A stretch of 64,000 nucleotides of DNA, from UHGV virus genome UHGV-0229283. One strand, given 5' to 3'. Source of the stretch: a virus. The translations under genes and the position numbers were made by a program. This document shows, piece after piece, positions 1 to 64,000 of this stretch. Each line of letters starts with the position of its first letter. Positions within the stretch are counted from its first letter, which is position 1. Below the pieces are notes generated by a model that was not told the DNA's origin, did no database searches, and saw only the letters and a list, made by a program, of their open reading frames with translations.

Positions 1-53
1 CGATAGTGTTCGTTCCGAACAGGCTGCATAACCATTTGAAAAATTTTCGGATT

Positions 54-365
54 TTATTCATTCCAATCTACCTCTTCAAGAATCTCTCTCCGTGGAGGAA
101 CAAGAACCCCGTTAGCTGCTAAAAGGTTAGCAAACTTCCGGTAAACATGCCGAGTTTCTTTTCCCGCCAGATGACACAGTTTGATCGCCCGAACATGCTT
201 GGCCTCTTCAGAGTACATATACTCATAATTGATTACCTTCGCTTGTTGTCGCGTTACACCAAGTAGTTCTGCGAAAACAGAGTGAGGATCAGCTTGTGGC
301 TTACCATAGGCCTCTGCCCAAGCATCTGGGACAAGACCACTAACACCAAGTTCATCAATTAGCAT
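54..365 (-). CDS. hypothetical protein (103 aa)
   Basis: Intact ORF co-oriented with and abutting neighbouring minus-strand genes; no recognisable motif. Confidence 0.45.
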   Translation of the reverse strand: MLIDELGVSGLVPDAWAEAYGKPQADPHSVFAELLGVTRQQAKVINYEYMYSEEAKHVRAIKLCHLAGKETRHVYRKFANLLAANGVLVPPRREILEEVDWNE

Positions 366-639
366 AAAATTCCTCCAAAACTTTCCAGATTGTATTTAAT
401 TCGCCCCCGGACATCAGGGACCAAATCACCATGTCCTGATAACCTTTACGGCAGATGTCAACCTGCCGGAATGCTTTGTGGAAACTTGGTGGATCGCGGA
501 AGTCCACTGGTAGGTCATCTACATTTTTCTTGAAATATGAGAGAACTAACTGTTCTTCCAGATTAGGATTGTCCCCTAAGCTTGCCTCATACATCTCAAC
601 AAACTTGGCACCTGTGCGTTCTTCACGAGTTAAAGCCAT
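355..639 (-). CDS. hypothetical protein (94 aa)
   Basis: Compact co-oriented ORF with a short overlap to its neighbour. Confidence 0.45.
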   Translation of the reverse strand: MALTREERTGAKFVEMYEASLGDNPNLEEQLVLSYFKKNVDDLPVDFRDPPSFHKAFRQVDICRKGYQDMVIWSLMSGGELNTIWKVLEEFYAN

Positions 640-998
640 TCTCCAGCCTCCATTTGTTTCGGTGTCAGAGTCTTTACCTGATTATCATCAACAGGTGCAA
701 ATCCAACAACAGGTTTATAACAGCGCTCTTTCTTTGCATCAAACACATAGAATGATGCCACAGCCTCTGGCTTTGCGCAAGTAGTATAATGGCGCTTATA
801 CATTCCATAACCACCTAAGTAAGTCACTGCCCAGAACATTACCCCAAATATTACGGCTGAAAACACATAAGAGGCCACTTTTCCCTTCCAAGTAAGCCCT
901 CCCGACAATAACCATCCTATGTAGGAAAACATAGCAAGCGGGATCAGGCTAGATACCCAATTGTGATTCATTGTAAACCATTCCCAGAATCCAATCAT
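630..998 (-). CDS. small integral membrane protein (122 aa)
   Basis: Several long hydrophobic stretches (WEWFTMNHNWVSSLIPLAMFSYIGWLLSGG; VFSAVIFGVMFWAVTYLGG). Confidence 0.45.
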   Translation of the reverse strand: MIGFWEWFTMNHNWVSSLIPLAMFSYIGWLLSGGLTWKGKVASYVFSAVIFGVMFWAVTYLGGYGMYKRHYTTCAKPEAVASFYVFDAKKERCYKPVVGFAPVDDNQVKTLTPKQMEAGEWL

Positions 999-1687
999 AT
1001 ATTACCCCCTCCAAAATTGGTTGTTTCACGTAAATTTGAAATGTCTTCCAGTATACCGTCTACAACTTCCGTAAAGCGTTGAATCACTCGCACATCCTTG
1101 TAGGGTTGTTTCTCATAACCAGTCAGCAAGCGAAATATGTTCCTGCACTTTTCTTTTTGCCATGCCAGATGGGCCAATTGCGGATTCTCATAGTAGCCAA
1201 GACTTTTATATTTATTCTCGACCATTATGTAGGCTCTGTATTTCATTCTTGATGAAACCCAGCTAACTCCCAGTGGTAGCTCTTTAATATTCTCTTTTTG
1301 GTGAGATAGTACAGAATTCAATGTTGATGGAACCAGAATGCAAGTGACAGGCGAGTACAGTTTACCATTCCCCAGTATGTCCTTGTCAAGTTGAAACTTT
1401 ACTTCACGTTCTTTAATGGGTAAGTCCAGCTCTTTCAGCCATATATCGTGTTGTTTTTGACTCTGCACCCAAAGTTTAAAAGCCATGAATGAGTGCCAAC
1501 TAGTATCCACAATACAACCCAAATAGGATGGATCACTTTTACCATAACAACGTTTCAACATACTCTTCCACAGAACAAAGTAAGGGCATTTTTTAGCGTG
1601 TACTGTCCTGCCTGCCACTCTTTTACCCGGTTCGGTAACATAGGGGGCGTCATTAACGCCCACCCCGTACACTAGTTTTCTAGCCAT
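995..1687 (-). CDS. AP2-like DNA-binding domain protein, homing-endonuclease-associated family, paralog 1
   Basis: Start at the internal Met (MARKLVYGVGVNDAPY) avoids overlap with pnuC. The YGVGVNDA..W.SML.RCY...Y.G..V...W..F..F..W pattern is that of the AP2-type DNA-binding domain found in phage HNH homing endonucleases. Paralogous to 34269..34895 and 40732..41310. Confidence 0.5.
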   Translation of the reverse strand: MARKLVYGVGVNDAPYVTEPGKRVAGRTVHAKKCPYFVLWKSMLKRCYGKSDPSYLGCIVDTSWHSFMAFKLWVQSQKQHDIWLKELDLPIKEREVKFQLDKDILGNGKLYSPVTCILVPSTLNSVLSHQKENIKELPLGVSWVSSRMKYRAYIMVENKYKSLGYYENPQLAHLAWQKEKCRNIFRLLTGYEKQPYKDVRVIQRFTEVVDGILEDISNLRETTNFGGGNI

Positions 1688-2384
1688 TCTTTCTCCATTT
1701 ATACCAACCATAAAGAGAGTTAAGCCAGAATGTGACCCACATAGCCAAAATTGCAGAACCAGCTCCTTGATGATGAATCGTAGCTTGTACCCACATAACA
1801 ATTGCAACAGTGTTCACCAGTAGCCAAATCAGCCATTGTTCTGCATAACGAACCATCATCAGGTAGGTTGCCAGAACCGACAGGATTGCTGTAGCAGAAT
1901 CGAGACCCGGCATACTCCCTTTCAGCAGGCTAACGAACTCGGCGTATAATCCGATAGTCACCAATGTCCCGATACCAACAATCCAGCGCTGTTTTGTGGT
2001 CAGATACTTCTTGATGACATCCGCACGTTCACCATCCGCAGAGACGGTTAACTTACGCGCCCAGATTACCCCACCAATGACCTGCATGGGGGTGAACAAC
2101 AGGGTGTACATAATCGTCTCACCGTACAACTTGTACGTGAAGGAGATATATGCATACAGCACCGTTGCCACAAAGCCCCAGTAATAACTGGAGAGCTTAC
2201 CTTTTGCCACCAGGATAGCTCCGATGATCCCGGTAACAGAAGAGATGAACTCTACTAACCCACCGCCCATAGTCAAGGAGACAATGGCGATCGATGCCGA
2301 GCAGATGAGGAGCCAAAGATATTCAAGTTTTGACCAGCCATAAAAGTCGGTCCACGCTGTCTTAATGTACAGATTTGTGTTCAT
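1680..2384 (-). CDS. pnuC: PnuC-like nicotinamide riboside transporter
   Basis: 234 aa polytopic membrane protein. The segment VRYAEQWLIWLLVNTVAIVMWV resembles E. coli PnuC RKYVENWLLWVIINVISVVIF. A YGWYKW motif is present. It sits about 1.5 kb from a nadR-like gene. Confidence 0.7.
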   Translation of the reverse strand: MNTNLYIKTAWTDFYGWSKLEYLWLLICSASIAIVSLTMGGGLVEFISSVTGIIGAILVAKGKLSSYYWGFVATVLYAYISFTYKLYGETIMYTLLFTPMQVIGGVIWARKLTVSADGERADVIKKYLTTKQRWIVGIGTLVTIGLYAEFVSLLKGSMPGLDSATAILSVLATYLMMVRYAEQWLIWLLVNTVAIVMWVQATIHHQGAGSAILAMWVTFWLNSLYGWYKWRKNG

Positions 2385-2386
2385 GG

Positions 2387-2644
2387 TTATTCTCCTGTTA
2401 ATCGTTTAAGAAGCGCTTCGATTTTAGGATTCGCTGCGCCGTTACCGTATAACTTATACTTCAGATCCAACACTGCGTCAAGCAGTTCTGGTGCTGCTGC
2501 GATAAGATTTGCATCTTCAATACTATTAATCTCTGAACACACGTCGCTGTAAGATCGCCACCCGGAACCTACCTCAAGAGAGCCTGAGACAATGACCTTT
2601 ATTTCATCGTCATCATGAAATACTTCCCATGTATCTTTAGCCAT
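2387..2644 (-). CDS. hypothetical protein (85 aa)
   Basis: Co-oriented compact ORF. Confidence 0.4.
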   Translation of the reverse strand: MAKDTWEVFHDDDEIKVIVSGSLEVGSGWRSYSDVCSEINSIEDANLIAAAPELLDAVLDLKYKLYGNGAANPKIEALLKRLTGE

Positions 2645-2873
2645 TTTTGCGCCCCTTTTTCTTTTTATTTTTCATTTCTGACCGAACTTTAGTTTGCCAA
2701 GCCATTGCTTCGTCAACAGCATTCGGTCCGTCAAAAACTTGGTTCTTCTCATCTGACTTGAACACAAAATTAGTACCTTTGTTATCCATTGCCTGGAAAA
2801 CCCAGCCTGTCAGTGTCTCCTCGATGATCTTACCGCCGATCAGCAGACCATTACTCTTTGCATGAATTGCCAT
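2637..2873 (-). CDS. hypothetical protein (about 78 aa; start moved to internal Met MAIHAKS with GGAGGG RBS)
   Basis: An internal ATG is preceded by GGAGGG. The longer ORF would overlap its neighbour. Confidence 0.35.
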   Translation of the reverse strand: MAIHAKSNGLLIGGKIIEETLTGWVFQAMDNKGTNFVFKSDEKNQVFDGPNAVDEAMAWQTKVRSEMKNKKKKGRKNG

Positions 2874-2875
2874 TT

Positions 2876-3025
2876 TTAACCCTCCATTACAACTGGTAAG
2901 ACAGACCTGATCCCATCTCGCCATGCTAACCAACACATCACTTGTAGGTTTTCACGCTCCTCTGCATCTGGAAAAAGATGTGCGGGTGCGTTTTTATCAA
3001 ACCAGCCCATAAATTCTTTAGACAT
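2876..3025 (-). CDS. hypothetical small protein (about 49 aa; start at MSKEFMGWF with AGGAGT RBS)
   Basis: An internal ATG with a good RBS removes overlap with 3018..3356. Confidence 0.3.
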   Translation of the reverse strand: MSKEFMGWFDKNAPAHLFPDAEERENLQVMCWLAWRDGIRSVLPVVMEG

Positions 3026-3356
3026 TTTGACTCCTCTGTTTTGCCCATTCGATTGCCGCAAGTATCACATCACAGTGACATGCTACCTCTTTGTTCGGCT
3101 GTTTACAGAAGCATACAAGGTCTTTACCATCCAAGTCAAGCAAATCTTGAATAGTAATTTTCCCCGAACGTATCTGTTGCCATAACCATACACGGTATCG
3201 TTCAATGGTTGCTCCACGGGGTTCATCTTTCGACAACTTATATGGATTGGCAAATTTAGATTGCTTCAAGCCTAGATGGGGCATTGCTCGCCCCATGTAT
3301 TCAGCATTCTCAGGTATCACTTTACCGATGTGGTAAAAGTTGAGAACTTTAGCCAT
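3018..3356 (-). CDS. DUF4326-like phage protein
   Basis: The C-terminal CFCKQ....CHCDVIL motif is typical of the DUF4326 family (recalled from memory). Confidence 0.4.
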   Translation of the reverse strand: MAKVLNFYHIGKVIPENAEYMGRAMPHLGLKQSKFANPYKLSKDEPRGATIERYRVWLWQQIRSGKITIQDLLDLDGKDLVCFCKQPNKEVACHCDVILAAIEWAKQRSQNV

Positions 3357-3594
3357 TGACCAGTTCCGGATGTAGGCGACGGTACAACTCCTGAGTCAAC
3401 TCGCGAATCCAGATAACGATAGGGACTTGCAGATAAGTATCCAGCAGGTCAGAAGGGTCATCTGTCCCAGGTTCTACCAGCAACCAGTTTATAGCGTTAA
3501 CAATATGCTCATCAGACATGTGGCTAATTCGCATATCAAAACCCTCCTGGGTTTTCCAGACCAGGGTCGGCTTAGTTTGCTCCATCTTTATCAC
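3349..3594 (-). CDS. hypothetical protein (81 aa)
   Basis: Co-oriented ORF. Confidence 0.4.
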   Translation of the reverse strand: MIKMEQTKPTLVWKTQEGFDMRISHMSDEHIVNAINWLLVEPGTDDPSDLLDTYLQVPIVIWIRELTQELYRRLHPELVNG

Positions 3595-3937
3595 CTTTCA
3601 GATATGCGATGATCCAGTCTGCCGCTTCTTCGAACCCCTCATAACCAAAGAATTTCCGGCGATTGAAATAGGTATCGTCCGTAGGGATGTTGGTTTGGAA
3701 ATTGAAGTCCCGTGTTGACCCATAGTACACAGTGATCTGGTCACTGTTACGGCATTCAGAGAATGACACTTGACGACAATTATCTTGCCCACCTGAGTAG
3801 TCCAACTTCATGATGGAGAAGCCCTGCTCACGGCAGTTCGCATAGGCCTGGAGGCCCTGGCCTAACTCTGGAGCTTTTTCAAGGACGAGCTTTAATACAC
3901 CAAACGCTTGGTACATACTTGAGTTTGTAACATCCAT
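3572..3937 (-). CDS. hypothetical protein (121 aa)
   Basis: Co-oriented ORF abutting nadR. Confidence 0.45.
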   Translation of the reverse strand: MDVTNSSMYQAFGVLKLVLEKAPELGQGLQAYANCREQGFSIMKLDYSGGQDNCRQVSFSECRNSDQITVYYGSTRDFNFQTNIPTDDTYFNRRKFFGYEGFEEAADWIIAYLKGDKDGAN

Positions 3938-3938
3938 C

Positions 3939-5012
3939 TTATTCTCCTTTTATATTCAGCAATTTACGGACAGCTTCTTCGGCTTTCTGAGTACGTTCTT
4001 TGTAATCACTGCCGGAGATAACCACCACCTTGCTTGTATCGTAAGATGTCCTGATCATTGTGTCAAGCAAAGAATGTGTTTCTTTACGCTTTTCTGGCGT
4101 ATCCTGCAAGCGAAGAGGATCAGCAACCCACGGGACCTCTGGTGTTAGGAACAGGAATAGGTCGTAGAAGTTGTAGCTCTCTTCACGGCTCAGTGTGCGG
4201 AACAGAAGATCGGAGTAGTCGATCTTGTCTGCACAAATACCAGAGAAATGAGTGATCAGGTTTGTGGTGTCAGAGAACATAACCCCACAACCACCCCAAC
4301 CAGCTAACTCCATTTCCTTCAGGCGATGCTCCATTGCGATACGAAGATAGTCTCCACGAGACATTGCTAACTCACTGGAGTGGTATTCACGCTCACAGAT
4401 AAGCCTCCCGATCTCAGGAATCCAACCAGCACCGAAGGTATGCGCCAGATGTTTTGTCAGGGTTGTCTTGCCCGTACTCTCAACACCAATGATGGCAACC
4501 TTCTTCATGAAGCGCTTACGTGCAGGCCACGCTAGGTTGTAGAAGTTGTTGTACGGATCATTACGGATCATCGTGGCTGAGATAGGAACAGCTTTACGTT
4601 CTGCGTCGATAACTACATGCTTCGCTTCAGGGAAGAACTCACTGAAGTAAGACTCATACTCCGGCTCAGAAGAGAAAGCAAAATCGTACTTAACGAACGG
4701 TTGCTTTTCACGGATCAGTTTTGCATAGGCAGCACTGCCTTCAGGGTATCCTGGGATATTCGACTCATCAACGTAGTCAACCTTCACGTTGTCCAAGCCC
4801 TCATCGGCAATAACATCCAGCAGGTCACGATAGCGATCAGCAAGCCCCAGCTTTGGACGGACCCACTCTGGTTGTGCGTCAACAAACTTCTGGTCGTATG
4901 ACAGGAACAGGTACAGAGCACCAACCTGAGAAGCCGCCTGGCGAATGAATTCAATATGTCCGTTGGTCAGCGGTGCAAATTTTCCGAAGATAAGGCCACG
5001 GGTCATAGTCAT
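3939..5012 (-). CDS. nadR: NadR-like bifunctional NMN adenylyltransferase / ribosylnicotinamide kinase
   Basis: The N-terminal GKFAPLTNGHIEFI is the (H/T)xGH nucleotidyltransferase motif of NMNAT. The C-terminal GVESTGKTTL is the Walker A of the RNK domain. Length is 357 aa. Confidence 0.75.
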   Translation of the reverse strand: MTMTRGLIFGKFAPLTNGHIEFIRQAASQVGALYLFLSYDQKFVDAQPEWVRPKLGLADRYRDLLDVIADEGLDNVKVDYVDESNIPGYPEGSAAYAKLIREKQPFVKYDFAFSSEPEYESYFSEFFPEAKHVVIDAERKAVPISATMIRNDPYNNFYNLAWPARKRFMKKVAIIGVESTGKTTLTKHLAHTFGAGWIPEIGRLICEREYHSSELAMSRGDYLRIAMEHRLKEMELAGWGGCGVMFSDTTNLITHFSGICADKIDYSDLLFRTLSREESYNFYDLFLFLTPEVPWVADPLRLQDTPEKRKETHSLLDTMIRTSYDTSKVVVISGSDYKERTQKAEEAVRKLLNIKGE

Positions 5013-5257
5013 TTGCTTTTCTCCATTGATTCAAGGGCAATGCTGTATAGAACTTGAGTCTTCTTCATTTTGGCAAGTTCCACTTCAAGCTCTGCGATTT
5101 TAATTTTCAATTCAAGGGTGTCGCGTTTCAGTAGGGACTTTGCCAGTTCACTATCAACGGACTCGTTAATATCATTCGGGTTTGCTTCAGGATAAAACTC
5201 TGTTGCTTGTGCAGAGCAAGAAAGCGCGAGCAGGGTGGCTAGGATAATCTTTTTCAT
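5009..5257 (-). CDS. small secreted protein or lipoprotein with coiled-coil (82 aa)
   Basis: Signal peptide MKKIILATLLALSCSAQA with a possible lipobox Cys, followed by the heptad-like LELKIKIAELEVELAKMKK. Confidence 0.5.
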   Translation of the reverse strand: MKKIILATLLALSCSAQATEFYPEANPNDINESVDSELAKSLLKRDTLELKIKIAELEVELAKMKKTQVLYSIALESMEKSK

Positions 5258-5290
5258 TTGAATCTCCTCTTGAGATTATTTAGTCAGAAT

Positions 5291-5497
5291 TTAGTAGCGA
5301 GACCACTTCACGCGACCACCGTCGCAGACCAGTTTGTTCTCAACGACAATGCCATCCGCACTGTTTGCCAAGCGTTGTTCACCGTTAGGCTTACAATTAT
5401 GAGTGACGGTATCTGCTGTGTCAACAACAAAAAGCGCCACTACCACAATTATTCCAACGATTACTAAAGGTTTCACCCAAGGCATAAATCCACGCAT
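5291..5497 (-). CDS. small N-terminally anchored membrane protein (68 aa)
   Basis: Single N-terminal TM (PLVIVGIIVVVALFVV) followed by a short periplasmic tail; lies just upstream of the lipoprotein gene. Confidence 0.4.
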   Translation of the reverse strand: MRGFMPWVKPLVIVGIIVVVALFVVDTADTVTHNCKPNGEQRLANSADGIVVENKLVCDGGRVKWSRY

Positions 5498-5799
5498 TAT
5501 ACACCACCATTCTGTTCTAGCAAGAAAGCATATAGCTCAGTAATGATACCATCATCCAAGAAAGTCTCATATTCCCCAGTCGCACCACTTTCCTCCCACT
5601 CATCTAAACCAGTACGAGCGCCTCTAAGTGCGGCAGTCCATGCTTGAGGATACTGACCTTCATGACAGTTTTTCTGAATTTCTTTTGCGTATTCAAATAC
5701 TTTAACAGCTGGAAGCTCTTCAGTGAATTCATTAAACAAGGTGAATTCTTCACTTTTGAAAATGGTATCGTCTTTTTGAAAACCAAGGGTACGTTTCAT
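5497..5799 (-). CDS. hypothetical protein (100 aa)
   Basis: Co-oriented ORF. Confidence 0.45.
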   Translation of the reverse strand: MKRTLGFQKDDTIFKSEEFTLFNEFTEELPAVKVFEYAKEIQKNCHEGQYPQAWTAALRGARTGLDEWEESGATGEYETFLDDGIITELYAFLLEQNGGV

Positions 5800-5868
5800 T
5801 TTTTCTCCTGTTGGTGGTAGTCACTTAACAATAAAGCCCCTCAACCATGAAGTCAAGGGGCTTTTGAA

Positions 5869-6228
5869 TTATTTTTGCAGATGCTTAATGTAGTCCCGCA
5901 AACCGCAAATCATATTATATTTTACCGTTTCTTCTTCGGTGAGCGGCCTGACTTCTTCATCCACACCAACATTGTTGTGGTGGTCCCACCCGGCGTCTAC
6001 ATGGACAAGTACAAGAAACTGTTCATACCCTCTTTTACGTGTTTCCCACACGGCCCGCTCACCAGTAAAATCTGCTGGCAAGCTATAGATGAAGTTCCTC
6101 AGCAGTTCTTTGGTGAGGACATCTGCGAGGTAGTCTGGTGTTTGTGCCTTGACAATATTCATGATCTCTTCATCAGAGATATCTACTTCCACATTCTGTA
6201 CAATAGTTTGTTTGCCAGTTACTTTCAT
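5869..6228 (-). CDS. hypothetical protein (119 aa)
   Basis: Co-oriented ORF. Confidence 0.45.
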   Translation of the reverse strand: MKVTGKQTIVQNVEVDISDEEIMNIVKAQTPDYLADVLTKELLRNFIYSLPADFTGERAVWETRKRGYEQFLVLVHVDAGWDHHNNVGVDEEVRPLTEEETVKYNMICGLRDYIKHLQK

Positions 6229-6273
6229 TTATCCTCCAACACAAAAATGCCCCGAAGGGCCTTGGCGGGCAGA

Positions 6274-6678
6274 TTACAGAGATTCCAGCTCTTTCAGGAT
6301 CTCTTCACGAGACATCGCTGCATCTTTCTCGTTATCCTTCTCTGCCAGCAGGTCCAGAAGTTTACGCTTACGCTCAACCTTCTCTTTCGCTGCCTGGCGA
6401 TCCGCGATCTCCGCTTTACGCACCGAGATGATGTACTTCAGGATATCCAGCTTCAGGTTTGCTTCGCCATTTACAGCACTGGCCTCGACAACGAAACTTT
6501 CTTCAGCAGATGCTTTCACATCACGGTTAGCCAGTTTGGAAACCGTATCCAGGCTGGTATTACCAGTCATCGGCAGATCCCACAGATCTTCTGTGGTCAG
6601 TAGACCTTTCGGGCTTGCAAAACGCAGTTTTTTACGGGTAGCCAGTTCGAACAGGGTCGGTGCGTTGATGATAGCCAT
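6274..6678 (-). CDS. hypothetical protein (134 aa), charged coiled-coil C-terminus
   Basis: Co-oriented ORF with a KE-rich C-terminal helix. Confidence 0.45.
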   Translation of the reverse strand: MAIINAPTLFELATRKKLRFASPKGLLTTEDLWDLPMTGNTSLDTVSKLANRDVKASAEESFVVEASAVNGEANLKLDILKYIISVRKAEIADRQAAKEKVERKRKLLDLLAEKDNEKDAAMSREEILKELESL

Positions 6679-6695
6679 TGTTTTGTTTCTCCTCT

Positions 6696-6914
6696 TTAGT
6701 TTTTTAAGATGCCGCGCTCTTCAAGAATCGCGACTAATTGTGCTTCTGTTGCCCGGTAAGTGAAGGAGTGCAACATCTTCTTTGCAGTAATGTATGCACA
6801 CCCGAACTCTTTACACACTCTTTTGTAAGGATTCTCAACCTCTGGGGAAGAGAACCCTTCCAGACATGCAACAAGTCTATCAGTTACCGGGGTTGGTTGC
6901 AACCCCGTTTTCAT
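6696..6914 (-). CDS. hypothetical protein (72 aa)
   Basis: Its start is coupled to the stop of the 676 aa gene. Confidence 0.35.
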   Translation of the reverse strand: MKTGLQPTPVTDRLVACLEGFSSPEVENPYKRVCKEFGCAYITAKKMLHSFTYRATEAQLVAILEERGILKN

Positions 6915-8944
6915 CAGAATTTAATCTTCAGGGTGCGGTTGAAAGAACCAGTAACCTTCACAACCAACTCGTTACGCTGGGTAGACGAGAAGCCCAGGCC
7001 GCTCAGTTGATCAGTGGAGTGTTCAGCTTTGAGCTTGGAACCCAACACTTCGAACACTTTACGATGCTCATGCAGCTCGTCACGCAGATACTCATTATAG
7101 AAGCCACGAGTATCGTCAGGGTTAATGCAACCTTCCAGCATAAAGAAGTAGTGTTTGTTACCTTTGGTCTGACCATCCCAGAAGTTAGGAGAATTCAGCA
7201 CCAGAGAAACTTTCTGGAAGGTCTCGGTAGAGACGCCCCATACTTCTTTCGATTGCTTAGTATGCCCGATGCTGTCTACAATTTCAACACCTTTCGCACG
7301 AGAATACTTAAAGGTTACAACGGTCTGGCTCTTGCTATTACCCAAAGCTTGCGGGTATGCAAAGTTGAACACTTGGCCTTTGTATTCCATCTGTACTTCG
7401 AAGCCAACGCGATCAGTCATGCGCTTATTATAGTTGTTAACAACAACCTTGTAAACACCTTCCGTGATATTACGCTCATTTTCCCACGTAACGTTCTCAA
7501 CCGGATGGTGTGCGTCTGACTTGCCATAGGCATTCATATCCACATCCAGCGTACCCGTTGAGCGACCACGTTTGTTACCGAAGTAAATTTGACCGCCACC
7601 AGGCTCGAATACGTGCAGGTCGAGGTCATCACTGTTGTACCAGGACAACGAAACACGCAGGTCACCAGTCACGCTACCGCCAGCGGCTTTCACACGCTCC
7701 TTGATGGAGTCAGTTACTTCGCCATTATACGACCAGGAGAAGCCGTTATCCCATTTGAACAGGTTAGGAGCACCTGCGTTTGCCGGGGCAACCAGGCTCA
7801 TCAGGTTCGGTGTCAGACGACCTTCAACCAGCGCTTCGATAGTGTCCGCTTTCGGCAGAACGTTATTGATGAAATCCTCAATGCTGATCTCTTCTACTTT
7901 CGACAGTGACTTCGGCGCGTTTTTGGTTGACGCTGCCAGTTGCTCGAATACGTTCATCTGGGCCTTTGCAGAACGGTCAGCAAACAACACGTTGTTGATC
8001 GTCAGGTCAGAGGTCACCGCAAAGCGACGTGCCAGAGATTCAGTCAAGCCGAGGGCTTCAACCTTCTCTTGTGCTGCCTTGATCATGCCCGGAGTTACCA
8101 GAGCTGTAGTACGCTTGTAGTTGGTCCCTGAGACTTTGTCTTCAAAGGACTTCACTGCGGCTTCAAGATCAATACCTTCTGCCAGATCGCTCATCAGTGT
8201 ACCGATGACATCATTACGGAAGCGGCCCAGTTTACCCAGCGTTTCACTTTGTTTCCAGCAGAAGTTCATTCGCTGATCTTCCGGCGTTTTGTCGTATGCA
8301 CGTTTCGCCTTAATAAAGGCAGCAACAATGTGCTTTTTCTCATCACCACGGTACAGAGAGCCTTGGTTGATCAGGTCCATTACCGTTTCGGCAGAGTCCA
8401 TATCGATATCTTTCAGAGAACGTGCCAGCACAGTTGCGTTGTCACGGTACTCACCCAGGGCAGAAGGGATATCTTCACCACGTTTAACCAGTTCGCGAGG
8501 CAGGGCCTGATGGAAGTGGGTCCAGGTTTTGGTTTTCCCATTTTCCAGGAGAACTACGTTGCTCTCAGTACCAACGCGGCCTTCGAAGTGGAAGAAGCGA
8601 TCGCGGATCTCGGCGCTTTCAACACGCGCTTTCATCGCATCGGCAACAACTTGGTAGTAACCACCAACTTTAACGTCCCAAATAGAGACCAGCTTGCCGT
8701 TGTGAATCGCGACTACTCGGCCCAGAGTACGGATGTAGCTCTTGCAGCAGTTACAGTCATATTCACGGCGCTCTTTATACATCAGATTGGTGCCTTCCGG
8801 GAAAGAGTCGAGGTACAGATCGTACAGTTCATCTTTCGGTACATCGACCGTGTAAAGCGCACCCAGCGCTTGCATGACAGCGAACTGAGCTTTCAGAGCT
8901 TTTACGAAGTCAGCGTAAGGTACGGTTTCATATTTTGCGGTCAT
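6914..8944 (-). CDS. large hypothetical protein (676 aa) with DUF2135-like C-terminal domain
   Basis: Long intact ORF. The C-terminal LRVSLSWYNSDDLDLHVFEPGG...GTLDVDMNAYG resembles the DLDLhV motif of DUF2135/YfaP-type domains (recalled from memory). Confidence 0.55.
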   Translation of the reverse strand: MTAKYETVPYADFVKALKAQFAVMQALGALYTVDVPKDELYDLYLDSFPEGTNLMYKERREYDCNCCKSYIRTLGRVVAIHNGKLVSIWDVKVGGYYQVVADAMKARVESAEIRDRFFHFEGRVGTESNVVLLENGKTKTWTHFHQALPRELVKRGEDIPSALGEYRDNATVLARSLKDIDMDSAETVMDLINQGSLYRGDEKKHIVAAFIKAKRAYDKTPEDQRMNFCWKQSETLGKLGRFRNDVIGTLMSDLAEGIDLEAAVKSFEDKVSGTNYKRTTALVTPGMIKAAQEKVEALGLTESLARRFAVTSDLTINNVLFADRSAKAQMNVFEQLAASTKNAPKSLSKVEEISIEDFINNVLPKADTIEALVEGRLTPNLMSLVAPANAGAPNLFKWDNGFSWSYNGEVTDSIKERVKAAGGSVTGDLRVSLSWYNSDDLDLHVFEPGGGQIYFGNKRGRSTGTLDVDMNAYGKSDAHHPVENVTWENERNITEGVYKVVVNNYNKRMTDRVGFEVQMEYKGQVFNFAYPQALGNSKSQTVVTFKYSRAKGVEIVDSIGHTKQSKEVWGVSTETFQKVSLVLNSPNFWDGQTKGNKHYFFMLEGCINPDDTRGFYNEYLRDELHEHRKVFEVLGSKLKAEHSTDQLSGLGFSSTQRNELVVKVTGSFNRTLKIKF

Positions 8945-9039
8945 TTCGTTCTCCTGTTTGTGAAGTTATTTTGAAGCGAGGTCTCTCGTCTTCATGTGAT
9001 ACACTTTAATGCTATTCGAAACGGCTGTCAACACTATTT

Positions 9040-9267
9040 TTAAATTTCTTGCAAATATTCAATCATGGTCTCTAAGCTTTTATTCTTATAGCGTCTAGAA
9101 GCCAATGACCAGCCGGGGTACTCATTGTCGGTATCGGTAGTGTACACCATCCACTCCCCTGCAACTTTCCTGAAAAAGCTGACATAGTACGCCCAATTAC
9201 CGCCCGGAGTAGGATGTCCTGGATACATAAAATAATGGGTTGCTTCTTTAGGTTTGTTCGGAAACAT
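9040..9267 (-). CDS. hypothetical protein (75 aa)
   Basis: Co-oriented ORF downstream of a terminator. Confidence 0.4.
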   Translation of the reverse strand: MFPNKPKEATHYFMYPGHPTPGGNWAYYVSFFRKVAGEWMVYTTDTDNEYPGWSLASRRYKNKSLETMIEYLQEI

Positions 9268-9280
9268 GATTTCTCCTATG

Positions 9281-9305
9281 AAAAAAAAAGGGCCGAAGCC
9301 CCTAT
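9281..9305 (-). terminator. rho-independent terminator after the DNA polymerase 3' exon
   Basis: The minus strand reads AGGGGCTTCGGCCC (UUCG tetraloop hairpin) followed by T9. Confidence 0.55.
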
Positions 9306-9307
9306 CG

Positions 9308-10003
9308 TTAATGGCAATCGCTCCAATTACGACCAGTCAGGTATGCCCCTGTGATATGTACAGGACTGCCCATGATACGAGCGGCCTTCTCTACACATCT
9401 TACGACCATTTCACCTACAGGGCAATACTGGATGTGAATTTTACCATCCTCTCCAAAAATACCCTCGTAGACTGTATTGCCTTCCGCATCCTTGACTTTA
9501 TCACCGTTGTCATCTTTGACGGCCTTTCTCCATTCATGTCCGTCAAATACCCGGCCTTTTGCTTCCCATTCTTTAACGAAAGCTGTTGCCTCTTCCAGGG
9601 TGTCAAACTCCCACTTCTTCAAGTATTTCTTAGGAACCTGGAGCTGGTATTCATCATGGTAGTAAATCAGGCGACGAACGTCATCATCATACCAGCCACG
9701 TTTGATTAGTTCCCAATGAAGAAGGATACCCACCAGATCGAATAGAGATGCACCACCGTTTTGCTGGAAAGCATTCAGAAGAGAGTGCTTAGAACGGGTC
9801 CAAATCTTACGACCATCGAGACCAGGGATATAACGTTTACCCGTTGCTTCCCAGAAGTTTTCAAGCCATTCCTTACGACCTTTCAAACCAAAGTTACTAT
9901 CCCAGAAAGCATCGATTACCGCCTGTGCCTTGTCAAGGGAAATGTGAAGCATTGCTGCAATCTTAGCTGCCTGAGCACCATACATGATCCTAATGTTCGA
10001 CAT
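9308..10003 (-). CDS. DNA polymerase (family A), C-terminal fragment/exon 2, carrying motif C
   Basis: IMYGAQAAKIAAMLHIS matches the Pol I motif B tail (YGMSAFGLARQL). YYHDEYQLQV matches motif C (VHDE). Confidence 0.75.
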   Translation of the reverse strand: MSNIRIMYGAQAAKIAAMLHISLDKAQAVIDAFWDSNFGLKGRKEWLENFWEATGKRYIPGLDGRKIWTRSKHSLLNAFQQNGGASLFDLVGILLHWELIKRGWYDDDVRRLIYYHDEYQLQVPKKYLKKWEFDTLEEATAFVKEWEAKGRVFDGHEWRKAVKDDNGDKVKDAEGNTVYEGIFGEDGKIHIQYCPVGEMVVRCVEKAARIMGSPVHITGAYLTGRNWSDCH

Positions 10004-10121
10004 GGGACGCTACCACCATGCCCGTTCTCTTATGAACTGCTGCATGTTTCCATGCAGAGCAGACTATATCTTCACCCACACTTGGGGTGTCCACCGCTTC
10101 GGGCCGCTTGGCCCTACTCCG

Positions 10122-10523
10122 TTACCGGATAGTCGTTGGGATTTTACCTCTTGCCAAATACCACTCTTCACCACTACAGTAAAGATTGTTGCAAACAGCA
10201 TGTTCTACATTAGATGCACGGCATGATAACTCTATATTTTCCCAGCAATTATTCAATGTGTTTGCATCTAGGTGGTTGACCTCTTCCTCTTCAAGAAGGT
10301 CTCTACCGATCTTTGCCGCACAAATCAACCTGTGCAACAAATAGTGTTTGCCATTTTTCAAACAGATACGCTGATAAAATTTCTTTCCCTTACCTTTGTG
10401 TAGATAGGGCTTCAACTTTCTTAGTTTTCCACGATTGCTGGAGTATATATTACCTTCGTGGTCACAAAAGTATCCGTTTGATATTGGTATTTTAGCCAAG
10501 GTACTTATCTGCTGATTGTCCAT
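10122..10523 (-). CDS. HNH homing endonuclease (HNH_3 type) inside the DNA polymerase gene
   Basis: NGYFCDHEGNIYSS...KLKP......Y..I.L...GK..LHRLI is the I-HmuI-like HNH_3 signature. The ORF lies between the two polymerase fragments. Confidence 0.7.
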   Translation of the reverse strand: MDNQQISTLAKIPISNGYFCDHEGNIYSSNRGKLRKLKPYLHKGKGKKFYQRICLKNGKHYLLHRLICAAKIGRDLLEEEEVNHLDANTLNNCWENIELSCRASNVEHAVCNNLYCSGEEWYLARGKIPTTIR

Positions 10524-10671
10524 TTCATCCTCCTAAAAGGAGAAATCATACATAAATTTTTCAAACTGTCAAGCCCATCCTCGCGGATCACTTTGTAGTA
10601 TTTATGTCTTTAGGATTTCCCAGCAATTCAATGGATGCACCTTATAAATTACTTCATAAGGGGGCTATCAA

Positions 10672-12711
10672 TTAACCGTAGGTTACCCCTTTACCACCGT
10701 TACGCGTTACCAGAGTACCAGAAGCTTTGGTGTATGCCTCGGCGTTTCGTGCGTGGGCATCTCCACTTTCCATGATACGGAGGTATTCACCGCCATCGAA
10801 CTCGTAAGCACCCCAAGCAGCAATCATACCTTCGAGGTTAGAACCATCGATACCGACTTGGTAATATTCATCGGTCACACCCCAGAGACCACGCATCTCT
10901 TTACCCAACAACACCTTAGGATCTGGCTTAGGCATGTTTGCACAAATGGTGTGCTTACAACGCCCGGTGTTAGTGATACCAGAGAAACGAGCTGGAAGTT
11001 TTCCATCAATCGCCAGGCGAGGATGATTCAACAGCCCTGTATCGTTTTTATCCTCGTCAATAGGGTCGAGAACAGAACGACGGTTACGTAATGACAGCCA
11101 CTTAACAATCTGTTTAGCCAAGTGAACATCGATAACTTCAAGGTTAGGACACAGCTTGCCAAAGTTATCCTTCAACTGTGGTGAAGTCGGCAGTTGACGA
11201 GCTTTGCGTCTGAACTTCTTGAAGATCTCCTCGTAAACACGATCAGAACCATGACGATGGTCGAACTTGTTTTCCGAGATATTGAACTTTGCGTCACTAT
11301 TATTTAAGTGCTCAAGAATCAGAGATTTATACTCGGACTCTCCAAGTTCTTCGATGTACTTACGCACCAGACCATCAACCTCCGCATCATCGCGGGTCTT
11401 TTTGAACTGGTCTTTCGTCACATCTTTAACACGCCAGAGCGTTGGTTTCCATCCCGCATCGCGGATCAGGTACTTCTTGATGTCGTCCTGGTTCGAGATC
11501 TTCATCGGAACCATCAGGTCTGGCATCTTTCCAGCACGAAGATCGGCAATTGCCTTTTCCATTAGGTCTGGTGGCAATGGGACAAGGGTATTCTCTTTCT
11601 TTATCTGGCTTCTAATGAAGTCTGGCATCGCTGCCGGGTCTTCAACACCATTCTGGATACAGTATCTTTCCCCTGCTGCACTTACATCACCGTTACCTTT
11701 AAACGCCGTCTTCGGTGGACCTTTGAATTCCAGCGCTTCACGATTAACTGGATATCCCAGCTTGTATTCTAACCAATTCCACCCGTGATGGGAAATTCTT
11801 CCTGCACCATCAAAAGGATTAGCAGGGAATTTTGGCTGTTGAGACTTCGTCATCTCTTTGAGCGGGAGTTGAGGTTCTACTTCTTCCTCAATCTCTTTCA
11901 TCATTACATCAATACGGTCTCTCAGCTTTTCAGCTTCATGCTTATTGAATGGAACACCCTGAATTTCTTGCTCAATCATCAGGTAATCAGTCAACATACG
12001 GCGGCGTAGCGCGTTCTTCCAGTTGATCTGCCGCATCCCTTCCGGCTTATCTTTGTACATGAACTGCTTGTCATCAGGCCAGCGAGCACCTGTAGACTCA
12101 TCGATCAGGGATTGCCATGTCAATTCGTTGATTAAAACGTCTTCCCAGACACGGTTAACGTATTCCCACAATGGTTGGTTACGCCAGTCATCGATCTGAA
12201 CTTTCTTGTTTGCTACGCGGTAGCCCCAGGCCAACAGGCCATGAGGACCTACACGGTCTCGCTTCCCGGTTACCGGGTTAAGAACAGAGTCAGGGCAACC
12301 GTTAGGTAATGGGCGGTCAGGATAAAGCACACGGCTCATAGAGAGGGTGTCGTAGAGATTTACCTGTGTATCCCCAATCGTCCCCATGCACTTCGGGTCT
12401 TTGAACATATCATATTCAATGCCCGATAACTTCTTCCACAGACGCAGGTCATAGCCAAAAAGGTTGTGAATCGCAATGCCGCGAGGCTCCGTTTGCAACC
12501 AAGTGTACAGCTCGTCATAAGAAAGAATCCTAAGGTTAGCCTCTGTCTTGCTACGAGCGTAAGCTACTGCGCTTTCATATTCCGGGTGGTTTGGGTCAAG
12601 GAAGAGGACCCAATTGTTAACACCAAATTCTTTCAGTAGTGTGCAGTGGTACTTTGTAACTTCATCAAGCAGCCCATCTGCTTCATTATCCCCTATAAAA
12701 AGACCTCTCAT
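10672..12711 (-). CDS. DNA polymerase (family A), N-terminal fragment/exon 1 (3'-5' exo plus palm motifs A and B)
   Basis: N-terminal LFIGDNEADGL is exo motif I-like. IDGSNLEGM corresponds to motif A (DYSQIELR). The C-terminus RNGGKGVTYG corresponds to the start of motif B (RRxAKxxNFG). Confidence 0.8.
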   Translation of the reverse strand: MRGLFIGDNEADGLLDEVTKYHCTLLKEFGVNNWVLFLDPNHPEYESAVAYARSKTEANLRILSYDELYTWLQTEPRGIAIHNLFGYDLRLWKKLSGIEYDMFKDPKCMGTIGDTQVNLYDTLSMSRVLYPDRPLPNGCPDSVLNPVTGKRDRVGPHGLLAWGYRVANKKVQIDDWRNQPLWEYVNRVWEDVLINELTWQSLIDESTGARWPDDKQFMYKDKPEGMRQINWKNALRRRMLTDYLMIEQEIQGVPFNKHEAEKLRDRIDVMMKEIEEEVEPQLPLKEMTKSQQPKFPANPFDGAGRISHHGWNWLEYKLGYPVNREALEFKGPPKTAFKGNGDVSAAGERYCIQNGVEDPAAMPDFIRSQIKKENTLVPLPPDLMEKAIADLRAGKMPDLMVPMKISNQDDIKKYLIRDAGWKPTLWRVKDVTKDQFKKTRDDAEVDGLVRKYIEELGESEYKSLILEHLNNSDAKFNISENKFDHRHGSDRVYEEIFKKFRRKARQLPTSPQLKDNFGKLCPNLEVIDVHLAKQIVKWLSLRNRRSVLDPIDEDKNDTGLLNHPRLAIDGKLPARFSGITNTGRCKHTICANMPKPDPKVLLGKEMRGLWGVTDEYYQVGIDGSNLEGMIAAWGAYEFDGGEYLRIMESGDAHARNAEAYTKASGTLVTRNGGKGVTYG

Positions 12712-13217
12712 TCATCCCTCGCAAAAGTGTTATGGTACTTGGCTCTTTCTCTTTTAGCTACATCTGCCGCTTCTTCAAGACTGTCAAAATATCCGCAGTG
12801 GATTTGTTTTCTGTTAACACAGATCTGCACCTGCCATTTACCAGCATGTTCTTTCCAGTAGACACACTTATGGCCGGAGGTGTTAGTGACCCTTTTCCTA
12901 CTATTATGCATGTTTTGGTTTGTTGTTGCGGGTCTCAGGTTTTCTACGTGGTTATTTTGAGGATTGCAGTCTTCGTGATCCACAACATCAGGAAGCCATC
13001 CATGATGGTACAAGAAAATCACCCTGTGAGCGAGAAATCTTCCTAACGGGGTGCTTATCTCAATGTACCCTGTGTTCATCACGCTTCCAGCTTCCTTACC
13101 GCCATACTTGGTATTGAAGGTTTTGTTGAACCTGTTTGTTGCGGGCCTTAATCTGTGGTAAAGTTTACCATCTCTGTATTCAAACAACTTCCTAACGTAC
13201 TCTTGCGAGAGTGTCAT
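12708..13217 (-). CDS. HNH homing endonuclease with AP2 DNA-binding domain
   Basis: HRVIFLYHHGWLPDVVDHEDCNPQNNHVENLRPATTNQN is an HNH_3 motif. HKCVYWKEHAGKWQVQI...YFDSLEEAA is an AP2 domain. The gene is free-standing between the primase-helicase and polymerase genes. Confidence 0.7.
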   Translation of the reverse strand: MTLSQEYVRKLFEYRDGKLYHRLRPATNRFNKTFNTKYGGKEAGSVMNTGYIEISTPLGRFLAHRVIFLYHHGWLPDVVDHEDCNPQNNHVENLRPATTNQNMHNSRKRVTNTSGHKCVYWKEHAGKWQVQICVNRKQIHCGYFDSLEEAADVAKRERAKYHNTFARDE

Positions 13218-13273
13218 TGTTCCTCCTATTCAAGGTGGGCTAGACTGTACCGTCGCCCACCTCTCAGTTGGTA

Positions 13274-15337
13274 TTAAATTACATAAATTGCATGTTTTGC
13301 GTATTGCAATCCTATCGGGGCGAAAGGCGTATCATCGTCAGGACCAAGAGTAGGGACTGGTGTCCTATCAAGATCGATGGTTGGCTTATACTCAGGTGCC
13401 GGAACATTTACCTTTCCAACCGGAGTTTCCAGAGAGAGTTGATGGATCAGACTCTGAGGACGAAGCATAACTTCACCATTAAGCTTGAACATCCCATCTT
13501 CCCATTCCCAGCCGGAAGCATCGGAGAACTGCCCGTTGTCATCCATAACCATTGTATCAGCGATACCCAGTTTTTTGTGTGGGCGGTTCTTCAGCACCAC
13601 GATACGTACACGCCCACGGGAGCGGTCAGGAAGCTCTTCTGGTTCAACACCCAGAACCACCCATGAGAGTTGTTCAAGGGCCGCAGAACCGCGCAGGTCT
13701 TCTTTACGGACCGGATACCAGAACGGCAATAGATTCCCATCTTTATCTTTCGGAAGCTGAAGTTCTTTACGCTTCATGTGGCTGATTGATAAGATGAAAA
13801 CATCGTACTTCTTACAGAAAGCTGCCAGCTCGGTCATGATGTTATCAAGGTCTCGACGTTCGTTGTCGGACTTAAGACCAGAGATTACCATTGACAGGTG
13901 ATCGAGGATGATCCATTTACAACCATCAAGGAACACCATCTGCTTAAGTTTCTGAATAAGCTGGTCTGTCGGGATAGAACCGAAGTGATCAAAGATCTTA
14001 ATCTTATCTTCCCGAATCCAGCGTTGGTGAATCTCAAGGTGTTGCTCTTCGGTTAAGAACTGCTCCGGGTCAGCAACAAATGCCTTAGGGTCCACCTTCA
14101 GCTCTTCAGCATACAAGCTGTTTACAGACTCTTCTTCATCCTCTTCCAGACGGATGATGGCTACTTTCTCACTCTCGGTCCAGCCATCTAGGCGGGGAAT
14201 TGACATATCACGAAGATAATCAATGATCGCGTATTCAATCTTACGAGAGATTGTAGACTTACCACCACCAGACGGGCCTGTCAATGTCCAAAGCTCACCA
14301 GTACGGGGGCCACGGGTCAGGTTATATAGGCCGGGTAGCCCTGGTAATGGAACACCATCTTTTTTCTTCTTGCGAAGATTCTCAATGGTAATATCCTTAA
14401 GACCGATAAGCTTATCAGGAACATAGCGATCGTCTGCTTTGGTAAACATTGCATAAAGCTCGCGTACCTTACCTGCATCATACATGTCACGAATGTCTTT
14501 AAAGCCATCCGGGTCATTACGCTCGTTAGGATATCGCACAACGTAAATATTTTCTGACAGCAGGAAGCTAGCGACATCGTCGGTTGCTTCTTTACCTTTC
14601 TTTATTTTCTTTTCTTTTTCTAATGCTGTGGCTTCGTCGTTATCAAAGCCCAAGACTACCTTCTCATAACTGCGAATGAACTTCTCGTTGTTTGCGAAAG
14701 TATCAACAGCGTTTGCAGTACCACAGTTTAATCCAACATAGGGTAGTGTCGGAAGACCTCCAATGTCCTCGTCGTTCTGAATATGACGGATACCTTTTAA
14801 GATGCTATCCGCCCAGTCTTTAACGCCTTTACTGGCCTTTGGACTGGTGGACATAGCCTTAACCATCTCATACGCTGCCTGCCATGCGGCGCATACGTCA
14901 CCTTCACCTTCCACGATATTGATCTGCTTACGACCAACACCCATAGAGGCTTCATGCTGCCCGAAGAACTGAGATGATGCCTTCACAGCACCAACAGTTG
15001 AAAAGTGTCCTGTCTTTTCCTTCTGTAACGTCCAGTCACGTTTCTTGAATCCCGTCAGTTTCCCATACTTATCATAATAAGGCAAGTATGTTGCTACCGG
15101 GGTGATACCATCCGCCGGGGATACCGCAGAACGGATCTTAAAATACTGTGCTGCTTCAAGAGAGAGACTCATTTCGGGAACAGCCATGATGCGGGTGCCA
15201 GACAGCACTGATTCCAGGGTCTCTTCTACTCGATTGTTACTATAACTCAACTTGCCTCCGCGATTACTTCCAAAACCTGCTCTTGGGTTTTCATTGCCAC
15301 CTTTCCTATAGGCCGCCCAATCTGGTCCATTACCCAT
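13274..15337 (-). CDS. T7 gp4-like bifunctional DNA primase-helicase (TOPRIM plus DnaB-like SF4)
   Basis: 687 aa. Walker A TGPSGGGKSTIS. FILSISHMKR helicase motif. IVEGEGD and FDNDEA are TOPRIM acidic motifs. Confidence 0.85.
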   Translation of the reverse strand: MGNGPDWAAYRKGGNENPRAGFGSNRGGKLSYSNNRVEETLESVLSGTRIMAVPEMSLSLEAAQYFKIRSAVSPADGITPVATYLPYYDKYGKLTGFKKRDWTLQKEKTGHFSTVGAVKASSQFFGQHEASMGVGRKQINIVEGEGDVCAAWQAAYEMVKAMSTSPKASKGVKDWADSILKGIRHIQNDEDIGGLPTLPYVGLNCGTANAVDTFANNEKFIRSYEKVVLGFDNDEATALEKEKKIKKGKEATDDVASFLLSENIYVVRYPNERNDPDGFKDIRDMYDAGKVRELYAMFTKADDRYVPDKLIGLKDITIENLRKKKKDGVPLPGLPGLYNLTRGPRTGELWTLTGPSGGGKSTISRKIEYAIIDYLRDMSIPRLDGWTESEKVAIIRLEEDEEESVNSLYAEELKVDPKAFVADPEQFLTEEQHLEIHQRWIREDKIKIFDHFGSIPTDQLIQKLKQMVFLDGCKWIILDHLSMVISGLKSDNERRDLDNIMTELAAFCKKYDVFILSISHMKRKELQLPKDKDGNLLPFWYPVRKEDLRGSAALEQLSWVVLGVEPEELPDRSRGRVRIVVLKNRPHKKLGIADTMVMDDNGQFSDASGWEWEDGMFKLNGEVMLRPQSLIHQLSLETPVGKVNVPAPEYKPTIDLDRTPVPTLGPDDDTPFAPIGLQYAKHAIYVI

Positions 15338-15896
15338 TACATCTCCTATTACGAACCTCTCTAATAGCAGGCCCTATTATGGTCATCATCTCTTCTACAG
15401 TAAAGAAATCACTTCTAGCCTTGTTGCAGACAGAACAACACGGCAGGACGTTTTCAACAGAGTGCCCAATAGAATTGTCGATACGATCAAGACCAACATC
15501 CCCCTTATCACCACAGTAGATACAAGGGCTTCGTATAATCCTTCTAACATCTTCAAGGGTAAGATCAGAAACTCTACCCTTTATCTTGTCGAGACGAGAA
15601 TAGTTATTGAACAACACCTTATCACGGTTAGACTCCCGATATCTTTTTCCCCTTTCCCTCCTTTTCTTGAGGTACTCAATATCATTTCTTGATGCTAAGT
15701 GCTTCTCTTTCTGGTCTTTATACTGGCACGCCCTGCAAATGGAGGATACCCTATTACCACCTTTTGTATTTATCCTGAAGTTCTTATGGGTACATTCCTT
15801 TTCCTCCCCACATTTCTTACAGACCTGCATTCCACCGTATTCCCTTTTTGAAGAAGATTCGGTGAACTTTCCAAGATCGTCTCTTTCACGAGTCAC
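15330..15896 (-). CDS. HNH endonuclease
   Basis: C-terminal GLDRIDNSIGHSVENVLPCCSVCNKAR is a canonical HNH motif. N-terminal zinc-ribbon cysteines are present. Confidence 0.7.
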   Translation of the reverse strand: MTRERDDLGKFTESSSKREYGGMQVCKKCGEEKECTHKNFRINTKGGNRVSSICRACQYKDQKEKHLASRNDIEYLKKRRERGKRYRESNRDKVLFNNYSRLDKIKGRVSDLTLEDVRRIIRSPCIYCGDKGDVGLDRIDNSIGHSVENVLPCCSVCNKARSDFFTVEEMMTIIGPAIREVRNRRCNG

Positions 15897-16627
15897 TTAT
15901 TTGCCTCATAAACTGCAATTGCCAAAGACCTCGGGGTACAACTGCGTATGTTTTTTGTTTTCAAAGATTTTCCTCCGCATTTTTTCCATCCCGGATTATC
16001 CTTGTATAAGGATGGCAACGGCTTTTTCTCTGGGCCAATAAAGTTATTTCCCCACCAGAGGCAAGTCTTTTTCTTGTACTGGTCCCGTGGGGGATATATA
16101 TGGGGGTAGAGTGGATGAACGTCTATCAAAGGTAGCCAACCACCAAGATCACAAGGATCAAACATATAATCAGGTTTGCGATACATTGAAGAAAGAACAC
16201 CAACAGGGTTTTCAAAGGCCCAAGGGACATTGTATAAATTCCCAACCTTCTCGACCAATAAACAAAGTTCCATTGCTTCCTTCTGGAAGTTAGGGTTAGC
16301 TGCTCTTTTCTTAGCCCAATGACGTGAACCTGCATTGGTCAGGTGAGTACATTCCGGGAAACCAAAGACGATGTGAACATTGTCACCAACCATTTCTTTG
16401 ATCTCTTGAGCTTGTTGAACGGTCTTGTCGTGGAAGAACCACATCCCGACTTTAACAAGGTCACCCTCGCGGGTGACTCCTGGTGAATGTTGACCATCAA
16501 AAGTCCAAACTTCATAGCCAGCCTCTAACCAAGGACGGGCCATGACCGAAGTGTAATCATAAAGAATGATCACTTTCTTCTTCAAACGGCCTCCCTTAGT
16601 GGAAACTGACCCCTTGGTGATCGGCAT
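15893..16627 (-). CDS. divergent C5-cytosine methyltransferase-like protein
   Basis: FGFPECTHLTNAGSRH resembles motif IV (GFPCQxFSxAG) and FENPVGVL resembles motif VI (ENV). The motif I region (YDYTSVMARPWLEAGYEV) lacks the FxGxG loop. Confidence 0.4.
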   Translation of the reverse strand: MPITKGSVSTKGGRLKKKVIILYDYTSVMARPWLEAGYEVWTFDGQHSPGVTREGDLVKVGMWFFHDKTVQQAQEIKEMVGDNVHIVFGFPECTHLTNAGSRHWAKKRAANPNFQKEAMELCLLVEKVGNLYNVPWAFENPVGVLSSMYRKPDYMFDPCDLGGWLPLIDVHPLYPHIYPPRDQYKKKTCLWWGNNFIGPEKKPLPSLYKDNPGWKKCGGKSLKTKNIRSCTPRSLAIAVYEANK

Positions 16628-16841
16628 TTGTTACCGTACCCGTCATGGAAATTGGAATAATTTTAACTAGGGTGTAGGTCAGATATCTAGCGCTTTCAGA
16701 TTGCCCTGCGATAGTATATCCTTCATCAAGATGTTCTGCCAACACTTTAGCCACATAATTTGGACCACTGTGGTTATTGAATTCGAATTCGACGACTTTA
16801 ACTTCGTGTTTCATTAAAACTCCTCCTCTTCCTGGAAGCAA
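16596..16841 (-). CDS. hypothetical protein (81 aa)
   Basis: Co-oriented ORF. Confidence 0.35.
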   Translation of the reverse strand: MLPGRGGVLMKHEVKVVEFEFNNHSGPNYVAKVLAEHLDEGYTIAGQSESARYLTYTLVKIIPISMTGTVTNADHQGVSFH

Positions 16842-17098
16842 CCTACAATTTCAAGATTGCGAATATACTCGCGTAAATGATGGTATAGGACATCATCTGG
16901 AATGTCAACGTAGATCTGTTTATCTCCAGAGAATACAGCATAATACTCCAAATCCTGGAAACCGTTGTAATCTACATCGCTTTCACGACTGTTACGGTCG
17001 CCTTCCATCACAGAATAAAGTGCTTCGACGGTGACGACACCCGCAGTAGGGTGGTCATAACTGAATTCGATCTCTACAGGAAGTGCGGCTTTACTCAT
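16814..17098 (-). CDS. hypothetical protein (94 aa)
   Basis: Co-oriented ORF. Confidence 0.4.
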   Translation of the reverse strand: MSKAALPVEIEFSYDHPTAGVVTVEALYSVMEGDRNSRESDVDYNGFQDLEYYAVFSGDKQIYVDIPDDVLYHHLREYIRNLEIVGCFQEEEEF

Positions 17099-17327
17099 TA
17101 AGTCCTCTCGCTTCTAAATTAATTACGAACGCGCCTTCTCCACGGCGAAGCTCGGTATCATCACGCCAGCCACGGAACATTCCCCCGGCGCGACCATGAA
17201 AATATATGCACTTATCGGTTATCCGGGTAATCTCCCCGAATTCCCACTTTTTTGCTCCAGCATTGCCTTGAGAGAAGGCGATCTTGTCGCCAACTCTCGC
17301 CTCATTCCCAAAACAATCTTTGATCAT
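17091..17327 (-). CDS. hypothetical protein (78 aa)
   Basis: Co-oriented ORF. Confidence 0.4.
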   Translation of the reverse strand: MIKDCFGNEARVGDKIAFSQGNAGAKKWEFGEITRITDKCIYFHGRAGGMFRGWRDDTELRRGEGAFVINLEARGLNE

Positions 17328-17821
17328 TTAGACTCCAGTTCGGCCTTTAATTCAATATTCTGGTCAATCAGTGCCTCGATAAACTGAATTGCATGGACTG
17401 CTGCACTATGACAACCGTCATCAAACAACTTCCGGCTTACATCATTACGTAAAGCGGCTGCATCACCATGCAGGCGAGTTTCCATATAAGTGCTTATGGT
17501 ATTCCACGCGTTAGCACCAGAACTTAGATATTCCAAAACTGCCAGCACATTCTGAGGGCAGGCAGTCGCAATGTATGTTGCATCCATATCATTGCGCCAA
17601 GCCGAAAGATTACCTGTGTTCTCATGGCGCACAACCGGACCCATATTTCCGTCTGTCACAAACACTGTTTCCATGCCAGCATCTTCCGTTGAAAATGCAA
17701 CCATAGCATGACCATGTGAATCTATCCACCACTTACCCGGTGTTGCTTGACTTGCGATGCGTTTCAAATCATCAATAAGTTTACAAATATTTTCACGATG
17801 TTTCATCTTCTGCGCCTTCAT
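17324..17821 (-). CDS. Ead/Ea22-like phage protein (tentative)
   Basis: The PGKWWID motif and overall size resemble the lambdoid Ead/Ea22 family (recalled from memory). Confidence 0.35.
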   Translation of the reverse strand: MKAQKMKHRENICKLIDDLKRIASQATPGKWWIDSHGHAMVAFSTEDAGMETVFVTDGNMGPVVRHENTGNLSAWRNDMDATYIATACPQNVLAVLEYLSSGANAWNTISTYMETRLHGDAAALRNDVSRKLFDDGCHSAAVHAIQFIEALIDQNIELKAELESK

Positions 17822-18131
17822 AACGAGTTAGGGTCAATTTAGTAACAGTCAGGCTCACACCTTCTGAAGTTTCTACCACAAAAGTATTGTGGACACCATC
17901 TAAAACTACGACGATGAAGTCACCAACCGCAGGCGGCAGATCCGCAAGTTTCAGGGCAACCACTGCCTCTGCGTATTCACCATCATTGATGACTCGTATA
18001 GCGATATCATGTCCAGGACCTTGTTCTGTGAAGTCAAATACCCGAACTTCATTTTCTGTGGTTTCATCCTCTTTGGCAAAGAGCCAGTTAATTAGACGTT
18101 TGAACATTCTTCGCCCTCTTGACAATTTCAT
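17793..18131 (-). CDS. hypothetical protein (112 aa)
   Basis: Co-oriented ORF. Confidence 0.4.
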   Translation of the reverse strand: MKLSRGRRMFKRLINWLFAKEDETTENEVRVFDFTEQGPGHDIAIRVINDGEYAEAVVALKLADLPPAVGDFIVVVLDGVHNTFVVETSEGVSLTVTKLTLTRYEGAEDETS

Positions 18132-18381
18132 GAATTATATCTTGGAGTCTTTCCCACGCTTCCAGTTCAGCTTGCTGCATCTCATCGTGATAATCTTGAG
18201 CGATATCACGGAGTTTCATTAGCTTTTCTGTTGTTACCTTACTCAGGTCAGTGAAGTCTTCAACCTGCATTTTTGCTCTCCTCATAGAACTTAATCCACT
18301 TCTTAGTTGATTTGATACCACCTTCCAAAGACTTGTCCCTCTGAACCGCCACCTGCTCAACAATACGGTTCTGTAGAGCAA
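18088..18381 (-). CDS. hypothetical protein (97 aa or shorter)
   Basis: Overlaps both neighbours. The true start is probably an internal Met. Confidence 0.3.
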   Translation of the reverse strand: MLYRTVLLSRWRFRGTSLWKVVSNQLRSGLSSMRRAKMQVEDFTDLSKVTTEKLMKLRDIAQDYHDEMQQAELEAWERLQDIIHEIVKRAKNVQTSN

Positions 18382-18718
18382 AACTCATGCGATCCCCCAA
18401 CCTACGGAATGGATTCCCCTTGTACCCATTGCCATTATGGATGCTAACTGCATCCTGTAACGAGATAAAGAATGGGCGACAAATCTTTTTACATCGAGGG
18501 AATGCAAGCTGGTAGCCAAAGCGACCATCTTTAACTTCTGGGAAGTTAGAAAGACGACGAGGGACATACCCATAAGCAGACATCATCTCGTCAAGAGAGG
18601 CCATTTGGATGTGGGTAGTGTCCATAGCTTTTTCAGAGCGAGGAACCTGCCATTGATTCCATACTTCAAGTTCTTTGCGGAACTTTTCTACCAGCTCCAG
18701 ACGAGAATATGATGCCAT
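18260..18718 (-). CDS. hypothetical protein (152 aa)
   Basis: Co-oriented ORF. Confidence 0.4.
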   Translation of the reverse strand: MASYSRLELVEKFRKELEVWNQWQVPRSEKAMDTTHIQMASLDEMMSAYGYVPRRLSNFPEVKDGRFGYQLAFPRCKKICRPFFISLQDAVSIHNGNGYKGNPFRRLGDRMSFALQNRIVEQVAVQRDKSLEGGIKSTKKWIKFYEESKNAG

Positions 18719-18727
18719 TATTTTCTC

Positions 18728-20035
18728 CTAAAATTTTCCTGGGAATGTGTCTTTGTAGAATTTAACAATTCTTTGGTCTACGATAATATCACGTTCTTTA
18801 ACCGGACGCAACAATCTTAAACCTTTTGTAGAAGTGGCCCTGCTAAAGGCAACATAGGCCATCCCAGGAGCAAAAGCTCCATAACCAAAGTCTATATTAA
18901 CCTCTGGCAAAGTCAAGCCTTGAGCTTTGTGAATGGTCACTGCATAACCAAGGCGAATGGGTAAGTTTGTGTATGTTCCAACAACAATCTTTTCCAATTC
19001 CTCTTCAGTCTTACCATTCTTGATAACCTTTCTTGGGAAGTATTCAACATTTTCCCAGACATTCTTTTCGATCTCTACAACCTTGCCGTCTTCCAGTTCT
19101 ACATCTACCGAAAACTTCCTTAGGGCCTTGATAATACCCCGTGTTCCGTTTACAAATTTAGGACCGTCTTCATCTGGATTCTGATCATTAACGGTGATCA
19201 TGACACGAGTCCCTACCTTGAGGTGTAGACTCTCAGCAACTGGACGCTGGGCAAAATCTCCTGTTTTGGAGGCTTTGTAAATAACCTCTTCACCCGGTAT
19301 CTGATCGTAATGCTTTTTGTTGATACGTTCCGCCGCGGCATTAGTTGAAGTCAGGGTAATCGCATTCAGTGCTGCACCTTTTGAATAGCACTGATTGTTG
19401 AGGAATTTAACTATTTCATCAATACGCTCGCCTTTCCTCATATGATTCAACAACGATGAAAAATGCACACTGTTTTGACGATAAATCTTGTCAAGAAGTA
19501 CAGGGTATGGATTTATCTCTCCCCAAGTGTCTGAGAAACACGATAATTCTGTGCTGTGGAGTTCGAAGTAAGCGTTTTCTTCAGAATCTGTCAGAACTGG
19601 AGGGTTCTGAAAGAAATCACCAAACATTATGACCTGAAGACCGCCGAAAGCTTTCTTAGGCTCCCTTCTCGCAACACGTAGTTTCTGATCCATTTCCCAC
19701 AATTTGTCGGCTCGCACCATAGATATTTCATCAATAATGATACGCTCAAGAGATTTGCTTTTTAAAAGTTTTTTAGGTTTAGTTTTTACTGTCTTACCAT
19801 CATTTTCTGTGGCTATCCCCATTGATAACCCGAAAGCTCGATGAGTTGTCATTCCATCAACATTAAGTGAAGCGACCCCTGTCGGGGCCACTGTTAATGT
19901 TGAACTTGGATACAGGGATTGGATTGTTTTGATCAGATGGCTCTTGCCACTACCACCAGGTCCCGTAATGAAAACGTTTTTGCCTTCAATGATAGCACCT
20001 AAGGCCTCTTCCGTTCCCACTCCAAAATCAGACAT
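18728..20035 (-). CDS. Dda/Pif1/RecD-like SF1B DNA helicase
   Basis: 435 aa. Walker A ITGPGGSGKSHL. The DEISMV motif II and the length are typical of T4 Dda-like helicases. Confidence 0.8.
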   Translation of the reverse strand: MSDFGVGTEEALGAIIEGKNVFITGPGGSGKSHLIKTIQSLYPSSTLTVAPTGVASLNVDGMTTHRAFGLSMGIATENDGKTVKTKPKKLLKSKSLERIIIDEISMVRADKLWEMDQKLRVARREPKKAFGGLQVIMFGDFFQNPPVLTDSEENAYFELHSTELSCFSDTWGEINPYPVLLDKIYRQNSVHFSSLLNHMRKGERIDEIVKFLNNQCYSKGAALNAITLTSTNAAAERINKKHYDQIPGEEVIYKASKTGDFAQRPVAESLHLKVGTRVMITVNDQNPDEDGPKFVNGTRGIIKALRKFSVDVELEDGKVVEIEKNVWENVEYFPRKVIKNGKTEEELEKIVVGTYTNLPIRLGYAVTIHKAQGLTLPEVNIDFGYGAFAPGMAYVAFSRATSTKGLRLLRPVKERDIIVDQRIVKFYKDTFPGKF

Positions 20036-21270
20036 TAATCCTCCTTATCGAGATAAATTTCGTCCAGGATAGCACCCCTTACACCCACAACAATAACATC
20101 AGGAGCACCTGCTGGCTTTTCTTTTCCTGTCAATACCTCATAGCGGCAGCAGCGGCATTTCTTGTTATTGTAGTTATATGGTACGCTAACAATGTCTGCC
20201 GGGTCAACAGATACCTCAACCACATTACCATAATCACGGGCATATTCCTTGGAGGCGATATGTAAACCCTGGCTACAAGCTTTGGTTGGGTCATCTTCAA
20301 CCATGTTTCTTGGCATAGTGACTGTGGTGTTAGCCCAGTTAGGGACCAAGCCTGTGAACCAGTCACGAGGACCATTCTCAGTGCGTTTAAGACCCTTGTA
20401 GGCCAAGATGTTGCCATTCTCCAGAATCTCGAACTTGTTATGCTCCAAGAAGTCGTACAGCATTTCAACCGATTTGTAAGAAGGATTGAGCATCAGCTTC
20501 CGCATGAACTCGACATAACGGTTATCGAACTTCCCCGTCTCGATATCGGAAACAATACGGCGAGCAATACCGCTTTCTTGTTTGATACCGTGCCAGTACA
20601 GAATTCCGTCTAGCAGCTTCATATCCGGTCCAAGGTCGATTGCCACTTCAGCTTTTGCAGCGATCCCCGCTTCAATAAGCGCTACGGCTTCGTCGATCTT
20701 GTTGTTTAACAGCAACATACCGACGTCGTTAAAGATTTCGCTGTTACTGCCCAGAGTATGAATGGTTCCATCTGGAAGTGTGATGGAAACGTTGCCTGGT
20801 GTCATGATGACAATGGGATCAGCTTTCGTGTCATCAACAACCGAAATCTTAATAGGCACAGGTGTAGGTTCTGGAAGCTGAGGAACAGTAACGCTCACTT
20901 CTACATCAGAAACCACGAACACCACTTCCCAGCGCTTACCACGCTTGCCAAGGTCCTTGACAACTCCCTCCTCTTTGTCATGTCCTGCTGTTGTCTTTGC
21001 ATGATCGATAATCTTCGCATTCTGTACAGTCTTAGAGAATGCTCGGGCCTCTCCACGACTCGCAAAGAACATAGAGGCAGTTGGCGCAGGGTAAGTTTCC
21101 ATATCGAAGGAAATCGTCTTTTCCGGGGAAGCACCAATACTGTCTTTGGGGACAACCATCCAACGCCCCTCTGCCAGCACCGCTGGGGATACACCACGGT
21201 CCACAACCTTCATACCACGACTTGCAGCACAAACACGAGCATCTGCACGGGATTTAAAAAGATCACTCAT
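20035..21270 (-). CDS. hypothetical protein (411 aa), translationally coupled between the GHKL ATPase and the helicase
   Basis: The start overlaps the upstream stop and the stop overlaps the downstream start. No recognisable motif. Confidence 0.55.
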   Translation of the reverse strand: MSDLFKSRADARVCAASRGMKVVDRGVSPAVLAEGRWMVVPKDSIGASPEKTISFDMETYPAPTASMFFASRGEARAFSKTVQNAKIIDHAKTTAGHDKEEGVVKDLGKRGKRWEVVFVVSDVEVSVTVPQLPEPTPVPIKISVVDDTKADPIVIMTPGNVSITLPDGTIHTLGSNSEIFNDVGMLLLNNKIDEAVALIEAGIAAKAEVAIDLGPDMKLLDGILYWHGIKQESGIARRIVSDIETGKFDNRYVEFMRKLMLNPSYKSVEMLYDFLEHNKFEILENGNILAYKGLKRTENGPRDWFTGLVPNWANTTVTMPRNMVEDDPTKACSQGLHIASKEYARDYGNVVEVSVDPADIVSVPYNYNNKKCRCCRYEVLTGKEKPAGAPDVIVVGVRGAILDEIYLDKED

Positions 21271-23258
21271 TATTTCTCTCCTTTGCTATCAATAAATTTA
21301 CGATACTCAGCCACCTCTGGTGAGTTAAAATGCTCCATCGAGATGTGCTTCAGTAACGGGTAACGTTCTTTTACCTTGTTAATCAGGCTTTTCCCAACAC
21401 GAATACGTCCATTGACGATTCTCTTCGCAGTTCTTTCTGCACTATAATAACCTTTAACATGGTAAAGGGTACTAGCCATATTAACCTTTTCCTTGTATTC
21501 AGGATCTTTGACAACCTCTACACCTATTCCCTTTAAGTCGTCCAAGAGAGAGCGATACTCACGCTGTCTGGTTAACTGATTAAGATGATAATCCAACAGG
21601 TTTGAACTTGCAACCTTATAAAGGTCGTCCTGTGTAATCATCCTAACATCATCATCCAGCCAACTCACTCGGTTTAAAGGTACGATGTATAATTTATCAT
21701 CAATACCAAGATCTGACAAGAAGGTCTCCGGTTGATGACGGTTAGAAAGGTACGCCGTAGACCCAAGGTCACAAGTCCCTCGTGCCTGACCACCAGAATA
21801 GATCATGGCATATTTGATATCATCAAATTCCGCACGGGAGATACGTGTTTTCCTAATAGCTCCACTCTGCTCAATGATCCATACTGGATGCCCTGGTTCA
21901 TACAGGCTATAGCCGCCATACTTTTTATCCGATTTCGATGCTGGACGCTTTTCCAAATCCGACAGCTTATGGATCATTCCCGCAAAGAATGGATTATCAC
22001 ACATTTGTGCCACACCAAGATTGTCCGTCAGATAGACGGCCTTGCCTGTTACATCAAACAACTGATTACATTTACTTCTAACCAGCTTATTGTCGTCGTT
22101 GTATACAAGATGGTAACCATTCATCATATCCGCATATGAATAGTCTTTGTCAGTTCTACGCTTCTCCCCGTGGCCGTTGTAAGTTACACATTCCTTGACG
22201 CTTACAGAGTCAACATAATCTCTGAACAATTCCGCAATGTATTTTGCGCCGTATTTTGTAGCAAACCACCCGCCAACTCGCTTCATATACTCCAGAACAT
22301 CCGCAAGTTTTGGAAGCTTACGGAGTTCATGGTAAATTTCTTCACCACGGCGATCAAGGGCCGTCTGAACGAATGTCTTAAGGCGCTCTTCGAAGCCACG
22401 GTCATTCTTGCCCTCGATAGTCCATTCACGTCCCGGATTGACATCGCAATCCCCGATTGGGATGGACACCATCATCAGGGGCCATTCAGGGTTATTGCTC
22501 AGAAACTTTGATTTGTACGGCTGTTGTCCCATAACCACAACGCTATCAGCATTGTTAGATACCGACGAATACATTTCCAGCATCCAACCAGATTCTTCAT
22601 CTTTGAACGTATACTGCACCGGGTAGGTACGGTCTCGAATAGATGAAGTCACAAATGGGTCATTGATCTCGTAAGGGAACTTAGCATAACGCAGGCAACT
22701 GATAATTGCACGGCGGTATTTCTCAGTCTCTGCCGGGTCAACGTTGAATTTGATTTCAACACCATTTTCTTCTATGGTTTTTGACTCGTGGAGAGGCACA
22801 ACCTCAGGTATCCCTTGGTCTTTATGAACAGAGTACACAGTTTTAGTACCATCTTTGATGGAGATGACACTGAACATGTCCGTAACGGTGAACGGGGCCT
22901 TGGAACCAATACCTTTCGCACCGATCAGATCGTTGGATTCACGTTTGGTGGACGACCCCAGCATCATGAAGGTCTGGGTAACCATGTCAAAGTCCATCCC
23001 AATACCACCATCCTTGACAGAATACCACGGTTCTAGGTCAGTTGGGGAGTGGATGATAATCGGTTTATCCCGGCATCCGGCTTCTGTGTGTGCATCTACC
23101 GCATTGAACAGGGGTTCACGACAGGCAGCAAGGATCTTGTCCTCATAAATACCATCGATCAAGATACTGAAAGTTTCAGCATTAATCGCGATACCAGCCT
23201 GATAGCGTTTGACGTTGGTACTAACTTCTACCTTCTTCTCATTACGCTCGATTATCAT
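21270..23258 (-). CDS. GHKL-superfamily ATPase (Hsp90/MutL/MORC-like Bergerat fold N-terminus), 662 aa
   Basis: The N-box EPLFNAVDA and the G1 box VKDGGIGMD resemble Hsp90 (ELISNASDA / DTGIGM). The G2 box GAKGIGSKAPF is present. The remainder is unassigned. Confidence 0.6.
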   Translation of the reverse strand: MIIERNEKKVEVSTNVKRYQAGIAINAETFSILIDGIYEDKILAACREPLFNAVDAHTEAGCRDKPIIIHSPTDLEPWYSVKDGGIGMDFDMVTQTFMMLGSSTKRESNDLIGAKGIGSKAPFTVTDMFSVISIKDGTKTVYSVHKDQGIPEVVPLHESKTIEENGVEIKFNVDPAETEKYRRAIISCLRYAKFPYEINDPFVTSSIRDRTYPVQYTFKDEESGWMLEMYSSVSNNADSVVVMGQQPYKSKFLSNNPEWPLMMVSIPIGDCDVNPGREWTIEGKNDRGFEERLKTFVQTALDRRGEEIYHELRKLPKLADVLEYMKRVGGWFATKYGAKYIAELFRDYVDSVSVKECVTYNGHGEKRRTDKDYSYADMMNGYHLVYNDDNKLVRSKCNQLFDVTGKAVYLTDNLGVAQMCDNPFFAGMIHKLSDLEKRPASKSDKKYGGYSLYEPGHPVWIIEQSGAIRKTRISRAEFDDIKYAMIYSGGQARGTCDLGSTAYLSNRHQPETFLSDLGIDDKLYIVPLNRVSWLDDDVRMITQDDLYKVASSNLLDYHLNQLTRQREYRSLLDDLKGIGVEVVKDPEYKEKVNMASTLYHVKGYYSAERTAKRIVNGRIRVGKSLINKVKERYPLLKHISMEHFNSPEVAEYRKFIDSKGEK

Positions 23259-23427
23259 CTACTTCTCCTACTTTTTGCAGTTATTTATATTTAGTCTAAA
23301 GGCCGCTGTAGCCATACCTATTGCGTATGCTCCACAAATTTGTTCCCAATACATGGGCTGTGACAGTGACAATATCACACACAGAGGGGTAATGCAAACA
23401 AATATTACTAAGAATTTCTTCATGAGT

Positions 23428-23985
23428 TCATGCCCCCTGAGAATCTTCTTTCTCTTTATAATATATATGGTTATCGATCCTGACTGTGCGTAGCATGGCC
23501 TTTGTCCAGTAGGGTTTTACTTTTCGTGAATGGTAGTGGGTTGCTCCATGTGTTATGTCCAGAGCATCGTAGACGATCCTGTTTTGTTTATGAATCTTGA
23601 TCAGAACTTTTGCAAACTCTTGTGCCTTCTCCCAGCGATCCTTTTCATAGACTTTAAACGTTGTTCCTGAAGATGTCCAGGAGAATTGTCCGGGCTGGTA
23701 GACGATCTTTTTTACTGTTCCAGGGTACTTATCGTTATCCTTACGATTCAAAGTTACGAATGCGATCGACATTAACCCGGAATCACTCTCTCCACGAGCT
23801 TCTTTGTACATGTTGCAGGCTAAAATGTTTACCACTGTATCATCTTTTTTGCACAGATGAATTACCTTGGGCTTCTTTGCGTTGTCTTTAGCCAGTACAG
23901 GTGTGGTGGCTAGAGAAAACACACAGGCGGTTGCCAGAATCAGATTTTTCAATTTCAAATTTACACTCCAAATTAAAAGCCCCAT
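23428..23985 (-). CDS. SleB-like cell wall hydrolase (Hydrolase_2) with signal peptide; candidate endolysin
   Basis: CNMYKEARGESDSGLMSIAFVTLNRKD...YQPGQFSW is the SleB/CwlJ signature. The N-terminus is hydrophobic. The annotated ATG lies inside a hairpin, so the true start may be the downstream TTG (MKLKNLILATAC...). Confidence 0.65.
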   Translation of the reverse strand: MGLLIWSVNLKLKNLILATACVFSLATTPVLAKDNAKKPKVIHLCKKDDTVVNILACNMYKEARGESDSGLMSIAFVTLNRKDNDKYPGTVKKIVYQPGQFSWTSSGTTFKVYEKDRWEKAQEFAKVLIKIHKQNRIVYDALDITHGATHYHSRKVKPYWTKAMLRTVRIDNHIYYKEKEDSQGA

Positions 23986-25300
23986 TGCGGGGCTAAGATG
24001 CTATAATTTTACTTATGGGTCAACCCCTTATTAAGGATATTTTTTGCAGCATTAATGTCTGCATTCTCAGTATGACCGCAAGAAATACATAAAAATTTAG
24101 CTTGTGTTTTCCTGTTTTCTTTTGATACATACCCACATCCAGAGCACGTCTGAGAGGTATATGCTGGATTAACAATCATTAACTCACTTCCGTACCTGAT
24201 CGTTTTGTAAGCTAACTGCATACGTACCGAGTATAGACTCATATTTAGAATCTCTCGGTTAAGCCCTGTTTTAGCCTTCACATTTTTACCAGGCTGTTCA
24301 ATCGTTCCTTTTGACGATTTCGTCATATTGGAAACTTTCAAATCTTCCAGAACAATTTTGTAGGATTTTGTAGCCAACTTTTTAGTAAGTTTGTGGCAGG
24401 CGTCTTGGCGAATACTCCCTTGTTTGGACTTGCGTACAGTGATCATTTCGCCAAGCTTTTTGTATCTTGCGCTGCCTTTCTGGCATTTGGCTTGCTTACG
24501 TTGAAGAATACGAATACGTTCTTCAAGAGCCTTTAACGATTCTTTAGGATACTCCTCATGCCATGCTGTTTCACTATCTGAATCATAGCATGTTGCATAC
24601 TGTGCAACACCTAAGTCAACACCAACACACATTTCCCTTTTATTAGAGATCTGATAATAATCTTCGTCAGGTATTTCAAAGATGAAAGCAACATACCAGT
24701 CACCAGCAGTTTTGCTGAACGTGGTATTCATAAGTTTCCCATTCAGGATACGTGCAGGTATCTTATCTCCCAGTTTCATCTTTCCAAGTCTGTTGTGGAT
24801 GATGTAAGCCCCAACGTCATCAAGATTCTTTTCCTTTTTGAAGTCTGTATTGCTTAATTTAAAACCTTTCCTGCGATGCTTTGATTGAAACTTGGGTCTG
24901 CCTCCAAGCTTTTTGAAGCATCGCTGCCATGCCTCTTTGAGGTCATACTTTATAGCAAGCTGGCCAACACTACCGGGTATCCCATTTAACCATGTGTGGA
25001 TTCCTGAGCCTAACATTACTCCAGATTTTGTTGGCTTTTTAAAACCGAGAGGGTATTTACCTTGGTTAAAAAATTTATCGTATTCATTTATTTTTGCCAA
25101 TTTCCATTTTTCATCAGGAGATAGGGTTTCTTGGTCTATGAAACATAACCCTAATGCATAATTAAAAGCATAACGTCTGGCGTTGCTCCAATGAAGAAGA
25201 GTGCTGTTTTGGCGATTATTTGTACCAACTTTTGTTTTAAAACCTACCATCATGATAATCATCTACCTGCGCTGTTAAAGTTCATTCCGACAGTACCACA
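23975..25300 (-). mobile_element. IS200/IS605-family tnpB-only element (boundaries approximate)
   Basis: A TnpB gene with no tnpA. A stable hairpin (AGCCCCGCAATGGGGCT) sits at its 3' end where the omega RNA / right end would lie. Exact ends were not determined. Confidence 0.4.
24009..25262 (-). CDS. tnpB: TnpB (IS605 OrfB-family RNA-guided endonuclease)
   Basis: 417 aa. RuvC-I VGVDLGV, RuvC-II IVLEDLKVSNM, zinc finger CSGCG...CISCGH and RuvC-III NADINAAKNI are all present. Confidence 0.85.
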   Translation of the reverse strand: MIIMMVGFKTKVGTNNRQNSTLLHWSNARRYAFNYALGLCFIDQETLSPDEKWKLAKINEYDKFFNQGKYPLGFKKPTKSGVMLGSGIHTWLNGIPGSVGQLAIKYDLKEAWQRCFKKLGGRPKFQSKHRRKGFKLSNTDFKKEKNLDDVGAYIIHNRLGKMKLGDKIPARILNGKLMNTTFSKTAGDWYVAFIFEIPDEDYYQISNKREMCVGVDLGVAQYATCYDSDSETAWHEEYPKESLKALEERIRILQRKQAKCQKGSARYKKLGEMITVRKSKQGSIRQDACHKLTKKLATKSYKIVLEDLKVSNMTKSSKGTIEQPGKNVKAKTGLNREILNMSLYSVRMQLAYKTIRYGSELMIVNPAYTSQTCSGCGYVSKENRKTQAKFLCISCGHTENADINAAKNILNKGLTHK

Positions 25301-25347
25301 CTACGTGAGGAACGTGATAGAATGGAGAGTTCGTGCATACAGTCCAG

Positions 25348-25495
25348 AGGTTATCCCCACATATTTTGGGGGCACCTGATATCTGTGATACGCTAGGAGG
25401 ACTACATCGGTTTATCCCACATTGTGGGGAACACGGGCAGCGATTTGTAGCGATCCGGGTTGGCCTCGGTTTATCCCCACGCATGTGGGGAACAC
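25348..25495 (-). CRISPR. orphan mini CRISPR array: 3 type I-E-like repeats (29, 27, 28 nt) and 2 spacers of exactly 32 bp; no cas genes
   Basis: Read on the minus strand, R3 at 25467..25495 is GTGTTCCCCACATGCGTGGGGATAAACCG. R2 at 25408..25434 is GTGTTCCCCACAATGTGGGATAAACCG. R1 at 25348..25375 is degenerate. The spacers are 25435..25466 and 25376..25407. Repeat flanks GTGTTCCCC and GGGGATAAACCG and the 6-4-6 hairpin geometry match the enterobacterial I-E repeat consensus (from memory: GTGTTCCCCGCGCCAGCGGGGATAAACCG). Confidence 0.7.
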
Positions 25496-25786
25496 TCTAA
25501 CCGTAAACATATGGCAACCTTAGTGTTTTAAGCCCACTTAAAATCTACCGAGTTGTGTTCCCAAATTTGTAGAGATAGGAGCAAAGCTCCTGAAGGACTT
25601 ATGCAACTAAGTTGCAGCCCCCTTCTTCCTTCATAGACTCGCTAATGCTTATCTCCAGAAGCATAACTTCGGCGTTAACCACACCTAGAGGATTGGCTCC
25701 CAACAAGAGACACTATACAGTGTCTCTTAATTGGAGTCAACAATTATTTTCTAAGAATATCCCCTGAAACTGTTTTCACATTACCT

Positions 25787-25978
25787 TCAATAAACTTCTG
25801 TTCTGGTCTCACCACTTTTAATGATCCTCGCTTTTTGGGCATGATAGACAAACTGTTTGTTCTCTTTAACAAACTTTTTGCCCTGTTCTTCGTCTTCGAA
25901 AATCAAGGTATCACACTCGGTGAAAGAATGTCCAGGCCTTTTTTCAACAGACCGCGTTGTGGCTACAATGAGGGACAT
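25787..25978 (-). CDS. hypothetical protein (63 aa) between the RNA ligase and the array leader
   Basis: Its start is coupled to the RNA ligase stop. Confidence 0.35.
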   Translation of the reverse strand: MSLIVATTRSVEKRPGHSFTECDTLIFEDEEQGKKFVKENKQFVYHAQKARIIKSGETRTEVY

Positions 25979-27069
25979 TAGCCCTCCTCACTCAGACGAG
26001 TCATGTACCATGCACGAGCTTTGTTGCTGATAAACTTGCCAACATCTTTCATGGTCATGGAGCTGGCTTCCAGAACATCACCCTCTTCCTTGTTGATGTC
26101 TCGGTTAATCCACCCAATGAATTCACCGATCTTAGTCTTGTCAAGACCGACTTCGCTGACACCCTGCTCAAGACGTGCTTCCGTCACAGCGTACTCAACG
26201 AACTCACGCATACTTGCGAGGCGTTCTGGGTCGATTGCCGCCAGGGTCTTAACTTTGGATACAGAGTGTTTATCACCTTTGACTTTAAACCACAGGCCAG
26301 AGATTTTAGAAAGCTCAGGATCTTTTGGAGACCAGACAATGCCTTCACCGATACCTTCTACGCCAAAGAACTTACCTGCCGGGCATTTGTTTTCCACTTC
26401 ACGAGTCAGTTCTGCCAGGTCATTCTGGACAAGTTCCGGCTCATTGAATGGGATATTAGCCATCCAGTAACCGAAGTCAAGGATACTGTAGATACGAGCA
26501 TCCGGCAATCCAATTCCAAACTGGAACGTTGGTGGTAGCCAGTTGAGGGTATCCGTTGCCTCATCCCGTCCCACAGCCACACGGAAGATAGCAAAGAACG
26601 GCTCTACTTCAGTGATGGCAACACCTTTCTGAATGCCACGCCCAGCCCATTCACCAGCAATTTCAACCGGGAACTGGAACTCGACGTCATTGACTTCACA
26701 CAGGTATTTAACCTGTGAAAGCAACTCTGCGGTGTCTTTTCGAGACATGAAGGCCGCGAAGCCATTGTTATCGTCGCCTACAGTCACGACACGCTCTTTG
26801 GACTGGAAGACAACTTCATCCTCAGAGTGGAATACCACACTGCCATTAGTGCCGTGAAGCTTAACCGTACCGATGTACGGGATCAGGTACGCTTCCGGTG
26901 GCAACACCTTTCGCTTGATATTACCCTCTTCATCAATACCGTCGAACGTCAGTTTATCATGCATGGTGCGGATAACCTGACGGAACTGTGCGGTGCTTGG
27001 GTATTTAATTGGTTTTGTCAATTTTATTCTCCTCAAATAATTTGCTAATGTGTCCGCCAGAAAGTTCAA
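25978..27069 (-). CDS. Rnl2-like RNA ligase (ATP-dependent nucleotidyltransferase)
   Basis: GTVKLHGTNGSV matches the KxDG/KIHGTN motif I of T4 Rnl2. Length is 363 aa. Confidence 0.7.
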   Translation of the reverse strand: MNFLADTLANYLRRIKLTKPIKYPSTAQFRQVIRTMHDKLTFDGIDEEGNIKRKVLPPEAYLIPYIGTVKLHGTNGSVVFHSEDEVVFQSKERVVTVGDDNNGFAAFMSRKDTAELLSQVKYLCEVNDVEFQFPVEIAGEWAGRGIQKGVAITEVEPFFAIFRVAVGRDEATDTLNWLPPTFQFGIGLPDARIYSILDFGYWMANIPFNEPELVQNDLAELTREVENKCPAGKFFGVEGIGEGIVWSPKDPELSKISGLWFKVKGDKHSVSKVKTLAAIDPERLASMREFVEYAVTEARLEQGVSEVGLDKTKIGEFIGWINRDINKEEGDVLEASSMTMKDVGKFISNKARAWYMTRLSEEG

Positions 27070-27262
27070 GAACTACATATCTTTGTTGGTCATCAAAATA
27101 CTGCTTCCCACCCCATGTTGCGTGGACAAGATTCCACGCATTCTTGGCAGCGCCAGAGCTAATCCATCCAATCTTGGCTTTGTGGTTCCAGAGGCATCTG
27201 TCAACAGTGTCATAGATGACAAAAACCAATTTACTCATCAGGACCCTCCAGCTTCCAGCCAC
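27005..27262 (-). CDS. hypothetical protein (85 aa or shorter)
   Basis: Overlaps the ligase start. The true start is probably the internal Met (MSKLVFV). Confidence 0.35.
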   Translation of the reverse strand: MAGSWRVLMSKLVFVIYDTVDRCLWNHKAKIGWISSGAAKNAWNLVHATWGGKQYFDDQQRYVVLELSGGHISKLFEENKIDKTN

Positions 27263-27554
27263 GACTATTCAGCCATTCGTCAATCTGAATACCCGTGCCG
27301 TCACCACTTGGTTTCTCTACCCCAAGTAGTAGTATGGCAAAGCTCTGACCACGAGGGGCGTTATAGGTTAACACCGTATTACCCACATAAAGGTCGATCT
27401 TTTTGGTATGTGCTACCATACCGTCTCTCAATTTAACCACGATAATCCAGTCCCCCCTGTGGATAATCCACATTTTGTCATTTCCCGAATGGCAGCGATC
27501 TGTTCTGATGTCAGAGGGCCGTCGTCTGGAGGGTAGTAACCAGGGATTTCCCAT
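27231..27554 (-). CDS. hypothetical protein (107 aa or shorter)
   Basis: Overlaps the macro gene 3' end. Uncertain start. Confidence 0.3.
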   Translation of the reverse strand: MGNPWLLPSRRRPSDIRTDRCHSGNDKMWIIHRGDWIIVVKLRDGMVAHTKKIDLYVGNTVLTYNAPRGQSFAILLLGVEKPSGDGTGIQIDEWLNSRGWKLEGPDE

Positions 27555-28039
27555 TCTTTCAAGACATAAACTGTCACATCACAATCAAAGAAGATTGATT
27601 TGATCATTGCCTCGATGACGTTCCAGTCACCGCCTGCAAGGCCCGCACCAATTTTAGGGAAGCCAATTTTGTAGTCAGCCATAGAACCGTCTGTAAAGCT
27701 CTGTAAGAGCTTTTTCATTTCAACCATCGAATCATACAAGGCATTGTAGTCGAGGTCCCTGAGGCCCTGTTTACGGAGAGTATAGCCATATTGTGAGTAC
27801 AGATTAAACCCTGCGACTGTACCGTCCTTCAGGAAGGCCATTGTATAGGTTCCAAGTTTGGCTTTATCACCCTTCTCGGTCTTGAGATCCGCAGCGTACA
27901 TTTTGGGGAACGCTTCTTTGACCAACGGGGCGATACCCCTGCCCATAGCGCAATGGCAATTACAACCGTGAGCGAACACGTTAACTTCACCGTTCTTAAC
28001 GGCCTCGATCAGGTCTCCAACTTTATATTTCAAGCTCAT
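27428..28039 (-). CDS. macro domain protein (Poa1p-like ADP-ribose-1''-phosphate phosphatase family)
   Basis: VFAHGCNCHCAMGRGIAPL resembles the Poa1p-like macro signature (hCxs.d..mGaGIA). Length is 203 aa. Confidence 0.55.
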   Translation of the reverse strand: MSLKYKVGDLIEAVKNGEVNVFAHGCNCHCAMGRGIAPLVKEAFPKMYAADLKTEKGDKAKLGTYTMAFLKDGTVAGFNLYSQYGYTLRKQGLRDLDYNALYDSMVEMKKLLQSFTDGSMADYKIGFPKIGAGLAGGDWNVIEAMIKSIFFDCDVTVYVLKEWEIPGYYPPDDGPLTSEQIAAIREMTKCGLSTGGTGLSWLN

Positions 28040-28183
28040 TTACAACTCCTCTCTTTAAACTCTTTCATGGATTCAATAGCATCCGAACGATTTTTCGCGC
28101 AGACAACAAACACCCGATGACGTCGATAGGTGTATCCTGCCATAACACAGTCGGCGGTGTCAAGCCACCAACACTCGTTTAGT

Positions 28184-28390
28184 TCAGAAGCCGGGAATTT
28201 GAATTTTGCCATCTTTTCTCTCCACGTAATAAGGTAATCGCTTGATCAAGTCTTGAGGAGCACCATTTTCTGTCCAAGTGAGGCCTTGGTCACCAGAAAC
28301 ATAGCCTTTACCGTTAACAAACTTGCGCCAGATATTACGAAACTGGTTTTTGTAGATCATTCGATCACACTCCAGCCTTCGTCCTGCCAT
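28184..28390 (-). CDS. hypothetical protein (68 aa)
   Basis: Co-oriented ORF. Confidence 0.3.
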   Translation of the reverse strand: MAGRRLECDRMIYKNQFRNIWRKFVNGKGYVSGDQGLTWTENGAPQDLIKRLPYYVERKDGKIQIPGF

Positions 28391-28611
28391 GCTTCACCAC
28401 GATACCAGTCTGCCATAGGGCAACCGTCTTCTGCGTAGATACGCCCATCAACCATTTCGAACCATTCATCAGAAGTGAAATATTGGTTACGGATACGTTT
28501 ACCTTCACGCATGGCCTGCTTTGCTTGTTCCCAGGTTAAACAATGCATATCAATCATCCTTTCCGAATTTAACAACGTCTTCGTAGGACAACCCCGAACG
28601 AAGAAGAGCAT
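28357..28611 (-). CDS. hypothetical protein (84 aa)
   Basis: Co-oriented ORF. Confidence 0.35.
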   Translation of the reverse strand: MLFFVRGCPTKTLLNSERMIDMHCLTWEQAKQAMREGKRIRNQYFTSDEWFEMVDGRIYAEDGCPMADWYRGEAWQDEGWSVIE

Positions 28612-28912
28612 CTTTAACTTTTTGTTTTTTCTCTTGCAAAACCTGCAAGTTTGATTTTACAACACCTTTGAAAGAACCACCTTCATAACAGGGGGGTTCG
28701 ATCTCCGCAATCAAGTGATTAAGATCTGATTCTGGAGTTGCTTCAATGACCAAGCTATTCTCAACGTCAATCCAGTATTGGTAGTGAGCGTGTTTGCCAA
28801 TACTTTCCAGGAATTTGATTGCATGTGCCGGACTGTTTGCCTTTACGTAACCAAGTAGTTTAGTTGTACGGCCTTCGCAATCACCTTCGGTAGTAACTTT
28901 GTAAATTTGCAT
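28550..28912 (-). CDS. hypothetical protein (120 aa)
   Basis: Co-oriented ORF. Confidence 0.4.
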   Translation of the reverse strand: MQIYKVTTEGDCEGRTTKLLGYVKANSPAHAIKFLESIGKHAHYQYWIDVENSLVIEATPESDLNHLIAEIEPPCYEGGSFKGVVKSNLQVLQEKKQKVKDALLRSGLSYEDVVKFGKDD

Positions 28913-28973
28913 GAGTCTATCCTCGTTTTGTTTGATACATGAAGAATAACAGCCCCAAGAGGGGCTGTCAATA

Positions 28974-30171
28974 TTATTTTCCTTCGATAAGCTTAATATC
29001 TTCAGCGTAGTTGACCTGGAAGTCTGCCATAATTTTCATTATGATGGGCTTTGCCTTCAACAAACGTGCAGGAAGCTTGTCACGGTTGCTTGCAGTGGTC
29101 AACAGCGCCTTACCGAATGCATTTTCCTTGATGAACGACAAGAAAATAGAGCTTACGAAGTCTCGGTTCTGGTCCATAAAGTGATCATAAAGATACTGTA
29201 GGAAGTTTCCAGAGAATTCAATAATCTGGTCATCCGTGTAGTTGGTATCTGCAATAGCCTTACGCAACCAAATAGCGCCTTCTGAACCCAAAATCCACAG
29301 GCTATCGGATGGAAGGTCTCCAGGATCTTGGGCAGTACCGTTCATAACGTCTTCGATCGGGACCATATTACGAATCTTAGTGTGGTATGCCCACAGTTCA
29401 GCCATTAAAGGTGTGCCAATGAAGCCCTGAAGAGCAACCTTAGCCAGGTTGGCAGGCAGCAAATTAGCATCGTAATCGTACAATACATCACTGGCGTAAG
29501 TTAAAGTACGCGGTGTGGCGAAAGAAGGACACCCGATATCCAGCATTTCTTCATAGTTTTCAATAGCACTGTTCTTACGAGACAGAAAACCAATGATTGA
29601 CGAATGAATACCGTTCTGCATGGCATAGTCTTCGATGAAGACCGATGCGCTATAGGTAAGCTCTACCAGCATCATACGGTTAGCCAAAGGAGCTTCCAGT
29701 GCAGTCACGGCAGTACCATCCCCAGCACGGTTACCCGCAGCAACCAGTACAGCCCCTTCAGGGAACTGGTAGGTCCCGATTCGACGGTCCAGCATGATTT
29801 GGAATGCCAGTTTCTGAAGGTAAGGCTCTGCGTGGAGAAGCTCATCAAGAAACACAATACCTTTCCAGTTAGGATCACGGGGCCAGAAATCCGGCAAGGC
29901 GTACACTGTGCGAGTAACACCATTGTCATCGGTGTATGGAATCTGCACCCCGGTGAGGTCAGTGTTATCTTTATCAGCCAAGCGGAAGTCTACCAGGTTA
30001 TCACCAGGCCCGAAAAGAGAGTCTGCTATTTGCTTCACGGCCTGACTTTTACCAATACCTGCCCCACCGAAGATCATCAGTGAACGTTTGTGACGCTGGC
30101 AAAATTGTACGAGTGGTGGAAGATCTCGCAAAGTGATCCAGTTACCAGAAAAGATATTACGACTTGACATT
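28974..30171 (-). CDS. MoxR/CobS-like AAA+ ATPase (AAA_5)
   Basis: Start moved to MSSRNIF, which is preceded by AGGAGA. Walker A GGAGIGKS. Walker B VFLDELLHA. The arginine-finger region is AAGNRAGDG. Confidence 0.7.
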
Positions 30172-30233
30172 ATTTGTCTCCTGTAAATGAAATTCGGGAG
30201 AAGGATACATTTGATCCTCCCCCATTGCAATGA

Positions 30234-30656
30234 TTATTTATCCACCCATACGCGATTTTCATCACACCAATCATAAAAATCTTTCATGATGTCGTTGAAT
30301 TCCCGCAAGGGTGTATAATGGCGAATAGGATCAGCATCATACCCCTCATTTTCACATTCTGCAATAGAGGCTAGCCAATCCGGGTATGTTGGAACATCCC
30401 GGAAATAGCCAATTATATCACACAGCTCATAATCGCAGCCATTATCCCAGTTGTCGTAGTTTGACTCGCGAGGGAATTTCCGTTCAAGACGGCGGGCTAT
30501 CTCTTTAGCAAGCTCATGCACCGTTTTATCTGTCCAGTCTTCCCGACCACATTCACCACTCCGCTTATCCCAGATGTCGCGGAGGTCCAGAGTTGTTTTC
30601 CAGTTAGGCATTGTTCCTCTCCTTATATCTTCCTCGCCAAGGGCCGAAACGCCCAC
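30234..30656 (-). CDS. hypothetical acidic protein (140 aa)
   Basis: Co-oriented ORF rich in D/E/W/Y. Confidence 0.45.
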   Translation of the reverse strand: MGVSALGEEDIRRGTMPNWKTTLDLRDIWDKRSGECGREDWTDKTVHELAKEIARRLERKFPRESNYDNWDNGCDYELCDIIGYFRDVPTYPDWLASIAECENEGYDADPIRHYTPLREFNDIMKDFYDWCDENRVWVDK

Positions 30657-30751
30657 ATTTTAGACATTCCCAGCTGCGTTGCCCGTAAATGATGATCTTG
30701 CCGATTTCTTTATTTCGACAATTTGGGCAAGAGTATACTATCTTACCACCT

Positions 30752-31279
30752 TTAGACAGCATTTTTCACCTTCCTCAACTCGAATTCATCGCCATAGCCT
30801 ATCATATGGCCTTTGGCCGTGATCACCTTTTCTCCAAACACACTGCCAGTGCATTTACCAATGAAAACTTCTGGCATATCTTCTTCTGAAAGAAGAATAT
30901 CCACAGTAAATTTACCATGATAGTGCCTTGCGTTGTAATGCGGCCCTTCATCATCTGTTTTATACCAGTATTTACCATTCCAGCGGTATTTGTTATGCCT
31001 GTACCATACATATGACCCCCAGGTGTCTTGTGCTATATGGTCCACTTTGGTAGTAATAAGTCGGCCTGTATTACGAAGTAGCTCGTCATATTGCTTTTCG
31101 TAAACTTCCACACGATTTTTCATACTGTTGTAATAGTTCTGGTAACGATCAGCTCTGTTGACCATAACCCTGAGAAGGTTCTCAATAGGCGTACCTTTCT
31201 CAAGATGTTCTTCATAAAGTTGTTGACTTGTTTTGCTTTCCATATCAAATCTCCTTAAGAAATTCATGACAAATACCAT
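30752..31279 (-). CDS. hypothetical protein (175 aa)
   Basis: Co-oriented ORF. Confidence 0.45.
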   Translation of the reverse strand: MVFVMNFLRRFDMESKTSQQLYEEHLEKGTPIENLLRVMVNRADRYQNYYNSMKNRVEVYEKQYDELLRNTGRLITTKVDHIAQDTWGSYVWYRHNKYRWNGKYWYKTDDEGPHYNARHYHGKFTVDILLSEEDMPEVFIGKCTGSVFGEKVITAKGHMIGYGDEFELRKVKNAV

Positions 31280-31449
31280 TTAAAACCACAGTTCGGGCAA
31301 CAAGGTTCCTTAATCCGAAGCTGATCGGGGGCCTTTACAGGAGCATCTTTCAGGTTATAAGTCGAAAAACATCTCGCACATACTACAACCTTGTCAGGAA
31401 TTTCCATTTCGAACCAAGGAAGGCCATTTAATTTTTTCGTAATGATCAT
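31264..31449 (-). CDS. small zinc-ribbon protein (61 aa)
   Basis: CARC...CCPNCG four-Cys motif. Confidence 0.4.
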   Translation of the reverse strand: MIITKKLNGLPWFEMEIPDKVVVCARCFSTYNLKDAPVKAPDQLRIKEPCCPNCGFKWYLS

Positions 31450-31955
31450 AATGTAGCCAACATGTTGATCGCTTCGTGGTGTTCTTTCATCTTTGTCAGA
31501 CGAAGATACATGTCATGATACTTACGGACACGTAACAAATCCTTATCTGTCAGGCCTTTCAGGCGACGAACATCAGAGTTATGGCGCAGGTCTGCAAGCT
31601 TCACACGTACCGCATCATAGTTTTGGGCCAGGCGGTTAAAATACTCTTCCGGTGTCTGATTAGGGGTTTTCGTCAGAAGAACCACAGCATCCTTCACACG
31701 GTTCGAGAAGCCTAGCAGAACCAGATCCGCAGCGGTAACATCGGTGTCTTCAACCACATCATGAAGCGCGGCGATAGCCATAAGCTGAAAATCATCGGTC
31801 TTCAGGTAGTGCATTACCTTCAGCGGATGAAGGATGTACGGGTTACCACCCTTATCTTTCTGATTCAGGTGGCCTTCTGCTGCAATTTTAATTGCTAAAG
31901 CAAGTTCTTGGGCCGGACTTAAAGCTTGAATACAACTCTTGTCTGTTGATACCAT
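31446..31955 (-). CDS. HD-domain hydrolase, SpoT/Mesh1-like small (p)ppGpp-type hydrolase
   Basis: NPYILHPLKV...AALHDVVEDT matches the RelA/SpoT HD hydrolase signature. Length is 169 aa. Confidence 0.6.
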   Translation of the reverse strand: MVSTDKSCIQALSPAQELALAIKIAAEGHLNQKDKGGNPYILHPLKVMHYLKTDDFQLMAIAALHDVVEDTDVTAADLVLLGFSNRVKDAVVLLTKTPNQTPEEYFNRLAQNYDAVRVKLADLRHNSDVRRLKGLTDKDLLRVRKYHDMYLRLTKMKEHHEAINMLATL

Positions 31956-32914
31956 TTGACAGCTTCCTCTAGGTTAAAGGGTTTTATGTTCAGTCTATCG
32001 AAAGATTTTACGTTGTCAAGCCAAAATTCATCTTCATACCCTGCGATCGACATCATCATCAGTTCTTCTTCTGTTGGGGAGTCCCCCTCCATCATACTCT
32101 GTAACTTGGGGTCATATTCCAAGTGGAACATTGTTTCTTTCGGGGAACAAACGAACATTGCCTTACGTGCCTTATTAGCGATCTTTCTGTTCATGATGTT
32201 GATAACCGAATGATTCAGTTGGCTACAAACACGATCGAACGCTGAAGGCTCAAGATAGTCAGAGTAAAGAACCAAATCACCACTGATAATCCTTACATTT
32301 TTAAGGGTGAATCTCTCCCCATTATGGGCCATCCAAGATTGGATAGGGGCATTTTTTTGATAGCCGGTGTATTCGACAACCAAACGGAGATCAAGATCAT
32401 CTCCGTGTGACATCCCTACCAAAAGCTGCTTTACACACTCAAGAAAATACTTAGTATGGTAGTTAAAATTCCAGAACCCACTAAGAAATGCTTCGCCAAA
32501 ACCATGACCGTGAATATTGATAGAGACTGTTTCTGCGAAGCGATGTGTCCAAGGGTCACCACCCGTAATATGTGTTTGGTGGTCTATTTCCATACGTGAA
32601 ACATTTGTCTTCCGATTCATATCAAAACTATAATCCATGACATCCCCTGGAAGCCATTGCCAATAAAAAGGGCTACCATGCGTAGGAAGTTTATCAAGAC
32701 ATGACAAAACTATTTCCAATATCGGGTTAGAGTCCTGTACCCCTTGGAGATAATCTCTAAAGCGGGTGATGGGATTGTCAACATATTTGTCCATCTCAAG
32801 AGTTGACAGAAATCTCTCTTGAGCAGCCGCCTTCCCTTGTAACAACTTATCTATGAAATCCCGCTCCTCATCCCAAGTATAGTTTGGTTTTACATTAATA
32901 TCTACTTTGCTCAT
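31919..32914 (-). CDS. hypothetical protein (about 331 aa; start at MSKVDINV with GAGGG RBS)
   Basis: First gene of the minus-strand block. An internal ATG is preceded by GAGGGTAAGTG. Confidence 0.5.
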   Translation of the reverse strand: MSKVDINVKPNYTWDEERDFIDKLLQGKAAAQERFLSTLEMDKYVDNPITRFRDYLQGVQDSNPILEIVLSCLDKLPTHGSPFYWQWLPGDVMDYSFDMNRKTNVSRMEIDHQTHITGGDPWTHRFAETVSINIHGHGFGEAFLSGFWNFNYHTKYFLECVKQLLVGMSHGDDLDLRLVVEYTGYQKNAPIQSWMAHNGERFTLKNVRIISGDLVLYSDYLEPSAFDRVCSQLNHSVINIMNRKIANKARKAMFVCSPKETMFHLEYDPKLQSMMEGDSPTEEELMMMSIAGYEDEFWLDNVKSFDRLNIKPFNLEEAVKWYQQTRVVFKL

Positions 32915-32980
32915 AATCTCACTTACCCTCTTATACAAATAATGAACAAAGATACACCGCCACTTTTTAGAAATCAAGGG

Positions 32981-33009
32981 TTGACAACTCTTTTCCGAAT
33001 GGTGATAAT
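32981..33009 (+). promoter_or_regulatory. sigma70-like promoter for the plus-strand block; -10 lies inside perfect palindrome GGTGATAATCACC
   Basis: TTGACA, then 17 bp, then GATAAT. The palindrome 33001..33013 could be an operator. Confidence 0.5.
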
Positions 33010-33047
33010 CACCTTACTAAGAACGGGTAAGACCCAAGGAGTTAGAA

Positions 33048-33959
33048 ATGTTTGATGTTAAAAAGAAATTTACCAACAGCGAGATTAAAAGTCTAGAAGA
33101 ACGGTATCATAAAAAGGTAGAACGCACAAAGAAAAGGGGTTTAGAATTCTCCTTGACCCTTGATGACTGGTTCATGATGGGAGAAAAGCTTTTGGGCATT
33201 GGCCCGTGCGACTACACCAATATGAACTTTAGCACGAGGTCGGTACATGGCGAAAAAGACCCATTGTATCCGACAGTTGAGCGCATTGACGATAAGAAAG
33301 GTTATGTTCGTGGAAATGTATGCGTTGTCTTGCAAAGAGCCAATGAATTGAAAGATCGTTTGGTTGACAAGAAAACAGCCATCACTATAATTGATCCGCT
33401 AGACCGTGAGATTGTGCAGGCTATGATGCTGAATATGTCTAAAGACCATCTCGAAAAACTGAAAACTAAATATATCCCACAACAGGAGACAAAAATGGAC
33501 ATGAAAGAACACATGGCAGAAGTAGAAAAGAATCACAACACCGACTACAAAGAGCTTGCTGAACACGAACACAAACAACCGCCTGCGGCAGAAGAAACCA
33601 CTGCACCTGTGGAAGTGGAGGCTGAACCGAAAGAAGCTATCAGTGTTGCACTGCCAGAAGATGTAGCTGTTGCGCTTGCCTATGCAAATTACTGCAATAC
33701 TTTTGCAAATGTCGGTATGAAAGTAAGTGTGACATATGCTCAGTTCAAGGCCAAATATATTCGCAGCACCTGCGCAATGACCGGAGAGAAGCTTACTGGT
33801 GAGCCTAAATCCATTCTGATTCTGGATCTTAACATTGGCTTTGCCAAAGATAATTTCATCATCGTTTCCAAGAAAATGGAAACGGCTATGACTCAACTGA
33901 TGATCCAGACGGGCCTTAGCCTGCCAAAAGTTACAGCAATGCTGAACAAGGTGGTGTAA
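33048..33959 (+). CDS. hypothetical protein (303 aa)
   Basis: First plus-strand gene after the strand switch. GGAG RBS. Confidence 0.55.
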   Translation: MFDVKKKFTNSEIKSLEERYHKKVERTKKRGLEFSLTLDDWFMMGEKLLGIGPCDYTNMNFSTRSVHGEKDPLYPTVERIDDKKGYVRGNVCVVLQRANELKDRLVDKKTAITIIDPLDREIVQAMMLNMSKDHLEKLKTKYIPQQETKMDMKEHMAEVEKNHNTDYKELAEHEHKQPPAAEETTAPVEVEAEPKEAISVALPEDVAVALAYANYCNTFANVGMKVSVTYAQFKAKYIRSTCAMTGEKLTGEPKSILILDLNIGFAKDNFIIVSKKMETAMTQLMIQTGLSLPKVTAMLNKVV

Positions 33960-34219
33960 TGTACGAGGATATCTTGGGCAGGCCAGCATCCCCTCCAGAG
34001 CAAAAAATGCTGAATGCTGGCTTCAGGCCGGGTCTTAGTTTCGGGGATCTGGTAGAGACTTTCACAGAGAACGCGATTCGCGGAGCTATTGATGGGATCG
34101 TCTTGTTTGCTGTTCCTCACCTTCCTGGAGCGCCGGGTCCGCAATTGGCCTGGGGTTTCAGGATTGAAGGGATAGATGAATTTTTACCCCAAATTGCATT
34201 GCAAAGGGTGATGAATTAA
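33959..34219 (+). CDS. hypothetical protein (86 aa)
   Basis: Its ATG overlaps the upstream stop (TAATG). Confidence 0.4.
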   Translation: MYEDILGRPASPPEQKMLNAGFRPGLSFGDLVETFTENAIRGAIDGIVLFAVPHLPGAPGPQLAWGFRIEGIDEFLPQIALQRVMN

Positions 34220-34227
34220 CCTATAAT

Positions 34228-34255
34228 AAGGCCATCGTAACTGATGGCCTTTTTT
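34228..34255 (+). terminator. rho-independent terminator
   Basis: AGGCCATCGTAACTGATGGCCT followed by TTTTTT. Confidence 0.5.
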
Positions 34256-34268
34256 CTTGGAGAAGAAA

Positions 34269-34895
34269 ATGAAATTAGTTTGTGGTATCGGTATAAATGA
34301 CGCAGATTACAACGTAGTCCAGTTTCGGAATGGTAAGCAGGTTTGGATATGCCCTCACTATAGGGCGTGGAAGAGTATGTTGGGAAGGGTTACTGGTGTG
34401 TACACAGACGTGACGGTTGTTAACGCATGGAAGACTTTTTCAAATTTTAGGTTGTGGTCTGTAAAAAATGCTCCACGTTCGATGGAAGGTTATGTATTGG
34501 ACAAGGATTTATTATCTTTTTCGAAAAAAGTATATGGCCCCCTTACGTGTGTATACATTCCAAAAACTTTGAACTCTTTACTGACAGTCGTCAAAGTAAA
34601 CAAAAACGGCCTACCGCTTGGTGTGTCCAAGATGGATGATTTATTTGTTTCCCAGATTTCATACCTCGGGAAGAAGAAAGGTCTAGGTAGGTTTTTAAAT
34701 CCTTCAGATGCTCACCGAGCATGGCAACAGGAAAAAGTAAATAATCTTCTTGACTATTCAACCAAGTATTATAAAGAATTGGATTTTAATCCCGTTGTTT
34801 ATGATGCTATACTAACTATAGCAATGAAGATTCATAAAGAAGAGGTCTCTGGATTAGAAACAGTAAATCTCTTTACCAACAACATAATCTACTGA
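34269..34895 (+). CDS. AP2-like DNA-binding domain protein, paralog 2
   Basis: MKLVCGIGINDADY...YRAWKSMLGR...W..F.NFRLW is the same family as 995..1687 and 40732..41310. Confidence 0.5.
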   Translation: MKLVCGIGINDADYNVVQFRNGKQVWICPHYRAWKSMLGRVTGVYTDVTVVNAWKTFSNFRLWSVKNAPRSMEGYVLDKDLLSFSKKVYGPLTCVYIPKTLNSLLTVVKVNKNGLPLGVSKMDDLFVSQISYLGKKKGLGRFLNPSDAHRAWQQEKVNNLLDYSTKYYKELDFNPVVYDAILTIAMKIHKEEVSGLETVNLFTNNIIY

Positions 34896-34906
34896 GGGAA
34901 ATAACT

Positions 34907-36334
34907 GTGTATAAAGACGAGTCGGAGATGATCTCCAAGCTACAAGATTCAGCACTGAAGAAAGTTCAGTCTGCCCGCATCGCTTTACTTACTAATCGAC
35001 CATTCTACGGGACGCTATTAAGCGGTATGCCGCTGATAGTTGACTGTGCATGGCTTCCAACCGCAGCGACTGATCATCGCAACCTATACTTTAACCCAGA
35101 GTTCATTATGGGTATGCCTGTTGATCGCAAGAAAAAAGTCTTTGCTCGTATTGACAAGCATCCGATGATGACACAACAGCAAAAAGATGAATATAAAGAA
35201 TATGTGGATGTCTTCTATCGTCAAAAAACCATGAAGGAAATTGTATTTATTCTAATGCATGAGGTCCGCCATGTCACCAACGACCACATGTCTCGTGGGA
35301 AAACATTTGACCGTAGACGTTTCAATATCGCAGCCGATCACTATATCAACACTGATCTGGTCAAGGAGTTGGGCCAGAAAGCTGAGAGTTTGAAATGGTT
35401 CACTCATAGACAAGTGTTTGATAAGTCAAAAGAATTTGGATTCCTTGCTTACTGCTATTGTGACTATCAGTACGAGGGGAAAACGGCTGAAGAAATTTAT
35501 GCTCTTTTGCCTGGTGAAGCCGGGGATAGTAAAGGTAAGCCGCTGGGGGCGCACATCGGGGATTATGATAAAAACCTAGATATTCTGGGGTATACAGACC
35601 CACACCCACAGAAGTCTCCTGATCAGGAAGATGAGGATATGTCTTGGTCTGAGGACATGATTGACGCCGCTATGAAAGCCGCTGGCGGTGAAGGACCGAA
35701 AGAAGCCAGAGAATTAATCGCACAAAAAGGTAAACCGAAGATTAATTACCTGCAAATAATTAAGCAACGGATGATTTCTCGTGTTAAATCTGATCGTACT
35801 TATCGGGTTTTAGGTCGTCGGTCCGGCGGGATGACAAAAGTTCTTCGTGATCACGGTGCTTTAACTAAGAAACAGTTCATGGTTATGCCGGGTAGAAAAC
35901 GAACAGAAACTGTAGATATCGTAATCGGTTTTGACGTTTCAGGTTCTATCTCTCGTCAAACAATGACACGTATCTTTAATGAGATCATCGCTTTGAGCAC
36001 CCTGTACCAATGTTTCCGTATCACATTGTTCTGTTGGTCAACCCAAGTTGGCAACGTCAACGTGTACACACAGGACAACATAAAGGAAATTCTGGATTAC
36101 AGAGTTACATCGACTGGTGGAACGACTGCGGCATGTGCTTTTGAGTACATCGATGAGTTTATTCCTAAGGCAAAAGAGGTTATAATCTTCACAGATGGTT
36201 ACATCGAGGACCTGAGACATCGTGGCTCAAGCTGGGGACGTAAGTACAACACTCTCTGGGTTATCTGCGGTGGTCGTAAGGGTTGGTTAGCTCCATTCGG
36301 GAAGGCGGTAGATTTGGATGAGCACTTTAAATAA
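34907..36334 (+). CDS. VWA-domain protein with N-terminal zincin-like metallopeptidase domain (DUF2201/CoxE/CobT-like), likely partner of the AAA+ ATPase
   Basis: HExxH (ILMHEVRHV) in the N-terminal half. A C-terminal VWA-like MIDAS region (DIVIGFDVSGS). This architecture commonly pairs with MoxR ATPases. Confidence 0.55.
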   Translation: MYKDESEMISKLQDSALKKVQSARIALLTNRPFYGTLLSGMPLIVDCAWLPTAATDHRNLYFNPEFIMGMPVDRKKKVFARIDKHPMMTQQQKDEYKEYVDVFYRQKTMKEIVFILMHEVRHVTNDHMSRGKTFDRRRFNIAADHYINTDLVKELGQKAESLKWFTHRQVFDKSKEFGFLAYCYCDYQYEGKTAEEIYALLPGEAGDSKGKPLGAHIGDYDKNLDILGYTDPHPQKSPDQEDEDMSWSEDMIDAAMKAAGGEGPKEARELIAQKGKPKINYLQIIKQRMISRVKSDRTYRVLGRRSGGMTKVLRDHGALTKKQFMVMPGRKRTETVDIVIGFDVSGSISRQTMTRIFNEIIALSTLYQCFRITLFCWSTQVGNVNVYTQDNIKEILDYRVTSTGGTTAACAFEYIDEFIPKAKEVIIFTDGYIEDLRHRGSSWGRKYNTLWVICGGRKGWLAPFGKAVDLDEHFK

Positions 36335-36725
36335 GAAAGTTGTCCACAATTTAGATTTTGAGGTTTACTTGATGGGGCTTGGTTGTTGTCTCATTGTGAA
36401 CTTTGAAGTACAAAATGGTCATGATCTGACTGGCTATAGGTATGACATCTTCTGTAACAGGAAGATTGTCGAGGTATATGGTGCCGGAGAAGGTGGTGAG
36501 AGGGAGATTATCATTTCCAGGGATTTCACGGATGATCCCCTCCATATCACAGAAGAAGAGCTAAGTCTGGTCGAAGTTATGATGACACACTTGTCTCCAT
36601 TCGAGAGAAGTTTGCACAAACTTGGATGTGATCTGGCTGTTCTTCACTACAATGATGCATCTCAAGAGTATGCCCAAGAGGTTGTTAAAAATCACTTGAA
36701 TAATTATCTGGAGGTAGAAACATGA
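36318..36725 (+). CDS. hypothetical protein (135 aa)
   Basis: Co-oriented and coupled ORF. Confidence 0.45.
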   Translation: MSTLNKKVVHNLDFEVYLMGLGCCLIVNFEVQNGHDLTGYRYDIFCNRKIVEVYGAGEGGEREIIISRDFTDDPLHITEEELSLVEVMMTHLSPFERSLHKLGCDLAVLHYNDASQEYAQEVVKNHLNNYLEVET

Positions 36726-37018
36726 GAATCTCTAAGAGTTTCAGTGTTTTATGCTCTTATGGGATGATATCCAATCTGAAGTTATCTTCAACGGATATCC
36801 GCATTTACCTGTACTTGAAATTCAGGTGGCAGTTCTTTCACAGCAAAGGCTCAGAGTTTTGTGAATCAACCACCACTATCTCTGAAGAGGTTGGTGTTTC
36901 TGAAAGGACTGTTCGTCGGTCTATGGAGAAATTAGAAGAGTTGGGATACCTAGAGGTAGTCAACCGACCAGGAAAAACCAGCCTGTATATCACCAAAGAT
37001 GAGGTGGCTATTAAGTAA
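36722..37018 (+). CDS. winged-helix DNA-binding protein (replication-initiator/regulator-like)
   Basis: ISEEVGVSERTVRRSMEKLEELGYLEV is HTH-like. Confidence 0.45.
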   Translation: MRISKSFSVLCSYGMISNLKLSSTDIRIYLYLKFRWQFFHSKGSEFCESTTTISEEVGVSERTVRRSMEKLEELGYLEVVNRPGKTSLYITKDEVAIK

Positions 37019-37241
37019 CCAACCCCGGACACTGGTGACCGGACACCCAGGACATGGATGACCTACGACATAATAAAGAATAAAACAATAAAGATAATAA
37101 AACCTAAAACATAGATCTTTATAAAAAGATCTTGATCTATGGTTTAGTTAGTGTATAGTTAGTTTCAAGAGGAAGTGATGAATCACTTCAGATGTGTGGA
37201 AGTGCAATGTGTTCGGAGCCACGGGCGACAGGAGCTTCTAA

Positions 37242-37493
37242 ATGCGACGATTAACTGGGGGCGGCGCGAGCCGTACTGAGATGGAAGTTATAAAACTACG
37301 AAAAACGTGGAATAACCTTGTTGGTGGAAGACGAGGTACGGTAAAAATGCATTTGGTGGCCAGCTTTATTGACCAAGGTCAACACGTTGCAACATATCGT
37401 TGGTGGTCAAGAAAATATGGCTGGCAATATGAGACCAAACCTGCATACCTTTATGCACAGACATGGCGGCTAATGGAAAAATGGAATGACTAA
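37242..37493 (+). CDS. hypothetical protein (83 aa)
   Basis: Co-oriented ORF. Confidence 0.4.
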   Translation: MRRLTGGGASRTEMEVIKLRKTWNNLVGGRRGTVKMHLVASFIDQGQHVATYRWWSRKYGWQYETKPAYLYAQTWRLMEKWND

Positions 37494-37556
37494 ACAACAA
37501 GCTTGGACACTTGACAATGGCGAAGCACTAGATTCAACCCTAAACAAGGATAAAAA

Positions 37557-37817
37557 ATGAAAACGATCCGTATCCGTCAACACCGTGGTGGCCTGTTGGA
37601 AAGCAAACAAACAGAGAAAGAAATTCCTGCCACCAAAGAAGCTGTGCTTGAATACGTTGTAGATTCTGGTATGATTATGACTATGCTTCCTCTGGGAGCT
37701 GATGATGTTGTAGTTGTGCCTTACTATGAAGATGGTAAGGACAAGATTTATATGGTGAAGGTATTTTCCATGCCCTTCGGTTTTATCGAAACTGTTGGAA
37801 ATTTAACACTTAACTAA
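37557..37817 (+). CDS. hypothetical protein (86 aa)
   Basis: Co-oriented ORF. Confidence 0.45.
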   Translation: MKTIRIRQHRGGLLESKQTEKEIPATKEAVLEYVVDSGMIMTMLPLGADDVVVVPYYEDGKDKIYMVKVFSMPFGFIETVGNLTLN

Positions 37818-37842
37818 AGTTATCTTAAGAGGAGATTACAAA

Positions 37843-38499
37843 ATGGGTTCATGGCCTTTTCTGATTTATGTGATTGATGTTCTGACTACAGACGGTAATT
37901 ATGGTGGTTGGGTTGCTCTGATGCTTATCTCTGCTCTCGCATACGCCGCCTGCTATTTCGGTCAGAAGATTTATGAAGATCTTGAGAAGAATGGTACAGC
38001 CTTAGGGTATCAGTTCTTCGAAGGTGAAAACCTGATTCTTAACCAAGACTGGAATGGATGTAAGGCCGGGGATACGATTGAAATCGTTACGGTATGGAAC
38101 AGTGATAATACGCTTCGAGTTCGCTTGCCGAATGGAAGGGTCTCCAGCAACGATATTAAGCAGTCCACAATCTACAAAGTAACCCGGAAGGAAGGCCAAT
38201 CAACAACACCTGTTGTGGTAAAGGATGTTACCAAAGGTCCACGTAAGATCGCAGTCTTTGGCATGGTTATATGTTTCCTAGGTATCCTGTACGCTAACTT
38301 TATGCCGCAGAAAGAGACGGCCTATAAGATGCTGGCAGCGTATGTAGGTCAGAATGTGGTTGAGTCACCACGTACACAACAACTGGCGGACAGTACGATC
38401 AAGTATCTTGATGCTCAAATCAAGAAATATACTGATGAGCTTGATGCCACTACGAAAAAAGAAAAGGCAGAGAAATCTAAGGCGGAGGATAAGCAATAA
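37843..38499 (+). CDS. membrane protein (218 aa, N-terminal and mid TM helices)
   Basis: Hydrophobic N-terminus (WPFLIYVIDVL; WVALMLISALAYAACYF) and a mid TM (IAVFGMVICFLGILYANF). Confidence 0.5.
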   Translation: MGSWPFLIYVIDVLTTDGNYGGWVALMLISALAYAACYFGQKIYEDLEKNGTALGYQFFEGENLILNQDWNGCKAGDTIEIVTVWNSDNTLRVRLPNGRVSSNDIKQSTIYKVTRKEGQSTTPVVVKDVTKGPRKIAVFGMVICFLGILYANFMPQKETAYKMLAAYVGQNVVESPRTQQLADSTIKYLDAQIKKYTDELDATTKKEKAEKSKAEDKQ

Positions 38500-38753
38500 T
38501 GGAAAAATACTTAGAGGTTGAAGAGGATACTGAATTTTACCGTGGTCGAGCACAAGTTATGGAATCTTGCTGTAAAGGAATGATTCTTATCCAACTGTGG
38601 ATGACGGATAAGACCACTGATGACCTGGACAGTGCAGGCATTCGTCTCACTCGTACTCAGGCCCGTCAGGTAGCAAACCACCTGAATAATCTGGCAGATC
38701 AACTCTTCTTTGAAGAACAAGAGAGTAAAAAAGGTGCAAATGAAACTATTTGA
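38499..38753 (+). CDS. hypothetical protein (84 aa)
   Basis: Its ATG overlaps the upstream stop. Confidence 0.45.
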   Translation: MEKYLEVEEDTEFYRGRAQVMESCCKGMILIQLWMTDKTTDDLDSAGIRLTRTQARQVANHLNNLADQLFFEEQESKKGANETI

Positions 38754-39093
38754 TCGTAGGCGGATAGCACTTGACTTTGATGATACTTTCACGTTAAATC
38801 CAACCATGTGGCAACACATTGTTGACCTGATGATCATCGAGGGTGATTTTGATGTTCGTTTCGTTACCTTCCGATATCCGACTGATAATAACTCGGACAT
38901 TGAGTTCTGGGCTAATGAGCTGGATATCAAAGTAATCTACTGTGGTGGTGTACAAAAGGCCCAAGTGTGTGCAGAAAACGGCTGGACACCAGATGTCTGG
39001 ATTGATGATATGCCAATCCTGATCCCAATGAAACAACAACTCCAGGGCATGATCCTTGGTATTGAAAAGAACGAGGGTAAGCATGAAAAATAA
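38740..39093 (+). CDS. hypothetical protein (about 117 aa; start at MKLFDRRR)
   Basis: The ATG is preceded by AAAGGTG. Confidence 0.45.
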   Translation: MKLFDRRRIALDFDDTFTLNPTMWQHIVDLMIIEGDFDVRFVTFRYPTDNNSDIEFWANELDIKVIYCGGVQKAQVCAENGWTPDVWIDDMPILIPMKQQLQGMILGIEKNEGKHEK

Positions 39094-39235
39094 AGAAAAG
39101 TATGCAGATAGTCTATATAAGATGCTCTATGATATCTGCAAAGCTCGACCAATAGGAAGCTCAAGAGGCTTCCTGATTGCAAAGGCCAAACGTCTCATCA
39201 AAGAGATTGAAGAAGAGGAAAAACTCAATGGCTAA
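39083..39235 (+). CDS. small hypothetical protein (50 aa, not in the ORF track)
   Basis: An ATG at 39083 is preceded by GAGGGTAAGC. Its stop overlaps the next ATG. Confidence 0.3.
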   Translation: MKNKEKYADSLYKMLYDICKARPIGSSRGFLIAKAKRLIKEIEEEEKLNG

Positions 39236-39638
39236 GTTAGGAAAGCGTGGATATCCAGCACTATACCTGAAAGGCAGTAATGCTTGGTATACCGGGTATG
39301 CCCATGACTGGAAGATGGAAGATAAGGTGGATGTTTCCGATCGTCATGAAATTCGCGAGCTGAAACTCCAGTACACTGGATTCAGTCGTGGTCGTTCTGC
39401 TGCGAATATTGAAATGGTCGATCAAGACGGGAACAAGTTCCTGATGTCAATGTCTGGGTTTGATTTGTTGATGAAAATAGTCGATGCACCAGCAAGTGTC
39501 AAAAGACCAGAAAAGCTTGGTGGGTATGATATTCTCCGCGTCACCCAGCATGGCGGCGGCGGTGTCTGGTACATTGGTTCATTTTGTCAAACAAAACAAG
39601 GCCAGAACTATTTTATTGAACCTGTGGAGGTAAGATGA
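39228..39638 (+). CDS. hypothetical protein (about 136 aa; start at MAKLGKRG)
   Basis: The ATG is preceded by GAGGAAAA. The longer track ORF starts at TTG. Confidence 0.5.
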   Translation: MAKLGKRGYPALYLKGSNAWYTGYAHDWKMEDKVDVSDRHEIRELKLQYTGFSRGRSAANIEMVDQDGNKFLMSMSGFDLLMKIVDAPASVKRPEKLGGYDILRVTQHGGGGVWYIGSFCQTKQGQNYFIEPVEVR

Positions 39639-39793
39639 TGAGCTTGGAAAAACGATCTAAATATTTGGTTTTTAAGTTCTGGGAGACCATGTATGATGTC
39701 TGCTACCTGGTGTTTGGAAACCTCCCGGTAACTTTCGATGTCAAACACAAGATGAATATGGCGTATATGCGCTACCAAATGAAACGTGACTGA
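39635..39793 (+). CDS. small hypothetical protein (52 aa, not in the ORF track)
   Basis: ATGATG with a strong GGAGGTAAG RBS, overlapping the upstream stop. Confidence 0.4.
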   Translation: MMSLEKRSKYLVFKFWETMYDVCYLVFGNLPVTFDVKHKMNMAYMRYQMKRD

Positions 39794-39898
39794 AAAACAG
39801 ATGCTATGATACCCCGTATGATGCGTAGAAACGCCGTGGCGGGGTTTTTAGCACATAAGGTAGGAAAACGTACTGCCTTTTCATAAAACCCCTCAGAA

Positions 39899-40735
39899 TT
39901 GATTACAGGACGCTACACGATGACTACTATTTTAAACACTCTCGAACTTATCCCCCATAACAAGGTTAGTTATGATTTTCCTAACGTGCGCGGCGACCTT
40001 GAAAGGCTTTACCTTGATGCAGTATATGCCCTTGGTGGTGTAGAATTCTCTACTGACGAGACTGATGAGAGGACTTTCAATCAGGCCAAGGCCAGCGTGG
40101 AAAGTGTGCTTGATGACCTTAAGCAATACGCTACAGGTTCAGAGGTTGAAGGGCTTCTCGATTATGCAAAAGACACTGAACGTGCCTTTGTTGAAAGAGG
40201 TGAGTATGTACTCAATGCCATGCGGCGCATGAACAAGTTCAGTAAGGATATCTTAGATATCGACAATACCTGGAACAGAGAAGACATTGCAAATGGTGTT
40301 GCCTGGATCGCAGAGCAACTGGGTGAGATGTTTGATGGAGGCTCCCATATACGGTACATGATGCAGAATCGAGGATGGCGAGACCTGTATCTTGATTACC
40401 TCGTGAACCTTGTCGGTAACCCGGTAGTAGAGGTGCTTGCACATTATTCTTCTGCTCATGATTTGGTGTATGGTGTCGATGGTCGTATCAAGATTTCTGA
40501 TAATACCGTTACACTTATGAATGGCCCTACTTCCTTGGTCCTTTCTCCTATTCCCGGTGATATGCGTATTGTTTACACAGTCCCAGGAAAGACAGAACGG
40601 TTCCTGATTTCTGTATTGAGCACATTTTTCATTGACATTTGTAATCCGACTCCAGATGAGATTCAAATGTATGAGATTTCTACAGGTACAACCTATGATA
40701 TCCGTAAATGGAAGGAGATATTTGGAGGTAGATGA
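39899..40735 (+). CDS. hypothetical protein (278 aa)
   Basis: Co-oriented ORF. Confidence 0.5.
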   Translation: MITGRYTMTTILNTLELIPHNKVSYDFPNVRGDLERLYLDAVYALGGVEFSTDETDERTFNQAKASVESVLDDLKQYATGSEVEGLLDYAKDTERAFVERGEYVLNAMRRMNKFSKDILDIDNTWNREDIANGVAWIAEQLGEMFDGGSHIRYMMQNRGWRDLYLDYLVNLVGNPVVEVLAHYSSAHDLVYGVDGRIKISDNTVTLMNGPTSLVLSPIPGDMRIVYTVPGKTERFLISVLSTFFIDICNPTPDEIQMYEISTGTTYDIRKWKEIFGGR

Positions 40736-41310
40736 TGAATTTAAATTCTGAGATGGAATCAATACCGTCTACAAAACATCGAGGTAAGGTCTGTGGTATA
40801 GGGGTTAACGATGCGCCTTTTACCACCAGTATGCGTAAAGATGGTAAGATGTATCACCACACAGCCTATAAAGATTGGCATAACATGATAAATAGGTGTT
40901 ATAGTGGAAAGTACCCATCTTATCGGGGGGTTGTTGTATCTGAAGAATGGCACCACTTCATGGATTTTTATCTTTGGTGGCAGATGAATTATCATGATGG
41001 TTTTCAACTTGATAAGGACCTCTTTGGTGATAAGTTAAAATACAGCCCTGCAACATGCAGATACATACCTTTGTGGATGAACTGTTCTTTACATGGTGGT
41101 GGTAAACCTGGTGTACATTACCACAAAGCCTCTGGCCTTTATCGCTCAGGAAAGGATGGGATATTTGGTACATTTGAGGATGAGGATTCTGCTTGGAAAG
41201 TTTGGCGTAATAATTTTGTAAATACAAAAGATTATGATATTTGGAACAGCCTGGATATTTCAATCAGGGAGAGATTTTGTAAATTGAAAGACATTTGTAT
41301 GATATTTTAA
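40732..41310 (+). CDS. AP2-like DNA-binding domain protein, paralog 3
   Basis: KVCGIGVNDAPF...YKDWHNMINRCYSGKYPSYRGVVVSEEWHHFMDFYLWW. Confidence 0.5.
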   Translation: MMNLNSEMESIPSTKHRGKVCGIGVNDAPFTTSMRKDGKMYHHTAYKDWHNMINRCYSGKYPSYRGVVVSEEWHHFMDFYLWWQMNYHDGFQLDKDLFGDKLKYSPATCRYIPLWMNCSLHGGGKPGVHYHKASGLYRSGKDGIFGTFEDEDSAWKVWRNNFVNTKDYDIWNSLDISIRERFCKLKDICMIF

Positions 41311-41548
41311 TTTTACATGATATTTTAAAATTCGAAATGGTTTTCAAAATCGTTTTTGAAACGGATTTCATCTTCCCTGCAAATTTTTAAATAAAGAGTT
41401 TTGGGAGTAGGTTATCTCAAACCTTTGTGGAAGCTATGTCGAAAAATGATGCACAAGTGTATGATTGCTATAGGTATCTTGGCATCAAGATTGGACATTT
41501 ATCTCAAATAGGCGAAAAAGATATCTCAAATTTTCAGGTAGAAAACTC

Positions 41549-41760
41549 TGGGTTCTCGATCGACTTTTCGTTTTCAAAAACGTATTTGCTCTCACTATCA
41601 AAAAATTTTTCTCTATATCAACCGGGTTCTCGATCGGTTTTTCAAAATCGAGATCGTAAATGTTTTTTCTCTAGAAAAAATTTTTCGGCCCGGTTCTCGA
41701 TCGAGATCTCAATTTCCAGATCGTATTTGTTTTCTTACGCGAAAAAATTTTTTAGGGGTA
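41549..41760. repeat. three tandem direct repeats of about 70 bp (GGTTCTCGATCG...CGTAWWTG...AAAAAATTTTT)
   Basis: Units begin at 41549, 41622 and 41688. Each starts with GGTTCTCGATCG and ends with an A6T5 tract. They sit in an AT-rich, palindrome-rich intergenic zone. Confidence 0.6.
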
Positions 41761-42131
41761 TCGCTCAGTATATCACATGAAAATCAGAAGTCAATATTTA
41801 AATTTTTTGTTGAATGAGAAGCATTCTTATTTAGTTATTTGAATGATAATCATTCTCATTTGCTGAATGACAGGCACCCCCGGTGTTTTGTACTCCGGTT
41901 TCAATGTTCCCGCTATGTGTATAATATAGGATACACGGCCCCAGGTTGCAAGCGTCTTTACAATTCTTTACAAATAGACTTTAGGCGAGCTACCGGCGAT
42001 CCACCTTCCAACCAGGTCTCCGCGCCTGGTATGTTAGCCCCGCCTTTCCGCCGTGGGGTGGCGTCTCTTCTCCTGTCTGATAAATATAACCCATGTCGGG
42101 GCCGTTTGCAAGCCCCGCGATAAAATATTTT

Positions 42132-42317
42132 TTACTCCCAGGAGTCCGCGAGCACTTCCCCATTTTCCGCTACAATTCTCACCCTGGTAAATCCTGCATT
42201 ATACATTTTCAACGCGAAGGGTAAAGGCACGATCCTAACCTGGGGCGCTGCGCTTTCCGTCTCCCAGGTGGAAAGGGTGACCATTGTCTCACTCGTTGTT
42301 ACTTTTGCGTTTTCCAT
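42132..42317 (-). CDS. small hypothetical protein (61 aa), divergently transcribed from the small-gene cluster
   Basis: It carries the same AAAGGTAAACGAAATG initiation region as the plus-strand cluster, but on the minus strand. Confidence 0.45.
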   Translation of the reverse strand: MENAKVTTSETMVTLSTWETESAAPQVRIVPLPFALKMYNAGFTRVRIVAENGEVLADSWE

Positions 42318-42420
42318 TTCGTTTACCTTTATTTGTGGGCGTCCTTATATAGTACACTAACCAGGCCTGGGCGCAAGCCCACACGAACAAAAATATTTTT
42401 AATTTATTTTCATCCAGGGG

Positions 42421-42449
42421 ATTGACGGCAATTAGTAAAGCGCTTACTA
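42421..42449 (+). promoter_or_regulatory. sigma70-like promoter (TTGACG, 17 bp, TACTAT) for the first cluster gene
   Basis: Hexamers and spacing read directly from the sequence. Confidence 0.5.
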
Positions 42450-42497
42450 TCCATCTCATCAGGTCCCCCGTCGCCCACACTTAAAAGGTAAAATAGA

Positions 42498-42791
42498 ATG
42501 AAAATTTCCGCTAACAAACAATTGATCGACACTGTAAAAAATTATATCCGCCACCCGTATGAGTTCGGTGGGTATCCGAAAATTTTAATTATGCGTGATG
42601 GTGGTTGCCTTTGCTCAAAGTGTACGCATGAAAATTTTACCCGCCTATTGGAAGAATTAAGGGATGAGAGTGATCTGGCATGGATGCCAGCCGATGTGGG
42701 TATTTTCTGGGAAGGTGCGGATTTCCCATGTGGTAATTGCCAGACTCCGATCCCTAGTGCATATGGAGATCCCGAAGAAGAAGAAGAATAA
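42498..42791 (+). CDS. hypothetical Cys-containing protein with acidic tail (97 aa)
   Basis: AAAAGGTAAAATAGAATG initiation region. CLCSKC...CGNC cysteines. DPEEEEE C-terminus. Confidence 0.55.
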   Translation: MKISANKQLIDTVKNYIRHPYEFGGYPKILIMRDGGCLCSKCTHENFTRLLEELRDESDLAWMPADVGIFWEGADFPCGNCQTPIPSAYGDPEEEEE

Positions 42792-42799
42792 ATATTTAA

Positions 42800-42829
42800 T
42801 TGACACGGGCCAGTGTCCGGGGTTACAAT
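42800..42829 (+). promoter_or_regulatory. promoter with -10 (TACAAT) inside hairpin CCGGGGTTACAATCCCCGG
   Basis: TTGACA, then 17 bp, then TTACAAT. A perfect inverted repeat flanks the -10. Confidence 0.45.
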
Positions 42830-42879
42830 CCCCGGACCTGACAATCAAAACAAAAAACTACACAAATCGAGGTTACAAC

Positions 42880-43047
42880 ATGAAAAACATTTCTTTTACT
42901 ACCCGTGACCAGGCCCGCGCTTTTGCCCGTAATGTTAACAGCAAGGTAACCACGGCGGCGCGTTTACGTCAACCTGTTAAAGATGGCGCCGGGCAATGGG
43001 TTATCCCTGGGATCAACCACGGCAAAACCTTATCCCTGGCTAAATAA
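42880..43047 (+). CDS. small hypothetical protein (55 aa)
   Basis: ATG after CGAGGTTACAAC. The longer track ORF starts upstream inside the promoter. Confidence 0.45.
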   Translation: MKNISFTTRDQARAFARNVNSKVTTAARLRQPVKDGAGQWVIPGINHGKTLSLAK

Positions 43048-43140
43048 AATATTTTATCCTGGGCGCTTGCTTTCAGTTAGCGCCTTTGATAAAGTGTTTT
43101 CTCAGGCGGCAAGGGCCGCGATAAATCGAGGTAAAAAGCA

Positions 43141-43926
43141 ATGTCTACGTTTAAACTTAATAATGGTCTGGTTGTCAACTCTGAATCCGAGATCGTGCAT
43201 AGTGTACCTGGTAAAAAATCCACAGCAAAAAAGGGTTATGTATTATATAAAGGCCCGTCAGTCCTGGATAAGGCCCCGATCGTGGTCATTGCTACAATGT
43301 CAACCGCTAACGATAAAACAGGCGACATGGTTCAAACCTGGATCATGCGAGAAGATGTTAGCCCACTGGAAGCAAGCGCGAAAAAACTTGATTCCTCCGT
43401 TTGCGGTATGTGTCCCCATCGTACCAGCTTAAACGGCGCTTGTTATGTGACGCTACACCAGGCCCCACTGTCAGTCTGGAAGTCTTACAAAAAAGGCAAC
43501 TATAAAGACCTTGATTCTCGCGATCTGGTACATTTTGCGGGTCGTCATATTCGTTTAGGTTCCTACGGTGATCCGGCGGCGGTTCCTTTTGAGGTATGGC
43601 AAAACATGATCAACCATACGCAAGGTAATACGGGGTACACTCACCAGATCAACCATAAGAATTTTGATCATCGTATCGCTACCATTTGCCAGATCTCCGC
43701 CGATACGGAAAAACAAGCGATCACAGCATGGCGCAAGGGTTATAAAACTTTTCGCGTGAAAACTCCCAACATGCGCCGCCTGGAAGGGGAGATCACTTGC
43801 GTTAATACAACTCACAATATTAGCTGCTTAGATTGCGGCTTATGCGATGGTAAACGCGCCAACGTCGTGATCGACGTTCACGGCAGATCCGCAAAAAGAT
43901 TCGATAAATTCGAACGTATCATTTGA
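43141..43926 (+). CDS. hypothetical Cys-rich protein (261 aa)
   Basis: CGAGGTAAAAAGCAATG initiation. Several CxxC pairs. Confidence 0.55.
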   Translation: MSTFKLNNGLVVNSESEIVHSVPGKKSTAKKGYVLYKGPSVLDKAPIVVIATMSTANDKTGDMVQTWIMREDVSPLEASAKKLDSSVCGMCPHRTSLNGACYVTLHQAPLSVWKSYKKGNYKDLDSRDLVHFAGRHIRLGSYGDPAAVPFEVWQNMINHTQGNTGYTHQINHKNFDHRIATICQISADTEKQAITAWRKGYKTFRVKTPNMRRLEGEITCVNTTHNISCLDCGLCDGKRANVVIDVHGRSAKRFDKFERII

Positions 43927-43951
43927 CAACCGCCACACGATAACAGATAAT
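43923..43951 (+). promoter_or_regulatory. sigma70-like promoter (TTGACA, 17 bp, GATAAT) followed by 5'-UTR hairpin GCCGGGGAATTCTCCCCGGC
   Basis: Read directly from the sequence. Confidence 0.45.
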
Positions 43952-43999
43952 ACAAATCAGCCGGGGAATTCTCCCCGGCCCTAGCAAGGGTAAAATATC

Positions 44000-44269
44000 A
44001 TGGCAATGAATCTCAGGTCTTTAAAGCTTATGCGCGATTTTAACAAGTGTTTTCACCAGGTCGCCCAGTATGGCGAGTGTATCAGCATATCAAAAGAGGC
44101 CTACAACGTGGATCACTTCCATCACGGCCCTGATTGCCTGATCTCAGTCCTTGTTAAAAAATTTAACTATCTTGGGCATGAATTCACCTTTAAGATCTCA
44201 GATCTTGATAATAAATATTATCTAGCTGGCGATATATGCGCCGCTGGCTGGAAAGATTTAAGAAAATAA
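44000..44269 (+). CDS. hypothetical protein (89 aa)
   Basis: AAGGGTAAAATATCATG initiation region. Confidence 0.5.
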   Translation: MAMNLRSLKLMRDFNKCFHQVAQYGECISISKEAYNVDHFHHGPDCLISVLVKKFNYLGHEFTFKISDLDNKYYLAGDICAAGWKDLRK

Positions 44270-44274
44270 TATTT

Positions 44275-44303
44275 GACACCAGGCCCGGAAAGGGCCTATA
44301 ATT
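44275..44303 (+). promoter_or_regulatory. consensus sigma70 promoter (TTGACA, 17 bp, TATAAT) with hairpin GGCCCGGAAAGGGCC in the spacer
   Basis: Perfect -35 and -10 hexamers at optimal spacing. Confidence 0.6.
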
Positions 44304-44345
44304 ACCAGGCACCAACAAACTAAACACTAAACGAGGTAAAATATC

Positions 44346-44858
44346 ATGGGCTGGACTGGCATTTATTCTAATCTTAATAACAAAAAATTTGTTGAAAATT
44401 ATCTGACTGATAACCGCGTGATCGAAACTTCTGTTGTAGGCAATGAAGTTTATCAACTTGCAAGGGCGAGGGATGAAAGTCTTTACATTCGTGTAACAAT
44501 TCTTTCTCGTAAAGATGGTATGGTCTTTTATAAAGATATGGATGAAACCTGCGGCCCGTGTTATTATAACTGTCCTGAAAAATTCCTTAAGCGATCCATG
44601 CAAAAAGATGAATTTTCCGTTAATTGGCGTGCCGCTTGCCGTAAACATGCCAAATACAAAAAAGAGCAGAAAGCATTGATTGACCGGATCAAGATCCTGA
44701 AAAACGGCGATCGCGTGGAAATGGTATCCGGTCGTGTGGTTGTCTTTGAGTTCCCACATAACCGCGCCCGATTTGCTGGACGCCTGGCGGATGTTGCACC
44801 AGGTAAACAAAATTCTCTTTTTGCATGGTCTTATAAAGACGTTGCAAAGATTCTTTAA
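44346..44858 (+). CDS. hypothetical protein (170 aa)
   Basis: CGAGGTAAAATATCATG initiation region. Confidence 0.55.
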   Translation: MGWTGIYSNLNNKKFVENYLTDNRVIETSVVGNEVYQLARARDESLYIRVTILSRKDGMVFYKDMDETCGPCYYNCPEKFLKRSMQKDEFSVNWRAACRKHAKYKKEQKALIDRIKILKNGDRVEMVSGRVVVFEFPHNRARFAGRLADVAPGKQNSLFAWSYKDVAKIL

Positions 44859-44917
44859 ACCGCTATACTGATTAAAGCCGGGGAATTGTCCCCGGCATAA
44901 CCTAAAAGGTAAACAAA

Positions 44918-45301
44918 ATGGCCTACATGAATAAAGAGAAGAAAGCTAAAATTGTTGAAGCGGTTAAAGCTGTATTGCCGAAGGGTTGGAAAGTTACGTT
45001 TAAAGTAATTCACTATTCTACGATCCGTTGTACCGTTCGATCCGCGCCGTTCAATTTGAATGATGTTTTAGATTTAACAGATTGGGAACGGGAAAACGGG
45101 CACAAGGATTTAAACACATACCACTATGAAAGATATTGCAAAACTCCTGAATTCAAAAAGGCTGTTGGCGAAATCATCGAGGCATTAAATACAGATAATT
45201 ATAACAATAGTGATATAATGACAGATTATTTTGATGTCGGTCACTATATCGGCCTACATTTTGGCGGCCATGATAAGCCATTTAAAAACAGCGCCGCGTA
45301 A
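44918..45301 (+). CDS. hypothetical protein (127 aa)
   Basis: AAAAGGTAAACAAAATG initiation region. Confidence 0.55.
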   Translation: MAYMNKEKKAKIVEAVKAVLPKGWKVTFKVIHYSTIRCTVRSAPFNLNDVLDLTDWERENGHKDLNTYHYERYCKTPEFKKAVGEIIEALNTDNYNNSDIMTDYFDVGHYIGLHFGGHDKPFKNSAA

Positions 45302-45303
45302 TA

Positions 45304-45665
45304 TGAAAGAATTGTTGATTCTACTCATATTTTGTTATTATGCAAAAATTCACGTCAGGATCTGGCGTGTTATAAAATGGTTTTACTACTGGTACAGGGT
45401 TAAAACAATGTTCCACTATATAGAATATCGCTTCCAGGGGGAGGATTACCACACCAGGAGATCCGGGCCGTTAAATGATTTGGAGGGTAGCGGCCTGATT
45501 TGTGAGATTAAACACCGGGGAGGCGTGGTCCTGGTACATAAAGAGGGATCCTTCGACTACATCGAAGAGCTGATCGAATATCGCAAAAAACAGATCGCGG
45601 AATGGCGAGCGGAAACATACAACCACAGGGGATCAAGATATGACAGCAAAAAGCCGCAACTTTGA
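45304..45665 (+). CDS. hypothetical protein (about 120 aa; start at MKELLILL)
   Basis: Its ATG overlaps the upstream stop (TAATATG). The longer track ORF overlaps the preceding gene. Confidence 0.45.
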
Positions 45666-45855
45666 GAAGATGACAAGCCAGCGCGATCGCCTTGCTTTTG
45701 GTGAGACTAACGAGCGGCGCGAGCGTAACAATAAACGGCATAAGCCGGAACGGATCGCGGTTCAATGGTCGCCGGACCAGTATGATCCGAAGCTAAATAA
45801 ACGCATCGCCGATCGTAAGCGTAATTTGCAGCGATACGCCGTAGCAGGTGAATAA
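45640..45855 (+). CDS. hypothetical basic protein (71 aa)
   Basis: R/K-rich. Overlaps the upstream gene end. Confidence 0.45.
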   Translation: MTAKSRNFEKMTSQRDRLAFGETNERRERNNKRHKPERIAVQWSPDQYDPKLNKRIADRKRNLQRYAVAGE

Positions 45856-45860
45856 CCAGT

Positions 45861-45886
45861 CCGGGGAATTATCCCCGGTTTTTTTT
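45861..45886 (+). terminator. rho-independent terminator (CCGGGGAATTATCCCCGG plus T8)
   Basis: A perfect hairpin followed by eight T residues. Confidence 0.65.
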
Positions 45887-46189
45887 ATGCAAAAAAGTGA
45901 ATTTAGCGAGATCTCAGCGTAGCAATGCACTTACCAGGGTTACAGATTGAAGCGCTTAGAATCGATTTGAGGGCGTTTTAGATGGTATCCGATAACCGCG
46001 CCCCGCTCAAAACGTCGCAAATTTAGTTACCGGTTGAAACTAATTGCATAACAGCGATTTTCTATGCACATCACTGCATATGAGAACAGTTCTCAACAAT
46101 TCTTAAAAATATTTGTTGCATCCTGGCGGCGTTATGCTATCCTTTAATCAGTGGCGGAATTCACCGCCACACTGAAAAAGGTAAACACT

Positions 46190-46366
46190 ATGGAAAAGCA
46201 AAACATGTATAAAACGGCCTATAGTTCTGAATTTTGTTGTTATGTTGGGATTAATCGCGCTTGGAAAGATTCAAATGGTAAATGGATTTTTGAGTGTTCA
46301 AATGTGGCAAAGGGCCTAGATAATTTCCTTTTTCGTGAGTCAGAACTAGAAAAATTTTGTCTTTAA
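46190..46366 (+). CDS. small hypothetical protein (58 aa; start MEKQNMYK)
   Basis: AAAAGGTAAACACTATG initiation region. The longer track ORF starts at GTG inside a hairpin. Confidence 0.45.
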   Translation: MEKQNMYKTAYSSEFCCYVGINRAWKDSNGKWIFECSNVAKGLDNFLFRESELEKFCL

Positions 46367-46369
46367 TTG

Positions 46370-46399
46370 TTGACACTGGTTAATGTGTGGGGTTATACT
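46370..46399 (+). promoter_or_regulatory. promoter/operator module copy 1 (TTGACACTGGTTAATGTGTGGGGTTATACT...CACATTGACAAGTG)
   Basis: TTGACA, then 17 bp, then TTATAC. The -10 is flanked by the inverted repeat AATGTGTGG / CCTACACATT. Nearly identical to the module at 47870. Confidence 0.55.
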
Positions 46400-46444
46400 T
46401 CCTACACATTGACAAGTGAAACAAATAACCAAAAGGTAAACAAC

Positions 46445-46729
46445 ATGCAAAACGTAAAATCTGAAATCGCCGCTCTTGAATCAAAATTCCTGGGCAAAAT
46501 GGTGTATCATAACTATGGTCAAATCGCTTTTGGCGTGGTAACCGGAATCGATGATCGCGATCCCAATAAATTACGTTTACGCGTGAAGTTTACCCGCAAC
46601 AATACTCCGGCGCATATCAAAAAATATGACAACCGCGCGGATCGTGTTCGTTGCTTACTCCCTCAATCTGTTACCGTGTCCCGTGTTCAATATGGGATCT
46701 ATAATCAGACAAACCAGATCAACAAATAA
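46445..46729 (+). CDS. hypothetical protein (94 aa; start MQNVKSE)
   Basis: AAAAGGTAAACAACATG initiation region. Confidence 0.5.
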   Translation: MQNVKSEIAALESKFLGKMVYHNYGQIAFGVVTGIDDRDPNKLRLRVKFTRNNTPAHIKKYDNRADRVRCLLPQSVTVSRVQYGIYNQTNQINK

Positions 46730-46767
46730 TCAATAGCGGGGCCTTGCGCCCCATTAAGGCGGCTACC

Positions 46768-46986
46768 ATGTTTGGATTTATTATATTGGCTTGTCATATT
46801 TCTGTTAGTTCGATGGCATTACAATGTGATTGGAATGTTAAAAAAACATTCCCCACGGAACAGGCTTGCAACGTGTACGAAAACGAATACACGTTAGGCA
46901 AAGGCGAGCAGATCGGGATCTGCGATGAGTTAGACCCCGGCGTTAAAGAAGGCGATAAGCGCCCTATTCTCACCCTCAAAAAGTAA
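46768..46986 (+). CDS. small secreted Cys-containing protein (72 aa)
   Basis: ATG after TAAGGCGG. Signal peptide MFGFIILACHISVSSMA. Four Cys in the mature part. Confidence 0.45.
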   Translation: MFGFIILACHISVSSMALQCDWNVKKTFPTEQACNVYENEYTLGKGEQIGICDELDPGVKEGDKRPILTLKK

Positions 46987-46996
46987 GGTAACGATC

Positions 46997-47188
46997 ATGT
47001 TTGAAGTATTCGCGGGTATGTGCTTTTATGGTGCGCTGGCTTTAAAACAGTGTGATGATTATGTAGTAGAAAGCTATGATGATCAATTGACTTGCGAGAT
47101 CGTCGCCGTTGACTATCAGCGCCAGGGGCGCTGGATTAATCCGGCCTGCATACCATCGCCGGAAGTCGAACCGATGCCGGAAAGCTAA
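46997..47188 (+). CDS. small secreted Cys-containing protein (63 aa)
   Basis: Hydrophobic N-terminus MFEVFAGMCFYGALA. Cys residues. Confidence 0.45.
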   Translation: MFEVFAGMCFYGALALKQCDDYVVESYDDQLTCEIVAVDYQRQGRWINPACIPSPEVEPMPES

Positions 47189-47271
47189 AATAATCATTGA
47201 TCCCCCGGCCCGGTTAGGTTATATTACTTGGACCGGGCAAGATTGGCCCACTAACAAAAAGGTAAAATAGT

Positions 47272-47595
47272 ATGGAAAAGGCAAACAAATTTTTCTTTCT
47301 GGAAAATGTTAATGACAATGTTAATTGTGACTTTAATCGCCAGGGTGAAAAAACCATGCTAGTATTTTGCCATGAGAATGACAGCGAACAAACGGACCGT
47401 TTAACCGTCCTGATCCGTACTGAAAAATCTATTCAATCCCATAGCGGAAAACTTGAAAACCGCCACTTTATCGCCTACACGCTTGAAAGAAGCGGAGTAA
47501 CAATAAAACAGGCTGACAGCCTGCCTATAACTACCCCGGATCTGGTCTGGATGTTTACAACTGCTATTGTTAACGATGTTTTCCGTTCTAACTGA
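47272..47595 (+). CDS. hypothetical protein (107 aa)
   Basis: AAAAAGGTAAAATAGTATG initiation region. The preceding hairpin has TTATATTAC in its loop. Confidence 0.5.
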   Translation: MEKANKFFFLENVNDNVNCDFNRQGEKTMLVFCHENDSEQTDRLTVLIRTEKSIQSHSGKLENRHFIAYTLERSGVTIKQADSLPITTPDLVWMFTTAIVNDVFRSN

Positions 47596-47612
47596 TTGAG
47601 AAAATTAATCTG

Positions 47613-47651
47613 AAAAGTCGCTTGCAAACGTGAGCGACTTTTATTATATTT
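47613..47651 (+). terminator. rho-independent terminator
   Basis: AAAAGTCGCTTGCAAACGTGAGCGACTTTTATTATATTT. Confidence 0.6.
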
Positions 47652-47700
47652 AATGCACAGGGCGGCAATGGTGCGACGGCCCAAAATAAAGGTAAACGAA

Positions 47701-47865
47701 ATGAAACTTTCCCAGCAATTTGCTCAAGAATGCCGCGAAGAAGCGAAGTATTATTTTGATCGCGCCTTGCAAGCGAAAGCAGAAGGCCTGAATTATTCCC
47801 GCCGTGTTTGCTTACAGGTCGCTTTATTGAATCGCAAAAACGCCCGTAAATGGGCCGCCGAATAA
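47701..47865 (+). CDS. small hypothetical protein (54 aa; start MKLSQQ)
   Basis: AAAGGTAAACGAAATG initiation region. Confidence 0.45.
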   Translation: MKLSQQFAQECREEAKYYFDRALQAKAEGLNYSRRVCLQVALLNRKNARKWAAE

Positions 47866-47869
47866 TTTG

Positions 47870-47899
47870 TTGACACTGGTTAATGTGTGGGATAAGATA
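47870..47899 (+). promoter_or_regulatory. promoter/operator module copy 2 (TTGACACTGGTTAATGTGTGGGATAAGAT...CACATTGTCAAGTG)
   Basis: The first 25 nt are identical to the module at 46370, and the same inverted repeat flanks the -10. Confidence 0.55.
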
Positions 47900-47951
47900 C
47901 CCGCACATTGTCAAGTGAAACAAAAAAACCACACAAAACGAGGTAAACAGA

Positions 47952-48722
47952 ATGACCACTAAAATCACCGTTACTTATTACATCGACTCCGGCAAGCTGA
48001 ATGCAATGTATACATTGCGCCGCCGTAATTTTGGCGGTGGCGTTTTTGTAGATTCTTACATTTGCAATCTTTCAACCGATCCCCAAAAAGCAGAAAATAA
48101 AGCAAAGGAATATTTTGATCGAGTAACCGCGCGGATCGCCAATACAGAAAACTTTGAGCAAGTTTTTGCAGGCTATGCGGATTTTGAGCTGGGGCAACGT
48201 CGCGGTAAATTGTCGATCGTCGATACGGCCCGGATCGAAGAAATCGAAGCGGGGCGCTTTCCGTTTGGCAAGCATTGCGGTAAAACGTTTGCCGATGTTA
48301 AAGAATCATATGTTTTATTTTTTGCTGATATGGCAAACAAGCCAGACAACGGCCCGGTAATGGAAGCATTAAGCGCGGCTTGTTTGGGCTATGCTCTTGA
48401 TCATGGGTACATTGCAGCCCGTGACCAAAAACGCGCCGAGCGTAAGGCCGAGGATTTAAAAAGCAACTGGATCGGCAACATTGGCGATCGCCTGGTTTTT
48501 GAGGGTGAGATCGTTTTTTCTTATCTAAAAATTGATGAGTGGAGTTTATCATCTTACTATATTATAAAAATTCGCCAGGGTGACGATCTGGTTACCTACA
48601 TCGGATCAAAAGAGTTAGGCCCGGTTGGCGCGGTTATTAAGTTTAAAGCTACCGTCAAAAAACATGATACATATCAAGATGTTAAAACAACCGTTGTAAA
48701 CCGTCCCGCCATTATGGCATAA
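47952..48722 (+). CDS. hypothetical protein (256 aa)
   Basis: AACGAGGTAAACAGAATG initiation region. Confidence 0.55.
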   Translation: MTTKITVTYYIDSGKLNAMYTLRRRNFGGGVFVDSYICNLSTDPQKAENKAKEYFDRVTARIANTENFEQVFAGYADFELGQRRGKLSIVDTARIEEIEAGRFPFGKHCGKTFADVKESYVLFFADMANKPDNGPVMEALSAACLGYALDHGYIAARDQKRAERKAEDLKSNWIGNIGDRLVFEGEIVFSYLKIDEWSLSSYYIIKIRQGDDLVTYIGSKELGPVGAVIKFKATVKKHDTYQDVKTTVVNRPAIMA

Positions 48723-48770
48723 TGTACACCAGGCCCCGGATCGCCGGGGCAACTTTTAGAGGTAAACAAA

Positions 48771-49061
48771 ATGAAAAATGTTAACGCGCTGTTAGAAAAG
48801 GCTGAAAAATTAGTCTGGGCGGAAATAGAAAAGAAAGTAACAAAAATTCTACTGAGTGAACGCAACGCAGCGCGGGGCTTTATTTGTTGTATGGGCGGTT
48901 ATTTCTGGATCGACAGCAACGGCGATGCAATAGACGATCGCGCCTGGATGAATCCTGTTTTCAATATCTTTGATAAATACGATGATGCTTTCAAGCTTAC
49001 GGGGATCGGTTGGCGCTGGGATCTGGTTAATGGCGAGGTTGTAAAAACAACCGATTGGTAA
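48771..49061 (+). CDS. hypothetical protein (96 aa)
   Basis: AGAGGTAAACAAAATG initiation region, after hairpin GCCCCGGATCGCCGGGGC. Confidence 0.5.
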   Translation: MKNVNALLEKAEKLVWAEIEKKVTKILLSERNAARGFICCMGGYFWIDSNGDAIDDRAWMNPVFNIFDKYDDAFKLTGIGWRWDLVNGEVVKTTDW

Positions 49062-49217
49062 ATGCAAATGATACGTTTTCTCAATATGCGATCTGGTAAA
49101 ATTTATCGCTGGATTGAAAACCGTGTTTTGGTTGAAACGACAAAAGGCTGGCGACGTGTAGATCACTTGCGCCCCGCCGATCTGGCTTGCTTTCCTTTCA
49201 TGGGGATTAAAAAATGA
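49062..49217 (+). CDS. small hypothetical protein (51 aa, not in the ORF track)
   Basis: TAAATG overlap with the upstream stop. Its stop overlaps the next ATG. Confidence 0.3.
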   Translation: MQMIRFLNMRSGKIYRWIENRVLVETTKGWRRVDHLRPADLACFPFMGIKK

Positions 49218-49681
49218 TTAGTGTACGAATGTTTTATTACGATGAATTATCAGAACAGGCAAAAGCCGCCGCCCGCGCTAACGTTGTGATCCCCGAGGTG
49301 GAAGCACTGATTCGTAATGTTGGCAACGCTCGCCAGGCCTGGAAGGAAAACATTCACCGGGCAATTAATGACCCTTATCACGTCCGCCGGATCTACAATG
49401 GACAAATGGCGCTTTACAAAATCCGGCACCAGGGCGAGGCTTATTTGATACCCTACATCCGGCAAAACTGCACAATTTATCTGGCCGATGGATCATATGT
49501 TTACTATGATTGCAACAAAAAACGGATCGCTATTGTTAACAGTGGTTATCATGGATTATTACCCGACGATCTCCAGGTGGCGGCGCGTGATGAATATGTA
49601 AGAGTAAACGATCGAGGCCCGGCATACTTTAGAAAATTATATTCCGACATTGCAAAGGCGAAGAGATCCGGCCCGGCATGA
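49214..49681 (+). CDS. hypothetical protein (155 aa)
   Basis: Co-oriented and coupled ORF. Confidence 0.5.
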   Translation: MISVRMFYYDELSEQAKAAARANVVIPEVEALIRNVGNARQAWKENIHRAINDPYHVRRIYNGQMALYKIRHQGEAYLIPYIRQNCTIYLADGSYVYYDCNKKRIAIVNSGYHGLLPDDLQVAARDEYVRVNDRGPAYFRKLYSDIAKAKRSGPA

Positions 49682-50048
49682 TAGGAAAATCTTTACAATT
49701 CCAGGGCTTGTTTTCGGTCCTGGTTTTTGTTATTCTGTTTTTGAAGCGGCAACGATGGACACCGGAGGAAAGTCACCGGAGGTGCCCGCCATTCTGGTAA
49801 TGAGAATTACTCTCAACAACGCCTAAAATCTTATGCAAAATAGTGAATATGGCGAGATCTCCGATAAAATGGACTAGGGTACAGCCTGGACGAAAAACCG
49901 CTTAAAACTCGTTACAGGGCGTTTAAAGGCCATATAAAAACAACTTGACACGGGAAAACGGCTAAAAAGTAATTTCACCATGAAATCAATTGCATAGCGA
50001 TGCATAAAGATGCAAAAAGTGAATAATGTAAAGATACGTAAAGAGCTA

Positions 50049-50077
50049 TTGACAGCGATCCCCGCTTATATTATTAT
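50049..50077 (+). promoter_or_regulatory. sigma70-like promoter (TTGACA, 17 bp, TATTAT)
   Basis: Read directly from the sequence. Precedes the gene at 50127. Confidence 0.5.
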
Positions 50078-50126
50078 TTATCTCGTAGGGCAAACAAACG
50101 AAAACAACTTAACGAGGTAAACGAAA

Positions 50127-50486
50127 ATGACTATCATCAATCTGAATTCTACTGTTAAAGGTAAAGATTTTGGCGGCGTAGTAGATCATGATCCGATGTG
50201 GTCGCTTTCAGTTTTCAAAGGCGATTTAATCGACGTCGTTACCCTGGATGGCCCGAGCGACGATTACAAATGTGAAATTCATCTCACTAACTGGTACACT
50301 AACAAAACTTATGCTCTTGATCGCGTGATTATCGGTAGAATTGAATCACTGACAGACGAAGAGACCGGGCAAGATTTTGATTATTATATCAATAGCTCTG
50401 ATCGCGCTGATCGTCTGCTGCAAAAGATTAAAGAAAAAGGCGTTATTGATTTAGCTCTTTGGGTGGACGTTACAGAAAGCAACTAA
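50127..50486 (+). CDS. hypothetical protein (119 aa)
   Basis: AACGAGGTAAACGAAAATG initiation region. Confidence 0.5.
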   Translation: MTIINLNSTVKGKDFGGVVDHDPMWSLSVFKGDLIDVVTLDGPSDDYKCEIHLTNWYTNKTYALDRVIIGRIESLTDEETGQDFDYYINSSDRADRLLQKIKEKGVIDLALWVDVTESN

Positions 50487-50561
50487 GTTAACAGATTAAA
50501 AGGCGTTTAGATGAGCGCCTTTTGATAAGTTATCACCAACAATCAAAAGAGGTAAAAAACA

Positions 50562-50891
50562 ATGACTAAATCAGAATTCTTTAAAATGCTGGATAATCAT
50601 CTAGAATCACACAACTACACTTTCGATCATTTTGGAAATCGAATCAAGCGAGAGGATCGCCAGTATACAGCAAACGAGATCGAGGCCTTCACACATAGCG
50701 AACCAGAAGAGAAGATCGTGAAACTTAAAGCGGCGGATTCAAATTATCCTTGGATTTTTCATTCTTCCGGTTGGTGCCTTGCGGATTGTTGGTATATCAC
50801 CGCTATCTCACATAGAACAAAAGCGGCGGCAGAAAAGCAACATAAGATTTTTACCCGCTGGATCGCTGAGTATAAAGAGCTTAACAAATAA
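50562..50891 (+). CDS. hypothetical protein (109 aa)
   Basis: AAAGAGGTAAAAAACAATG initiation region, after a weak terminator hairpin at 50501..50524. Confidence 0.5.
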   Translation: MTKSEFFKMLDNHLESHNYTFDHFGNRIKREDRQYTANEIEAFTHSEPEEKIVKLKAADSNYPWIFHSSGWCLADCWYITAISHRTKAAAEKQHKIFTRWIAEYKELNK

Positions 50892-50939
50892 TCAAACCGG
50901 GGCGCTAGCCGCCCCGCTATCCTTTGAGGTAAAGCAATT

Positions 50940-51170
50940 ATGATTAATATTAGTGTTGACAAGTTAGCCGAAATCATCCAGAAGGCAGGAGATGAGAAAT
51001 ACGGCGTAAATGATTTTTATTTCATCGGGCAGTATGAGGACGGTCGCTATTATGGCGTGTTGTCTAACAAGGTGAAAAGCCGTAGCAGCGCCGCACAATT
51101 GCGCCGCCCGGAGTTTTTAGAACAAAAGGGCCTTAAAGTAATAAAAGTAATGAAACGCAAAAAAGGTTGA
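50940..51170 (+). CDS. hypothetical protein (76 aa)
   Basis: TGAGGTAAAGCAATTATG initiation region, after hairpin GGGGCGCTAGCCGCCCC. Confidence 0.45.
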   Translation: MINISVDKLAEIIQKAGDEKYGVNDFYFIGQYEDGRYYGVLSNKVKSRSSAAQLRRPEFLEQKGLKVIKVMKRKKG

Positions 51171-51382
51171 TGATTATGAAAACTGTAAAAGCAAAAGATT
51201 TAAAAGGCGGAATGATCATCGAATTACCGGACATTGCACCAGGCTTTAAACCTGGTTTAGTGACTATCACACAAATAGAAATCGAAGCGCCCCACATTGT
51301 GGAAGTATCTTTCTATTACAAAAAGCGCTATATGGCCGACCTTTATCACCCTGAGGCGGAATTTAAACTAATCAGTGAATGA
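51167..51382 (+). CDS. hypothetical protein (71 aa)
   Basis: ATGA overlap with the upstream stop. Confidence 0.45.
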   Translation: MMIMKTVKAKDLKGGMIIELPDIAPGFKPGLVTITQIEIEAPHIVEVSFYYKKRYMADLYHPEAEFKLISE

Positions 51383-51485
51383 GGCTGTAAAGAAAAGGCA
51401 AACCGCTTGCCTGGCCAGATGTTTTCGACTATTATTTATTTCAGGGCGGGAAGATAACCAACCCGCAAAACCGAAGGTAAATAAA

Positions 51486-51656
51486 ATGTCAAATATCCGC
51501 TACAATATCAAAAGCACTTCAAAAACCGGTTATGTGTCTTATGTTCGCCAGGGGTCTACAATGGCTTGGACCTTTGAAGAATGTATGAAAATTGTTACTA
51601 CGCTTTCAGGTGATGATCGCTATATGGGCGTTTTATTTGAGATTGAATTAGCTTAA
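51486..51656 (+). CDS. small hypothetical protein (56 aa; start MSNIRYNIKS)
   Basis: ACCGAAGGTAAATAAAATG initiation region. Confidence 0.4.
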   Translation: MSNIRYNIKSTSKTGYVSYVRQGSTMAWTFEECMKIVTTLSGDDRYMGVLFEIELA

Positions 51657-51661
51657 ACATC

Positions 51662-51688
51662 GGGGCGCTATTGCAGCGCCCTTTTTCG
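51662..51688 (+). terminator. rho-independent terminator (GGGCGCTATTGCAGCGCCC plus T5)
   Basis: Hairpin followed by a T run. Confidence 0.55.
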
Positions 51689-51730
51689 TGTGTTATTCTT
51701 TTACCTCCCTCATTAAACGAGTAACACCAA

Positions 51731-51994
51731 ATGACAAACATGATTTACACTGTAAGCAAAACAAGCCTTTTACGCGCTACCCTGCTGGCTTGCCTTATTG
51801 CTTTAGTGTCTAATACGTGTTTTAACTGGCTGGCTTGCCTGGTAACGACGGAAACAATGGCGCAAGGGTTTAACACCATGATCGACGTTTTACAATTGAC
51901 GTTTTACACTCTGATTAAACTTAATCGCTTTAATCGTTTAGACCGTTATGATCTCCCTTTCTTGATCGCTGGCCTGCTGGCTATCGCGCTGTAA
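51731..51994 (+). CDS. small membrane protein (87 aa, 2-3 TM)
   Basis: LLRATLLACLIALVSNTCF and LPFLIAGLLAIAL are hydrophobic segments. Confidence 0.45.
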   Translation: MTNMIYTVSKTSLLRATLLACLIALVSNTCFNWLACLVTTETMAQGFNTMIDVLQLTFYTLIKLNRFNRLDRYDLPFLIAGLLAIAL

Positions 51995-52019
51995 GGCTCC
52001 ACTACTCCCCAAAAATAAT

Positions 52020-52048
52020 GCCGGGCAACTCCCGGCTTTTGTGTTTTT
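52020..52048 (+). terminator. rho-independent terminator ending the small-gene cluster
   Basis: GCCGGGCAACTCCCGGC followed by TTTTGTGTTTTT. Confidence 0.5.
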
Positions 52049-52407
52049 ATATGTTAGGTTTTATCAATCAATAATCAAAAAGTGATAGGTGACTAAAACC
52101 TGCATAATCGAGATCTCCAGGCGGTAACCCACTAGCCAGGGTAAGAGATAAAGCCTCTCAGAATGGCGCATATTGCGCTTAAAAGGGTATGGCCCTACCT
52201 AACAACCCCAACAATTAATAACGCATGTTATTAACTGAATAAAACATGCATTTTTAAGCATTATGTATGCATAGTGTGAGAATCACTCTCAAATGATAAC
52301 TTTTATCATCTAACCTATTGTGTGAACTGGTTTTATTGAGCATAAAAATAAAATCTTGTCAAATAAAAATCGTTCGCGTAATCGTGGGGAGTGGCGCGAG
52401 CGTAGCG

Positions 52408-52613
52408 AGCGACACAATAACACTAGGGTAACTCAAATGCGAACAAATCGCATTCTCGTTCGCGTTATCGTGGCTCGTAGACGCTACGATCAAGGACGAA
52501 ATTATTACAGTGTATTATCATTACATCCGTAATGATTAGCAATGGAACTTTATCACATCGCCACGATAACACCGATCAACTATCGTTGATCGCCCTAGTG
52601 TTATTGTGTCGCT
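52408..52613. repeat. 21 bp perfect inverted repeat pair (AGCGACACAATAACACTAGGG / CCCTAGTGTTATTGTGTCGCT) flanking a 164 bp palindrome-rich core
   Basis: The left arm is 52408..52428 and the right arm is 52593..52613. The core contains internal palindromes (GATCAACTATCGTTGATC, CATTACATCCGTAATG, GCGAACAAATCGCATTCTCGTTCGC). Direct and inverted GCGTWATCGTGG copies lie around it. Confidence 0.6.
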
Positions 52614-53739
52614 GGTGATGGTAACACCCCGTTATTATTATGTGATTAAATGAAATTTAATGGTTGACAAATAGCAATAAATCACTTGCCAATGTGGGCC
52701 TATGGCCTATGGAAAGGCCTGTTTTTGAGCATGGAAGAAGTGTAAACTGTCAAGTGTTTTTATTATCGAAAATTCCTATCAATGCCTTGCGTGGCAATAA
52801 AGAAAATAGTTACTTATTGTAACTATTTCAATGCTTTAGCATTGCCGGGTATCCGGTCCGTAACGGGCTTATGTGAGAATAGTTATCATTGGGGAAATGC
52901 TCAAAGTATAGCTGTGTGTTAAACACGATTCTCTCTCCTTGTCAAGCTTTTATTTATAAATTTACAAAATATTTATATTTGCGGAATGATTCTCATTTCG
53001 AAATTGAATTCGAAATCGAAATAATAATGATTCTCATTCGTCATCTCATTCACAAAACAACCCTAAAACATGAATAATCACACATGAAACTATCACCACA
53101 GTAACAGTCACACCATGTAATGACCTGAAGCGGCTGGCCTATGCGTCACACTGGTAACATTGGGGCATTATTAGCTTGCTATGTGTTGTTGGTCAGTGCG
53201 TATAACGTGTTTTATGTTAAATGGTGTAATTCATATAAATATAAGCTTGTCAATAGCAAATCGTGCTCTAAGCTGGCAAACCATATGCTTGCTATATGTC
53301 ACATTTGATTATTATTAGTTTCGGCAAGTAACTATCATGCCTGAAGAGGCCCCGAGGAACCGGGAACCGGATCGACCTTGCCCATGATATTTTGTAAAGA
53401 TCCGTAAAAATATTTGACGCCCGGAGCTGTCCGTCTAGCACCGCAGATGGTGAGAACAGGATATTTTTCGGCAAGTGATATTTTCGGCAGGGGGCCTGTT
53501 TTGATTTCCCCACGGGGGAAGGGGTGGTTATACGGGGAAAACAGGGGCCTGTTTACGGTATCGACATATCGGGGAGTCCCTTCAGATTGTGTGTTAATGA
53601 AATGAGTACGTAGTACAATGAGAATCATTCTCATTTACAGACAACCGGGCAGGTCCGGTGATTGTTTCGTGCAGCCTCAGCACCTGTTGCTGTGTGCAGG
53701 ATAACAGGGTTGCCTATTCAGGTCAACCCCTTCGTGCGG

Positions 53740-54027
53740 TCACCACTGATGAAATCTTTTGTGCTCCCATCTCGCCCGGCTGATGATACACCACATAGCC
53801 TGTTCATCATAGAAACCAAGCGCTTTAAGCTCTTGCTTCACATCGCTCAACTGTGCGTATAAATAAAGCTTTTTACTACCTTGACGCAGGAGGATAGCTG
53901 GTACAAGTGTCTTTGCATAGTCCAACAACACCTCTATTCTCTGCCTTTTCCCTTCAGATTTCTTGCGTGGGCAATTCCTGATGTGTGCCAGTTTTGCTGG
54001 CGCTTTTACTACTTTGTTGAAAGCCAT
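53740..54027 (-). CDS. hypothetical basic protein (95 aa)
   Basis: First minus-strand gene after the noncoding zone. Confidence 0.4.
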   Translation of the reverse strand: MAFNKVVKAPAKLAHIRNCPRKKSEGKRQRIEVLLDYAKTLVPAILLRQGSKKLYLYAQLSDVKQELKALGFYDEQAMWCIISRARWEHKRFHQW

Positions 54028-54443
54028 AGAGGTTCCTTAAAGAATGGTTGTGATGATCAGACATTGTTGTGTGGTTCTCATCATTGCATGGGTGGCCTGG
54101 CCCGTTGGAGGGTCGTTATTGTCATCATCGTCATCTACGAATAAGGTAAGGACCACCACCACGATGGCAACAATCCCCAACACCCAAAGAACTATAAGTC
54201 CCATCATTCATCCTTCTTAGCCACTGGCCCAATAGATACGTACAACATCATCCCATAAGGGATAAGGATCAGGAGCACTGTAATCAGCATCCCTAGTAAT
54301 AAGAAACCCATGTCGTCCATAAAATTCTCCTCGTGTAATTGATAGAGGGAGTATAATCGCCGAGCCTGTTTACGTCAAGGTAAATTGATGCTCCACTTTA
54401 GATAAAAGAAAAGGAGCCTCTTCAGACTCCCTTGTGGTGTGGG

Positions 54444-54872
54444 TCAGATATTCTTGACTGCGATCAGGTTTGGGACATACGTACATGTTGGGGAGTAAGT
54501 GGTGTCCTTCCTGCGAAGCTGTGTCTTGCACAGAGAAGCATGTGATTGTGTGTCCACAGGCTCTCGGTCATAGAACGGATATCCGCTGCACATGTACGGG
54601 CGATCCTCGTAAATTGAGCACTTGTTGTCTTTCAGCTTTGTGCAGGTAAAGTAGCTGGTGAAGTGATTTGTTCCTTTACCAACTTCCTCACGACCTGCAA
54701 CAACAAGAGGATTCCGTTTGTAGGCCTCATCCCTGGAGATTGGTTTCATCATCTCCCCGTGGATAGCAGATATTCTTCCGGCCCTGATTTTTTCGTGGAA
54801 GTCTTCGTGGGTGATGTTGTCTATGGCGATAACTTCACAACAGGCACTGCAATTATGGCAATGTTTTATCAT
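54444..54872 (-). CDS. YkgJ-family Cys-rich protein (putative zinc- or Fe-S-chelating CxxCxxCC domain)
   Basis: N-terminal HCHNCSACCEV plus C-terminal KCSIYEDRPYMCSGYP. Confidence 0.5.
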   Translation of the reverse strand: MIKHCHNCSACCEVIAIDNITHEDFHEKIRAGRISAIHGEMMKPISRDEAYKRNPLVVAGREEVGKGTNHFTSYFTCTKLKDNKCSIYEDRPYMCSGYPFYDREPVDTQSHASLCKTQLRRKDTTYSPTCTYVPNLIAVKNI

Positions 54873-55157
54873 TTATAACCTCATCCAGGTTTGATAGTCA
54901 GCTTCTGTGTGGTGCTCATCCCGTGCAACCTTTTGTGGTGGAGCAGGGTTCTTTGCAGCAGCTTCCATGATTCCCCGTGGGTCGGGGTCTTCAATCAGGT
55001 GTTTGTGTTCATCACAGGCGTAATGCTTGTACCAGTCACGCAGTCCCCACGGTGGTTGGTATTTCGTCATAACTGTGCAGCGCCTGCGGATGCCAATGGC
55101 TTTGCAGAATTTGCAGTAGGTTATAGGTTTGCACTTCTTCAGCGGGATATGTTTCAT
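54873..55157 (-). CDS. hypothetical Cys-rich protein (94 aa)
   Basis: CKPITYCKFCK...CDEHKH. Confidence 0.4.
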   Translation of the reverse strand: MKHIPLKKCKPITYCKFCKAIGIRRRCTVMTKYQPPWGLRDWYKHYACDEHKHLIEDPDPRGIMEAAAKNPAPPQKVARDEHHTEADYQTWMRL

Positions 55158-55360
55158 TAATAGTAATCCTCAGGTCCACCCATATACCAGGAGTCTGGTG
55201 CATCACCCAGATCAGCCTCTCCCCAGTCACGGCTCTTTTTGCCTTTGGTCTGTTCCTTTCCAAAAAGAGCAGTCCCGTCAAGAAGGTGGCCCATAGCTTT
55301 CTCGCCCTTTTTGACGATCCTTCCACGGGCATTCCATTCTTCAAATGTTCTGTAGGCCAT
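55157..55360 (-). CDS. hypothetical protein (67 aa)
   Basis: Coupled ORF. Confidence 0.35.
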   Translation of the reverse strand: MAYRTFEEWNARGRIVKKGEKAMGHLLDGTALFGKEQTKGKKSRDWGEADLGDAPDSWYMGGPEDYY

Positions 55361-55369
55361 AATTTTCCA

Positions 55370-55648
55370 TCACCAAAGAATTACATAGTTATGCTTCAAG
55401 CATCTCTTCATACCATGAAGGTCGGCCTGAATGCACAAGATGACCAGCTCACGATCGAAAGATGTCATGCCGTCTTCATGGCAACTCTTTACATAGTTTT
55501 CGATCCAAACTTCATCTGTTAACAGCGCCTCTGTGGTAGCAATTTCTTGCTTTATCCACTCACGCTCTTCAGGTGTTATTGGGGTCCCCATCCTTGCATC
55601 CGTAAAGATATTCATGGTGTCATCTCCCACCAAACATTGAACATCCAT
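55370..55648 (-). CDS. hypothetical protein (92 aa)
   Basis: Co-oriented ORF. Confidence 0.4.
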   Translation of the reverse strand: MDVQCLVGDDTMNIFTDARMGTPITPEEREWIKQEIATTEALLTDEVWIENYVKSCHEDGMTSFDRELVILCIQADLHGMKRCLKHNYVILW

Positions 55649-55845
55649 GCTGAAAGAAATGCATGGGCAATCATCATGAGACCAGGGAAAACAAACGGAT
55701 CTTCTTTTTTACGAAGCAGGAGTGTTAATCCCTGCAACCCACAGCAAACCGTGTTCAAAATGAACAAGAAAAACGTAAATACTAAGACAAACATATCCTT
55801 ACTCCCAAAGACCAAAGTGATTAAGTACCGCGATGATGAGAACAA
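55612..55845 (-). CDS. small membrane protein (77 aa)
   Basis: Two hydrophobic helices. Confidence 0.35.
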   Translation of the reverse strand: MFSSSRYLITLVFGSKDMFVLVFTFFLFILNTVCCGLQGLTLLLRKKEDPFVFPGLMMIAHAFLSAWMFNVWWEMTP

Positions 55846-56006
55846 TGGCTACGACTTTCAGGATAAAAGGCAGACATCCGAGGTTCTCATAAACACCGCT
55901 TCTTTCCGCATTGAAGTGATCGCGGACGATCGCTCTCATTATCCAGAAATTCATAGCTCCTCCTCTTGATTAGATACCCTGAGGATATATTACTATCCAT
56001 GAGGTG

Positions 56007-56324
56007 TCAAGGCTCTTTTCCAAAAAGAATACGATCATGACCGACAATAGCCTTCGTCTTTTCCTTCAGAGCGAACCGCTTTGTCCAGTCAGCCATGTCC
56101 TGAATGTACCAACAAGCCTCTGCCGCTGCACGAATATTCGCTACATATTCGAGTGCGCCCTGATACCCACGAGAAACACCCTCCGCCCACCGGATACCGC
56201 CCCTTTTTGCTTCCAGATGCTCTAATGCCTTCTTAACATTTTCCATCATCGACCTCCAGCAGATATTTTTGCCAGCGGCGCATACTGACATCATGGAGTT
56301 TACGACTGCCAAGGAGATTTGCAA
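56007..56324 (-). CDS. hypothetical protein (105 aa)
   Basis: Co-oriented ORF. Overlaps its neighbour. Confidence 0.35.
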   Translation of the reverse strand: MQISLAVVNSMMSVCAAGKNICWRSMMENVKKALEHLEAKRGGIRWAEGVSRGYQGALEYVANIRAAAEACWYIQDMADWTKRFALKEKTKAIVGHDRILFGKEP

Positions 56325-56547
56325 TCTTCCATGATTTTACTTCAGGAAATTCCTTTTTTACAACACCTTGAAGATGCCCGTTTATTTTTCTACGGGTCTC
56401 CACTGCACGTTTATAACCTTTAGTTTTGAACAGGCTACACCAGGTGTCTCTGGTATTTGCATCGATGCTGAAACTTCTCATCACTAACTGGAAGATACGC
56501 TGGCGGTGGCCCGTGCATGTCTCATCGAGGACATAATAATTTTTCAC
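56233..56547 (-). CDS. hypothetical protein (104 aa)
   Basis: Co-oriented ORF. Confidence 0.35.
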   Translation of the reverse strand: MKNYYVLDETCTGHRQRIFQLVMRSFSIDANTRDTWCSLFKTKGYKRAVETRRKINGHLQGVVKKEFPEVKSWKIANLLGSRKLHDVSMRRWQKYLLEVDDGKC

Positions 56548-56634
56548 AAGAACTCCTTCACAAAAAGATCGACGGCAAAATCCAGGCCCCGGCGTAGCGG
56601 GGGTACTGGATTTGGACGGCGCGGCGCTTCGCGC

Positions 56635-57183
56635 CTATACACGATCCCCAAACAGTTTTTCAAAGCTAGCCATTCTTTCTTTCACCCGTTCAGGGTCTGC
56701 GGACAAGAAGTGGCGACTATCGCCCCTGATAAGTGTTCCAGTGTAGCCGATACTTTTATTAAAGGCTGTGGCGATGTCTTCCACAGCATATCCTCTCTTG
56801 TGCAGTTCCCTTATGACCGCGACATCCTCGTCACTAAGTGCTTGATTTCCAGCCTTGATGTTCTTAGCAGTACCTTCGGGACCATTTTTACCCTTCACCA
56901 TCCCTGTAACCTCATAAAAGTATTCCGGGATTCTTGAAGGAACCAGCACAGGATCTCTTAATCGGACGGCCTTTATAACCTTGTGGTATGAGATTCCCAT
57001 CATTTCGGCTACTTTCGTCAAAGGCCATTTGGTGTACTTCTTGATGGCTTTCAGAAAGATAACCTCCTCGTTTGAGAGCGATCTCCCATTGGGGGTCCCA
57101 CTCGGGTCCCACCATTGGTAATCTCTTGCCATCTGCTGTAAAGACTGCGTTCCCATAGCCATATTTTTGCTTTCTATCTTCAT
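56635..57183 (-). CDS. DNA-binding protein with two HTH-like repeats (182 aa)
   Basis: LTKVAEMMGISYHKVIKAV and YAVEDIATAFNKSIGYTGTLIRG are HTH-like. Confidence 0.45.
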   Translation of the reverse strand: MKIESKNMAMGTQSLQQMARDYQWWDPSGTPNGRSLSNEEVIFLKAIKKYTKWPLTKVAEMMGISYHKVIKAVRLRDPVLVPSRIPEYFYEVTGMVKGKNGPEGTAKNIKAGNQALSDEDVAVIRELHKRGYAVEDIATAFNKSIGYTGTLIRGDSRHFLSADPERVKERMASFEKLFGDRV

Positions 57184-57350
57184 TCACCGCCACTCCATCT
57201 TTACGCAACCGTAGCCTTTGTCCTTACATTTTACCATCTGCCGAATGGCCTCGTCAAAGCTTTCGCCCTGCCAGAATACGTAATATTTATACTCACCCTC
57301 GTGGGCGTTTGTCCAGTATTGGACAGTAAAAGTGCTTCCCATATTAACTC

Positions 57351-57533
57351 CTAATGATCGCCAAAAATACGTAGAAGGGAGAGATTAGTCCAGAAGGCAA
57401 AGGACATCCCAAACAGCAACATCCCGACAAAATCATGGGACTCGGCAGTTTGTGCCAACCCAGTCCCCATCACAAAGGACATGAAAACACATCCCAGGGT
57501 TTTCCAGATTTCAATCATATAGACCCTTCCCAA
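57351..57533 (-). CDS. small membrane protein (60 aa)
   Basis: Hydrophobic ORF. Confidence 0.3.
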   Translation of the reverse strand: MGRVYMIEIWKTLGCVFMSFVMGTGLAQTAESHDFVGMLLFGMSFAFWTNLSLLRIFGDH

Positions 57534-57760
57534 ATCTCAAAGTTGTTGCCGAGACTGGGGAGGACGTGCTCATTAATCTGAGTGCATCGATAGCCCTCTC
57601 CTCCAAACATGGTTCCCAAGCTGTAGACTATGTACAGACTACCTTTTTGAGAAAGGTAGGTGTAAATGCCCTGCAACCACTTCGGGTCCCTGAAGTAAAT
57701 TCCATTGCTCCGAGATTTCTTCAGAGCAGACTTTATCAAAACCAAATCATCGTAAATCAT
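57515..57760 (-). CDS. hypothetical protein (81 aa)
   Basis: Co-oriented ORF. Confidence 0.35.
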   Translation of the reverse strand: MIYDDLVLIKSALKKSRSNGIYFRDPKWLQGIYTYLSQKGSLYIVYSLGTMFGGEGYRCTQINEHVLPSLGNNFEIWEGSI

Positions 57761-57772
57761 ATTTTATCCTCA

Positions 57773-58129
57773 TTAAGGCTTGGAAGGAGGGGCTGGTGGT
57801 GGGCCTGGTCGCAACATCTTAGCAGAGACTGCGGCGATAATCTCTTCCCGTGTGGGATAGTAAATGCACTCATCCTCTTTTTCCTGGACGTGCTCTGCAA
57901 TCTTTGACATTGCACTTTCTTTCGTCAAAGAGGGATTCCAAATGGTTAGCCACAGGAACCCAAAGAATTTTTCCTGCACCCACCATCGCCCACCCTGACA
58001 TTTTAGCCTAAATTTATTCATTGTAAGAAACCCCCTTAACATAACGCCAAGTTTTACGGTAATATGCCAGCCACTTGGCAAGCTCGTCTTCACCGACACC
58101 AGATTTGCACAAATACCAGCCGTTGTCAA
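57773..58129 (-). CDS. hypothetical protein with Pro-rich C-terminus (118 aa)
   Basis: Co-oriented ORF ending RPGPPPAPPSKP. Confidence 0.4.
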   Translation of the reverse strand: MTTAGICANLVSVKTSLPSGWHITVKLGVMLRGFLTMNKFRLKCQGGRWWVQEKFFGFLWLTIWNPSLTKESAMSKIAEHVQEKEDECIYYPTREEIIAAVSAKMLRPGPPPAPPSKP

Positions 58130-58293
58130 CGCTTACCCGTCCATAGATGCAAAATTTTTTCATACGCCTCCCCATGATTTCTCCTTTGAAATTGTTTATC
58201 TTGGCATTATGACAGAAAGAGAGGTCTTGTCAACAGTTGATTGATACCAAATTTGTTGGTATAATCATTTAAAAAATATGGAGGGGGGTTGTT

Positions 58294-59259
58294 TTGGAAC
58301 ACCATGTTACCACACAATATAGAAGATCTGGGGTACTAGTTTATATGGTTTGTATTGTAGGCTACGAAGAGTTCGGAGGTTTCGAAGTTCCCGCGTTAGT
58401 TTATAATTATCGGAAGAACGAAGTCAGAAGCCTGCTTAATCGTAAAGTAGTGGAGTTCAAAAACCTGAAAAAGGAGAGAGGCCTAAAGGGGGTCCCACCT
58501 AAGATGGAAAAACCCCCTAAGAAAATTTCCAGAGCTGGCCCAGCAAAGACGGCGAAAAAAGGGATGTATAAAGTCAGAGAATCTGAAAGAACCAATGCAA
58601 AAGGCCACCATGTGTATATCGATTACAAGTGCCCTGTTTGTCGCAAGGATGTGTTTTCAAAGGCGGGTATTTGTGATGGTTGGTTCACTATGAGGAGATC
58701 CGATTTTGAAAGCGGGAAACTCGCGTGCAGGTGTAGTAGTAGCTATAGATACACTGAAAGACAAAGAATTTTCCAGATTGAGAGCGTGGCGAGAAATTTG
58801 GAATTTATTGGTTGGGTAAGTGGGTATGAAGGCAAGAATGCAAAGACACTAGAGATCACGATGAGGTGCCAAAAACATGGTGATTTTATTACTACCTTCG
58901 ACCGACTTTACCATAAGGGGTGTGGGTGTCCTGAATGTGCGGGTAAAAACCAAAAGTTTTCATATATCCATCTTATCGAGGGTGAGCAAGGTTTTAAATT
59001 CGGTATCAGTAAAGACCCAAAATATAGGATATCAAAGATGAACTCCATGAACAGGGCCAAGGCTAAGAACATAGGTGTCTGGGAGTTCTCCTCAGCAGAA
59101 AAGTGCAAAAAAGCAGAGAAGGAATGTAAAAAAAGAGTAGTCACAGGCTTTATATCAAAGGAATACATGAAAGATGGGTGGACTGAAACAGCTTCTGTGC
59201 TAGACTTAGAAAAAGTCATCTCCATCTATGAAAAACATGGTGGAAAAAGAATCAAATAG
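58294..59259 (+). CDS. T5orf172/GIY-YIG-like domain protein with zinc ribbons (homing-endonuclease-like, free-standing)
   Basis: SYIHLIEGEQGFKFGISKDPKYRISKMN resembles the T5orf172 (GIY-YIG-like) motif. CPVCRK, CRCSS and CGCPEC are zinc-binding pairs. It is on the opposite strand to its neighbours. Confidence 0.5.
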   Translation: MEHHVTTQYRRSGVLVYMVCIVGYEEFGGFEVPALVYNYRKNEVRSLLNRKVVEFKNLKKERGLKGVPPKMEKPPKKISRAGPAKTAKKGMYKVRESERTNAKGHHVYIDYKCPVCRKDVFSKAGICDGWFTMRRSDFESGKLACRCSSSYRYTERQRIFQIESVARNLEFIGWVSGYEGKNAKTLEITMRCQKHGDFITTFDRLYHKGCGCPECAGKNQKFSYIHLIEGEQGFKFGISKDPKYRISKMNSMNRAKAKNIGVWEFSSAEKCKKAEKECKKRVVTGFISKEYMKDGWTETASVLDLEKVISIYEKHGGKRIK

Positions 59260-59267
59260 GAGATAAA

Positions 59268-59507
59268 ATGTCAGAACAAATTCTCGAACAAGACAAGTAC
59301 AAAATTTACGAAATCGTCCTCATCGATGGTCAATACGAGGCAACCATTCGGGATATCTATACCCGGACTGTCCGCAAGGACGAGGATACCGTTGAGGTCT
59401 ATGTGTCTTATCGTCTTCACGAGAAAGATTGGTGGTATGAGGAGATTCTCCCACACCGTGTACAAAAGCTAAATGGCGAACTTAACTTTGGAGATAAAAA
59501 ATGCTAG
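59268..59507 (+). CDS. hypothetical protein (79 aa)
   Basis: Co-oriented with the T5orf172-like gene. Confidence 0.4.
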   Translation: MSEQILEQDKYKIYEIVLIDGQYEATIRDIYTRTVRKDEDTVEVYVSYRLHEKDWWYEEILPHRVQKLNGELNFGDKKC

Positions 59508-59797
59508 AATTAGAAGATAGTGGTATGCCTGATCGTAACGAGCCAGACCATAAGGTTTGTGTTGATTCCATCTGCCTGCTGTATGGATTCTCGGAGGATA
59601 ATATCCTTAATGGAAAACGCTGTCTTGTGCTGGAGAAGACCATCCTCGGTGTAAATGGATATTACCCTCGTCACGAATCTTGGTTTCTTTGCCACGTTGA
59701 TGGACTTCCATATCTGCATGATATCCGAGTTGATCACTTGATGCACTTGGATGATTCAGATCATCTCGTGATAGAAAAGCTATCCAAAGGTCAATAA
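59501..59797 (+). CDS. hypothetical protein (98 aa)
   Basis: Ends at a bidirectional terminator. Confidence 0.4.
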   Translation: MLELEDSGMPDRNEPDHKVCVDSICLLYGFSEDNILNGKRCLVLEKTILGVNGYYPRHESWFLCHVDGLPYLHDIRVDHLMHLDDSDHLVIEKLSKGQ

Positions 59798-59824
59798 AAA
59801 AAAACCCGGCAATCGCCGGTTTTT
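59792..59824. terminator. bidirectional rho-independent terminator (A9, CCGGCAATCGCCGG, T10)
   Basis: A hairpin flanked by an A run and a T run, between convergent genes. Confidence 0.65.
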
Positions 59825-59826
59825 TT

Positions 59827-60201
59827 TTATACATCTTTCAACCATTCATTCCTTTCGGTATAAATCATACGGTTTTTCTTCTTCCTGTTGAGGGCAGCAG
59901 GTATCACCTGAATATTATCACCACAGTTAAGGCCGGACACTTTAGTTGCCCTGAGGGGAAGCATGTGGTCTGGTTCCCACTTTATTCCAGTATCTTCACA
60001 GCGAACAGAACACAAGTGGTCAGCCTCATCTCTGACAAACTCATCCCACTCACTATGGAGGGTAGCACGTTTCTCTGCTTCAATACGAGCAAGACGAATA
60101 CGAAGTTGTTCTGCTTTACCTTCCGGTGTGGAACGCCGCTGACGATCAATCTCACGACGACGGGCGGCATACTGACGATAATACTCCTGACGATCTCTCA
60201 T
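59827..60201 (-). CDS. HNH endonuclease (124 aa)
   Basis: EPDHMLPL...GLNCGDNIQVIPAALNRKK is an HNH motif. Confidence 0.65.
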   Translation of the reverse strand: MRDRQEYYRQYAARRREIDRQRRSTPEGKAEQLRIRLARIEAEKRATLHSEWDEFVRDEADHLCSVRCEDTGIKWEPDHMLPLRATKVSGLNCGDNIQVIPAALNRKKKNRMIYTERNEWLKDV

Positions 60202-60213
60202 AAGAATCTCCTC

Positions 60214-60693
60214 TTAGTGCAAGGTCAGAAATACCGTCAACAGGCCGTAGAGAACTGCCGCCAGGAGAAACCAGCGGTTATTGGAATTTCTGAACCAGTC
60301 TTTTACTCGGTATTTTACACCTAGCGTTTTCTTGTGTTCACTGATAATCCTATCCAACGATCTATAGAGATCACGAATAGAGGCTTCGAACCCTTCATAA
60401 CTATCAAAGGCCTCTTCCAGATGTTCTGGATCGAGCTTCCCCATGTCTCCAACACGAAAAGTGTAAGTTGTTGGTCTTATGGTATTTGAACCCCTAGTGA
60501 CATCCAGACGACCAACTTTTATAGAAAAAAGGATGCCGTTTTTGGCATCCCTTATGACGAGAACTCGTTCTTCTGTCACAGGCTCCCTTACGAGAGCGAT
60601 GCAACCTTTTGAGTTTTCTATAAAACCCTTTTCCAGCAGAGTATGCCAGTGCTCTCGAAGGATAGGGTGTTCACGTACAATCTTTTGAAACAT
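60214..60693 (-). CDS. hypothetical protein (159 aa)
   Basis: Co-oriented ORF. Confidence 0.45.
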   Translation of the reverse strand: MFQKIVREHPILREHWHTLLEKGFIENSKGCIALVREPVTEERVLVIRDAKNGILFSIKVGRLDVTRGSNTIRPTTYTFRVGDMGKLDPEHLEEAFDSYEGFEASIRDLYRSLDRIISEHKKTLGVKYRVKDWFRNSNNRWFLLAAVLYGLLTVFLTLH

Positions 60694-60765
60694 ACTAACC
60701 TCCTATCTTAATGATAGATCCATTTTATCATGAAAAACAGGGTTATCATATAAGATAGGGACGAT

Positions 60766-60996
60766 TCAGCACTTAAAACTGCACTTGGGACAAGGACAAG
60801 AGATACCGTGGAAGCATAAACCCGTGCCATCTTTTCTAACACCAGTGCCACCACAATTCGGACAAGAGTCATGCAAGCACTTCACAGTTCCGGTATCACC
60901 TGAAGAAGGCCATACAACTTTCTCGATGCATTGCTGGGCATAGTATCTTTCTCTCATAATCTTTGCCTGTTCTGGAGTGAGAAGACCATAACTCAT
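60766..60996 (-). CDS. small Cys-rich zinc-ribbon protein (76 aa)
   Basis: CPNCGGTG...CPCPKCSFKC. Confidence 0.4.
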   Translation of the reverse strand: MSYGLLTPEQAKIMRERYYAQQCIEKVVWPSSGDTGTVKCLHDSCPNCGGTGVRKDGTGLCFHGISCPCPKCSFKC

Positions 60997-61155
60997 ACTG
61001 TATACCCCTTACATTGTAGCCAAACAAAGAAATCCTCCATCCAATCTTCCTGATCTCTGGTGTCGGGCCAGTTCTCAGGCTCTTCGGAGAGATTCCTGTG
61101 CATTTTATATTCTGATTGCCATTCTGAAATCAGTTCTACCATTCTACCCATAAAC

Positions 61156-61368
61156 TCAAGCTGTCGCATTTCTTCTCCTCATAACATAGTGGATTAAGGC
61201 CCCGAAGGGCCATGCAAAACCGATGGCAAAACAAATTTCAGACCAATCCCGATCCGTCTTGGCCTTATAGATTTGCTTCAGGACTGTGTCCTTTTCCATC
61301 CTGATTGAGTATACCACGGCTATGATTGAATATGCAACACCAAATATCCCTACCAGCGCTTCAATCAT
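61156..61368 (-). CDS. small membrane protein (70 aa)
   Basis: Two hydrophobic helices. Confidence 0.35.
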   Translation of the reverse strand: MIEALVGIFGVAYSIIAVVYSIRMEKDTVLKQIYKAKTDRDWSEICFAIGFAWPFGALIHYVMRRRNATA

Positions 61369-62438
61369 ACCAGTTTACTCCAACACATATCTTGAGCCGT
61401 CATGAGAACCCTGGCAAACAGGTCAAGATCCGCCATTTTAGGAAGCTGTGTCTTTTTGTACAAATCTCCCCGGATATAATGGTCCTTCTCGTCAGCCCAT
61501 GAGAGCAGTTCGTCAAGAGTCCACTTACCAGCCCGGATATCGAGGAGTTCCTGAGCATCAGGACGCTTCACGAGGACCTTCCCATCAGAAAGAATCTCTT
61601 CTGCCATACGCATCAGCCGTACAAGGTGCATCGCATGTTTCGTGTCATAACCAAAATCAACTTCGAGCTGGTGACGAACTTCATTTCGGTTCTGTTTCCA
61701 TGTCCAATAGTTACGATGCTTCTCTTTGGCCTGCTTGTGTTCCTCTGCCAAATATTTGACAATAAAGACAGGTTTTCTCCGCTTGTCAGAATCAGAAAGT
61801 TGCTGATAGTCAACATGGCGAATTGAACCGTCAGCATTGAACATCCCTGAGCTACTGAAGTTTTCCATCACCCCATAGATATCGTTCCCATAAGGTACAA
61901 GGATACACATATCGTTGAGATTGTTCATTGCTTCCATGAAACGATCATGTTTAATTGCCCCGGCAAGGAATTCGTTCTCACTATAGTTGTGAACTAATCG
62001 GAAGAATTCCTTTTGCGTAGGCTTTTCTTCAGGTTGCGGATTGCTGATCCACTTATCATGACCGCGAATACGCTTAAGCTGTGCCATCGCATAGCCAGAA
62101 AAGGAGAACGCTACCTTACTGGTCAGTAGCGCCGGAGCCATTGTGCGAAGATATTCATAAACTTCAGAGGTTTGCAGAATATCCTTATCATCGACAAACA
62201 TCAGTTCGATAATGTTGGGGTTCATCTCTGCAAACAATTTCATGAAGTTTGTCAGCTCATAAATCTTCCCATCCTCTTCATCTTTCAGCGTCTGCTCTTT
62301 GATGTTAAAGAACGGAGTGCGAATGAATTTAGGAGGGGCGCAGAACAGACCCCGGATATCCACATCACTAGTTGGCAGATTTGTGCCATAAGCCAAACTT
62401 CCTGAGTGGCATCGCATCACTTCGAAATTTTCCATCAT
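61365..62438 (-). CDS. Pol-beta superfamily nucleotidyltransferase (possibly RlaP-like, RNA-repair associated)
   Basis: HSGSLAYGTNLPTSDVDIRGLF is the GS...D.D minimal nucleotidyltransferase motif. Length is 357 aa. Confidence 0.5.
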   Translation of the reverse strand: MMENFEVMRCHSGSLAYGTNLPTSDVDIRGLFCAPPKFIRTPFFNIKEQTLKDEEDGKIYELTNFMKLFAEMNPNIIELMFVDDKDILQTSEVYEYLRTMAPALLTSKVAFSFSGYAMAQLKRIRGHDKWISNPQPEEKPTQKEFFRLVHNYSENEFLAGAIKHDRFMEAMNNLNDMCILVPYGNDIYGVMENFSSSGMFNADGSIRHVDYQQLSDSDKRRKPVFIVKYLAEEHKQAKEKHRNYWTWKQNRNEVRHQLEVDFGYDTKHAMHLVRLMRMAEEILSDGKVLVKRPDAQELLDIRAGKWTLDELLSWADEKDHYIRGDLYKKTQLPKMADLDLFARVLMTAQDMCWSKLV

Positions 62439-62444
62439 CTCTCC

Positions 62445-62819
62445 TTAGGAGGTTACCAGTTTCATCGGGCGTTTCATATCCCAAAAGTTCAGGAGGCCCT
62501 GACACAGTTGCTTTGTTGGCAGACCATCTTTATTCATCGGGGCTTCGTCACGCAGACGGCGGATCTCTTCAAGCAGAAGGATTACCTCATCTGGATAATA
62601 ACCAGTAGGCTCTTCCGCCTTGATCATACAGATACCAGGTTTCCACTTAGACAAAGAGTAACGACTCTCGTCTTCTTTCCGGTTAGGGTATGCATCAACC
62701 AACACCTTAGCCAGCTTGCCACGGATCTGCTTTACAATGCCGGGTTTTAGTTCATTGTACCCGAAATAAATATAAACAGAGTCGCCAACCTTGAGAGTAT
62801 CGCCACGAACATCATTCAT
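62445..62819 (-). CDS. hypothetical protein (124 aa)
   Basis: Co-oriented ORF. Confidence 0.45.
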   Translation of the reverse strand: MNDVRGDTLKVGDSVYIYFGYNELKPGIVKQIRGKLAKVLVDAYPNRKEDESRYSLSKWKPGICMIKAEEPTGYYPDEVILLLEEIRRLRDEAPMNKDGLPTKQLCQGLLNFWDMKRPMKLVTS

Positions 62820-62820
62820 G

Positions 62821-63312
62821 CTATTCTCCTTTCAGTCGGAAAGATTTGATCATGGTAATCAAGTCTTTCTCCACTTGGGTATAGTTGTGGATAACATTTC
62901 CCATCTCATCACGATACTGATTCGCAATTTGTGGACCTGACAGTTGACCTGGTCGGTATACGAGATCCGCAACTTCCATGTATTGTGGATTGTACATATA
63001 CTCTGGTAGTACAACAGCAACTGCCGTCATTGCCCCGTTAAGAGCATCCTTTTCCTCGCAGAACGAGGCCCACGGGTACGTAGCTGAAACAGGGATCAGC
63101 TTTTCACACAGGGATTGAAGGCTTGACTGATAACCGCCATTAAGAACAATGATAGTCTTATCTTCATCAGCCCATTCCAATACTAACTTACCTGCCTTTG
63201 TCTTGGCAGGGGTGTAGTCACGGAATACCTCAGCGATCGCATGAGCGGACTGAATTCCGGCATGGATACCTGCAATATACTGATTTACTACGCAATACAT
63301 ACGTGTCTTCAT
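62821..63312 (-). CDS. possible PTH2-like peptidyl-tRNA hydrolase (tentative)
   Basis: GIHAGIQSAHAIAEV resembles the PTH2 AAQCSHAA region. ...KTIIVLNGG...SLQSL... resembles the PTH2 core. Weak. Confidence 0.3.
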   Translation of the reverse strand: MKTRMYCVVNQYIAGIHAGIQSAHAIAEVFRDYTPAKTKAGKLVLEWADEDKTIIVLNGGYQSSLQSLCEKLIPVSATYPWASFCEEKDALNGAMTAVAVVLPEYMYNPQYMEVADLVYRPGQLSGPQIANQYRDEMGNVIHNYTQVEKDLITMIKSFRLKGE

Positions 63313-63527
63313 TATTTCTTTCTCCTGTACACAACTGTCCTACTATTCAGATGCTTCCCTACCCAACCACAAATGGCACATAAAATAGCTAACCACCAAA
63401 AAACACCACAGACCAGGGAAATTAAAATATCTTCGACCCTCAGTAAATCTTGTTCACGAAGGGTGTGGTAAATTACAGCCCCTGCCATGATGATACCGAG
63501 AACAATATAAATAATGGCAAAAATCAT
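63312..63527 (-). CDS. small membrane protein (71 aa)
   Basis: Two TM helices. Confidence 0.35.
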   Translation of the reverse strand: MIFAIIYIVLGIIMAGAVIYHTLREQDLLRVEDILISLVCGVFWWLAILCAICGWVGKHLNSRTVVYRRKK

Positions 63528-63880
63528 TTCCCTTTCCTTTCCTTCACAAACTTAACCAGAAGAAACATCCCCAAGCCTATGGCCGCAGTTATGGCAAAGA
63601 ATATAAATGCGGGAAGAAGCAGAACCCCCAGCCCTATGATTACCGGAAGGAATAAACCGCACATAACAGCTATAAACGCTGGGATTCCATATTTATCCCA
63701 TGTGGTGTCGTCCTCTGCACGATAAACGAGACCAACACACAATCCAGCCAAGACACTTAGAACGACAACCAGCAATTCTGCGTTATTAAAGATAAATCTC
63801 CATACAGGGAGTACAACGTCATCAAGATAATTCATTTTTCTATCCTTTTTTGAAGAACTCTGTGTATTTAAACATAGCAC
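63524..63880 (-). CDS. membrane protein (118 aa)
   Basis: Three hydrophobic helices. Confidence 0.4.
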   Translation of the reverse strand: MLCLNTQSSSKKDRKMNYLDDVVLPVWRFIFNNAELLVVVLSVLAGLCVGLVYRAEDDTTWDKYGIPAFIAVMCGLFLPVIIGLGVLLLPAFIFFAITAAIGLGMFLLVKFVKERKGK

Positions 63881-64000
63881 CCTTGTAGCTTGGATGCAAG
63901 CGATAATTACAACCTTTTTCGATACACCAGGCTGTGGCCTTGTTACGCAGGGCTACTAAACCACACCAAGCACAAACTTGCTTCCCTGCATGTTTGTCCA

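Follow-up and report, generated by a model that had tools for sequence, protein, structure and literature searches.

How a CRISPR array of type I-E format comes to lie in a phage genome, and which nuclease it serves there, are the questions raised by a short repeat-spacer series in the window, the 64,000-nt stretch of DNA from a lytic Klebsiella phage that was analysed here. The coordinates bear out the original prediction that three repeats and two 32-nt spacers are read on the minus strand (Table 1). The extent given for the array, 25348-25495, was correct as read, but the array continues towards the neighbouring tnpB gene with an older, decayed spacer and a fourth repeat. Exact I-E flanks, which had been claimed for all the repeats, are kept at both ends only by R1, while R2 is 2 nt shorter overall, a G of its GGGG run being among the losses, and both ends of R3 have degenerated. 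Because R2 and R3 are damaged, S1 alone has an intact repeat before it.

Table 1. Features of the phage cassette in order of position in the window
Feature	Positions	Strand	Description or basis
Whole cassette	23995..25790	-	1,796-nt replacement insert; endolysin gene on one side, small ORF/RNA ligase gene on the other
tnpB, 414 aa	24009..25253	-	conserved start MM(V/I)GFKT at 25253; mechanical ORF from 25262
Fourth repeat, strongly decayed, ACGTTCCTCACGTAGTGTGGTACTGTCGG	25287..25315	-	direct reading of sequence
Old decayed spacer S3, CTGGACTGTATGCACGAACTCTCCATTCTATC, 32 nt	25316..25347	-	28/32 match to same plasmid as S1
Repeat R3, degenerate, 28 nt, GTGCCCCCAAAATATGTGGGGATAACCT	25348..25375	-	read from sequence
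Spacer S2, ATGTAGTCCTCCTAGCGTATCACAGATATCAG, 32 nt	25376..25407	-	no match in collections searched
Repeat R2, 27 nt, weakened hairpin, GTGTTCCCCACAATGTGGGATAAACCG	25408..25434	-	read from sequence
Spacer S1, AGGCCAACCCGGATCGCTACAAATCGCTGCCC, 32 nt	25435..25466	-	32/32 match to plasmid pKP-2683-1-6.5
Repeat R1, intact, 29 nt, GTGTTCCCCACATGCGTGGGGATAAACCG	25467..25495	-	equals native Erwiniaceae I-E repeats
I-E CRISPR leader-like segment, 58 nt, CGGTAGA motif ... TTAGA right before R1	25496..25553	-	leader comparison
Candidate bipartite anti-repeat, CTATCTCTAC-AAATTT-GGGAACACA	25554..25578	-	RNAduplex -24.8 kcal/mol
Scaffold variable hairpin and conserved hairpin AGGAGCTTTGCTCCT	25579..25616	-	alignment, fold, compensatory changes
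omegaRNA core scaffold, structured RNA, 76 nt	25617..25692	-	covariance model, 96.5 bits
Sigma-70-type promoter, TTGACT-17-TATAGT	25712..25740	-	10/12 consensus positions

The intact repeat R1 carries the 29-nt I-E consensus with its stem-loop and 8-nt 3' handle, features that are degraded in R2 and R3, and its 29-mer recurs without a mismatch as the native I-E repeat in Erwinia sp. OLFS4, Pantoea sp. BAV 3049 and Izhakiella australiensis. The exact repeat is thus present in Erwiniaceae, but a scan of representative genomes of Klebsiella and E. coli did not find it. A chance or low-complexity origin was rejected, because the 29-mer, of which the window has a single copy even when up to 3 mismatches are allowed, was matched in none of 100 shuffles. 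S1, S2 and S3 are of equal length, and nearly all intact units in relatives consist of 29 + 32 nt (a 61-nt unit). The array is a genuine I-E-format CRISPR mini-array in a phage. No Rfam family was matched by the repeats or by the scaffold that precedes them.

The 1.8-kb cassette that holds the array runs in the order promoter, omegaRNA core, possible anti-repeat, leader, array and tnpB. Homology to Proteus phage Mydo ends at 23994 and restarts at 25791, with 585 nt of Mydo sequence replaced by the cassette, which most close relatives lack. It is a replacement of backbone without clean insertion, and its neighbourhood, flanked by the endolysin and RNA ligase genes, contains neither tnpA nor clean transposon ends or a defined LE/RE. 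The polarity proposed earlier, from leader through array to tnpB with transcription on the minus strand, fits the promoter at 25740-25712, which is predicted to drive the scaffold and array and probably tnpB as well. This promoter is kept upstream of the so-called upstream modules of Salmonella phage KE23, Klebsiella phage KP13-16 and locus L004, and largely in L005 and L088-L092. When E. coli K-12 Cas1, Cas2, Cas3 and CasA-E were compared by tblastn with the whole 64-kb window, no I-E cas gene was found (best E-value 0.15). The earlier statement that the 64 kb are free of cas genes is correct in this sense, but the ORF adjoining the array encodes TnpB, a member of the family that gave rise to the Cas12 effectors.

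TnpB contains the Pfam domains OrfB_IS605 and Cas12f1-like_TNB and scores 207 bits with the NCBIfam model guided_TnpB (cutoff 100), while all type V NCBIfam models stay below their cutoffs. The RuvC residues D216, E306 and D402 and the CxxC...CxxC zinc finger are intact, and the protein has the defining make-up of a TnpB, namely about 400 aa with a RuvC triad and a zinc-finger TNB domain. Among phages that possess only an upstream module its dN/dS is 0.05-0.17. As judged from these residues and ratios, it is a functional, intact RuvC nuclease under purifying selection.

Of the region that had been taken for the leader (25496-25786), one part is indeed leader-like, but the 5' part, at 25617-25692, is the omegaRNA core of TnpB. 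This core is the single match in the window to the omegaRNA-core covariance model (labelled R1, and distinct from repeat R1), and the window tnpB has no other guide-RNA scaffold; only 14 nt separate its stop codon from the phage backbone, and the scaffold is not at the tnpB 3' end. The same model matches 24 of 75 unrelated generic TnpB loci, always on the + strand and at the tnpB 3' end. It matches every module of close relatives, as well as L138 and L139, at 46-98 bits, and L006, L136 and L137 weakly or not at all. Compensatory changes were found in 13 of the 26 pairs of the scaffold (RNAalifold) and were also seen in its variable-length helix (alignment columns 81-85/166-170). Each array in the TnpB clade has its own copy of the scaffold, even where two or three arrays of different repeat types flank one tnpB (L004, L005, L139). 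The description of the array as Cas-less, or orphan, is contradicted by this pairing of every clade array with its own omegaRNA core and by the TnpB that it adjoins.

Between this scaffold and R1 lie the candidate anti-repeat and the leader. The anti-repeat is predicted by RNAduplex to pair with repeat positions 1-8 and 16-24 in a 17-bp bipartite duplex, and the pairing is present in the MFE fold. In the shuffle test its energy is modest in the window (z -1.6, 30 of 500 shuffles equally good) and reaches -3.2 elsewhere; by the same kind of test no anti-repeat was detectable in type C/D downstream modules. Because the complementary segments sit at different alignment positions in upstream and downstream modules, and because the energy test is modest, the idea that a simple anti-repeat co-varies at a single homologous site lost ground. 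The leader-like segment has its CGGTAGA and terminal TTAGA in common with the native Erwinia sp. OLFS4 leader and the end of the E. coli K-12 CRISPR-I leader. The corresponding segments of relatives, for example KP13-16 and L092, are far more like I-E leaders than the window copy, which is more diverged.

The same architecture with different spacers was found in KE23 and KP13-16, which belong to different phage lineages, and in Logan contigs encoding TnpBs down to 44% identity, with modules upstream of tnpB, downstream, or both, depending on the relative. A strict I-E-like repeat motif is present in 12 of 15 loci of the TnpB clade (44-93% identity) and in none of 160 control TnpB loci. A CRISPR array and a TnpB-derived RuvC effector are linked here in an evolutionarily conserved way, the property by which a type V system is recognised. 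A conserved IS605 left end was rejected as the explanation of the repeats, both because they are absent from the 160 generic loci and because relatives keep them while the spacers differ. The cassette was counted in 2 of 50,697 GenBank phages, and IMG/VR, JGI metagenomes, PLSDB plasmids and complete E. coli genomes, searched as controls, gave no close relative of TnpB or the scaffold.

The spacers had been expected to target plasmids or other mobile elements beside an AAG-type PAM, and this was confirmed for S1, the protospacer of which lies in the 6.5-kb Klebsiella pneumoniae plasmid pKP-2683-1-6.5 (NZ_CP122577.1, 2853-2884) next to a 5' AAG. S3 matches the same plasmid, a small primase-helicase plasmid of Klebsiella, at 617-648, again with AAG in the flank, and its first 18 nt are common to spacer 2 of locus L090. 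For S2, no match was found in phage, plasmid or E. coli collections, and its first 20 nt had no exact match in IMG/VR. The flanks of 11 protospacers from the window and its relatives are AAG (seven), GAG (two), ATG (one) and GGG (one). Perfect full-length matches to mobile elements were obtained for four spacers across the loci, while no spacer matched any of the 50,697 phage records except at the cassette's own flank, so that the targeting of other phages found no support there. By these matches, cassette phages are shown to target, as far as sequence can tell, small plasmids and integrated elements of their hosts. Because two spacers match one 210-nt stretch of E. coli chromosomes, it was considered whether spacers were copied from host CRISPR arrays; this was rejected, since the stretch is ordinary island DNA beside tRNA-Thr, with PAMs present and no repeats. 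Across loci, trailer-side spacers are shared and decayed and leader-side spacers are unique, and L094 is one leader-proximal unit longer than L092, the TnpBs of the two being identical.

The reading that we favour, and hold to be rather probable, is that of a TnpB-derived, type-V-like phage system directed against rival mobile elements, with host I-E Cas1-Cas2 supplying its array with spacers in trans. The array would be part of a guide-RNA module that derives from TnpB and is carried by the phage, in effect a type-V-like CRISPR system in miniature with a class 1 chassis, a single promoter transcribing the omegaRNA scaffold, the grafted I-E leader, the I-E repeats with their 32-nt spacers, and tnpB. 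Host Cas1-Cas2 would add spacers at the leader end during infection, as should be within their capacity given authentic I-E sequence in both leader and repeats; the AAG PAM, the spacer length, the 61-nt unit, the polarity of the array and the differing spacers among relatives all point to such uptake. TnpB, we infer, would then be the likely effector, drawing on scaffold and repeat-spacer units combined, whether by an anti-repeat:repeat duplex or by a repeat hairpin that replaces the omegaRNA terminal hairpin, and it would cut AAG-flanked targets in the host's rival mobile elements, in this case the small Klebsiella plasmid. Several observations count against TnpB as the effector. The AAG flank is explainable by Cas1-Cas2 selection alone and does not reveal an effector TAM. 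In the repeats the Cas6e hairpin is complete and the 8-nt handle is kept, and the spacers measure 32 nt, features which the I-E machinery needs and for which a need on the part of TnpB is not obvious. Between R1 and the omegaRNA core with its hairpins lie about 100 nt, made up of the anti-repeat region and leader, an arrangement not known from any characterised omegaRNA. Further points against it are the modest statistics of the anti-repeat, the damage to R2 and R3, and the absence of the exact repeat from the Klebsiella and E. coli genomes that were searched.

In the chief alternative the array depends on host Cascade and Cas3, as originally predicted: Cas6e would cut the transcript, Cascade would be loaded, Cas3 would destroy the targeted plasmid or prophage, and TnpB would be a selfish vehicle between phages. 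Authentic I-E repeats with a Cas6e hairpin and a ATAAACCG handle are what this model would require, the spacers have exactly the crRNA length that Cascade needs, and AAG, GAG and ATG belong to the interference-proficient PAMs of E. coli I-E systems. Furthermore, the I-E repeat variant that is mimicked changes from module to module, as though to suit different hosts, and viral mini-arrays that exploit host CRISPR machinery have been documented (PMC11656645). The model nevertheless leaves unexplained why an omegaRNA core accompanies every array, why the association holds throughout a clade in which TnpB diverges to 44% identity, and why TnpB is under purifying selection in phages with an upstream array only and no other guide scaffold. 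Within the window, the impaired hairpins of R2 and R3 would compromise Cas6e processing of both crRNAs, and I-E interference is absent or silenced in many Klebsiella and E. coli strains. Because the supposed leader holds an omegaRNA core and tnpB lacks any other scaffold, dependence on Cascade and Cas3, while possible, is no longer the simplest reading as the sole route, and we judge this model unlikely, if still a serious competitor. A dual-use version, in which crRNAs are used by both TnpB and Cascade, is possible.

Phage repeat mimics that inhibit CRISPR exist (PMC10651486; bioRxiv 10.1101/2024.10.29.618823), and the scaffold contains a complement to I-E repeats, so that the transcript might instead act as an RNA decoy or anti-CRISPR of the Racr or crlRNA kind, in which the repeats, possibly with the anti-repeat, would soak up Cas6e or Cascade or pair with host pre-crRNA and blunt I-E immunity, the spacers being incidental. 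A solitary repeat mimic would be without functional targeting spacers, whereas perfect PAM-flanked protospacers were found here; neither the four perfect full-length matches, with a correct PAM at most protospacers, nor the variation of spacer content between relatives is expected of a decoy, which we consider highly improbable. An inert relic, in which a bacterial I-E fragment was picked up beside a TnpB element and decays without function, would suit the visible decay of R2, R3, the fourth repeat and S3 and the rarity of the cassette among GenBank phages and its absence from IMG/VR and plasmids, but is a shade less credible still, given intact leader-proximal repeats and perfect recent spacers in many loci, an architecture conserved across three phage lineages and distant TnpBs, and purifying selection on TnpB.

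For the type-V-like system favoured here, the closest precedents are Cas12r of Thermus phages and Cas12n. In Thermus Lalka phages, a TnpB-like nuclease, Cas12r, lies by a short array with 29-bp I-E-related repeats, 32-33 bp spacers and PAM ARG; it has no adaptation genes, so that host I-E adaptation in trans was proposed, and its spacers match small integrative elements with primase and helicase genes (bioRxiv 10.64898/2026.04.20.719267). Compared by description, the systems are alike in their phage TnpB-like nuclease, short I-E-type array, A-rich PAM and absence of adaptation genes. They differ in that Cas12r has 564 aa, comes from thermophiles, and has its array downstream with no need of a tracrRNA (bioRxiv 10.64898/2026.04.20.719267), whereas the window protein is TnpB-sized at 414 aa, an omegaRNA-type scaffold of about 200 nt stands before each array, the repeat reproduces a native I-E one exactly and comes with an I-E-like leader, modules lie upstream, downstream or both, and the carriers are lytic enterobacterial phages. 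Cas12n (type V-N, formerly V-U4) is a miniature TnpB-like effector that is monomeric, uses a tracrRNA, lacks adaptation genes and recognises the rare PAM 5'-AAN, AAG in the case of AcCas12n (PMC12216341). It resembles the window system in its size class, its lack of adaptation genes and its AAG-type flank, but characterised Cas12n proteins are actinobacterial, chromosomal and roughly 500-540 aa long. RdCas12n (PDB 9J09) is the closest solved structure by sequence (E 3e-37); because the window TnpB is matched better by generic TnpBs (190-330 bits) than by RdCas12n (132 bits) and passes only the TnpB NCBIfam model, it is not a member of Cas12n. Identity with Cas12 hacker/Cas12p, at 500-700 aa and with a GTN PAM, was rejected.

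With the TnpB-omegaRNA (OMEGA) systems of IS200/IS605 elements the cassette shares the protein family and the omegaRNA core, but it has no tnpA and no clean ends, its scaffold in the window is upstream of tnpB, and its guide region is a multi-spacer I-E array instead of the canonical single flank-derived guide. Viral mini-arrays use host effectors, and type IV-A3 plasmids gain spacers through host I-E Cas1-Cas2 (PMC11656645). Short arrays, host-type repeats, the targeting of competing mobile elements and, as proposed here, I-E adaptation in trans are common to these and the present system; their arrays are not fused to an RNA-guided nuclease scaffold, however, and IV-A3 has its own multi-subunit effector.

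Whether type V arrays arose from TnpB by duplication of an omegaRNA segment or by capture of pre-existing arrays is a question that has been posed before (PMC10691335). In the loci described here the omegaRNA carries a graft of authentic I-E-like leader and repeat, and intermediate stages with between one and five repeats exist, so that capture can be tested directly. A more far-reaching proposal, which we put forward tentatively and think somewhat doubtful, is that a class 2 CRISPR system is coming into being in this clade, a living intermediate, through capture of a class 1 leader and repeat. The terminal hairpin of the omegaRNA (GGAAUCCCC-loop-GGGGAGGAUGUCAA, followed by the guide) would have been replaced by the I-E repeat (GUGUUCCCC-loop-GGGGAUAAACCG, followed by the spacer), so that host Cas1-Cas2 could reprogram a transposon nuclease; one transcript may serve phage TnpB and host Cascade, and may drive homing between lytic phages. 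Under the favoured reading, the Cas12r idea, in which host I-E adaptation supplies a type V system of a phage, would reach beyond thermophiles to lytic phages that infect Klebsiella, Salmonella and E. coli, and the carrier lineages include therapy candidates. Should the 414-aa protein prove to be an active nuclease with an AAG-type TAM, it would be an editor of unusually small size that recognises a rare PAM.

In relatives with a second, downstream module, the last repeat and the backbone beyond it would form a homing-type guide, much as in TnpB homing, flanking DNA being used as the last guide. In L092-L094 the backbone after the last repeat of this module reads ...GAAAG|GCATTG... in element-free phages, and the empty site of the abutting backbone is preceded by AAG, as in a classical TnpB homing guide.

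The cassette of the window places an I-E-format CRISPR array directly ahead of a tnpB gene and behind a structured RNA and a leader-like segment, all on the minus strand (see table). The R1 29-mer would not be expected in the window by chance. Among bacterial genomes, scanned at one per species, long native arrays with exactly this repeat are present in Erwinia sp. OLFS4, Pantoea sp. BAV 3049 and Izhakiella australiensis; Serratia, Alloalcanivorax and other bacteria have variants of its loop. The original observation of an I-E-like array is confirmed; the three repeats and two 32-nt spacers that it described stand, and to them are added a spacer and a decayed repeat that it had missed. Its description of the array as Cas-less holds insofar as the 64-kb window encodes nothing homologous to E. 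coli Cas1, Cas2, Cas3 or CasA-E, but fails in that a TnpB adjoins the array. The GGGG run of R2 is one G short (...GTGGGATAAACCG), as is that of the second repeat in the arrays of Salmonella phage KE23, Klebsiella phage KP13-16 and a further related phage (L090); the flanking spacers are unrelated among the four.

Features of the cassette and its surroundings, with repeats (R) and spacers (S) numbered from the leader end
Feature	Position	Strand	Remarks
Group I catalytic intron	10040-10683	minus	elsewhere in the phage genome
Endolysin gene	23428-23985	minus	borders cassette
Cassette	23995-25790	minus
tnpB	24009-25253	minus	adjoins array; start probable
R4	25315-25287	minus	badly decayed; just ahead of tnpB
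S3	25347-25316	minus	32 nt
R3		minus	GTGCCCCCAAAATATGTGGGGATAACCT, read from sequence
S2	25376-25407	minus	32 nt, between R2 and R3
R2	25408-25434	minus	GTGTTCCCCACAATGTGGGATAAACCG, 27 nt, read from sequence
S1	25435-25466	minus	32 nt, between R1 and R2
R1	25495-25467	minus	GTGTTCCCCACATGCGTGGGGATAAACCG, read from sequence
Leader-like segment	25496-25553	minus
Candidate anti-repeat	25578-25554	minus	between core and leader
OmegaRNA core	25617-25692	minus	single covariance-model match in window
Likely recombination scar	25744-25790		left end of cassette

TnpB carries the Pfam OrfB_IS605 and Cas12f1-like TNB domains and matches NCBIfam guided_TnpB, and its residues D216, E306 and D402 and its zinc finger are intact. 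The mechanical ORF begins at 25262 (MIIMMVGF...); all homologues begin at the MM(V/I)GFKT methionine, which points to the tabulated position as the probable start. In phages with an upstream module only, dN/dS values of 0.05-0.17 reveal purifying selection on TnpB. The order promoter, conserved RNA of ~230 nt, array and tnpB recurs in KE23 (Seunavirus) and KP13-16 (Stephanstirmvirinae), where repeats and upstream RNA are conserved relative to the window and spacers are entirely different. Relatives of TnpB fell into 13 protein clusters, from 93% to 48-49% identity and mostly from phage-sized SRA assemblies, whose contigs bear one, two or three modules of conserved RNA and array, placed upstream of tnpB, directly after its stop codon or in both positions. 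Across these contigs, the repeats are of four or more types, all I-E-like (GTGTTCCCCAC...GGGGATAAACCG, ATCTTCCCCAC...GGGGGTGTTTC, GTCTATCCCGCG...GGGGATGAACCG and GTGTATCCCGCG...GGGGATGAACCG), and modules are retained at TnpBs of 44-57% identity. A strict I-E-like motif was present at 12 of 15 loci of this clade; of 160 loci encoding more distant TnpBs, taken from IMG/VR and JGI metagenomes, none had it. No close TnpB relative occurs among 72,556 plasmids, and the scaffold is absent in 5,426 complete E. coli genomes. At one locus (L139, Logan SRR12284446 contig, 450-2901), a tnpB of 57% identity lies behind two tandem scaffold-array modules with differing repeat variants and is followed by a third scaffold core.

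The stretch ahead of R1, which had been read as a leader throughout, is leader-like only in its last ~58 nt. These resemble the genuine I-E leaders of Erwinia (spanning the interval between cas2 stop and array, ...AAAAAATCGGTAGAATAGCAGGGTGATGTAAAACTCTTTATATTCAATGGTATAAGCTAAGA then repeat) and E. coli K-12 (ending ...AAAAATGCTTTAAGAACAAATGTATACTTTTAGA then repeat), as well as that of phage KP13-16 (...AAATCGGTAGATTTTGAACTGGTTAAAAACTCTTTGGTATTCAAATGCATACTTTTAGA then repeat); the window retains the CGGTAGA motif and TTAGA junction and is otherwise more diverged. Farther 5' lies a structured RNA, with 26 consensus pairs, 13 of them showing compensatory changes, in an alignment of 14 modules. A covariance model of the 76-nt scaffold core, to which no Rfam family corresponds, matched every module of close relatives and of two more distant loci (L138 and L139) at 46-98 bits, and also 24 of 75 unrelated control TnpB loci, always in coding-strand sense and right where tnpB ends, as is canonical for an omegaRNA. 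Together with the single match in the window, these matches identify the core as an omegaRNA and show the RNA ahead of the array to be a TnpB guide-RNA scaffold, the only one available to the window tnpB.

How scaffold and repeat might be connected is suggested by CTATCTCTAC-AAATTT-GGGAACACA, the candidate anti-repeat, which is complementary to the repeat segments GTGTTCCC and GTGGGGATA. The predicted duplex has 17 bp (-24.8 kcal/mol) and is present in the minimum-free-energy fold, where the leader connects its two strands as a loop. Pairing is favored by a module with an ATCTTC...GGGGGTG repeat, which has GAAGAT and CATCTCTAC as the corresponding scaffold segments, by the 4-8 kcal/mol advantage of cognate over non-cognate scaffold-repeat pairs, and by the lack of such complementarity in native I-E leaders. 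Because the z score in the window is modest (-1.6; best elsewhere, -3.2), type C/D downstream modules give no pairing signal, and the complementary segments of upstream and downstream modules occupy non-homologous alignment positions, a tracrRNA-like anti-repeat is suggestive only. In a generic omegaRNA, GGAAUCCCC-stem-loop-GGGGAGGAUGUCAA forms the end that precedes the guide, and the I-E repeat is built alike, GUGUUCCCC-loop-GGGGAUAAACCG ahead of the spacer. This common layout may explain how an I-E repeat could be co-opted; the repeat may replace the terminal hairpin of the omegaRNA, which is compatible with anti-repeat pairing. The 3' layout GGAATCCCC-stem-loop-GGGGAGGATGTCAA-guide was seen at control loci L185, L199, L203, L205 and L219 and at 3600-3700 of L220 (Klebsiella phage FBKp34), and the matching repeat layout is GTGTTCCCC-loop-GGGGATAAACCG-spacer.

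A search with 31 spacers pooled from the window and related loci gave clear protospacers in the plasmid and E. coli collections and, apart from one cassette's own flank, no match in the phage collection. S1 matches the 6.5-kb K. pneumoniae plasmid pKP-2683-1-6.5, which encodes a primase-helicase and a recombinase, at 32/32 positions, and the old spacer S3 matches it at 28/32, both after AAG; S2 had no match in the phage, plasmid and E. coli collections. The original interpretation is half right: the I-E format and the plasmid targets with an AAG-type PAM stand, and the Cas-less label does not. Spacers of related phages target an island beside tRNA-Thr in E. coli, integrated elements of E. coli, and a 120-kb Klebsiella plasmid bearing a capsid gene. 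KP13-16 S2 and L090 S1, from two different phages, match one family of such capsid-gene elements, which is a 120-kb plasmid in Klebsiella (K. pneumoniae p2B30155) and integrated in E. coli (2017-03-3CC chromosome) and is therefore probably a phage-plasmid or prophage family. The 5' flanks of 11 protospacers were AAG (seven), GAG (two), ATG and GGG (one each), and all 11 lie on the strand predicted from minus-strand transcription. Such flanks and the 29 + 32-nt unit would be the signature of I-E Cas1-Cas2 adaptation, a reading kept conditional because effector selection could contribute to the same PAM pattern.

Arrays of relatives differ in length, from one spacer in L088 (TnpB 93% identical, same genomic site as in the window) through three in L089 to four in L090. 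Trailer-side units are decayed, while leader-side spacers are unique and often match targets perfectly; the first 18 nt of S3 are shared with spacer 2 of L090, a distant carrier. L094 and L092, with identical TnpB proteins, differ by one leader-proximal unit. In L092-L094, the final intact repeat of the downstream module abuts phage backbone. The corresponding sequence in Stephanstirmvirinae phages that lack the element (FKP3, KP13-26) is ...CATATAAAGAAAG/GCATTGATTGG...; homology returns at precisely the last G of the repeat, and on the left side ~870 nt are replaced. Such a geometry is that of a TnpB guide which cleaves empty sites and is copied into them by recombination, and here too the flank is AAG. 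In the window, the cassette no longer has this downstream module, which was lost.

Over 83% of its length, window region 20000-32000 shares 97.5% identity with Klebsiella phage vB_KpnM_BIS47, and it resembles other ~145-kb phages of the group, among them Proteus phage Mydo (Vequintavirinae, genus Mydovirus); the cassette is absent in almost all of these phages. Relative to Mydo, it stands in place of 585 nt between the endolysin gene and small ORFs beside the RNA ligase gene. At its left end, ~47 nt resemble the 3' end of a 134-aa ORF of KE23 (...GAAGGTAATGT.AAAAC.GTTTC.GG.GATATT.TTAGAAAATAA), a likely recombination scar that would reflect cassette transfer between phage backbones.

These features suggest a system in which spacers would be inserted in trans by host I-E Cas1-Cas2 with IHF, and TnpB would be the effector, accepting AAG-type TAMs, with a role in conflict with plasmids, satellites or prophages and, in some relatives, also in homing. 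The main rival is that crRNAs are used by host Cas6e, Cascade and Cas3, which would account for retention of the full I-E repeat and 32-nt spacers, but leaves unexplained both the obligatory private scaffold of each array and the selection on TnpB. The crRNAs could also serve both TnpB and host Cascade. In concept, Cas12r-CRISPR of Thermus Lalka phages comes nearest: its effector is TnpB-like and 564 aa long, its 29-bp repeats are I-E-like, its PAM is ARG and it has no tracrRNA; adaptation by the host I-E system has been proposed for it, and its spacers are directed against primase-helicase integrative elements. Among solved structures, RdCas12n, with a tracrRNA and an AAN PAM, is nearest; the window protein is nonetheless nearer to ordinary TnpBs than to Cas12n and so represents an independent lineage. 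No description of this system was found in the literature searched; it is a variant of a recently recognized kind. The origin of type V arrays was left open between duplication of an omegaRNA segment and association with existing arrays (Altae-Tran et al.); in the present clade an I-E leader-repeat is grafted onto an omegaRNA, which bears on this question.

Elsewhere in the phage genome, the group I intron matches Rfam RF00028 at 66 bits (gathering score 50). In FBKp34 (MW394390.1), the site of the KP13-16 cassette (2000-3700) keeps the promoter and omegaRNA core (81 bits), and in place of the remainder stands a classical TnpB, unrelated (375 aa, 29% identity) and bounded upstream and downstream by omegaRNA-like ends of the ordinary type. 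Displacement or targeting of one TnpB element by another may account for this.

Follow-up and report, generated by a model that had tools for sequence, protein, structure and literature searches.

Rnl2-type RNA ligases join 3′-OH and 5′-PO4 ends and leave no 2′-phosphate behind. The ADP-ribose-1″-phosphate pathway requires a Tpt1/KptA 2′-phosphotransferase as well as a ligation route that does leave a 2′-PO4. A gene set like the one considered here, in which enzymes of RNA repair are prominent, has been described before in large phages by Burroughs, Iyer and Aravind (PMC7824862). RlaP enzymes add one or two NMPs to damaged RNA 3′ ends (PMC12776372). The small alarmone hydrolase (SAH) of phage PVP-SE1 neutralises five toxSAS toxins, namely CapRel, PhRel2, FaRel2, PhRel and FaRel (PMC7229694), and other SAHs restore pyrophosphorylated tRNA (bioRxiv 10.1101/2021.04.30.441581). 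The lineage of the phage analysed here has the parts list of the large-phage RNA-repair sets and the T4 Pnkp–Rnl1 pathway: Rnl1, Rnl2, polynucleotide kinase, phosphoesterases of the calcineurin-like and cRec types, RlaP, CCA-adding enzyme and PTH2. What differs is that the parts are dispersed over >60 kb of a 145-kb, non-jumbo genome, and that kinase and phosphoesterase, instead of being fused as Pnkp, are made as small separate proteins adjoining Rnl1 rather than Rnl2.

Gene content and order

The window (the whole stretch of 64,000 nucleotides that was analysed) comes from a Mydovirus-like (Vequintavirinae) Klebsiella phage with 96% nucleotide identity to vB_KpnM_BIS47, with which it shares gene order and annotation. 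The ligase, macro, HD, RlaP and PTH2-like genes picked out by an earlier sequence-only reading were all confirmed at the coordinates below, all on the minus strand; they are real, but had been annotated before now in this well-sequenced group of Klebsiella phages.

25978–27021, minus strand: predicted Rnl2-family ATP-dependent RNA ligase, 347 aa, with a TTG start at 27021
27005–27238, minus strand: small ORF, 77 aa (orf77), recognized from sequence; equals BIS47_235
27231–27419, minus strand: small ORF, 62 aa (orf62), between macro and ligase, recognized from sequence; equals BIS47_234
27428–28039, minus strand: stand-alone macro domain protein, 203 aa (phrog_335, PDB, AlphaFold and Foldseek, family alignment, neighbourhoods)
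31446–31955, minus strand: predicted small alarmone hydrolase with an HD domain, 169 aa, Aph1/PbcSpo type (PDB 7SMG, E=1e-27)
61365–62438, minus strand: RlaP-family Pol-beta nucleotidyltransferase, 357 aa (PF10127, 56.1 bits, cut-off 23; phrog_388, 4e-79)
62445–62819, minus strand: DUF7205 protein, 124 aa (PF23835, E=4e-47)
62821–63312, minus strand: predicted PTH2-fold hydrolase, 163 aa (phrog_3668, 5e-57; AlphaFold and Foldseek)

The domain calls of the sequence-only reading proved correct throughout, with PF01661 (20.9 bits) and PTH2 (16.8 bits) under their cut-offs and HD_4 (21.4 bits) weak. Its larger proposal, a multi-component tRNA-repair system, held in part: Rnl2, RlaP and PTH2-like genes do occur together in unrelated phages, but the macro and HD genes probably serve other functions. 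The five genes are not one system, because they are spread across 37 kb, the kinase and phosphoesterase lie beside Rnl1 outside the window, and the role of the HD protein is known from an orthologue. They represent at least three separate, earlier described counter-defence functions and not one new RNA-repair machine; probably, several independent counter-defence enzymes share one co-directional array by chance of position. This array would belong to the phage's early/middle gene arm. The present work computed the identities of the domains, their motifs and folds, and the neighbourhoods of the genes; that the PVP-SE1 orthologue neutralises toxSAS toxins and that RlaP is active is taken from the literature, and what the ligase, the macro domain and the PTH2-like protein act on in this phage is inferred.

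Within the array, the macro gene, orf62, orf77 and the Rnl2 gene are tightly packed, with stops overlapping starts: orf62 has an ATGA stop/start overlap with the next ORF, and orf77, which is conserved in Vequintavirinae only, overlaps the ligase start by 17 nt. The ligase had been placed 300 bp upstream of the macro gene; the two are indeed close, but by direction of transcription it is the macro gene that lies upstream, and the ~400-bp interval is filled by the two small conserved ORFs. A joint macro–ligase function may exist in the Vequintavirinae lineage, since the packed order is kept across its genera.

The ligase and the proposed tRNA-end genes

The longest ORF of the ligase spans 25978–27069; the TTG start at 27021 has a GAGGAG Shine-Dalgarno sequence 7 nt ahead, and the closest cluster representative is likewise 347 aa long. 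Profile searches (PF09414, 33.3 bits, cut-off 27; phrog_548, E=4e-76) and motif alignment bore out the call of an Rnl2-like ligase with a KLHGTN motif. The motif set I–V, whose loss had been named as the observation that would count against it, is present: a full alignment shows motifs I, III, IIIa, IV and V shared with T4-type Rnl2, with K70/H72/G73/T74/N75, G139/E140, F162, E242/G243 and K262/K264 invariant, as are T296/R299/D324/E328 in the C-terminal domain when the proteins are aligned end to end. As judged from these alignments, the product is a true Rnl2-family ligase with the Rnl2 C-terminal domain. It has the two-domain layout of T4 Rnl2 (gp24.1; PDB 1S68/2HVQ), and conserved Arg, Asp and Glu of its C-terminal helical domain align with T4 Rnl2 R266, D292 and E296, which we take to be essential residues. 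On the other hand, identity to T4 Rnl2 is only 19%, the TIGR02307 equivalog model gives 20.6 bits where its cut-off is 197, the N-terminus is ~20 residues longer, and D120 of T4 motif IIIa is not retained. The protein stands for a phage subfamily of its own, very large at >5,000 matches. Fusions of ligase and Metallophos also exist (P0033).

Outside Vequintavirinae, 69 loci around the ligase contained DNA ligase (23), Rnl1 (18), Metallophos (11), an AAA_33 kinase (10), SAH-like HD genes (9), a PTH2-like gene (9) and cREC (5), counts that, like those for the macro gene below, overstate the number of independent events because the metagenomic loci may in many cases be interrelated. Gene orders observed include cREC-Metallophos-Rnl2-Rnl1-AAA_33, Rnl2-Metallophos-Rnl1-AAA_33 and CCA-RlaP-Rnl2, so that RlaP and a CCA-adding enzyme, too, are found at ligase loci of distant phages. 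Since the ligase recurs beside repair genes in distant and unrelated phages, a role in tRNA/RNA repair is reasonable for the Rnl2 ligase, for RlaP and for the PTH2-like gene, and has already been published (PMC7824862, PMC12776372). A search for a kinase/phosphatase partner, which the sequence-only reading had called for, found AAA_33, Metallophos and cREC (PF20274) in one cluster of BIS47; this cluster, seen in the relative's genome, lies beside an Rnl1-type ligase (PF09511), not beside Rnl2, and ~30 kb outside the window. The Rnl2 ligase would seal 3′-OH/5′-phosphate RNA breaks and would be functionally part of a break-repair set together with these distant components: the Rnl1-type ligase, AAA_33 kinase, Metallophos and cREC.

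At the far end of the window, the suspected Pol-beta nucleotidyltransferase turned out to be RlaP, with an SGS...DVD motif visible at its N-terminus. The neighbouring candidate PTH2 was confirmed by fold, the Pfam PTH2 model giving only E=0.008 and 16.8 bits against a cut-off of 23. Its AlphaFold model (pLDDT 91.4) had 13 best PDB matches that were all PTH2 (target-normalised TM 0.64–0.73), with the next match at E=0.5, and shares its fold with archaeal and eukaryotic PTH2 (MJ0051, Bit1/PTRH2, S. solfataricus Pth2) at a Foldseek probability of 1.00. Its conserved stretches Q-x-x-H-A and K-x-(I/V)-V-L presumably correspond to PTH2 motifs. The protein differs from known PTH2 by a ~30-residue insertion at roughly 108–140, and the likeness is one of fold, with catalytic residues not matched up; the modelled structure makes it a probable peptidyl- or acyl-tRNA hydrolase. 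The DUF7205 slot between this gene and RlaP is kept in Vequintavirinae loci, and in BIS47 a CCA-adding enzyme lies 1.2 kb beyond the PTH2-like gene. The PTH2-fold hydrolase, DUF7205, RlaP and the CCA-adding enzyme past the window end would constitute a small tRNA-end maintenance cluster, in which RlaP would restore one or two lost nucleotides.

The macro domain protein

The product of 27428–28039 is a macro domain of the BT1257/TARG1/Poa1p/DarG clade. PF01661 scored slightly under its cut-off (20.9 against 22 bits), phrog_335 matched at 4e-63, and sequence matches in the PDB were BT1257 (2e-7), Poa1p (3e-5), TARG1 (5e-5) and also DarG. The same four came first in fold comparison of the AlphaFold model (pLDDT 82.8): BT1257 (PDB 2AFC/2FG1), TARG1/OARD1, Poa1p and DarG have the same macro sub-fold (target-normalised TM 0.70–0.82) and the same GxGIA and P-x-IG-x-GL-x-G loops, whereas the C-terminal tail of 40 residues, a poorly modelled extension, belongs to the window protein. 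The Gly-rich loop, whose loss had been named as grounds for rejection, is intact, both loops (HGCNCxxxMGxGIA and PKIGAGLAGGDW) being invariant in the family alignment.

In 65 non-Vequintavirinae phage loci, the neighbours of the macro gene were NamPRT (37), Prs (29), NMNAT-Nudix (25), Sir2 (24) and NADAR (21), the last directly abutting it in 14 loci. Rnl2 lay within 8 kb in only 2 of the 65, and a macro gene was found within 10 kb of the ligase in 4 of the 69 ligase-centred loci. The family thus keeps company with NADAR and genes of NAD+ salvage rather than with tRNA-splicing genes or a DarT toxin. Separation from the RNA-repair genes is not clean: 17 loci of other phages have a 'Swiss-army-knife' RNA-repair HAD phosphatase (PF18143) at most three genes from the macro gene, and NAD-salvage genes adjoin a repair cluster at one locus (L027). 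NamPRT, Prs, NMNAT, PnuC, Sir2 and NADAR all occur elsewhere in the window's phage type, and the macro domain would be a member of this NAD+/ADP-ribose conflict set. What it hydrolyses is most likely a derivative or adduct of ADP-ribose and not an RNA-ligation by-product.

Among more specific proposals, a DarG-like antidote that clears ADP-ribose from phage DNA after attack by host DarT toxins, complementing the phage-type NADAR, is unlikely. The NCBIfam DarG model aligns with the first 60 residues (E=2e-8), the fold comparison has DarG macrodomains near the top, and NADAR, which BIS47 encodes, stands directly beside the family in other phages more often than any other gene. Yet the model match reaches 33.6 bits against an equivalog cut-off of 250, bacterial homologues are widespread as stand-alone genes without a toxin neighbour, and equivalence of the catalytic Lys is not established by the alignment.

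ADP-ribosylated macromolecules, nucleic acids among them, are substrates of TARG1 and DarG. As these are the closest structural relatives, the macro domain might instead act on RNA whose ends or bases carry ADP-ribose added by a host ADP-ribosyltransferase, removing it to give ends that Rnl2 can ligate. The tight, conserved macro-orf-orf-Rnl2 order and the nearby HAD_SAK phosphatase in other phages fit this idea, but it is improbable: the adjacency is limited to one phage subfamily, TARG1 D125 is replaced by Ala135, and the position aligned with K84 is not conserved.

Still harder to sustain is the original proposal of one tRNA-repair system of ligase, macro, HD, nucleotidyltransferase and PTH2-like proteins, in which a Poa1p-like macro domain dephosphorylates ADP-ribose-1″-phosphate after 2′-phosphate removal at the junction. 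The macro and ligase genes do share one tight array, the protein shares with Poa1p the H-x-CNC...GxGIA loop, including an invariant equivalent of H23, and such a macro role has been proposed for KptA-encoding jumbo phages (PMC7824862). However, Tpt1/KptA (PF01885), 2H phosphoesterase and RtcB were not found among the 80-odd ORFs of the window and 38 non-structural ORFs of BIS47, and Rnl2 sealing of 3′-OH/5′-P ends yields no 2′-phosphate, so the by-product role fails. The equivalents of Poa1p S30 and F152 are moreover Ala (Ala31 and again Ala135), Rnl2 is a rare neighbour outside Vequintavirinae, and the usual partners are NAD-salvage genes.

The HD-domain protein

The suggestion of a SpoT-like HD hydrolase at 31446–31955 that degrades alarmones was upheld by two close relatives. 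Beyond a weak HD_4 hit (21.4 bits), the whole protein matches the (p)ppApp hydrolase Aph1 of Bacteroides caccae (PDB 7SMG, E=1e-27); the HD motif is kept, and the Aph1 specificity residues D24 and R119 (PMC10083569) are D34 and R131. The PbcSpo SAH, the single match in Salmonella phage PVP-SE1, shows 88.8% identity along its full length. On sequence grounds, the protein belongs with the small alarmone hydrolases typified by Aph1 and PbcSpo. Aph1 adjoins a (p)ppApp synthetase toxin, whereas the window gene does not, and no RelA/SpoT synthetase domain was found within the window. The enzyme would strip the 3′-pyrophosphate that toxic synthetases of the RelA/SpoT type (the toxSAS defence toxins) produce, acting on (pp)pApp and probably also on pyrophosphorylated tRNA CCA ends.

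The least probable reading of all makes it an RNA-end phosphatase that heals 3′-phosphate or 2′,3′-cyclic phosphate for the ligase: a second phage lineage (L044, L068, L074-L079) does have SAH-like HD genes a few genes from Rnl2, and a part in RNA repair has been suggested for HD-type phosphatases of some jumbo phages (PMC7824862), but the 89% identity to the toxSAS-neutralising PVP-SE1 SAH (PMC7229694) and the close Aph1 match with its (p)ppApp-specificity residues retained argue against it. The two roles, alarmone hydrolase and RNA-end phosphatase, overlap if the substrate is a tRNA 3′-pyrophosphate.

Gene layout and the single-system reading

The ligase, the macro domain protein, the HD protein, RlaP and the PTH2-like protein, which a sequence-only reading had joined into one multi-component tRNA-repair system, are dispersed genes with separate roles rather than one system. 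All five were recovered where that reading had placed them, as judged from ORF layout and from profile, PDB and fold matches, and a DUF7205 gene accompanies the last two:

25978-27021, minus strand, Rnl2-family RNA ligase
27428-28039, minus strand, macro domain protein
31446-31955, minus strand, HD protein of the small alarmone hydrolase (SAH) type
61365-62438, minus strand, RlaP nucleotidyltransferase
62445-62819, minus strand, DUF7205 protein
62821-63312, minus strand, PTH2-like protein

The reading is partly supported: tRNA protection is a theme common to the ligase, RlaP and the PTH2-like protein, and the HD protein shares it in a manner of its own. RlaP lies 35 kb from the Rnl2 ligase and is not adjacent to it. 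The finding is already known, in that everything is covered by the annotation of near-identical genomes, by comparative studies or by tests on an orthologue. Only a joint repair of ADP-ribosylated RNA by the macro protein and the ligase would be new, and no new question is otherwise opened.

Megablast of the segment 25500-33000 matched 63 phage records, the best being Klebsiella phage vB_KpnM_BIS47 (Vequintavirinae, genus Mydovirus; 96% identity, 94% query coverage), in which the gene order is the same and the existing annotation reads RNA ligase, phosphatase, ATPase, metal-dependent phosphohydrolase and thymidylate kinase. GC skew and ORF layout indicate minus-strand transcription from ~33000 down to position 1; in this direction the macro gene is upstream of the ligase gene, the reverse of the order that had been proposed. 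Two small conserved ORFs with overlapping stops and starts occupy the gap between the two genes. No tRNA genes were found in the window.

The promoter and terminator scan gave counts near chance, too weak for defining transcription units. One site alone stood out, a strong GC-rich hairpin of 10 bp (28947-28970, minus strand) directly 3' of an AAA ATPase gene and overlapping a promoter-like site; it may separate the transcripts of the HD/ATPase block from those of the macro/ligase block. The ATPase itself (28974-30230, minus strand; phrog_1297) has the Walker A motif GGAGIGKS. Pfam detected DUF2201_N metallopeptidase and VWA domains in this part of the window, and their most likely source is a 475-aa ORF in the same region (34907-36334, plus strand). 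In L070, a phage locus that is unrelated, homologues of the ATPase and of the 475-aa protein are again found together, and the two may form a MoxR-VWA-type pair.

The Rnl2-family ligase and RNA break repair

The ligase scores above the PF09414 cut-off and matches phrog_548 at 4e-76. Translation from a TTG start at 27021, which follows the ribosome-binding site GAGGAG, gives 347 aa, the length also of the nearest database cluster. In an alignment of 24 sequences (the window protein, 22 diverse homologues and a T4-type Rnl2 from a Tequatrovirus record), K70, H72, G73, T74, N75, G139, E140, F162, E242, G243, K262 and K264 were invariant; motif I, with its lysine in KxHGTN, and motifs III (GE), IIIa (F), IV (EG) and V (KxK) are thus fully conserved, and the ligase assignment made from the sequence alone stands. 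The alignment to the T4-type Rnl2 has no large gaps in the C-terminal 100 residues, where T296, R299, D324 and E328 are invariant, and the protein can be predicted to carry the Rnl2-specific C-terminal domain. On the other hand, it reached only 20.6 bits against TIGR02307, the NCBIfam equivalog model of T4 Rnl2 (cut-off 197), and it represents a distinct subfamily and not an orthologue of the T4 enzyme.

To describe the gene neighbourhood, 80 viral loci encoding relatives of the ligase were fetched and all their ORFs were clustered without prior labels; neighbours were counted in the 69 loci outside Vequintavirinae. The DNA-ligase and Rnl1 clusters were confirmed by Pfam, and the other clusters were labelled by BLAST to Pfam-assigned proteins of the window or BIS47.

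Table. Neighbours of ligase relatives in viral loci outside Vequintavirinae
ATP-dependent DNA ligase: 23/69 loci
Rnl1-type RNA ligase: 18/69 loci
Calcineurin-like (Metallophos) phosphoesterase: 11/69 loci
AAA_33 kinase: 10/69 loci
SAH-like HD protein: 9/69 loci
PTH2-like protein: 9/69 loci
cREC domain: 5/69 loci
Macro domain: 4/69 loci

The arrangements around the ligase vary (cREC-Metallophos-Rnl2-Rnl1-AAA_33, Rnl2-Metallophos-Rnl1-AAA_33, Rnl1-Rnl2 and CCA enzyme-RlaP-Rnl2), and fusions of the ligase with Metallophos occur. Together, these varied arrangements and fusions provide good evidence that the ligase family acts in RNA break repair, a conclusion already published for large phages (PMC7824862). 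A kinase/phosphatase partner, for which a genome-wide search had been suggested, does exist in BIS47, but away from the Rnl2 ligase: Metallophos, Rnl1 (PF09511), cREC (PF20274) and AAA_33 form a cluster of healing enzymes with the Rnl1-type ligase ~30 kb past the right end of the window, and no such partner stands beside the Rnl2 ligase or within the window.

Directly downstream of the ligase block, 24009-25790 holds a TnpB/IS605 OrfB gene (417 aa; PF07282, PF01385) and ~530 nt of non-coding sequence; similarity to related phages begins only at 25791. In the relatives this place is taken by an HNH endonuclease and small ORFs, so that one mobile element has replaced another.

The macro domain protein and NAD+/ADP-ribose genes

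The macro protein falls just below the Pfam cut-off; its family assignment is nevertheless upheld by PDB sequence matches to BT1257, Poa1p, TARG1 and DarG, the same four that its predicted model (pLDDT 82.8) retrieves by fold, with Poa1p structures at Foldseek ranks 6-15 (E about 1e-8). Both Gly-rich loops are invariant across 20 homologues, and the model is that of a macro fold with loops predicted to bind ADP-ribose, so that the catalytic loop claimed for this protein is in place. Going by the residue roles in PDB entry titles, H23 of Poa1p is retained as an invariant H24, whereas S30 and F152 are replaced by A31 and A135. The catalytic Lys/Asp pair of TARG1 (K84 and D125) was not found: in the HMMER alignment K84 corresponds to R89, which is not conserved, and D125 to Ala135, which is nearly invariant in the family. 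A pairing of K84 with Q83 in an alignment made by hand was dropped in favour of the HMMER alignment. Against the DarG equivalog model the protein scored 33.6 bits (cut-off 250).

The unlabelled clustering was applied likewise to 80 viral loci, each with a macro homologue at its centre, and counts were taken from the 65 loci outside Vequintavirinae.

Table. Neighbours of macro homologues in viral loci outside Vequintavirinae
NamPRT: 37/65 loci
PRPP synthetase (Prs): 29/65 loci
NMNAT-Nudix: 25/65 loci
Sir2: 24/65 loci
NADAR: 21/65 loci
Rnl2 ligase: 2/65 loci

The gene is directly flanked by NADAR in 14 loci and by NamPRT in 12, in several distinct gene orders. BIS47 carries NamPRT, Prs, Sir2 and NADAR elsewhere in its genome, and the left end of the window has NMNAT, DUF4326 and a region matching the BIS47 PnuC gene. 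Bacterial loci give no functional clue: in the 68 of 80 fetched genome loci from which a macro ORF was obtained, it is a stand-alone gene lacking a conserved neighbourhood, no gene cluster recurring in more than 8 of the 68.

These counts, the lack of a 2'-phosphotransferase hit in the ORFs scanned, the chemistry of Rnl2 and the residue differences place the macro protein best with the phage NAD+/ADP-ribose genes. Two observations qualify this placement, namely that other phages often have a 'Swiss-army-knife' RNA-repair HAD phosphatase close to their macro gene, and that the tight macro-orf-orf-ligase packing is kept across Vequintavirinae genera. From that packing one could suppose that the macro gene, the two small ORFs and the ligase gene of Vequintavirinae form an operon repairing RNA capped or modified by a host ADP-ribosyltransferase, in which the macro protein would strip the ADP-ribose and the ligase would then reseal the RNA. 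Such a repair coupled to RNA de-ADP-ribosylation would be a pathway without earlier description, yet we regard it as very improbable, since its basis is an adjacency specific to this lineage. The Poa1p-type role of the sequence-only reading, removal of ADP-ribose-1''-phosphate, is not supported: that by-product pathway needs a 2'-phosphotransferase, and Pfam detected no Tpt1/KptA (PF01885), 2H, RtcB or HAD-PNK in ~83 window ORFs and 38 non-structural BIS47 ORFs; Rnl2-type ligases seal 3'-OH/5'-phosphate ends and leave no 2'-phosphate; and the neighbours are NAD+ genes.

A Pfam scan of ORFs in the left 24 kb identified the NMNAT as a NadR-like NMN adenylyltransferase (CTP_transf_like and AAA_28) alongside the DUF4326 protein. 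Both genes are expected in the first few kb by BIS47 synteny, and both fit the NAD+/ADP-ribose theme of the macro gene; DUF4326 has been tied to macro, NADAR and SLOG domains in published work.

The HD protein, the right-end cluster and remaining elements

The HD protein aligns over its whole length with Aph1 (7SMG, a solved (p)ppApp hydrolase; E=1e-27), its other PDB matches being Rel/RelA hydrolase domains (1e-10) and Mesh1 (1e-7), and its N-terminal part matches TIGR00691 at 4e-15; by sequence it is an HD hydrolase domain of the RSH type, and the HD motif is present. The Aph1 residues D24 and R119, reported to confer (p)ppApp specificity (PMC10083569), correspond to D34 and R131 in the HMMER alignment. 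A tblastn search gave only one homologue in Salmonella phage PVP-SE1 (Vequintavirinae), with 88.8% identity across 100% of the protein, and the PVP-SE1 SAH neutralised all five toxSAS toxins tested, CapRel, PhRel2, FaRel2, PhRel and FaRel (Jimmy et al.; PMC7229694). Pyrophosphorylation of the tRNA CCA end is the mode of action of four of these toxins, and it can be reversed by some SAH enzymes, with aminoacylation restored (bioRxiv 10.1101/2021.04.30.441581). The Aph1 match, the specificity residues and the orthologue result bear out the earlier suggestion of an alarmone hydrolase and, by analogy, make toxSAS neutralisation the probable and essentially known function of the gene. This activity can fairly be called tRNA repair, but for a kind of damage other than the one first meant.

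A 352-aa protein (31919-32977, minus strand), whose gene overlaps the HD gene start, is labelled 'thymidylate kinase' via PHROG 10920. This label looks unreliable, as searches of Pfam, NCBIfam and PDB sequences gave the protein no significant match and a Walker A motif is not visible.

At the right end, the proposed nucleotidyltransferase proved to be an RlaP (PF10127 at 56.1 bits, cut-off 23), whose N-terminus has SGSLAYGTNLPTSDVDIRG, the Pol-beta G[SG]...DxD motif; a PDB sequence search with it gave nothing significant. RlaP enzymes add one or two nucleotides at damaged RNA 3' ends, and have been proposed to restore, before ligation, the nucleotide lost to nucleases such as RloC (PMC12776372). 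RlaP adjoins Rnl2 in one unrelated phage (L037) and lies at most 8 kb away in three further loci (L076, L077 and L079). The PTH2 assignment holds for the fold but not for the profile: Pfam PTH2 (PF01981) gave 16.8 bits against a cut-off of 23 (E=0.008), whereas the best 13 PDB matches of the predicted model (pLDDT 91.4) are all PTH2 enzymes, the next match having E=0.5, and the modelled PTH2 fold is firm. All Vequintavirinae loci share the order CCA enzyme, PTH2-like, DUF7205, RlaP; in BIS47 the CCA-adding enzyme lies 1.2 kb beyond the PTH2-like gene. Several other lineages have PTH2-like genes in the vicinity of genes for RlaP, an SAH-like HD protein or DNA ligase. PTH2 is already among the listed jumbo-phage RNA-repair and ribosome-rescue genes (PMC7824862).

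The practical value of these results is annotation. The macro protein, at present a 'phosphatase', could be relabelled as a macro domain with a link to NAD+/ADP-ribose metabolism; the HD protein, at present a 'metal-dependent phosphohydrolase', as a toxSAS-neutralising SAH of the PbcSpo/Aph1 type; and the protein of 62821-63312, at present a 'hydrolase', as a PTH2-fold tRNA hydrolase. Klebsiella phages of this group, which are candidates for therapy, have a wide range of genes against tRNA-targeting, alarmone-based and NAD+-depleting defences, which may bear on host range.

Two further observations concern the left end and the relative. A full-length group I intron (10040-10683, minus strand; Rfam RF00028, 66 bits, E=1.6e-14) sits between a 679-aa ORF (10672-12711) and a 231-aa ORF (9308-10003). 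One left-end ORF matches family-A DNA polymerase, and by BIS47 synteny the intron locus should be the polymerase gene, which appears to be intron-split here, as BIS47 has a single ORF of 2,643 nt. The non-structural genes of BIS47 positions 50001-100000 (L003) include those for a Band_7/SPFH protein, an NfeD-like protein and a ClpP-like protease, a combination linked to bacterial RNA-repair operons.

Follow-up and report, generated by a model that had tools for sequence, protein, structure and literature searches.

A 1.2-kb gap without genes in a Klebsiella rV5-like phage (Mydovirus, Vequintavirinae) holds an array of three direct repeats that is non-coding and looks like a DNA-level protein-assembly site, not a gene or a structured RNA. 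The conservation of its sequence marks it as a functional cis element under strong nucleotide-level selection. We infer protein binding, leftward transcription and a role in replication, and the leading interpretation, to which we give a probability of about one in three, is a DNA-level nucleoprotein array acting as a transcription-activated origin similar to those of T7 and T4 oriF. All positions refer to the window, i.e., the whole 64,000-nucleotide stretch of phage DNA that was analysed. Literature searches turned up no report that describes the array, an origin or Fur boxes for phages of this group. The features of the gap are the following.

41294–41329, + strand: GATATTT pair, two 18-nt direct repeats with TGATATTTTAA, located by repeat finding
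41334–41369, no strand: A/T-rich repeats of the GAAATGGTTTTC family (TRF-type period 12, 2.2 copies), here an imperfect palindrome
41412–41530, + strand: spacer with three TTATCTCAAA-type motifs (41412, 41499, 41521)
41549–41621, + strand: unit 1, with box A at 41551–41562, box B CGTATTTG at 41581–41588 and A6T5 at 41600–41610
41622–41688, + strand: unit 2, with box A at 41625–41636, box B CGTAAATG at 41655–41662 and A6T5 at 41675–41685
41689–41753, + strand: unit 3, with box A at 41692–41703, box B CGTATTTG at 41722–41729 and A6T6 at 41742–41753
41767–41794, − strand: candidate promoter P0(−), a sigma70-like consensus match (TTGACT-16-TATACT, TGn) with an A/T-rich upstream element, leftward into unit 3
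41813–41860, no strand: two Fur-box-type palindromes, 41813–41831 and 41842–41860 (8 matches versus 0.04 expected)
41862–41951, − strand: conserved leader (CAGAATGAC.GGCA..CCGGTG.TTGT) and candidate promoter P1(−), TTGCAA-17-TATATT (41951–41923)
41957–41971, − strand: GTAAA-N5-GTAAA direct repeat, 5 nt upstream of the P1(−) −35 hexamer
41990–42075, + strand: GC-rich conserved block with a terminator-like hairpin (42032–42063) and U-rich tail
42083–42111, − strand: candidate promoter P2(−), TTGCAA-17-TATATT, leftward toward the array and antisense over the GC-rich block
42422–42450, + strand: candidate rightward early promoter for the downstream genes, TTGACG-17-TACTAT, at the right edge of the gap

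Within the 64-kb window there are exactly three occurrences of GGTTCTCGATCG (41551, 41625 and 41692), all on the + strand, and in each unit it is followed by CGTAwwTG exactly 30 nt on and then by A6T5. The tract AAAAAATTTTT is confined to 41600, 41675 and 41742 in the window, versus 0.27 occurrences expected. The initial annotation had described three repeats of about 70 bp ending in A6T5, preceded by duplications and a palindrome, in an AT-rich zone, and each of these elements is present. Its repeat starts (41549, 41622 and 41688) include 2–4 flanking bases before GGTTCTCGATCG; the GATATTTTAA duplication lies at 41294–41329, and the palindrome is an imperfect 16-nt inverted repeat (41334–41349/41354–41369) that is 81% complementary. 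A repeat search returned three copies of 64 nt at spacings of 74 and 67, with 67–77% identity. TRF detected just the two best copies (77%), so the repeats are diverged and do not form a clean tandem array. The units are bipartite and 64–76 bp long, the array spans about 140 bp, and in unit 3 the 12-bp palindrome TCTCGATCGAGA encloses box A. Box A always includes GATC, and across the 64 kb the density of this site per 100 bp peaks in the array; GATC clustering was rejected as a hallmark of an origin because other regions equal this density, which is high without being unique. No significant helical phasing (global curvature) of the A/T tracts was found in the array, and no sigma70 promoter is conserved within the units.

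GC content is 0.353 at 41001–42000 versus about 0.44 elsewhere, and the 500-bp segment from 41186 has the lowest duplex stability of the window, 3.6 sd off the mean. The equivalent zone ranks as the second least stable 500-bp duplex of the KNP2 genome. Part of the stability minimum is the 3' end of an HNH gene specific to the present phage. The array is surrounded by early genes, lies between convergent transcription units and is T-rich on the + strand, so that a leftward RNA would be purine-rich. Close GATATTT pairs are found at three places in the window (41294–41329, 41236/41254 and 53460/53477) versus 0.02 expected, and in Mydo, Seunavirus, CR3 and rV5 the gap carries two or three copies of the motif on its left border. 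In phage Mydo, 12-mers of the same family as those at 41334–41369 form three direct copies. The spacers of FENT2, ESCO5 and CR3 carry similar TTATCTCAAA-type motifs; the count of this motif alone is not significant (9 matches versus 7.3 expected across the window).

The array is orthologous across four genera. Its identity between genera is 66–86%, and that of the flanking genes is 34–66% upstream and 12–54% downstream. Orthologous units are more alike than units inside one phage, and conservation covers nearly the whole 200 nt, beyond the two boxes. The distance from box A to box B is always 30 nt (29 distinct units from 10 phages), and the unit spacing is 74–76/67 in Mydovirus and Seunavirus, 78/63 in Certrevirus and 65/74 in rV5. 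The phi92-like phage ALITA also has three units, spaced 67/75, of unrelated unit sequence. In KNP2 (126.5 of 146 kb sequenced), the box A-N19-box B unit occurs three times only, on one strand. In Mydovirus and Seunavirus every unit ends in a U6C/GA6 hairpin and U-run on the + strand; hairpin and U-run are absent from Certrevirus and rV5, and box A and box B are still present there. Blastn did not find the array in plasmids or E. coli genomes, and across 596 Gb of bacterial genomes a scan returned 75 isolated single matches, approximately chance level, and zero arrays; a borrowed host or plasmid sequence was rejected for want of matches in these collections. ARAGORN found no tRNA-like units.

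The interval contains a single ORF of 40 aa or more, 41427–41780 (117 aa, phrog_25933), which is uninterrupted in this phage and has a match in a PHROG made of similar ORF calls. However, the units fall in frames 1, 0 and 1, the T-rich composition leaves two of the three + frames open, unit spacings of 74, 75 or 76 shift the frame between genera, the rV5 equivalent has stops in all six frames, and a Pfam search gave no hit. A real protein with internal repeats is hardly credible and, judged from its sequence, this ORF is not a gene, as had been suspected from its course through the repeats.

The units might instead act as RNA, as modules of a long leftward non-coding RNA started at P0, P1 or P2 or of the upstream operon's 3' UTR, and could then serve as a protein sponge or a primer RNA. 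This would agree with an array that is probably transcribed in one or both directions, with the preservation of almost the entire 200 nt and not just the boxes, with single sequences that fold better than shuffles (z of −2.7 and −3.5) and with the use of a tandem-repeat non-coding RNA by the related phage PhiTE. However, at −6 and −12 kcal/mol for 225 nt the consensus folds are weak, and their covariation term is close to zero. RNAalifold gave no covariation-supported structure on either strand (8 pairs and 0 compensatory changes on the + strand, a covariation term of −0.06 on the − strand), the predicted pairs are mostly self-complementary CGATCG cores, and unit-specific hairpins, as read from the alignment, are lost across genera. 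Rfam gave no match, with nothing found in an E-value scan of 40500–43000, and a fixed 30-bp box spacing around a free interior is a signature of DNA binding. A function as RNA is, in our estimation, improbable. A scan of the whole window at Rfam gathering thresholds returned only a group I intron, outside the array.

To the right of the array, the positions of the leftward promoters P0, P1 and P2, identified as consensus matches, are conserved and their sequences drift within the consensus. The equivalent of P0(−) in Seunavirus reads TTGACA-18-GAAAAT in SSE121 and GAGAAT in FENT2, both with TGn. The position of P1(−) is retained in Seunavirus, CR3 and Vibrio phage 11895-B1, and in rV5 and ALITA this promoter was read by eye, below the scan threshold. 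Equivalents of P2(−) are TTGACA-17-TATACT in ALITA and ESCO5, TTGACG-17-CATAAT in CR3 and TTGACA-18-TATATT in FENT2. No other DNA of the gap is conserved as widely as the stretch of leader and P1 (query 517–599), which has a second copy at 53617–53730. The GTAAA-N5-GTAAA repeat, which we take to be CpxR-box-like, occurs three times in the window versus 0.26 expected and is kept in all 14 sequences examined. Transcription in these phages relies on the RNA polymerase of the host, with early promoters of sigma70-like type, and the match at 42422–42450 fits the early-promoter consensus of Certrevirus (PMC7344957).

By their sequence, the palindromes at 41813–41860 conform to the Fur box consensus. 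They have the same form as AATGAgAATcATTctCATT, the experimentally derived Fur consensus of Xanthomonas (PMC1790865), and match the 19-bp 9-1-9 consensus AATGAGAATCATTCTCATT (PMC1790865) at 18/19 positions for the copy at 41842 and 17/19 for that at 41813; a copy at 53617 matches at 19/19. The same gap position holds one to five copies in the lineages read. In the GC-rich block, the hairpin contains G.U pairs (two invariant, two more in 13/14 and 8/14 sequences) that work only on the + strand, and one switch between G.U and G-C is also compatible with the + strand only. In phage Ro1 a 740-bp HNH insertion is tolerated in this conserved block; a self-splicing intron was rejected, as the insertion is a free-standing HNH gene. 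A second gene-poor zone, 51994–53740, repeats the GATATTT pair, Fur boxes, leader and promoter modules and is without the array.

The initial annotation had proposed a replication origin or iteron array, with a multi-site regulator array as the alternative. An array that is unique, direct and non-coding and that sits where the duplex is least stable agrees with an origin or with a multi-site array for protein, and to this extent the proposal stands; the classical iteron features do not, and the regulator remains a live rival. The bipartite modules of 64–76 bp differ from the 17–22 bp of iterons, although direct repeats beside an AT-rich unwinding region are shared. The array contains no DnaA or IHF sites; in the gap a single TTATACACA overlaps P1(−), in two genera only, and IHF sites are lacking. 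The only initiator-like gene is a winged-helix (wHTH) 'replication initiation protein' (36722–37018, HTH_36/PF13730) 4.5 kb upstream of the array, and it does not supply the initiator that the annotation had sought for the repeats. Mydoviruses with near-identical arrays carry wHTH alleles that are just 37% identical, and Seunavirus has the same two-allele split. The alleles co-vary not with the array but with their own direct-repeat pair right after the stop codon (37019–37165, given for the co-variation as 37019–37095), CCGGACAC twice versus ATGCAAATTTTGC twice, so that an allele swap brings its own repeats. The protein covers only the N-terminal 100 of 337 profile positions, and tblastn found it in 68 records only, versus 362 matched by part of the gap; a scan of viral contigs for distant relatives returned identical copies only. 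A classical iteron origin bound by the wHTH protein is largely refuted and very improbable, and 36722–37165 looks the better iteron-plus-initiator-like cassette.

The adjacent 278-aa gene was rejected as an initiator or binder, having no Pfam, NCBIfam or PDB-sequence match. It matches only a PHROG family of unknown function, has 28 relatives by homology search and gives a low-confidence AlphaFold model (pLDDT 49). The protein is 17–33% identical between genera versus 66–86% for the array.

A GC-skew inflection had been suggested as a check on the origin. In cumulative skew, the window has its minimum near 33 kb and KNP2 has minima near 20 and 83 kb, all at divergent gene blocks, and the gap forms only a plateau. 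Skew tracks transcription in this phage group, including rV5 (PMC3606486), and therefore neither confirms nor refutes an origin at the array.

The duplex of lowest stability, together with leftward promoters aimed at the array, makes a transcription-activated origin the most likely function. Each unit would present box A ((G)GTwCTCGATC) and box B (CGTATT) as two contact patches at a fixed distance of 30 bp, about three helical turns, and a sequence-specific protein, probably phage-encoded, may bind the three units to form one DNA complex. The array would be the common target of the three tandem promoters of host sigma70 type, P2, P1 and P0, with the leftward path from P1 and P2 crossing putative host Fur boxes, and may be the cis-acting core of an origin activated by transcription. 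As in such origins, promoters (here consensus matches) are directed into an AT-rich unwinding element. The replisome genes, a primase-helicase and a family A polymerase, are T7-like.

The primary origin of T7 consists of tandem promoters phi1.1A/1.1B followed by an AT-rich region. The gap resembles it in that tandem promoters lead into an AT-rich non-coding stretch among early genes of a phage with a gp4-like primase-helicase and family A polymerase. Unlike in T7, the promoters are of host sigma70 type and not of phage RNA polymerase type, and the target, separated from them by Fur boxes, carries three bipartite repeats of 70 bp that are conserved. In T4, oriF (uvsY) and oriG (34) are R-loop origins; their middle promoters depend on MotA, and their DNA unwinding element, about 50 bp long, has no conserved repeats. 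By analogy, a promoter with a downstream unwinding element and a purine-rich leftward RNA would be shared with them, whereas the conserved repeats of the array and the MotA dependence of the T4 promoters are differences. Among iteron origins, lambda ori has four 19-bp iterons and pSC101 has three iterons with DnaA, IHF and AT-rich 13-mers. The array shares with them direct repeats by AT-rich DNA and, with pSC101, the number of three sites, but has a long bipartite unit, no co-varying initiator and neither DnaA nor IHF sites; the small cassette at 37019–37165 fits this class better. As with RNA II and RNA I of ColE1, P2(−) starts about 320–530 nt upstream of the array, and its transcript, for approximately the first 100 nt (up to about 140), would run antisense to a structured + strand RNA with its own terminator. 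The likeness stops short of a primer, RNase H processing and copy control, for the last of which a virulent phage has little apparent use, and Ro1 tolerates its insertion in the block.

Several direct protein-binding units at one locus are known from F sopC, with 43-bp repeats, and from lambda cosB (R3-R2-R1). The likeness, which for cosB would extend to the number of three sites, is one of analogy; no ParB/SopB or TerS partner was found, the terminase is distant, and the phage is virulent. A further comparison is the pseudo-ToxI of PhiTE, a related Certrevirus, in which a type III antitoxin mimic consists of 36-nt near-identical repeats that expand by slippage (PMC3475682). Both are tandem non-coding repeats in rV5-like phages, but the units here are 64–76 nt long, 67–77% alike and each orthologously conserved. 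ToxI mimicry was rejected at 22/36 identity versus 21/36 in a shuffle, which is chance level, and a ToxI-like array was rejected since that type has near-identical repeats of about 34–45 nt.

Against the array as an origin stand the skew extrema, which lie elsewhere and follow gene orientation, the absence of DnaA and IHF sites, the cassette at 36722–37165, and the nearby Fur boxes, CpxR-like box and sRNA-like block with terminator, which point to transcriptional regulation. The array may accordingly be a transcription-control or insulator element, a possibility that we consider unlikely, though one of substance. It could be a zone of regulator binding, roadblock or termination between rightward early transcription and leftward transcription from P0, P1 and P2, or a distant upstream control of the adjacent sRNA-like locus that integrates iron signals through Fur with CpxR-like envelope-stress signals. 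The surroundings are all transcriptional, since besides the Fur boxes they comprise a + strand terminator, promoters conserved at four or five places and a CpxR-like box by a −35 hexamer, and the position between convergent units suits such an element. The second gene-poor zone reuses the regulatory modules, yet it does so without the array. Likewise, the hairpin and U-run that end the units in Mydovirus and Seunavirus would suit termination, but Certrevirus and rV5 lose them and keep box A and box B. Operators usually recur, whereas this motif is unique in the genome, and neither a 70-bp spacing nor direct orientation nor a site downstream of the leftward promoters is typical of operators. 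Another unique cis site, i.e., a packaging site (pac, TerS), a strong gyrase site or a partition-type centromere array, seems to us quite unlikely. Occurrence once per genome as three direct sites, GATC clustering as in P1 pac, a span of about 140 bp resembling a wrapped complex, and the terminally redundant, circularly permuted genome of PhiTE, which implies headful packaging, are in keeping with it. However, the large terminase gene is about 70 kb off in KNP2, the neighbourhood is one of early genes, and a virulent phage shows no sign of partition functions.

The transcription-activated origin may be extended to the whole gap as a host-signal-gated, RNA-primed origin of a virulent phage, common to Vequintavirinae and Stephanstirmvirinae, though we hold this wider proposal to be a long shot. 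Sigma70 transcripts from P2 and P1, possibly activated by CpxR, would cross the Fur boxes, which would form an iron-dependent gate. An antisense RNA from the + strand would oppose the leftward transcripts, as in ColE1, and those that reach the three-unit array of about 140 bp would allow replication to begin there.

The gap is the most conserved DNA of its neighbourhood, and the spacing of the array outlives complete sequence turnover between subfamilies. The rV5 genome paper marks a 'non-coding' box, and skew gave no origin there. Spurious ORF calls propagated in PHROGs and RefSeq stand corrected. Whether origin, regulatory hub or sponge, the array is a precise and short experimental target in phages that, as members of the rV5-like and phi92-like groups, are broad-host-range therapeutic candidates. 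The consensus matches suggest that strictly virulent phages carry Fur boxes, sites for a host transcription factor, and a gated origin, if true, would couple lytic DNA replication to the iron and envelope status of the host.

The window comes from an rV5-like Klebsiella phage, genus Mydovirus (Vequintavirinae), and its 41293-42500 region shares 96-97% identity with KNP2, BIS47, Mydo and other phages. In the left 33 kb the minus strand carries replication and early genes, and a block of small plus-strand early genes starts at 33048; the gene-free gap that holds the three repeats (1.2 kb, 41311-42497) lies within this block.

Features of the window, with corresponding hexamers of other phages in brackets
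Left 33 kb, minus strand: replication and early genes, with family A DNA polymerase, T7-gp4-like primase-helicase, Dda-like helicase and rIIA/rIIB
41794-41767, minus strand: P0, sigma70-like promoter match with TGn and an A/T-rich upstream element
41951-41923, minus strand: P1, sigma70-like promoter match, TTGCAA-17-TATATT (Seunavirus TTGATC-16-TATTAT; Vibrio phage TTGCAA-16-TATTAT)
42111-42083, minus strand: P2, sigma70-like promoter match, TTGCAA-17-TATATT (ALITA and ESCO5 TTGACA-17-TATACT)
41813-41860, 52277, 52984, 53020 and 53617: consensus Fur boxes, matching AATGAGAATCATTCTCATT, in two non-coding zones only

The initial annotation had described tandem repeats ending in A6T5 in an AT-rich zone, and this observation was confirmed. 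GGTTCTCGATCG has exactly three copies in the 64 kb (41551, 41625 and 41692), and A6T5 ends the units at 41600, 41675 and 41742 and occurs nowhere else (0.27 expected in the window). A repeat search returned three copies of 64 nt with 67-77% identity and spacings of 74 and 67, and TRF detected just two copies. The GATATTTTAA duplication is present, as is the palindrome, though imperfect, and the 500-bp window from 41186 is the least stable duplex in the 64 kb.

A syntenic gene-free gap of 0.8-1.5 kb was found in Seunavirus, Certrevirus, Vequintavirus, Stephanstirmvirinae (phi92-like and phAPEC8-like) and one Vibrio phage. Each unit carries two conserved patches, box A ((G)GTwCTCGATC) and box B (CGTATT), which are separated by exactly 30 nt in all 29 distinct units from 10 phages. 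Unit 1 is closer to unit 1 of another genus than to its own units 2 and 3, and identity between Mydovirus and Seunavirus is 66-86% in the array, 34-66% in the upstream gene and 12-54% in the downstream genes. Spacing is 65 and 74 in rV5; the phi92-like ALITA has three units of 77 nt, unrelated in sequence, with spacings of 67 and 75 bp, so three sites within a total of about 140 bp are an architectural constant. The unit pattern is confined to the array, on one strand, in KNP2 (146 kb, 19.7 kb of it Ns); the array was not found in the plasmids or E. coli genomes searched, and bacterial genomes gave isolated chance matches to the unit only. The repeats are real and functional, and sequence comparison marks the array as conserved, ancient and unique in the genome. 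The searchable literature holds no description of the array or of its Fur-box context.

The open reading frame running through the repeats, which the initial annotation had already thought implausible, is spurious and no gene. It reads units 1-3 in frames 1, 0 and 1, and unit 1-2 spacing of 74, 75 or 76 nt by genus shifts the frame between genera. Two of the three plus-strand frames are open because the sequence is T-rich and lacks stop codons, and in rV5 all six frames of the array are interrupted by stops. The phrog_25933 match merely mirrors the same ORF call made in other genomes; that the region encodes a protein is scarcely credible. Action of the units as RNA modules is doubtful. RNAalifold on ten orthologous arrays gave -6.2 kcal/mol with 8 pairs and 0 compensatory changes on the plus strand, and -12.3 kcal/mol with a covariation term of -0.06 on the minus strand; the pairs were mainly invariant self-complementary CGATCG cores, and other genera do not share the unit-specific hairpins of the window phage. 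Paired boxes at a fixed distance of three helical turns, with the sequence between them free to vary, are the hallmark of a protein that binds duplex DNA. From this box geometry and the lack of RNA covariation we infer that the array acts as DNA.

Three sigma70-like promoters (consensus matches P0, P1 and P2) lie to the right of the array on the minus strand and are aimed at it; their positions are conserved and their hexamers drift within consensus. These phages rely on host RNA polymerase and on early promoters of sigma70-like type (PMC7344957). A single DnaA-box match, TTATACACA (41916-41924, minus), overlaps the P1 -10 region and start; it is present in Mydovirus and CR3 and absent from Seunavirus, rV5 and phi92-like phages. 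GTAAA-N5-GTAAA, a putative CpxR box matching the CpxR consensus, abuts the P1 -35 hexamer at 41957-41971 (minus) and is conserved in 14 of 14 sequences. It occurs three times in the window (0.26 expected), also at 53394 and 50028 (+), and two copies, in the two special zones, stand 5 nt upstream of a TTG... -35 hexamer; read on the plus strand, it might instead serve an sRNA as its single-stranded seed. Two palindromes (41813, 41842) lying between P1 and the array match AATGAGAATCATTCTCATT, literally the experimentally derived Xanthomonas Fur-box consensus (PMC1790865). Boxes of this type in KNP2 are confined to the gap and a second non-coding zone (0 expected). Across two subfamilies, one to five such boxes stand at an equivalent position, and the phage that carries them here is strictly virulent. 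They could make phage transcription respond to iron, or they could titrate host Fur. The second gene-poor zone (51994-53740), between convergent gene blocks, is the second least stable 500-bp duplex in the window. The GATATTT pair (53460/53477), the Fur boxes and a leader plus minus-strand promoter module (53617-53730) recur there, and the three-unit array is missing.

A GC-rich block (41990-42075) is 76-84% conserved and ends in a hairpin (42032-42063) followed by a U-rich tail. Since several G.U pairs form only on the plus strand, the block looks like the 3' end of a plus-strand RNA, with near-consensus P2 firing antisense across it, and 41990-42111 resembles an sRNA/antisense pair for which Rfam lists no family. 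Raoultella phage Ro1 (L023) carries a free-standing minus-strand HNH gene of 197 aa (6315-7060, corresponding to about 42000 of the window) that splits the most conserved core of the block, CTGCCGGCGAT^...^CCAGCGATCCACC, so the block need not be contiguous. An intron was rejected by Rfam (sub-threshold Proteo-phage-1 match at the junction, 21.6 bits, E 0.46).

Farther right, a 61-aa minus-strand ORF (42132-42317; gp055 in Mydo) has a ribosome-binding site and a promoter-like TTGCGC-16-TACTAT (~42385) upstream; 42100-42450 is 50-76% conserved in some Seunaviruses and replaced in FENT2. Directly left of the gap, ORF 40732-41310 is an HNH homing endonuclease inserted at the junction and missing from most relatives, including most Mydoviruses; because SSE121 has an HNH gene at the identical junction, a homing hotspot beside conserved non-coding DNA is suggested. 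Elsewhere, a group I intron (RF00028, 10040-10683, minus; 66 bits, E 1.6e-14) abuts DNA polymerase ORF 10672-12711, and a 417-aa minus-strand ORF (24009-25262) matches transposase PHROGs (phrog_506, E 3e-72) within this virulent phage genome.

Annotation places a 'replication initiation protein' at 36722-37018, a 98-aa wHTH (PF13730) matching only the N-terminal third of its PHROG profile. Among Mydoviruses with near-identical arrays, Mydo, KB57 and KpS8 carry the window allele and KNP2, BIS47 and Ro1 a 37%-identical one, and Seunavirus shows the identical two-allele split. The swapped segment, which ends about 75 nt beyond the stop codon, includes direct repeats specific to each allele, CCGGACAC twice in the window (plus GGACAT) and ATGCAAATTTTGC twice at the equivalent place in KNP2 and others; an A/T-rich tract follows, and the sequences are identical again at a GATC-rich inverted repeat. 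In the window the tract is 45 nt, A-rich and the least stable 50-100-nt stretch, and the inverted repeat is 14 nt with three GATC sites. As allele and repeats are swapped together, the wHTH has cognate sites of its own close to where it is encoded and is not the protein that binds the array. Classical iterons served by this annotated initiator are contradicted, and an iteron origin bound by the wHTH is very improbable. Protein and sites (36722-37165) form a cassette that is exchanged as a whole, plausibly an iteron-type origin or an autoregulatory module; 37019-37165 is a better candidate than the array for a classical iteron origin, and could also be autoregulatory.

Neither DnaA nor IHF sites occur in the array. 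Cumulative GC-skew minima, proposed initially as a check on the origin, fell at ~33 kb in the window and, in KNP2, at ~20 and ~83 kb, coinciding with points where gene blocks diverge, and the gap is only a plateau; this formally counts against an origin, in a test that is uninformative here. The rV5 paper drew the same skew conclusion and left the origin undefined (PMC3606486). An origin at the array is favored by its uniqueness in the genome, its direct repeats, its place in the least stable DNA and its universality across two subfamilies, unlike the wHTH (362 records matching at least part of the gap, 68 with the wHTH by tblastn). The promoters directed into AT-rich DNA resemble the layout of the T7 origin and T4 oriF, and the replisome is of T7 type. 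A regulatory or insulator array is possible, if tentative; it ranks ahead of RNA modules, which in turn precede another unique cis site, such as a pac or gyrase site (unlikely), the wHTH-bound origin and, last, the coding ORF. A transcription-activated origin is the single most likely function, with a probability of about one in three. Overall, the evidence best supports a three-site nucleoprotein array that works at the DNA level and sits where convergent transcription, gated by host factors, is focused.
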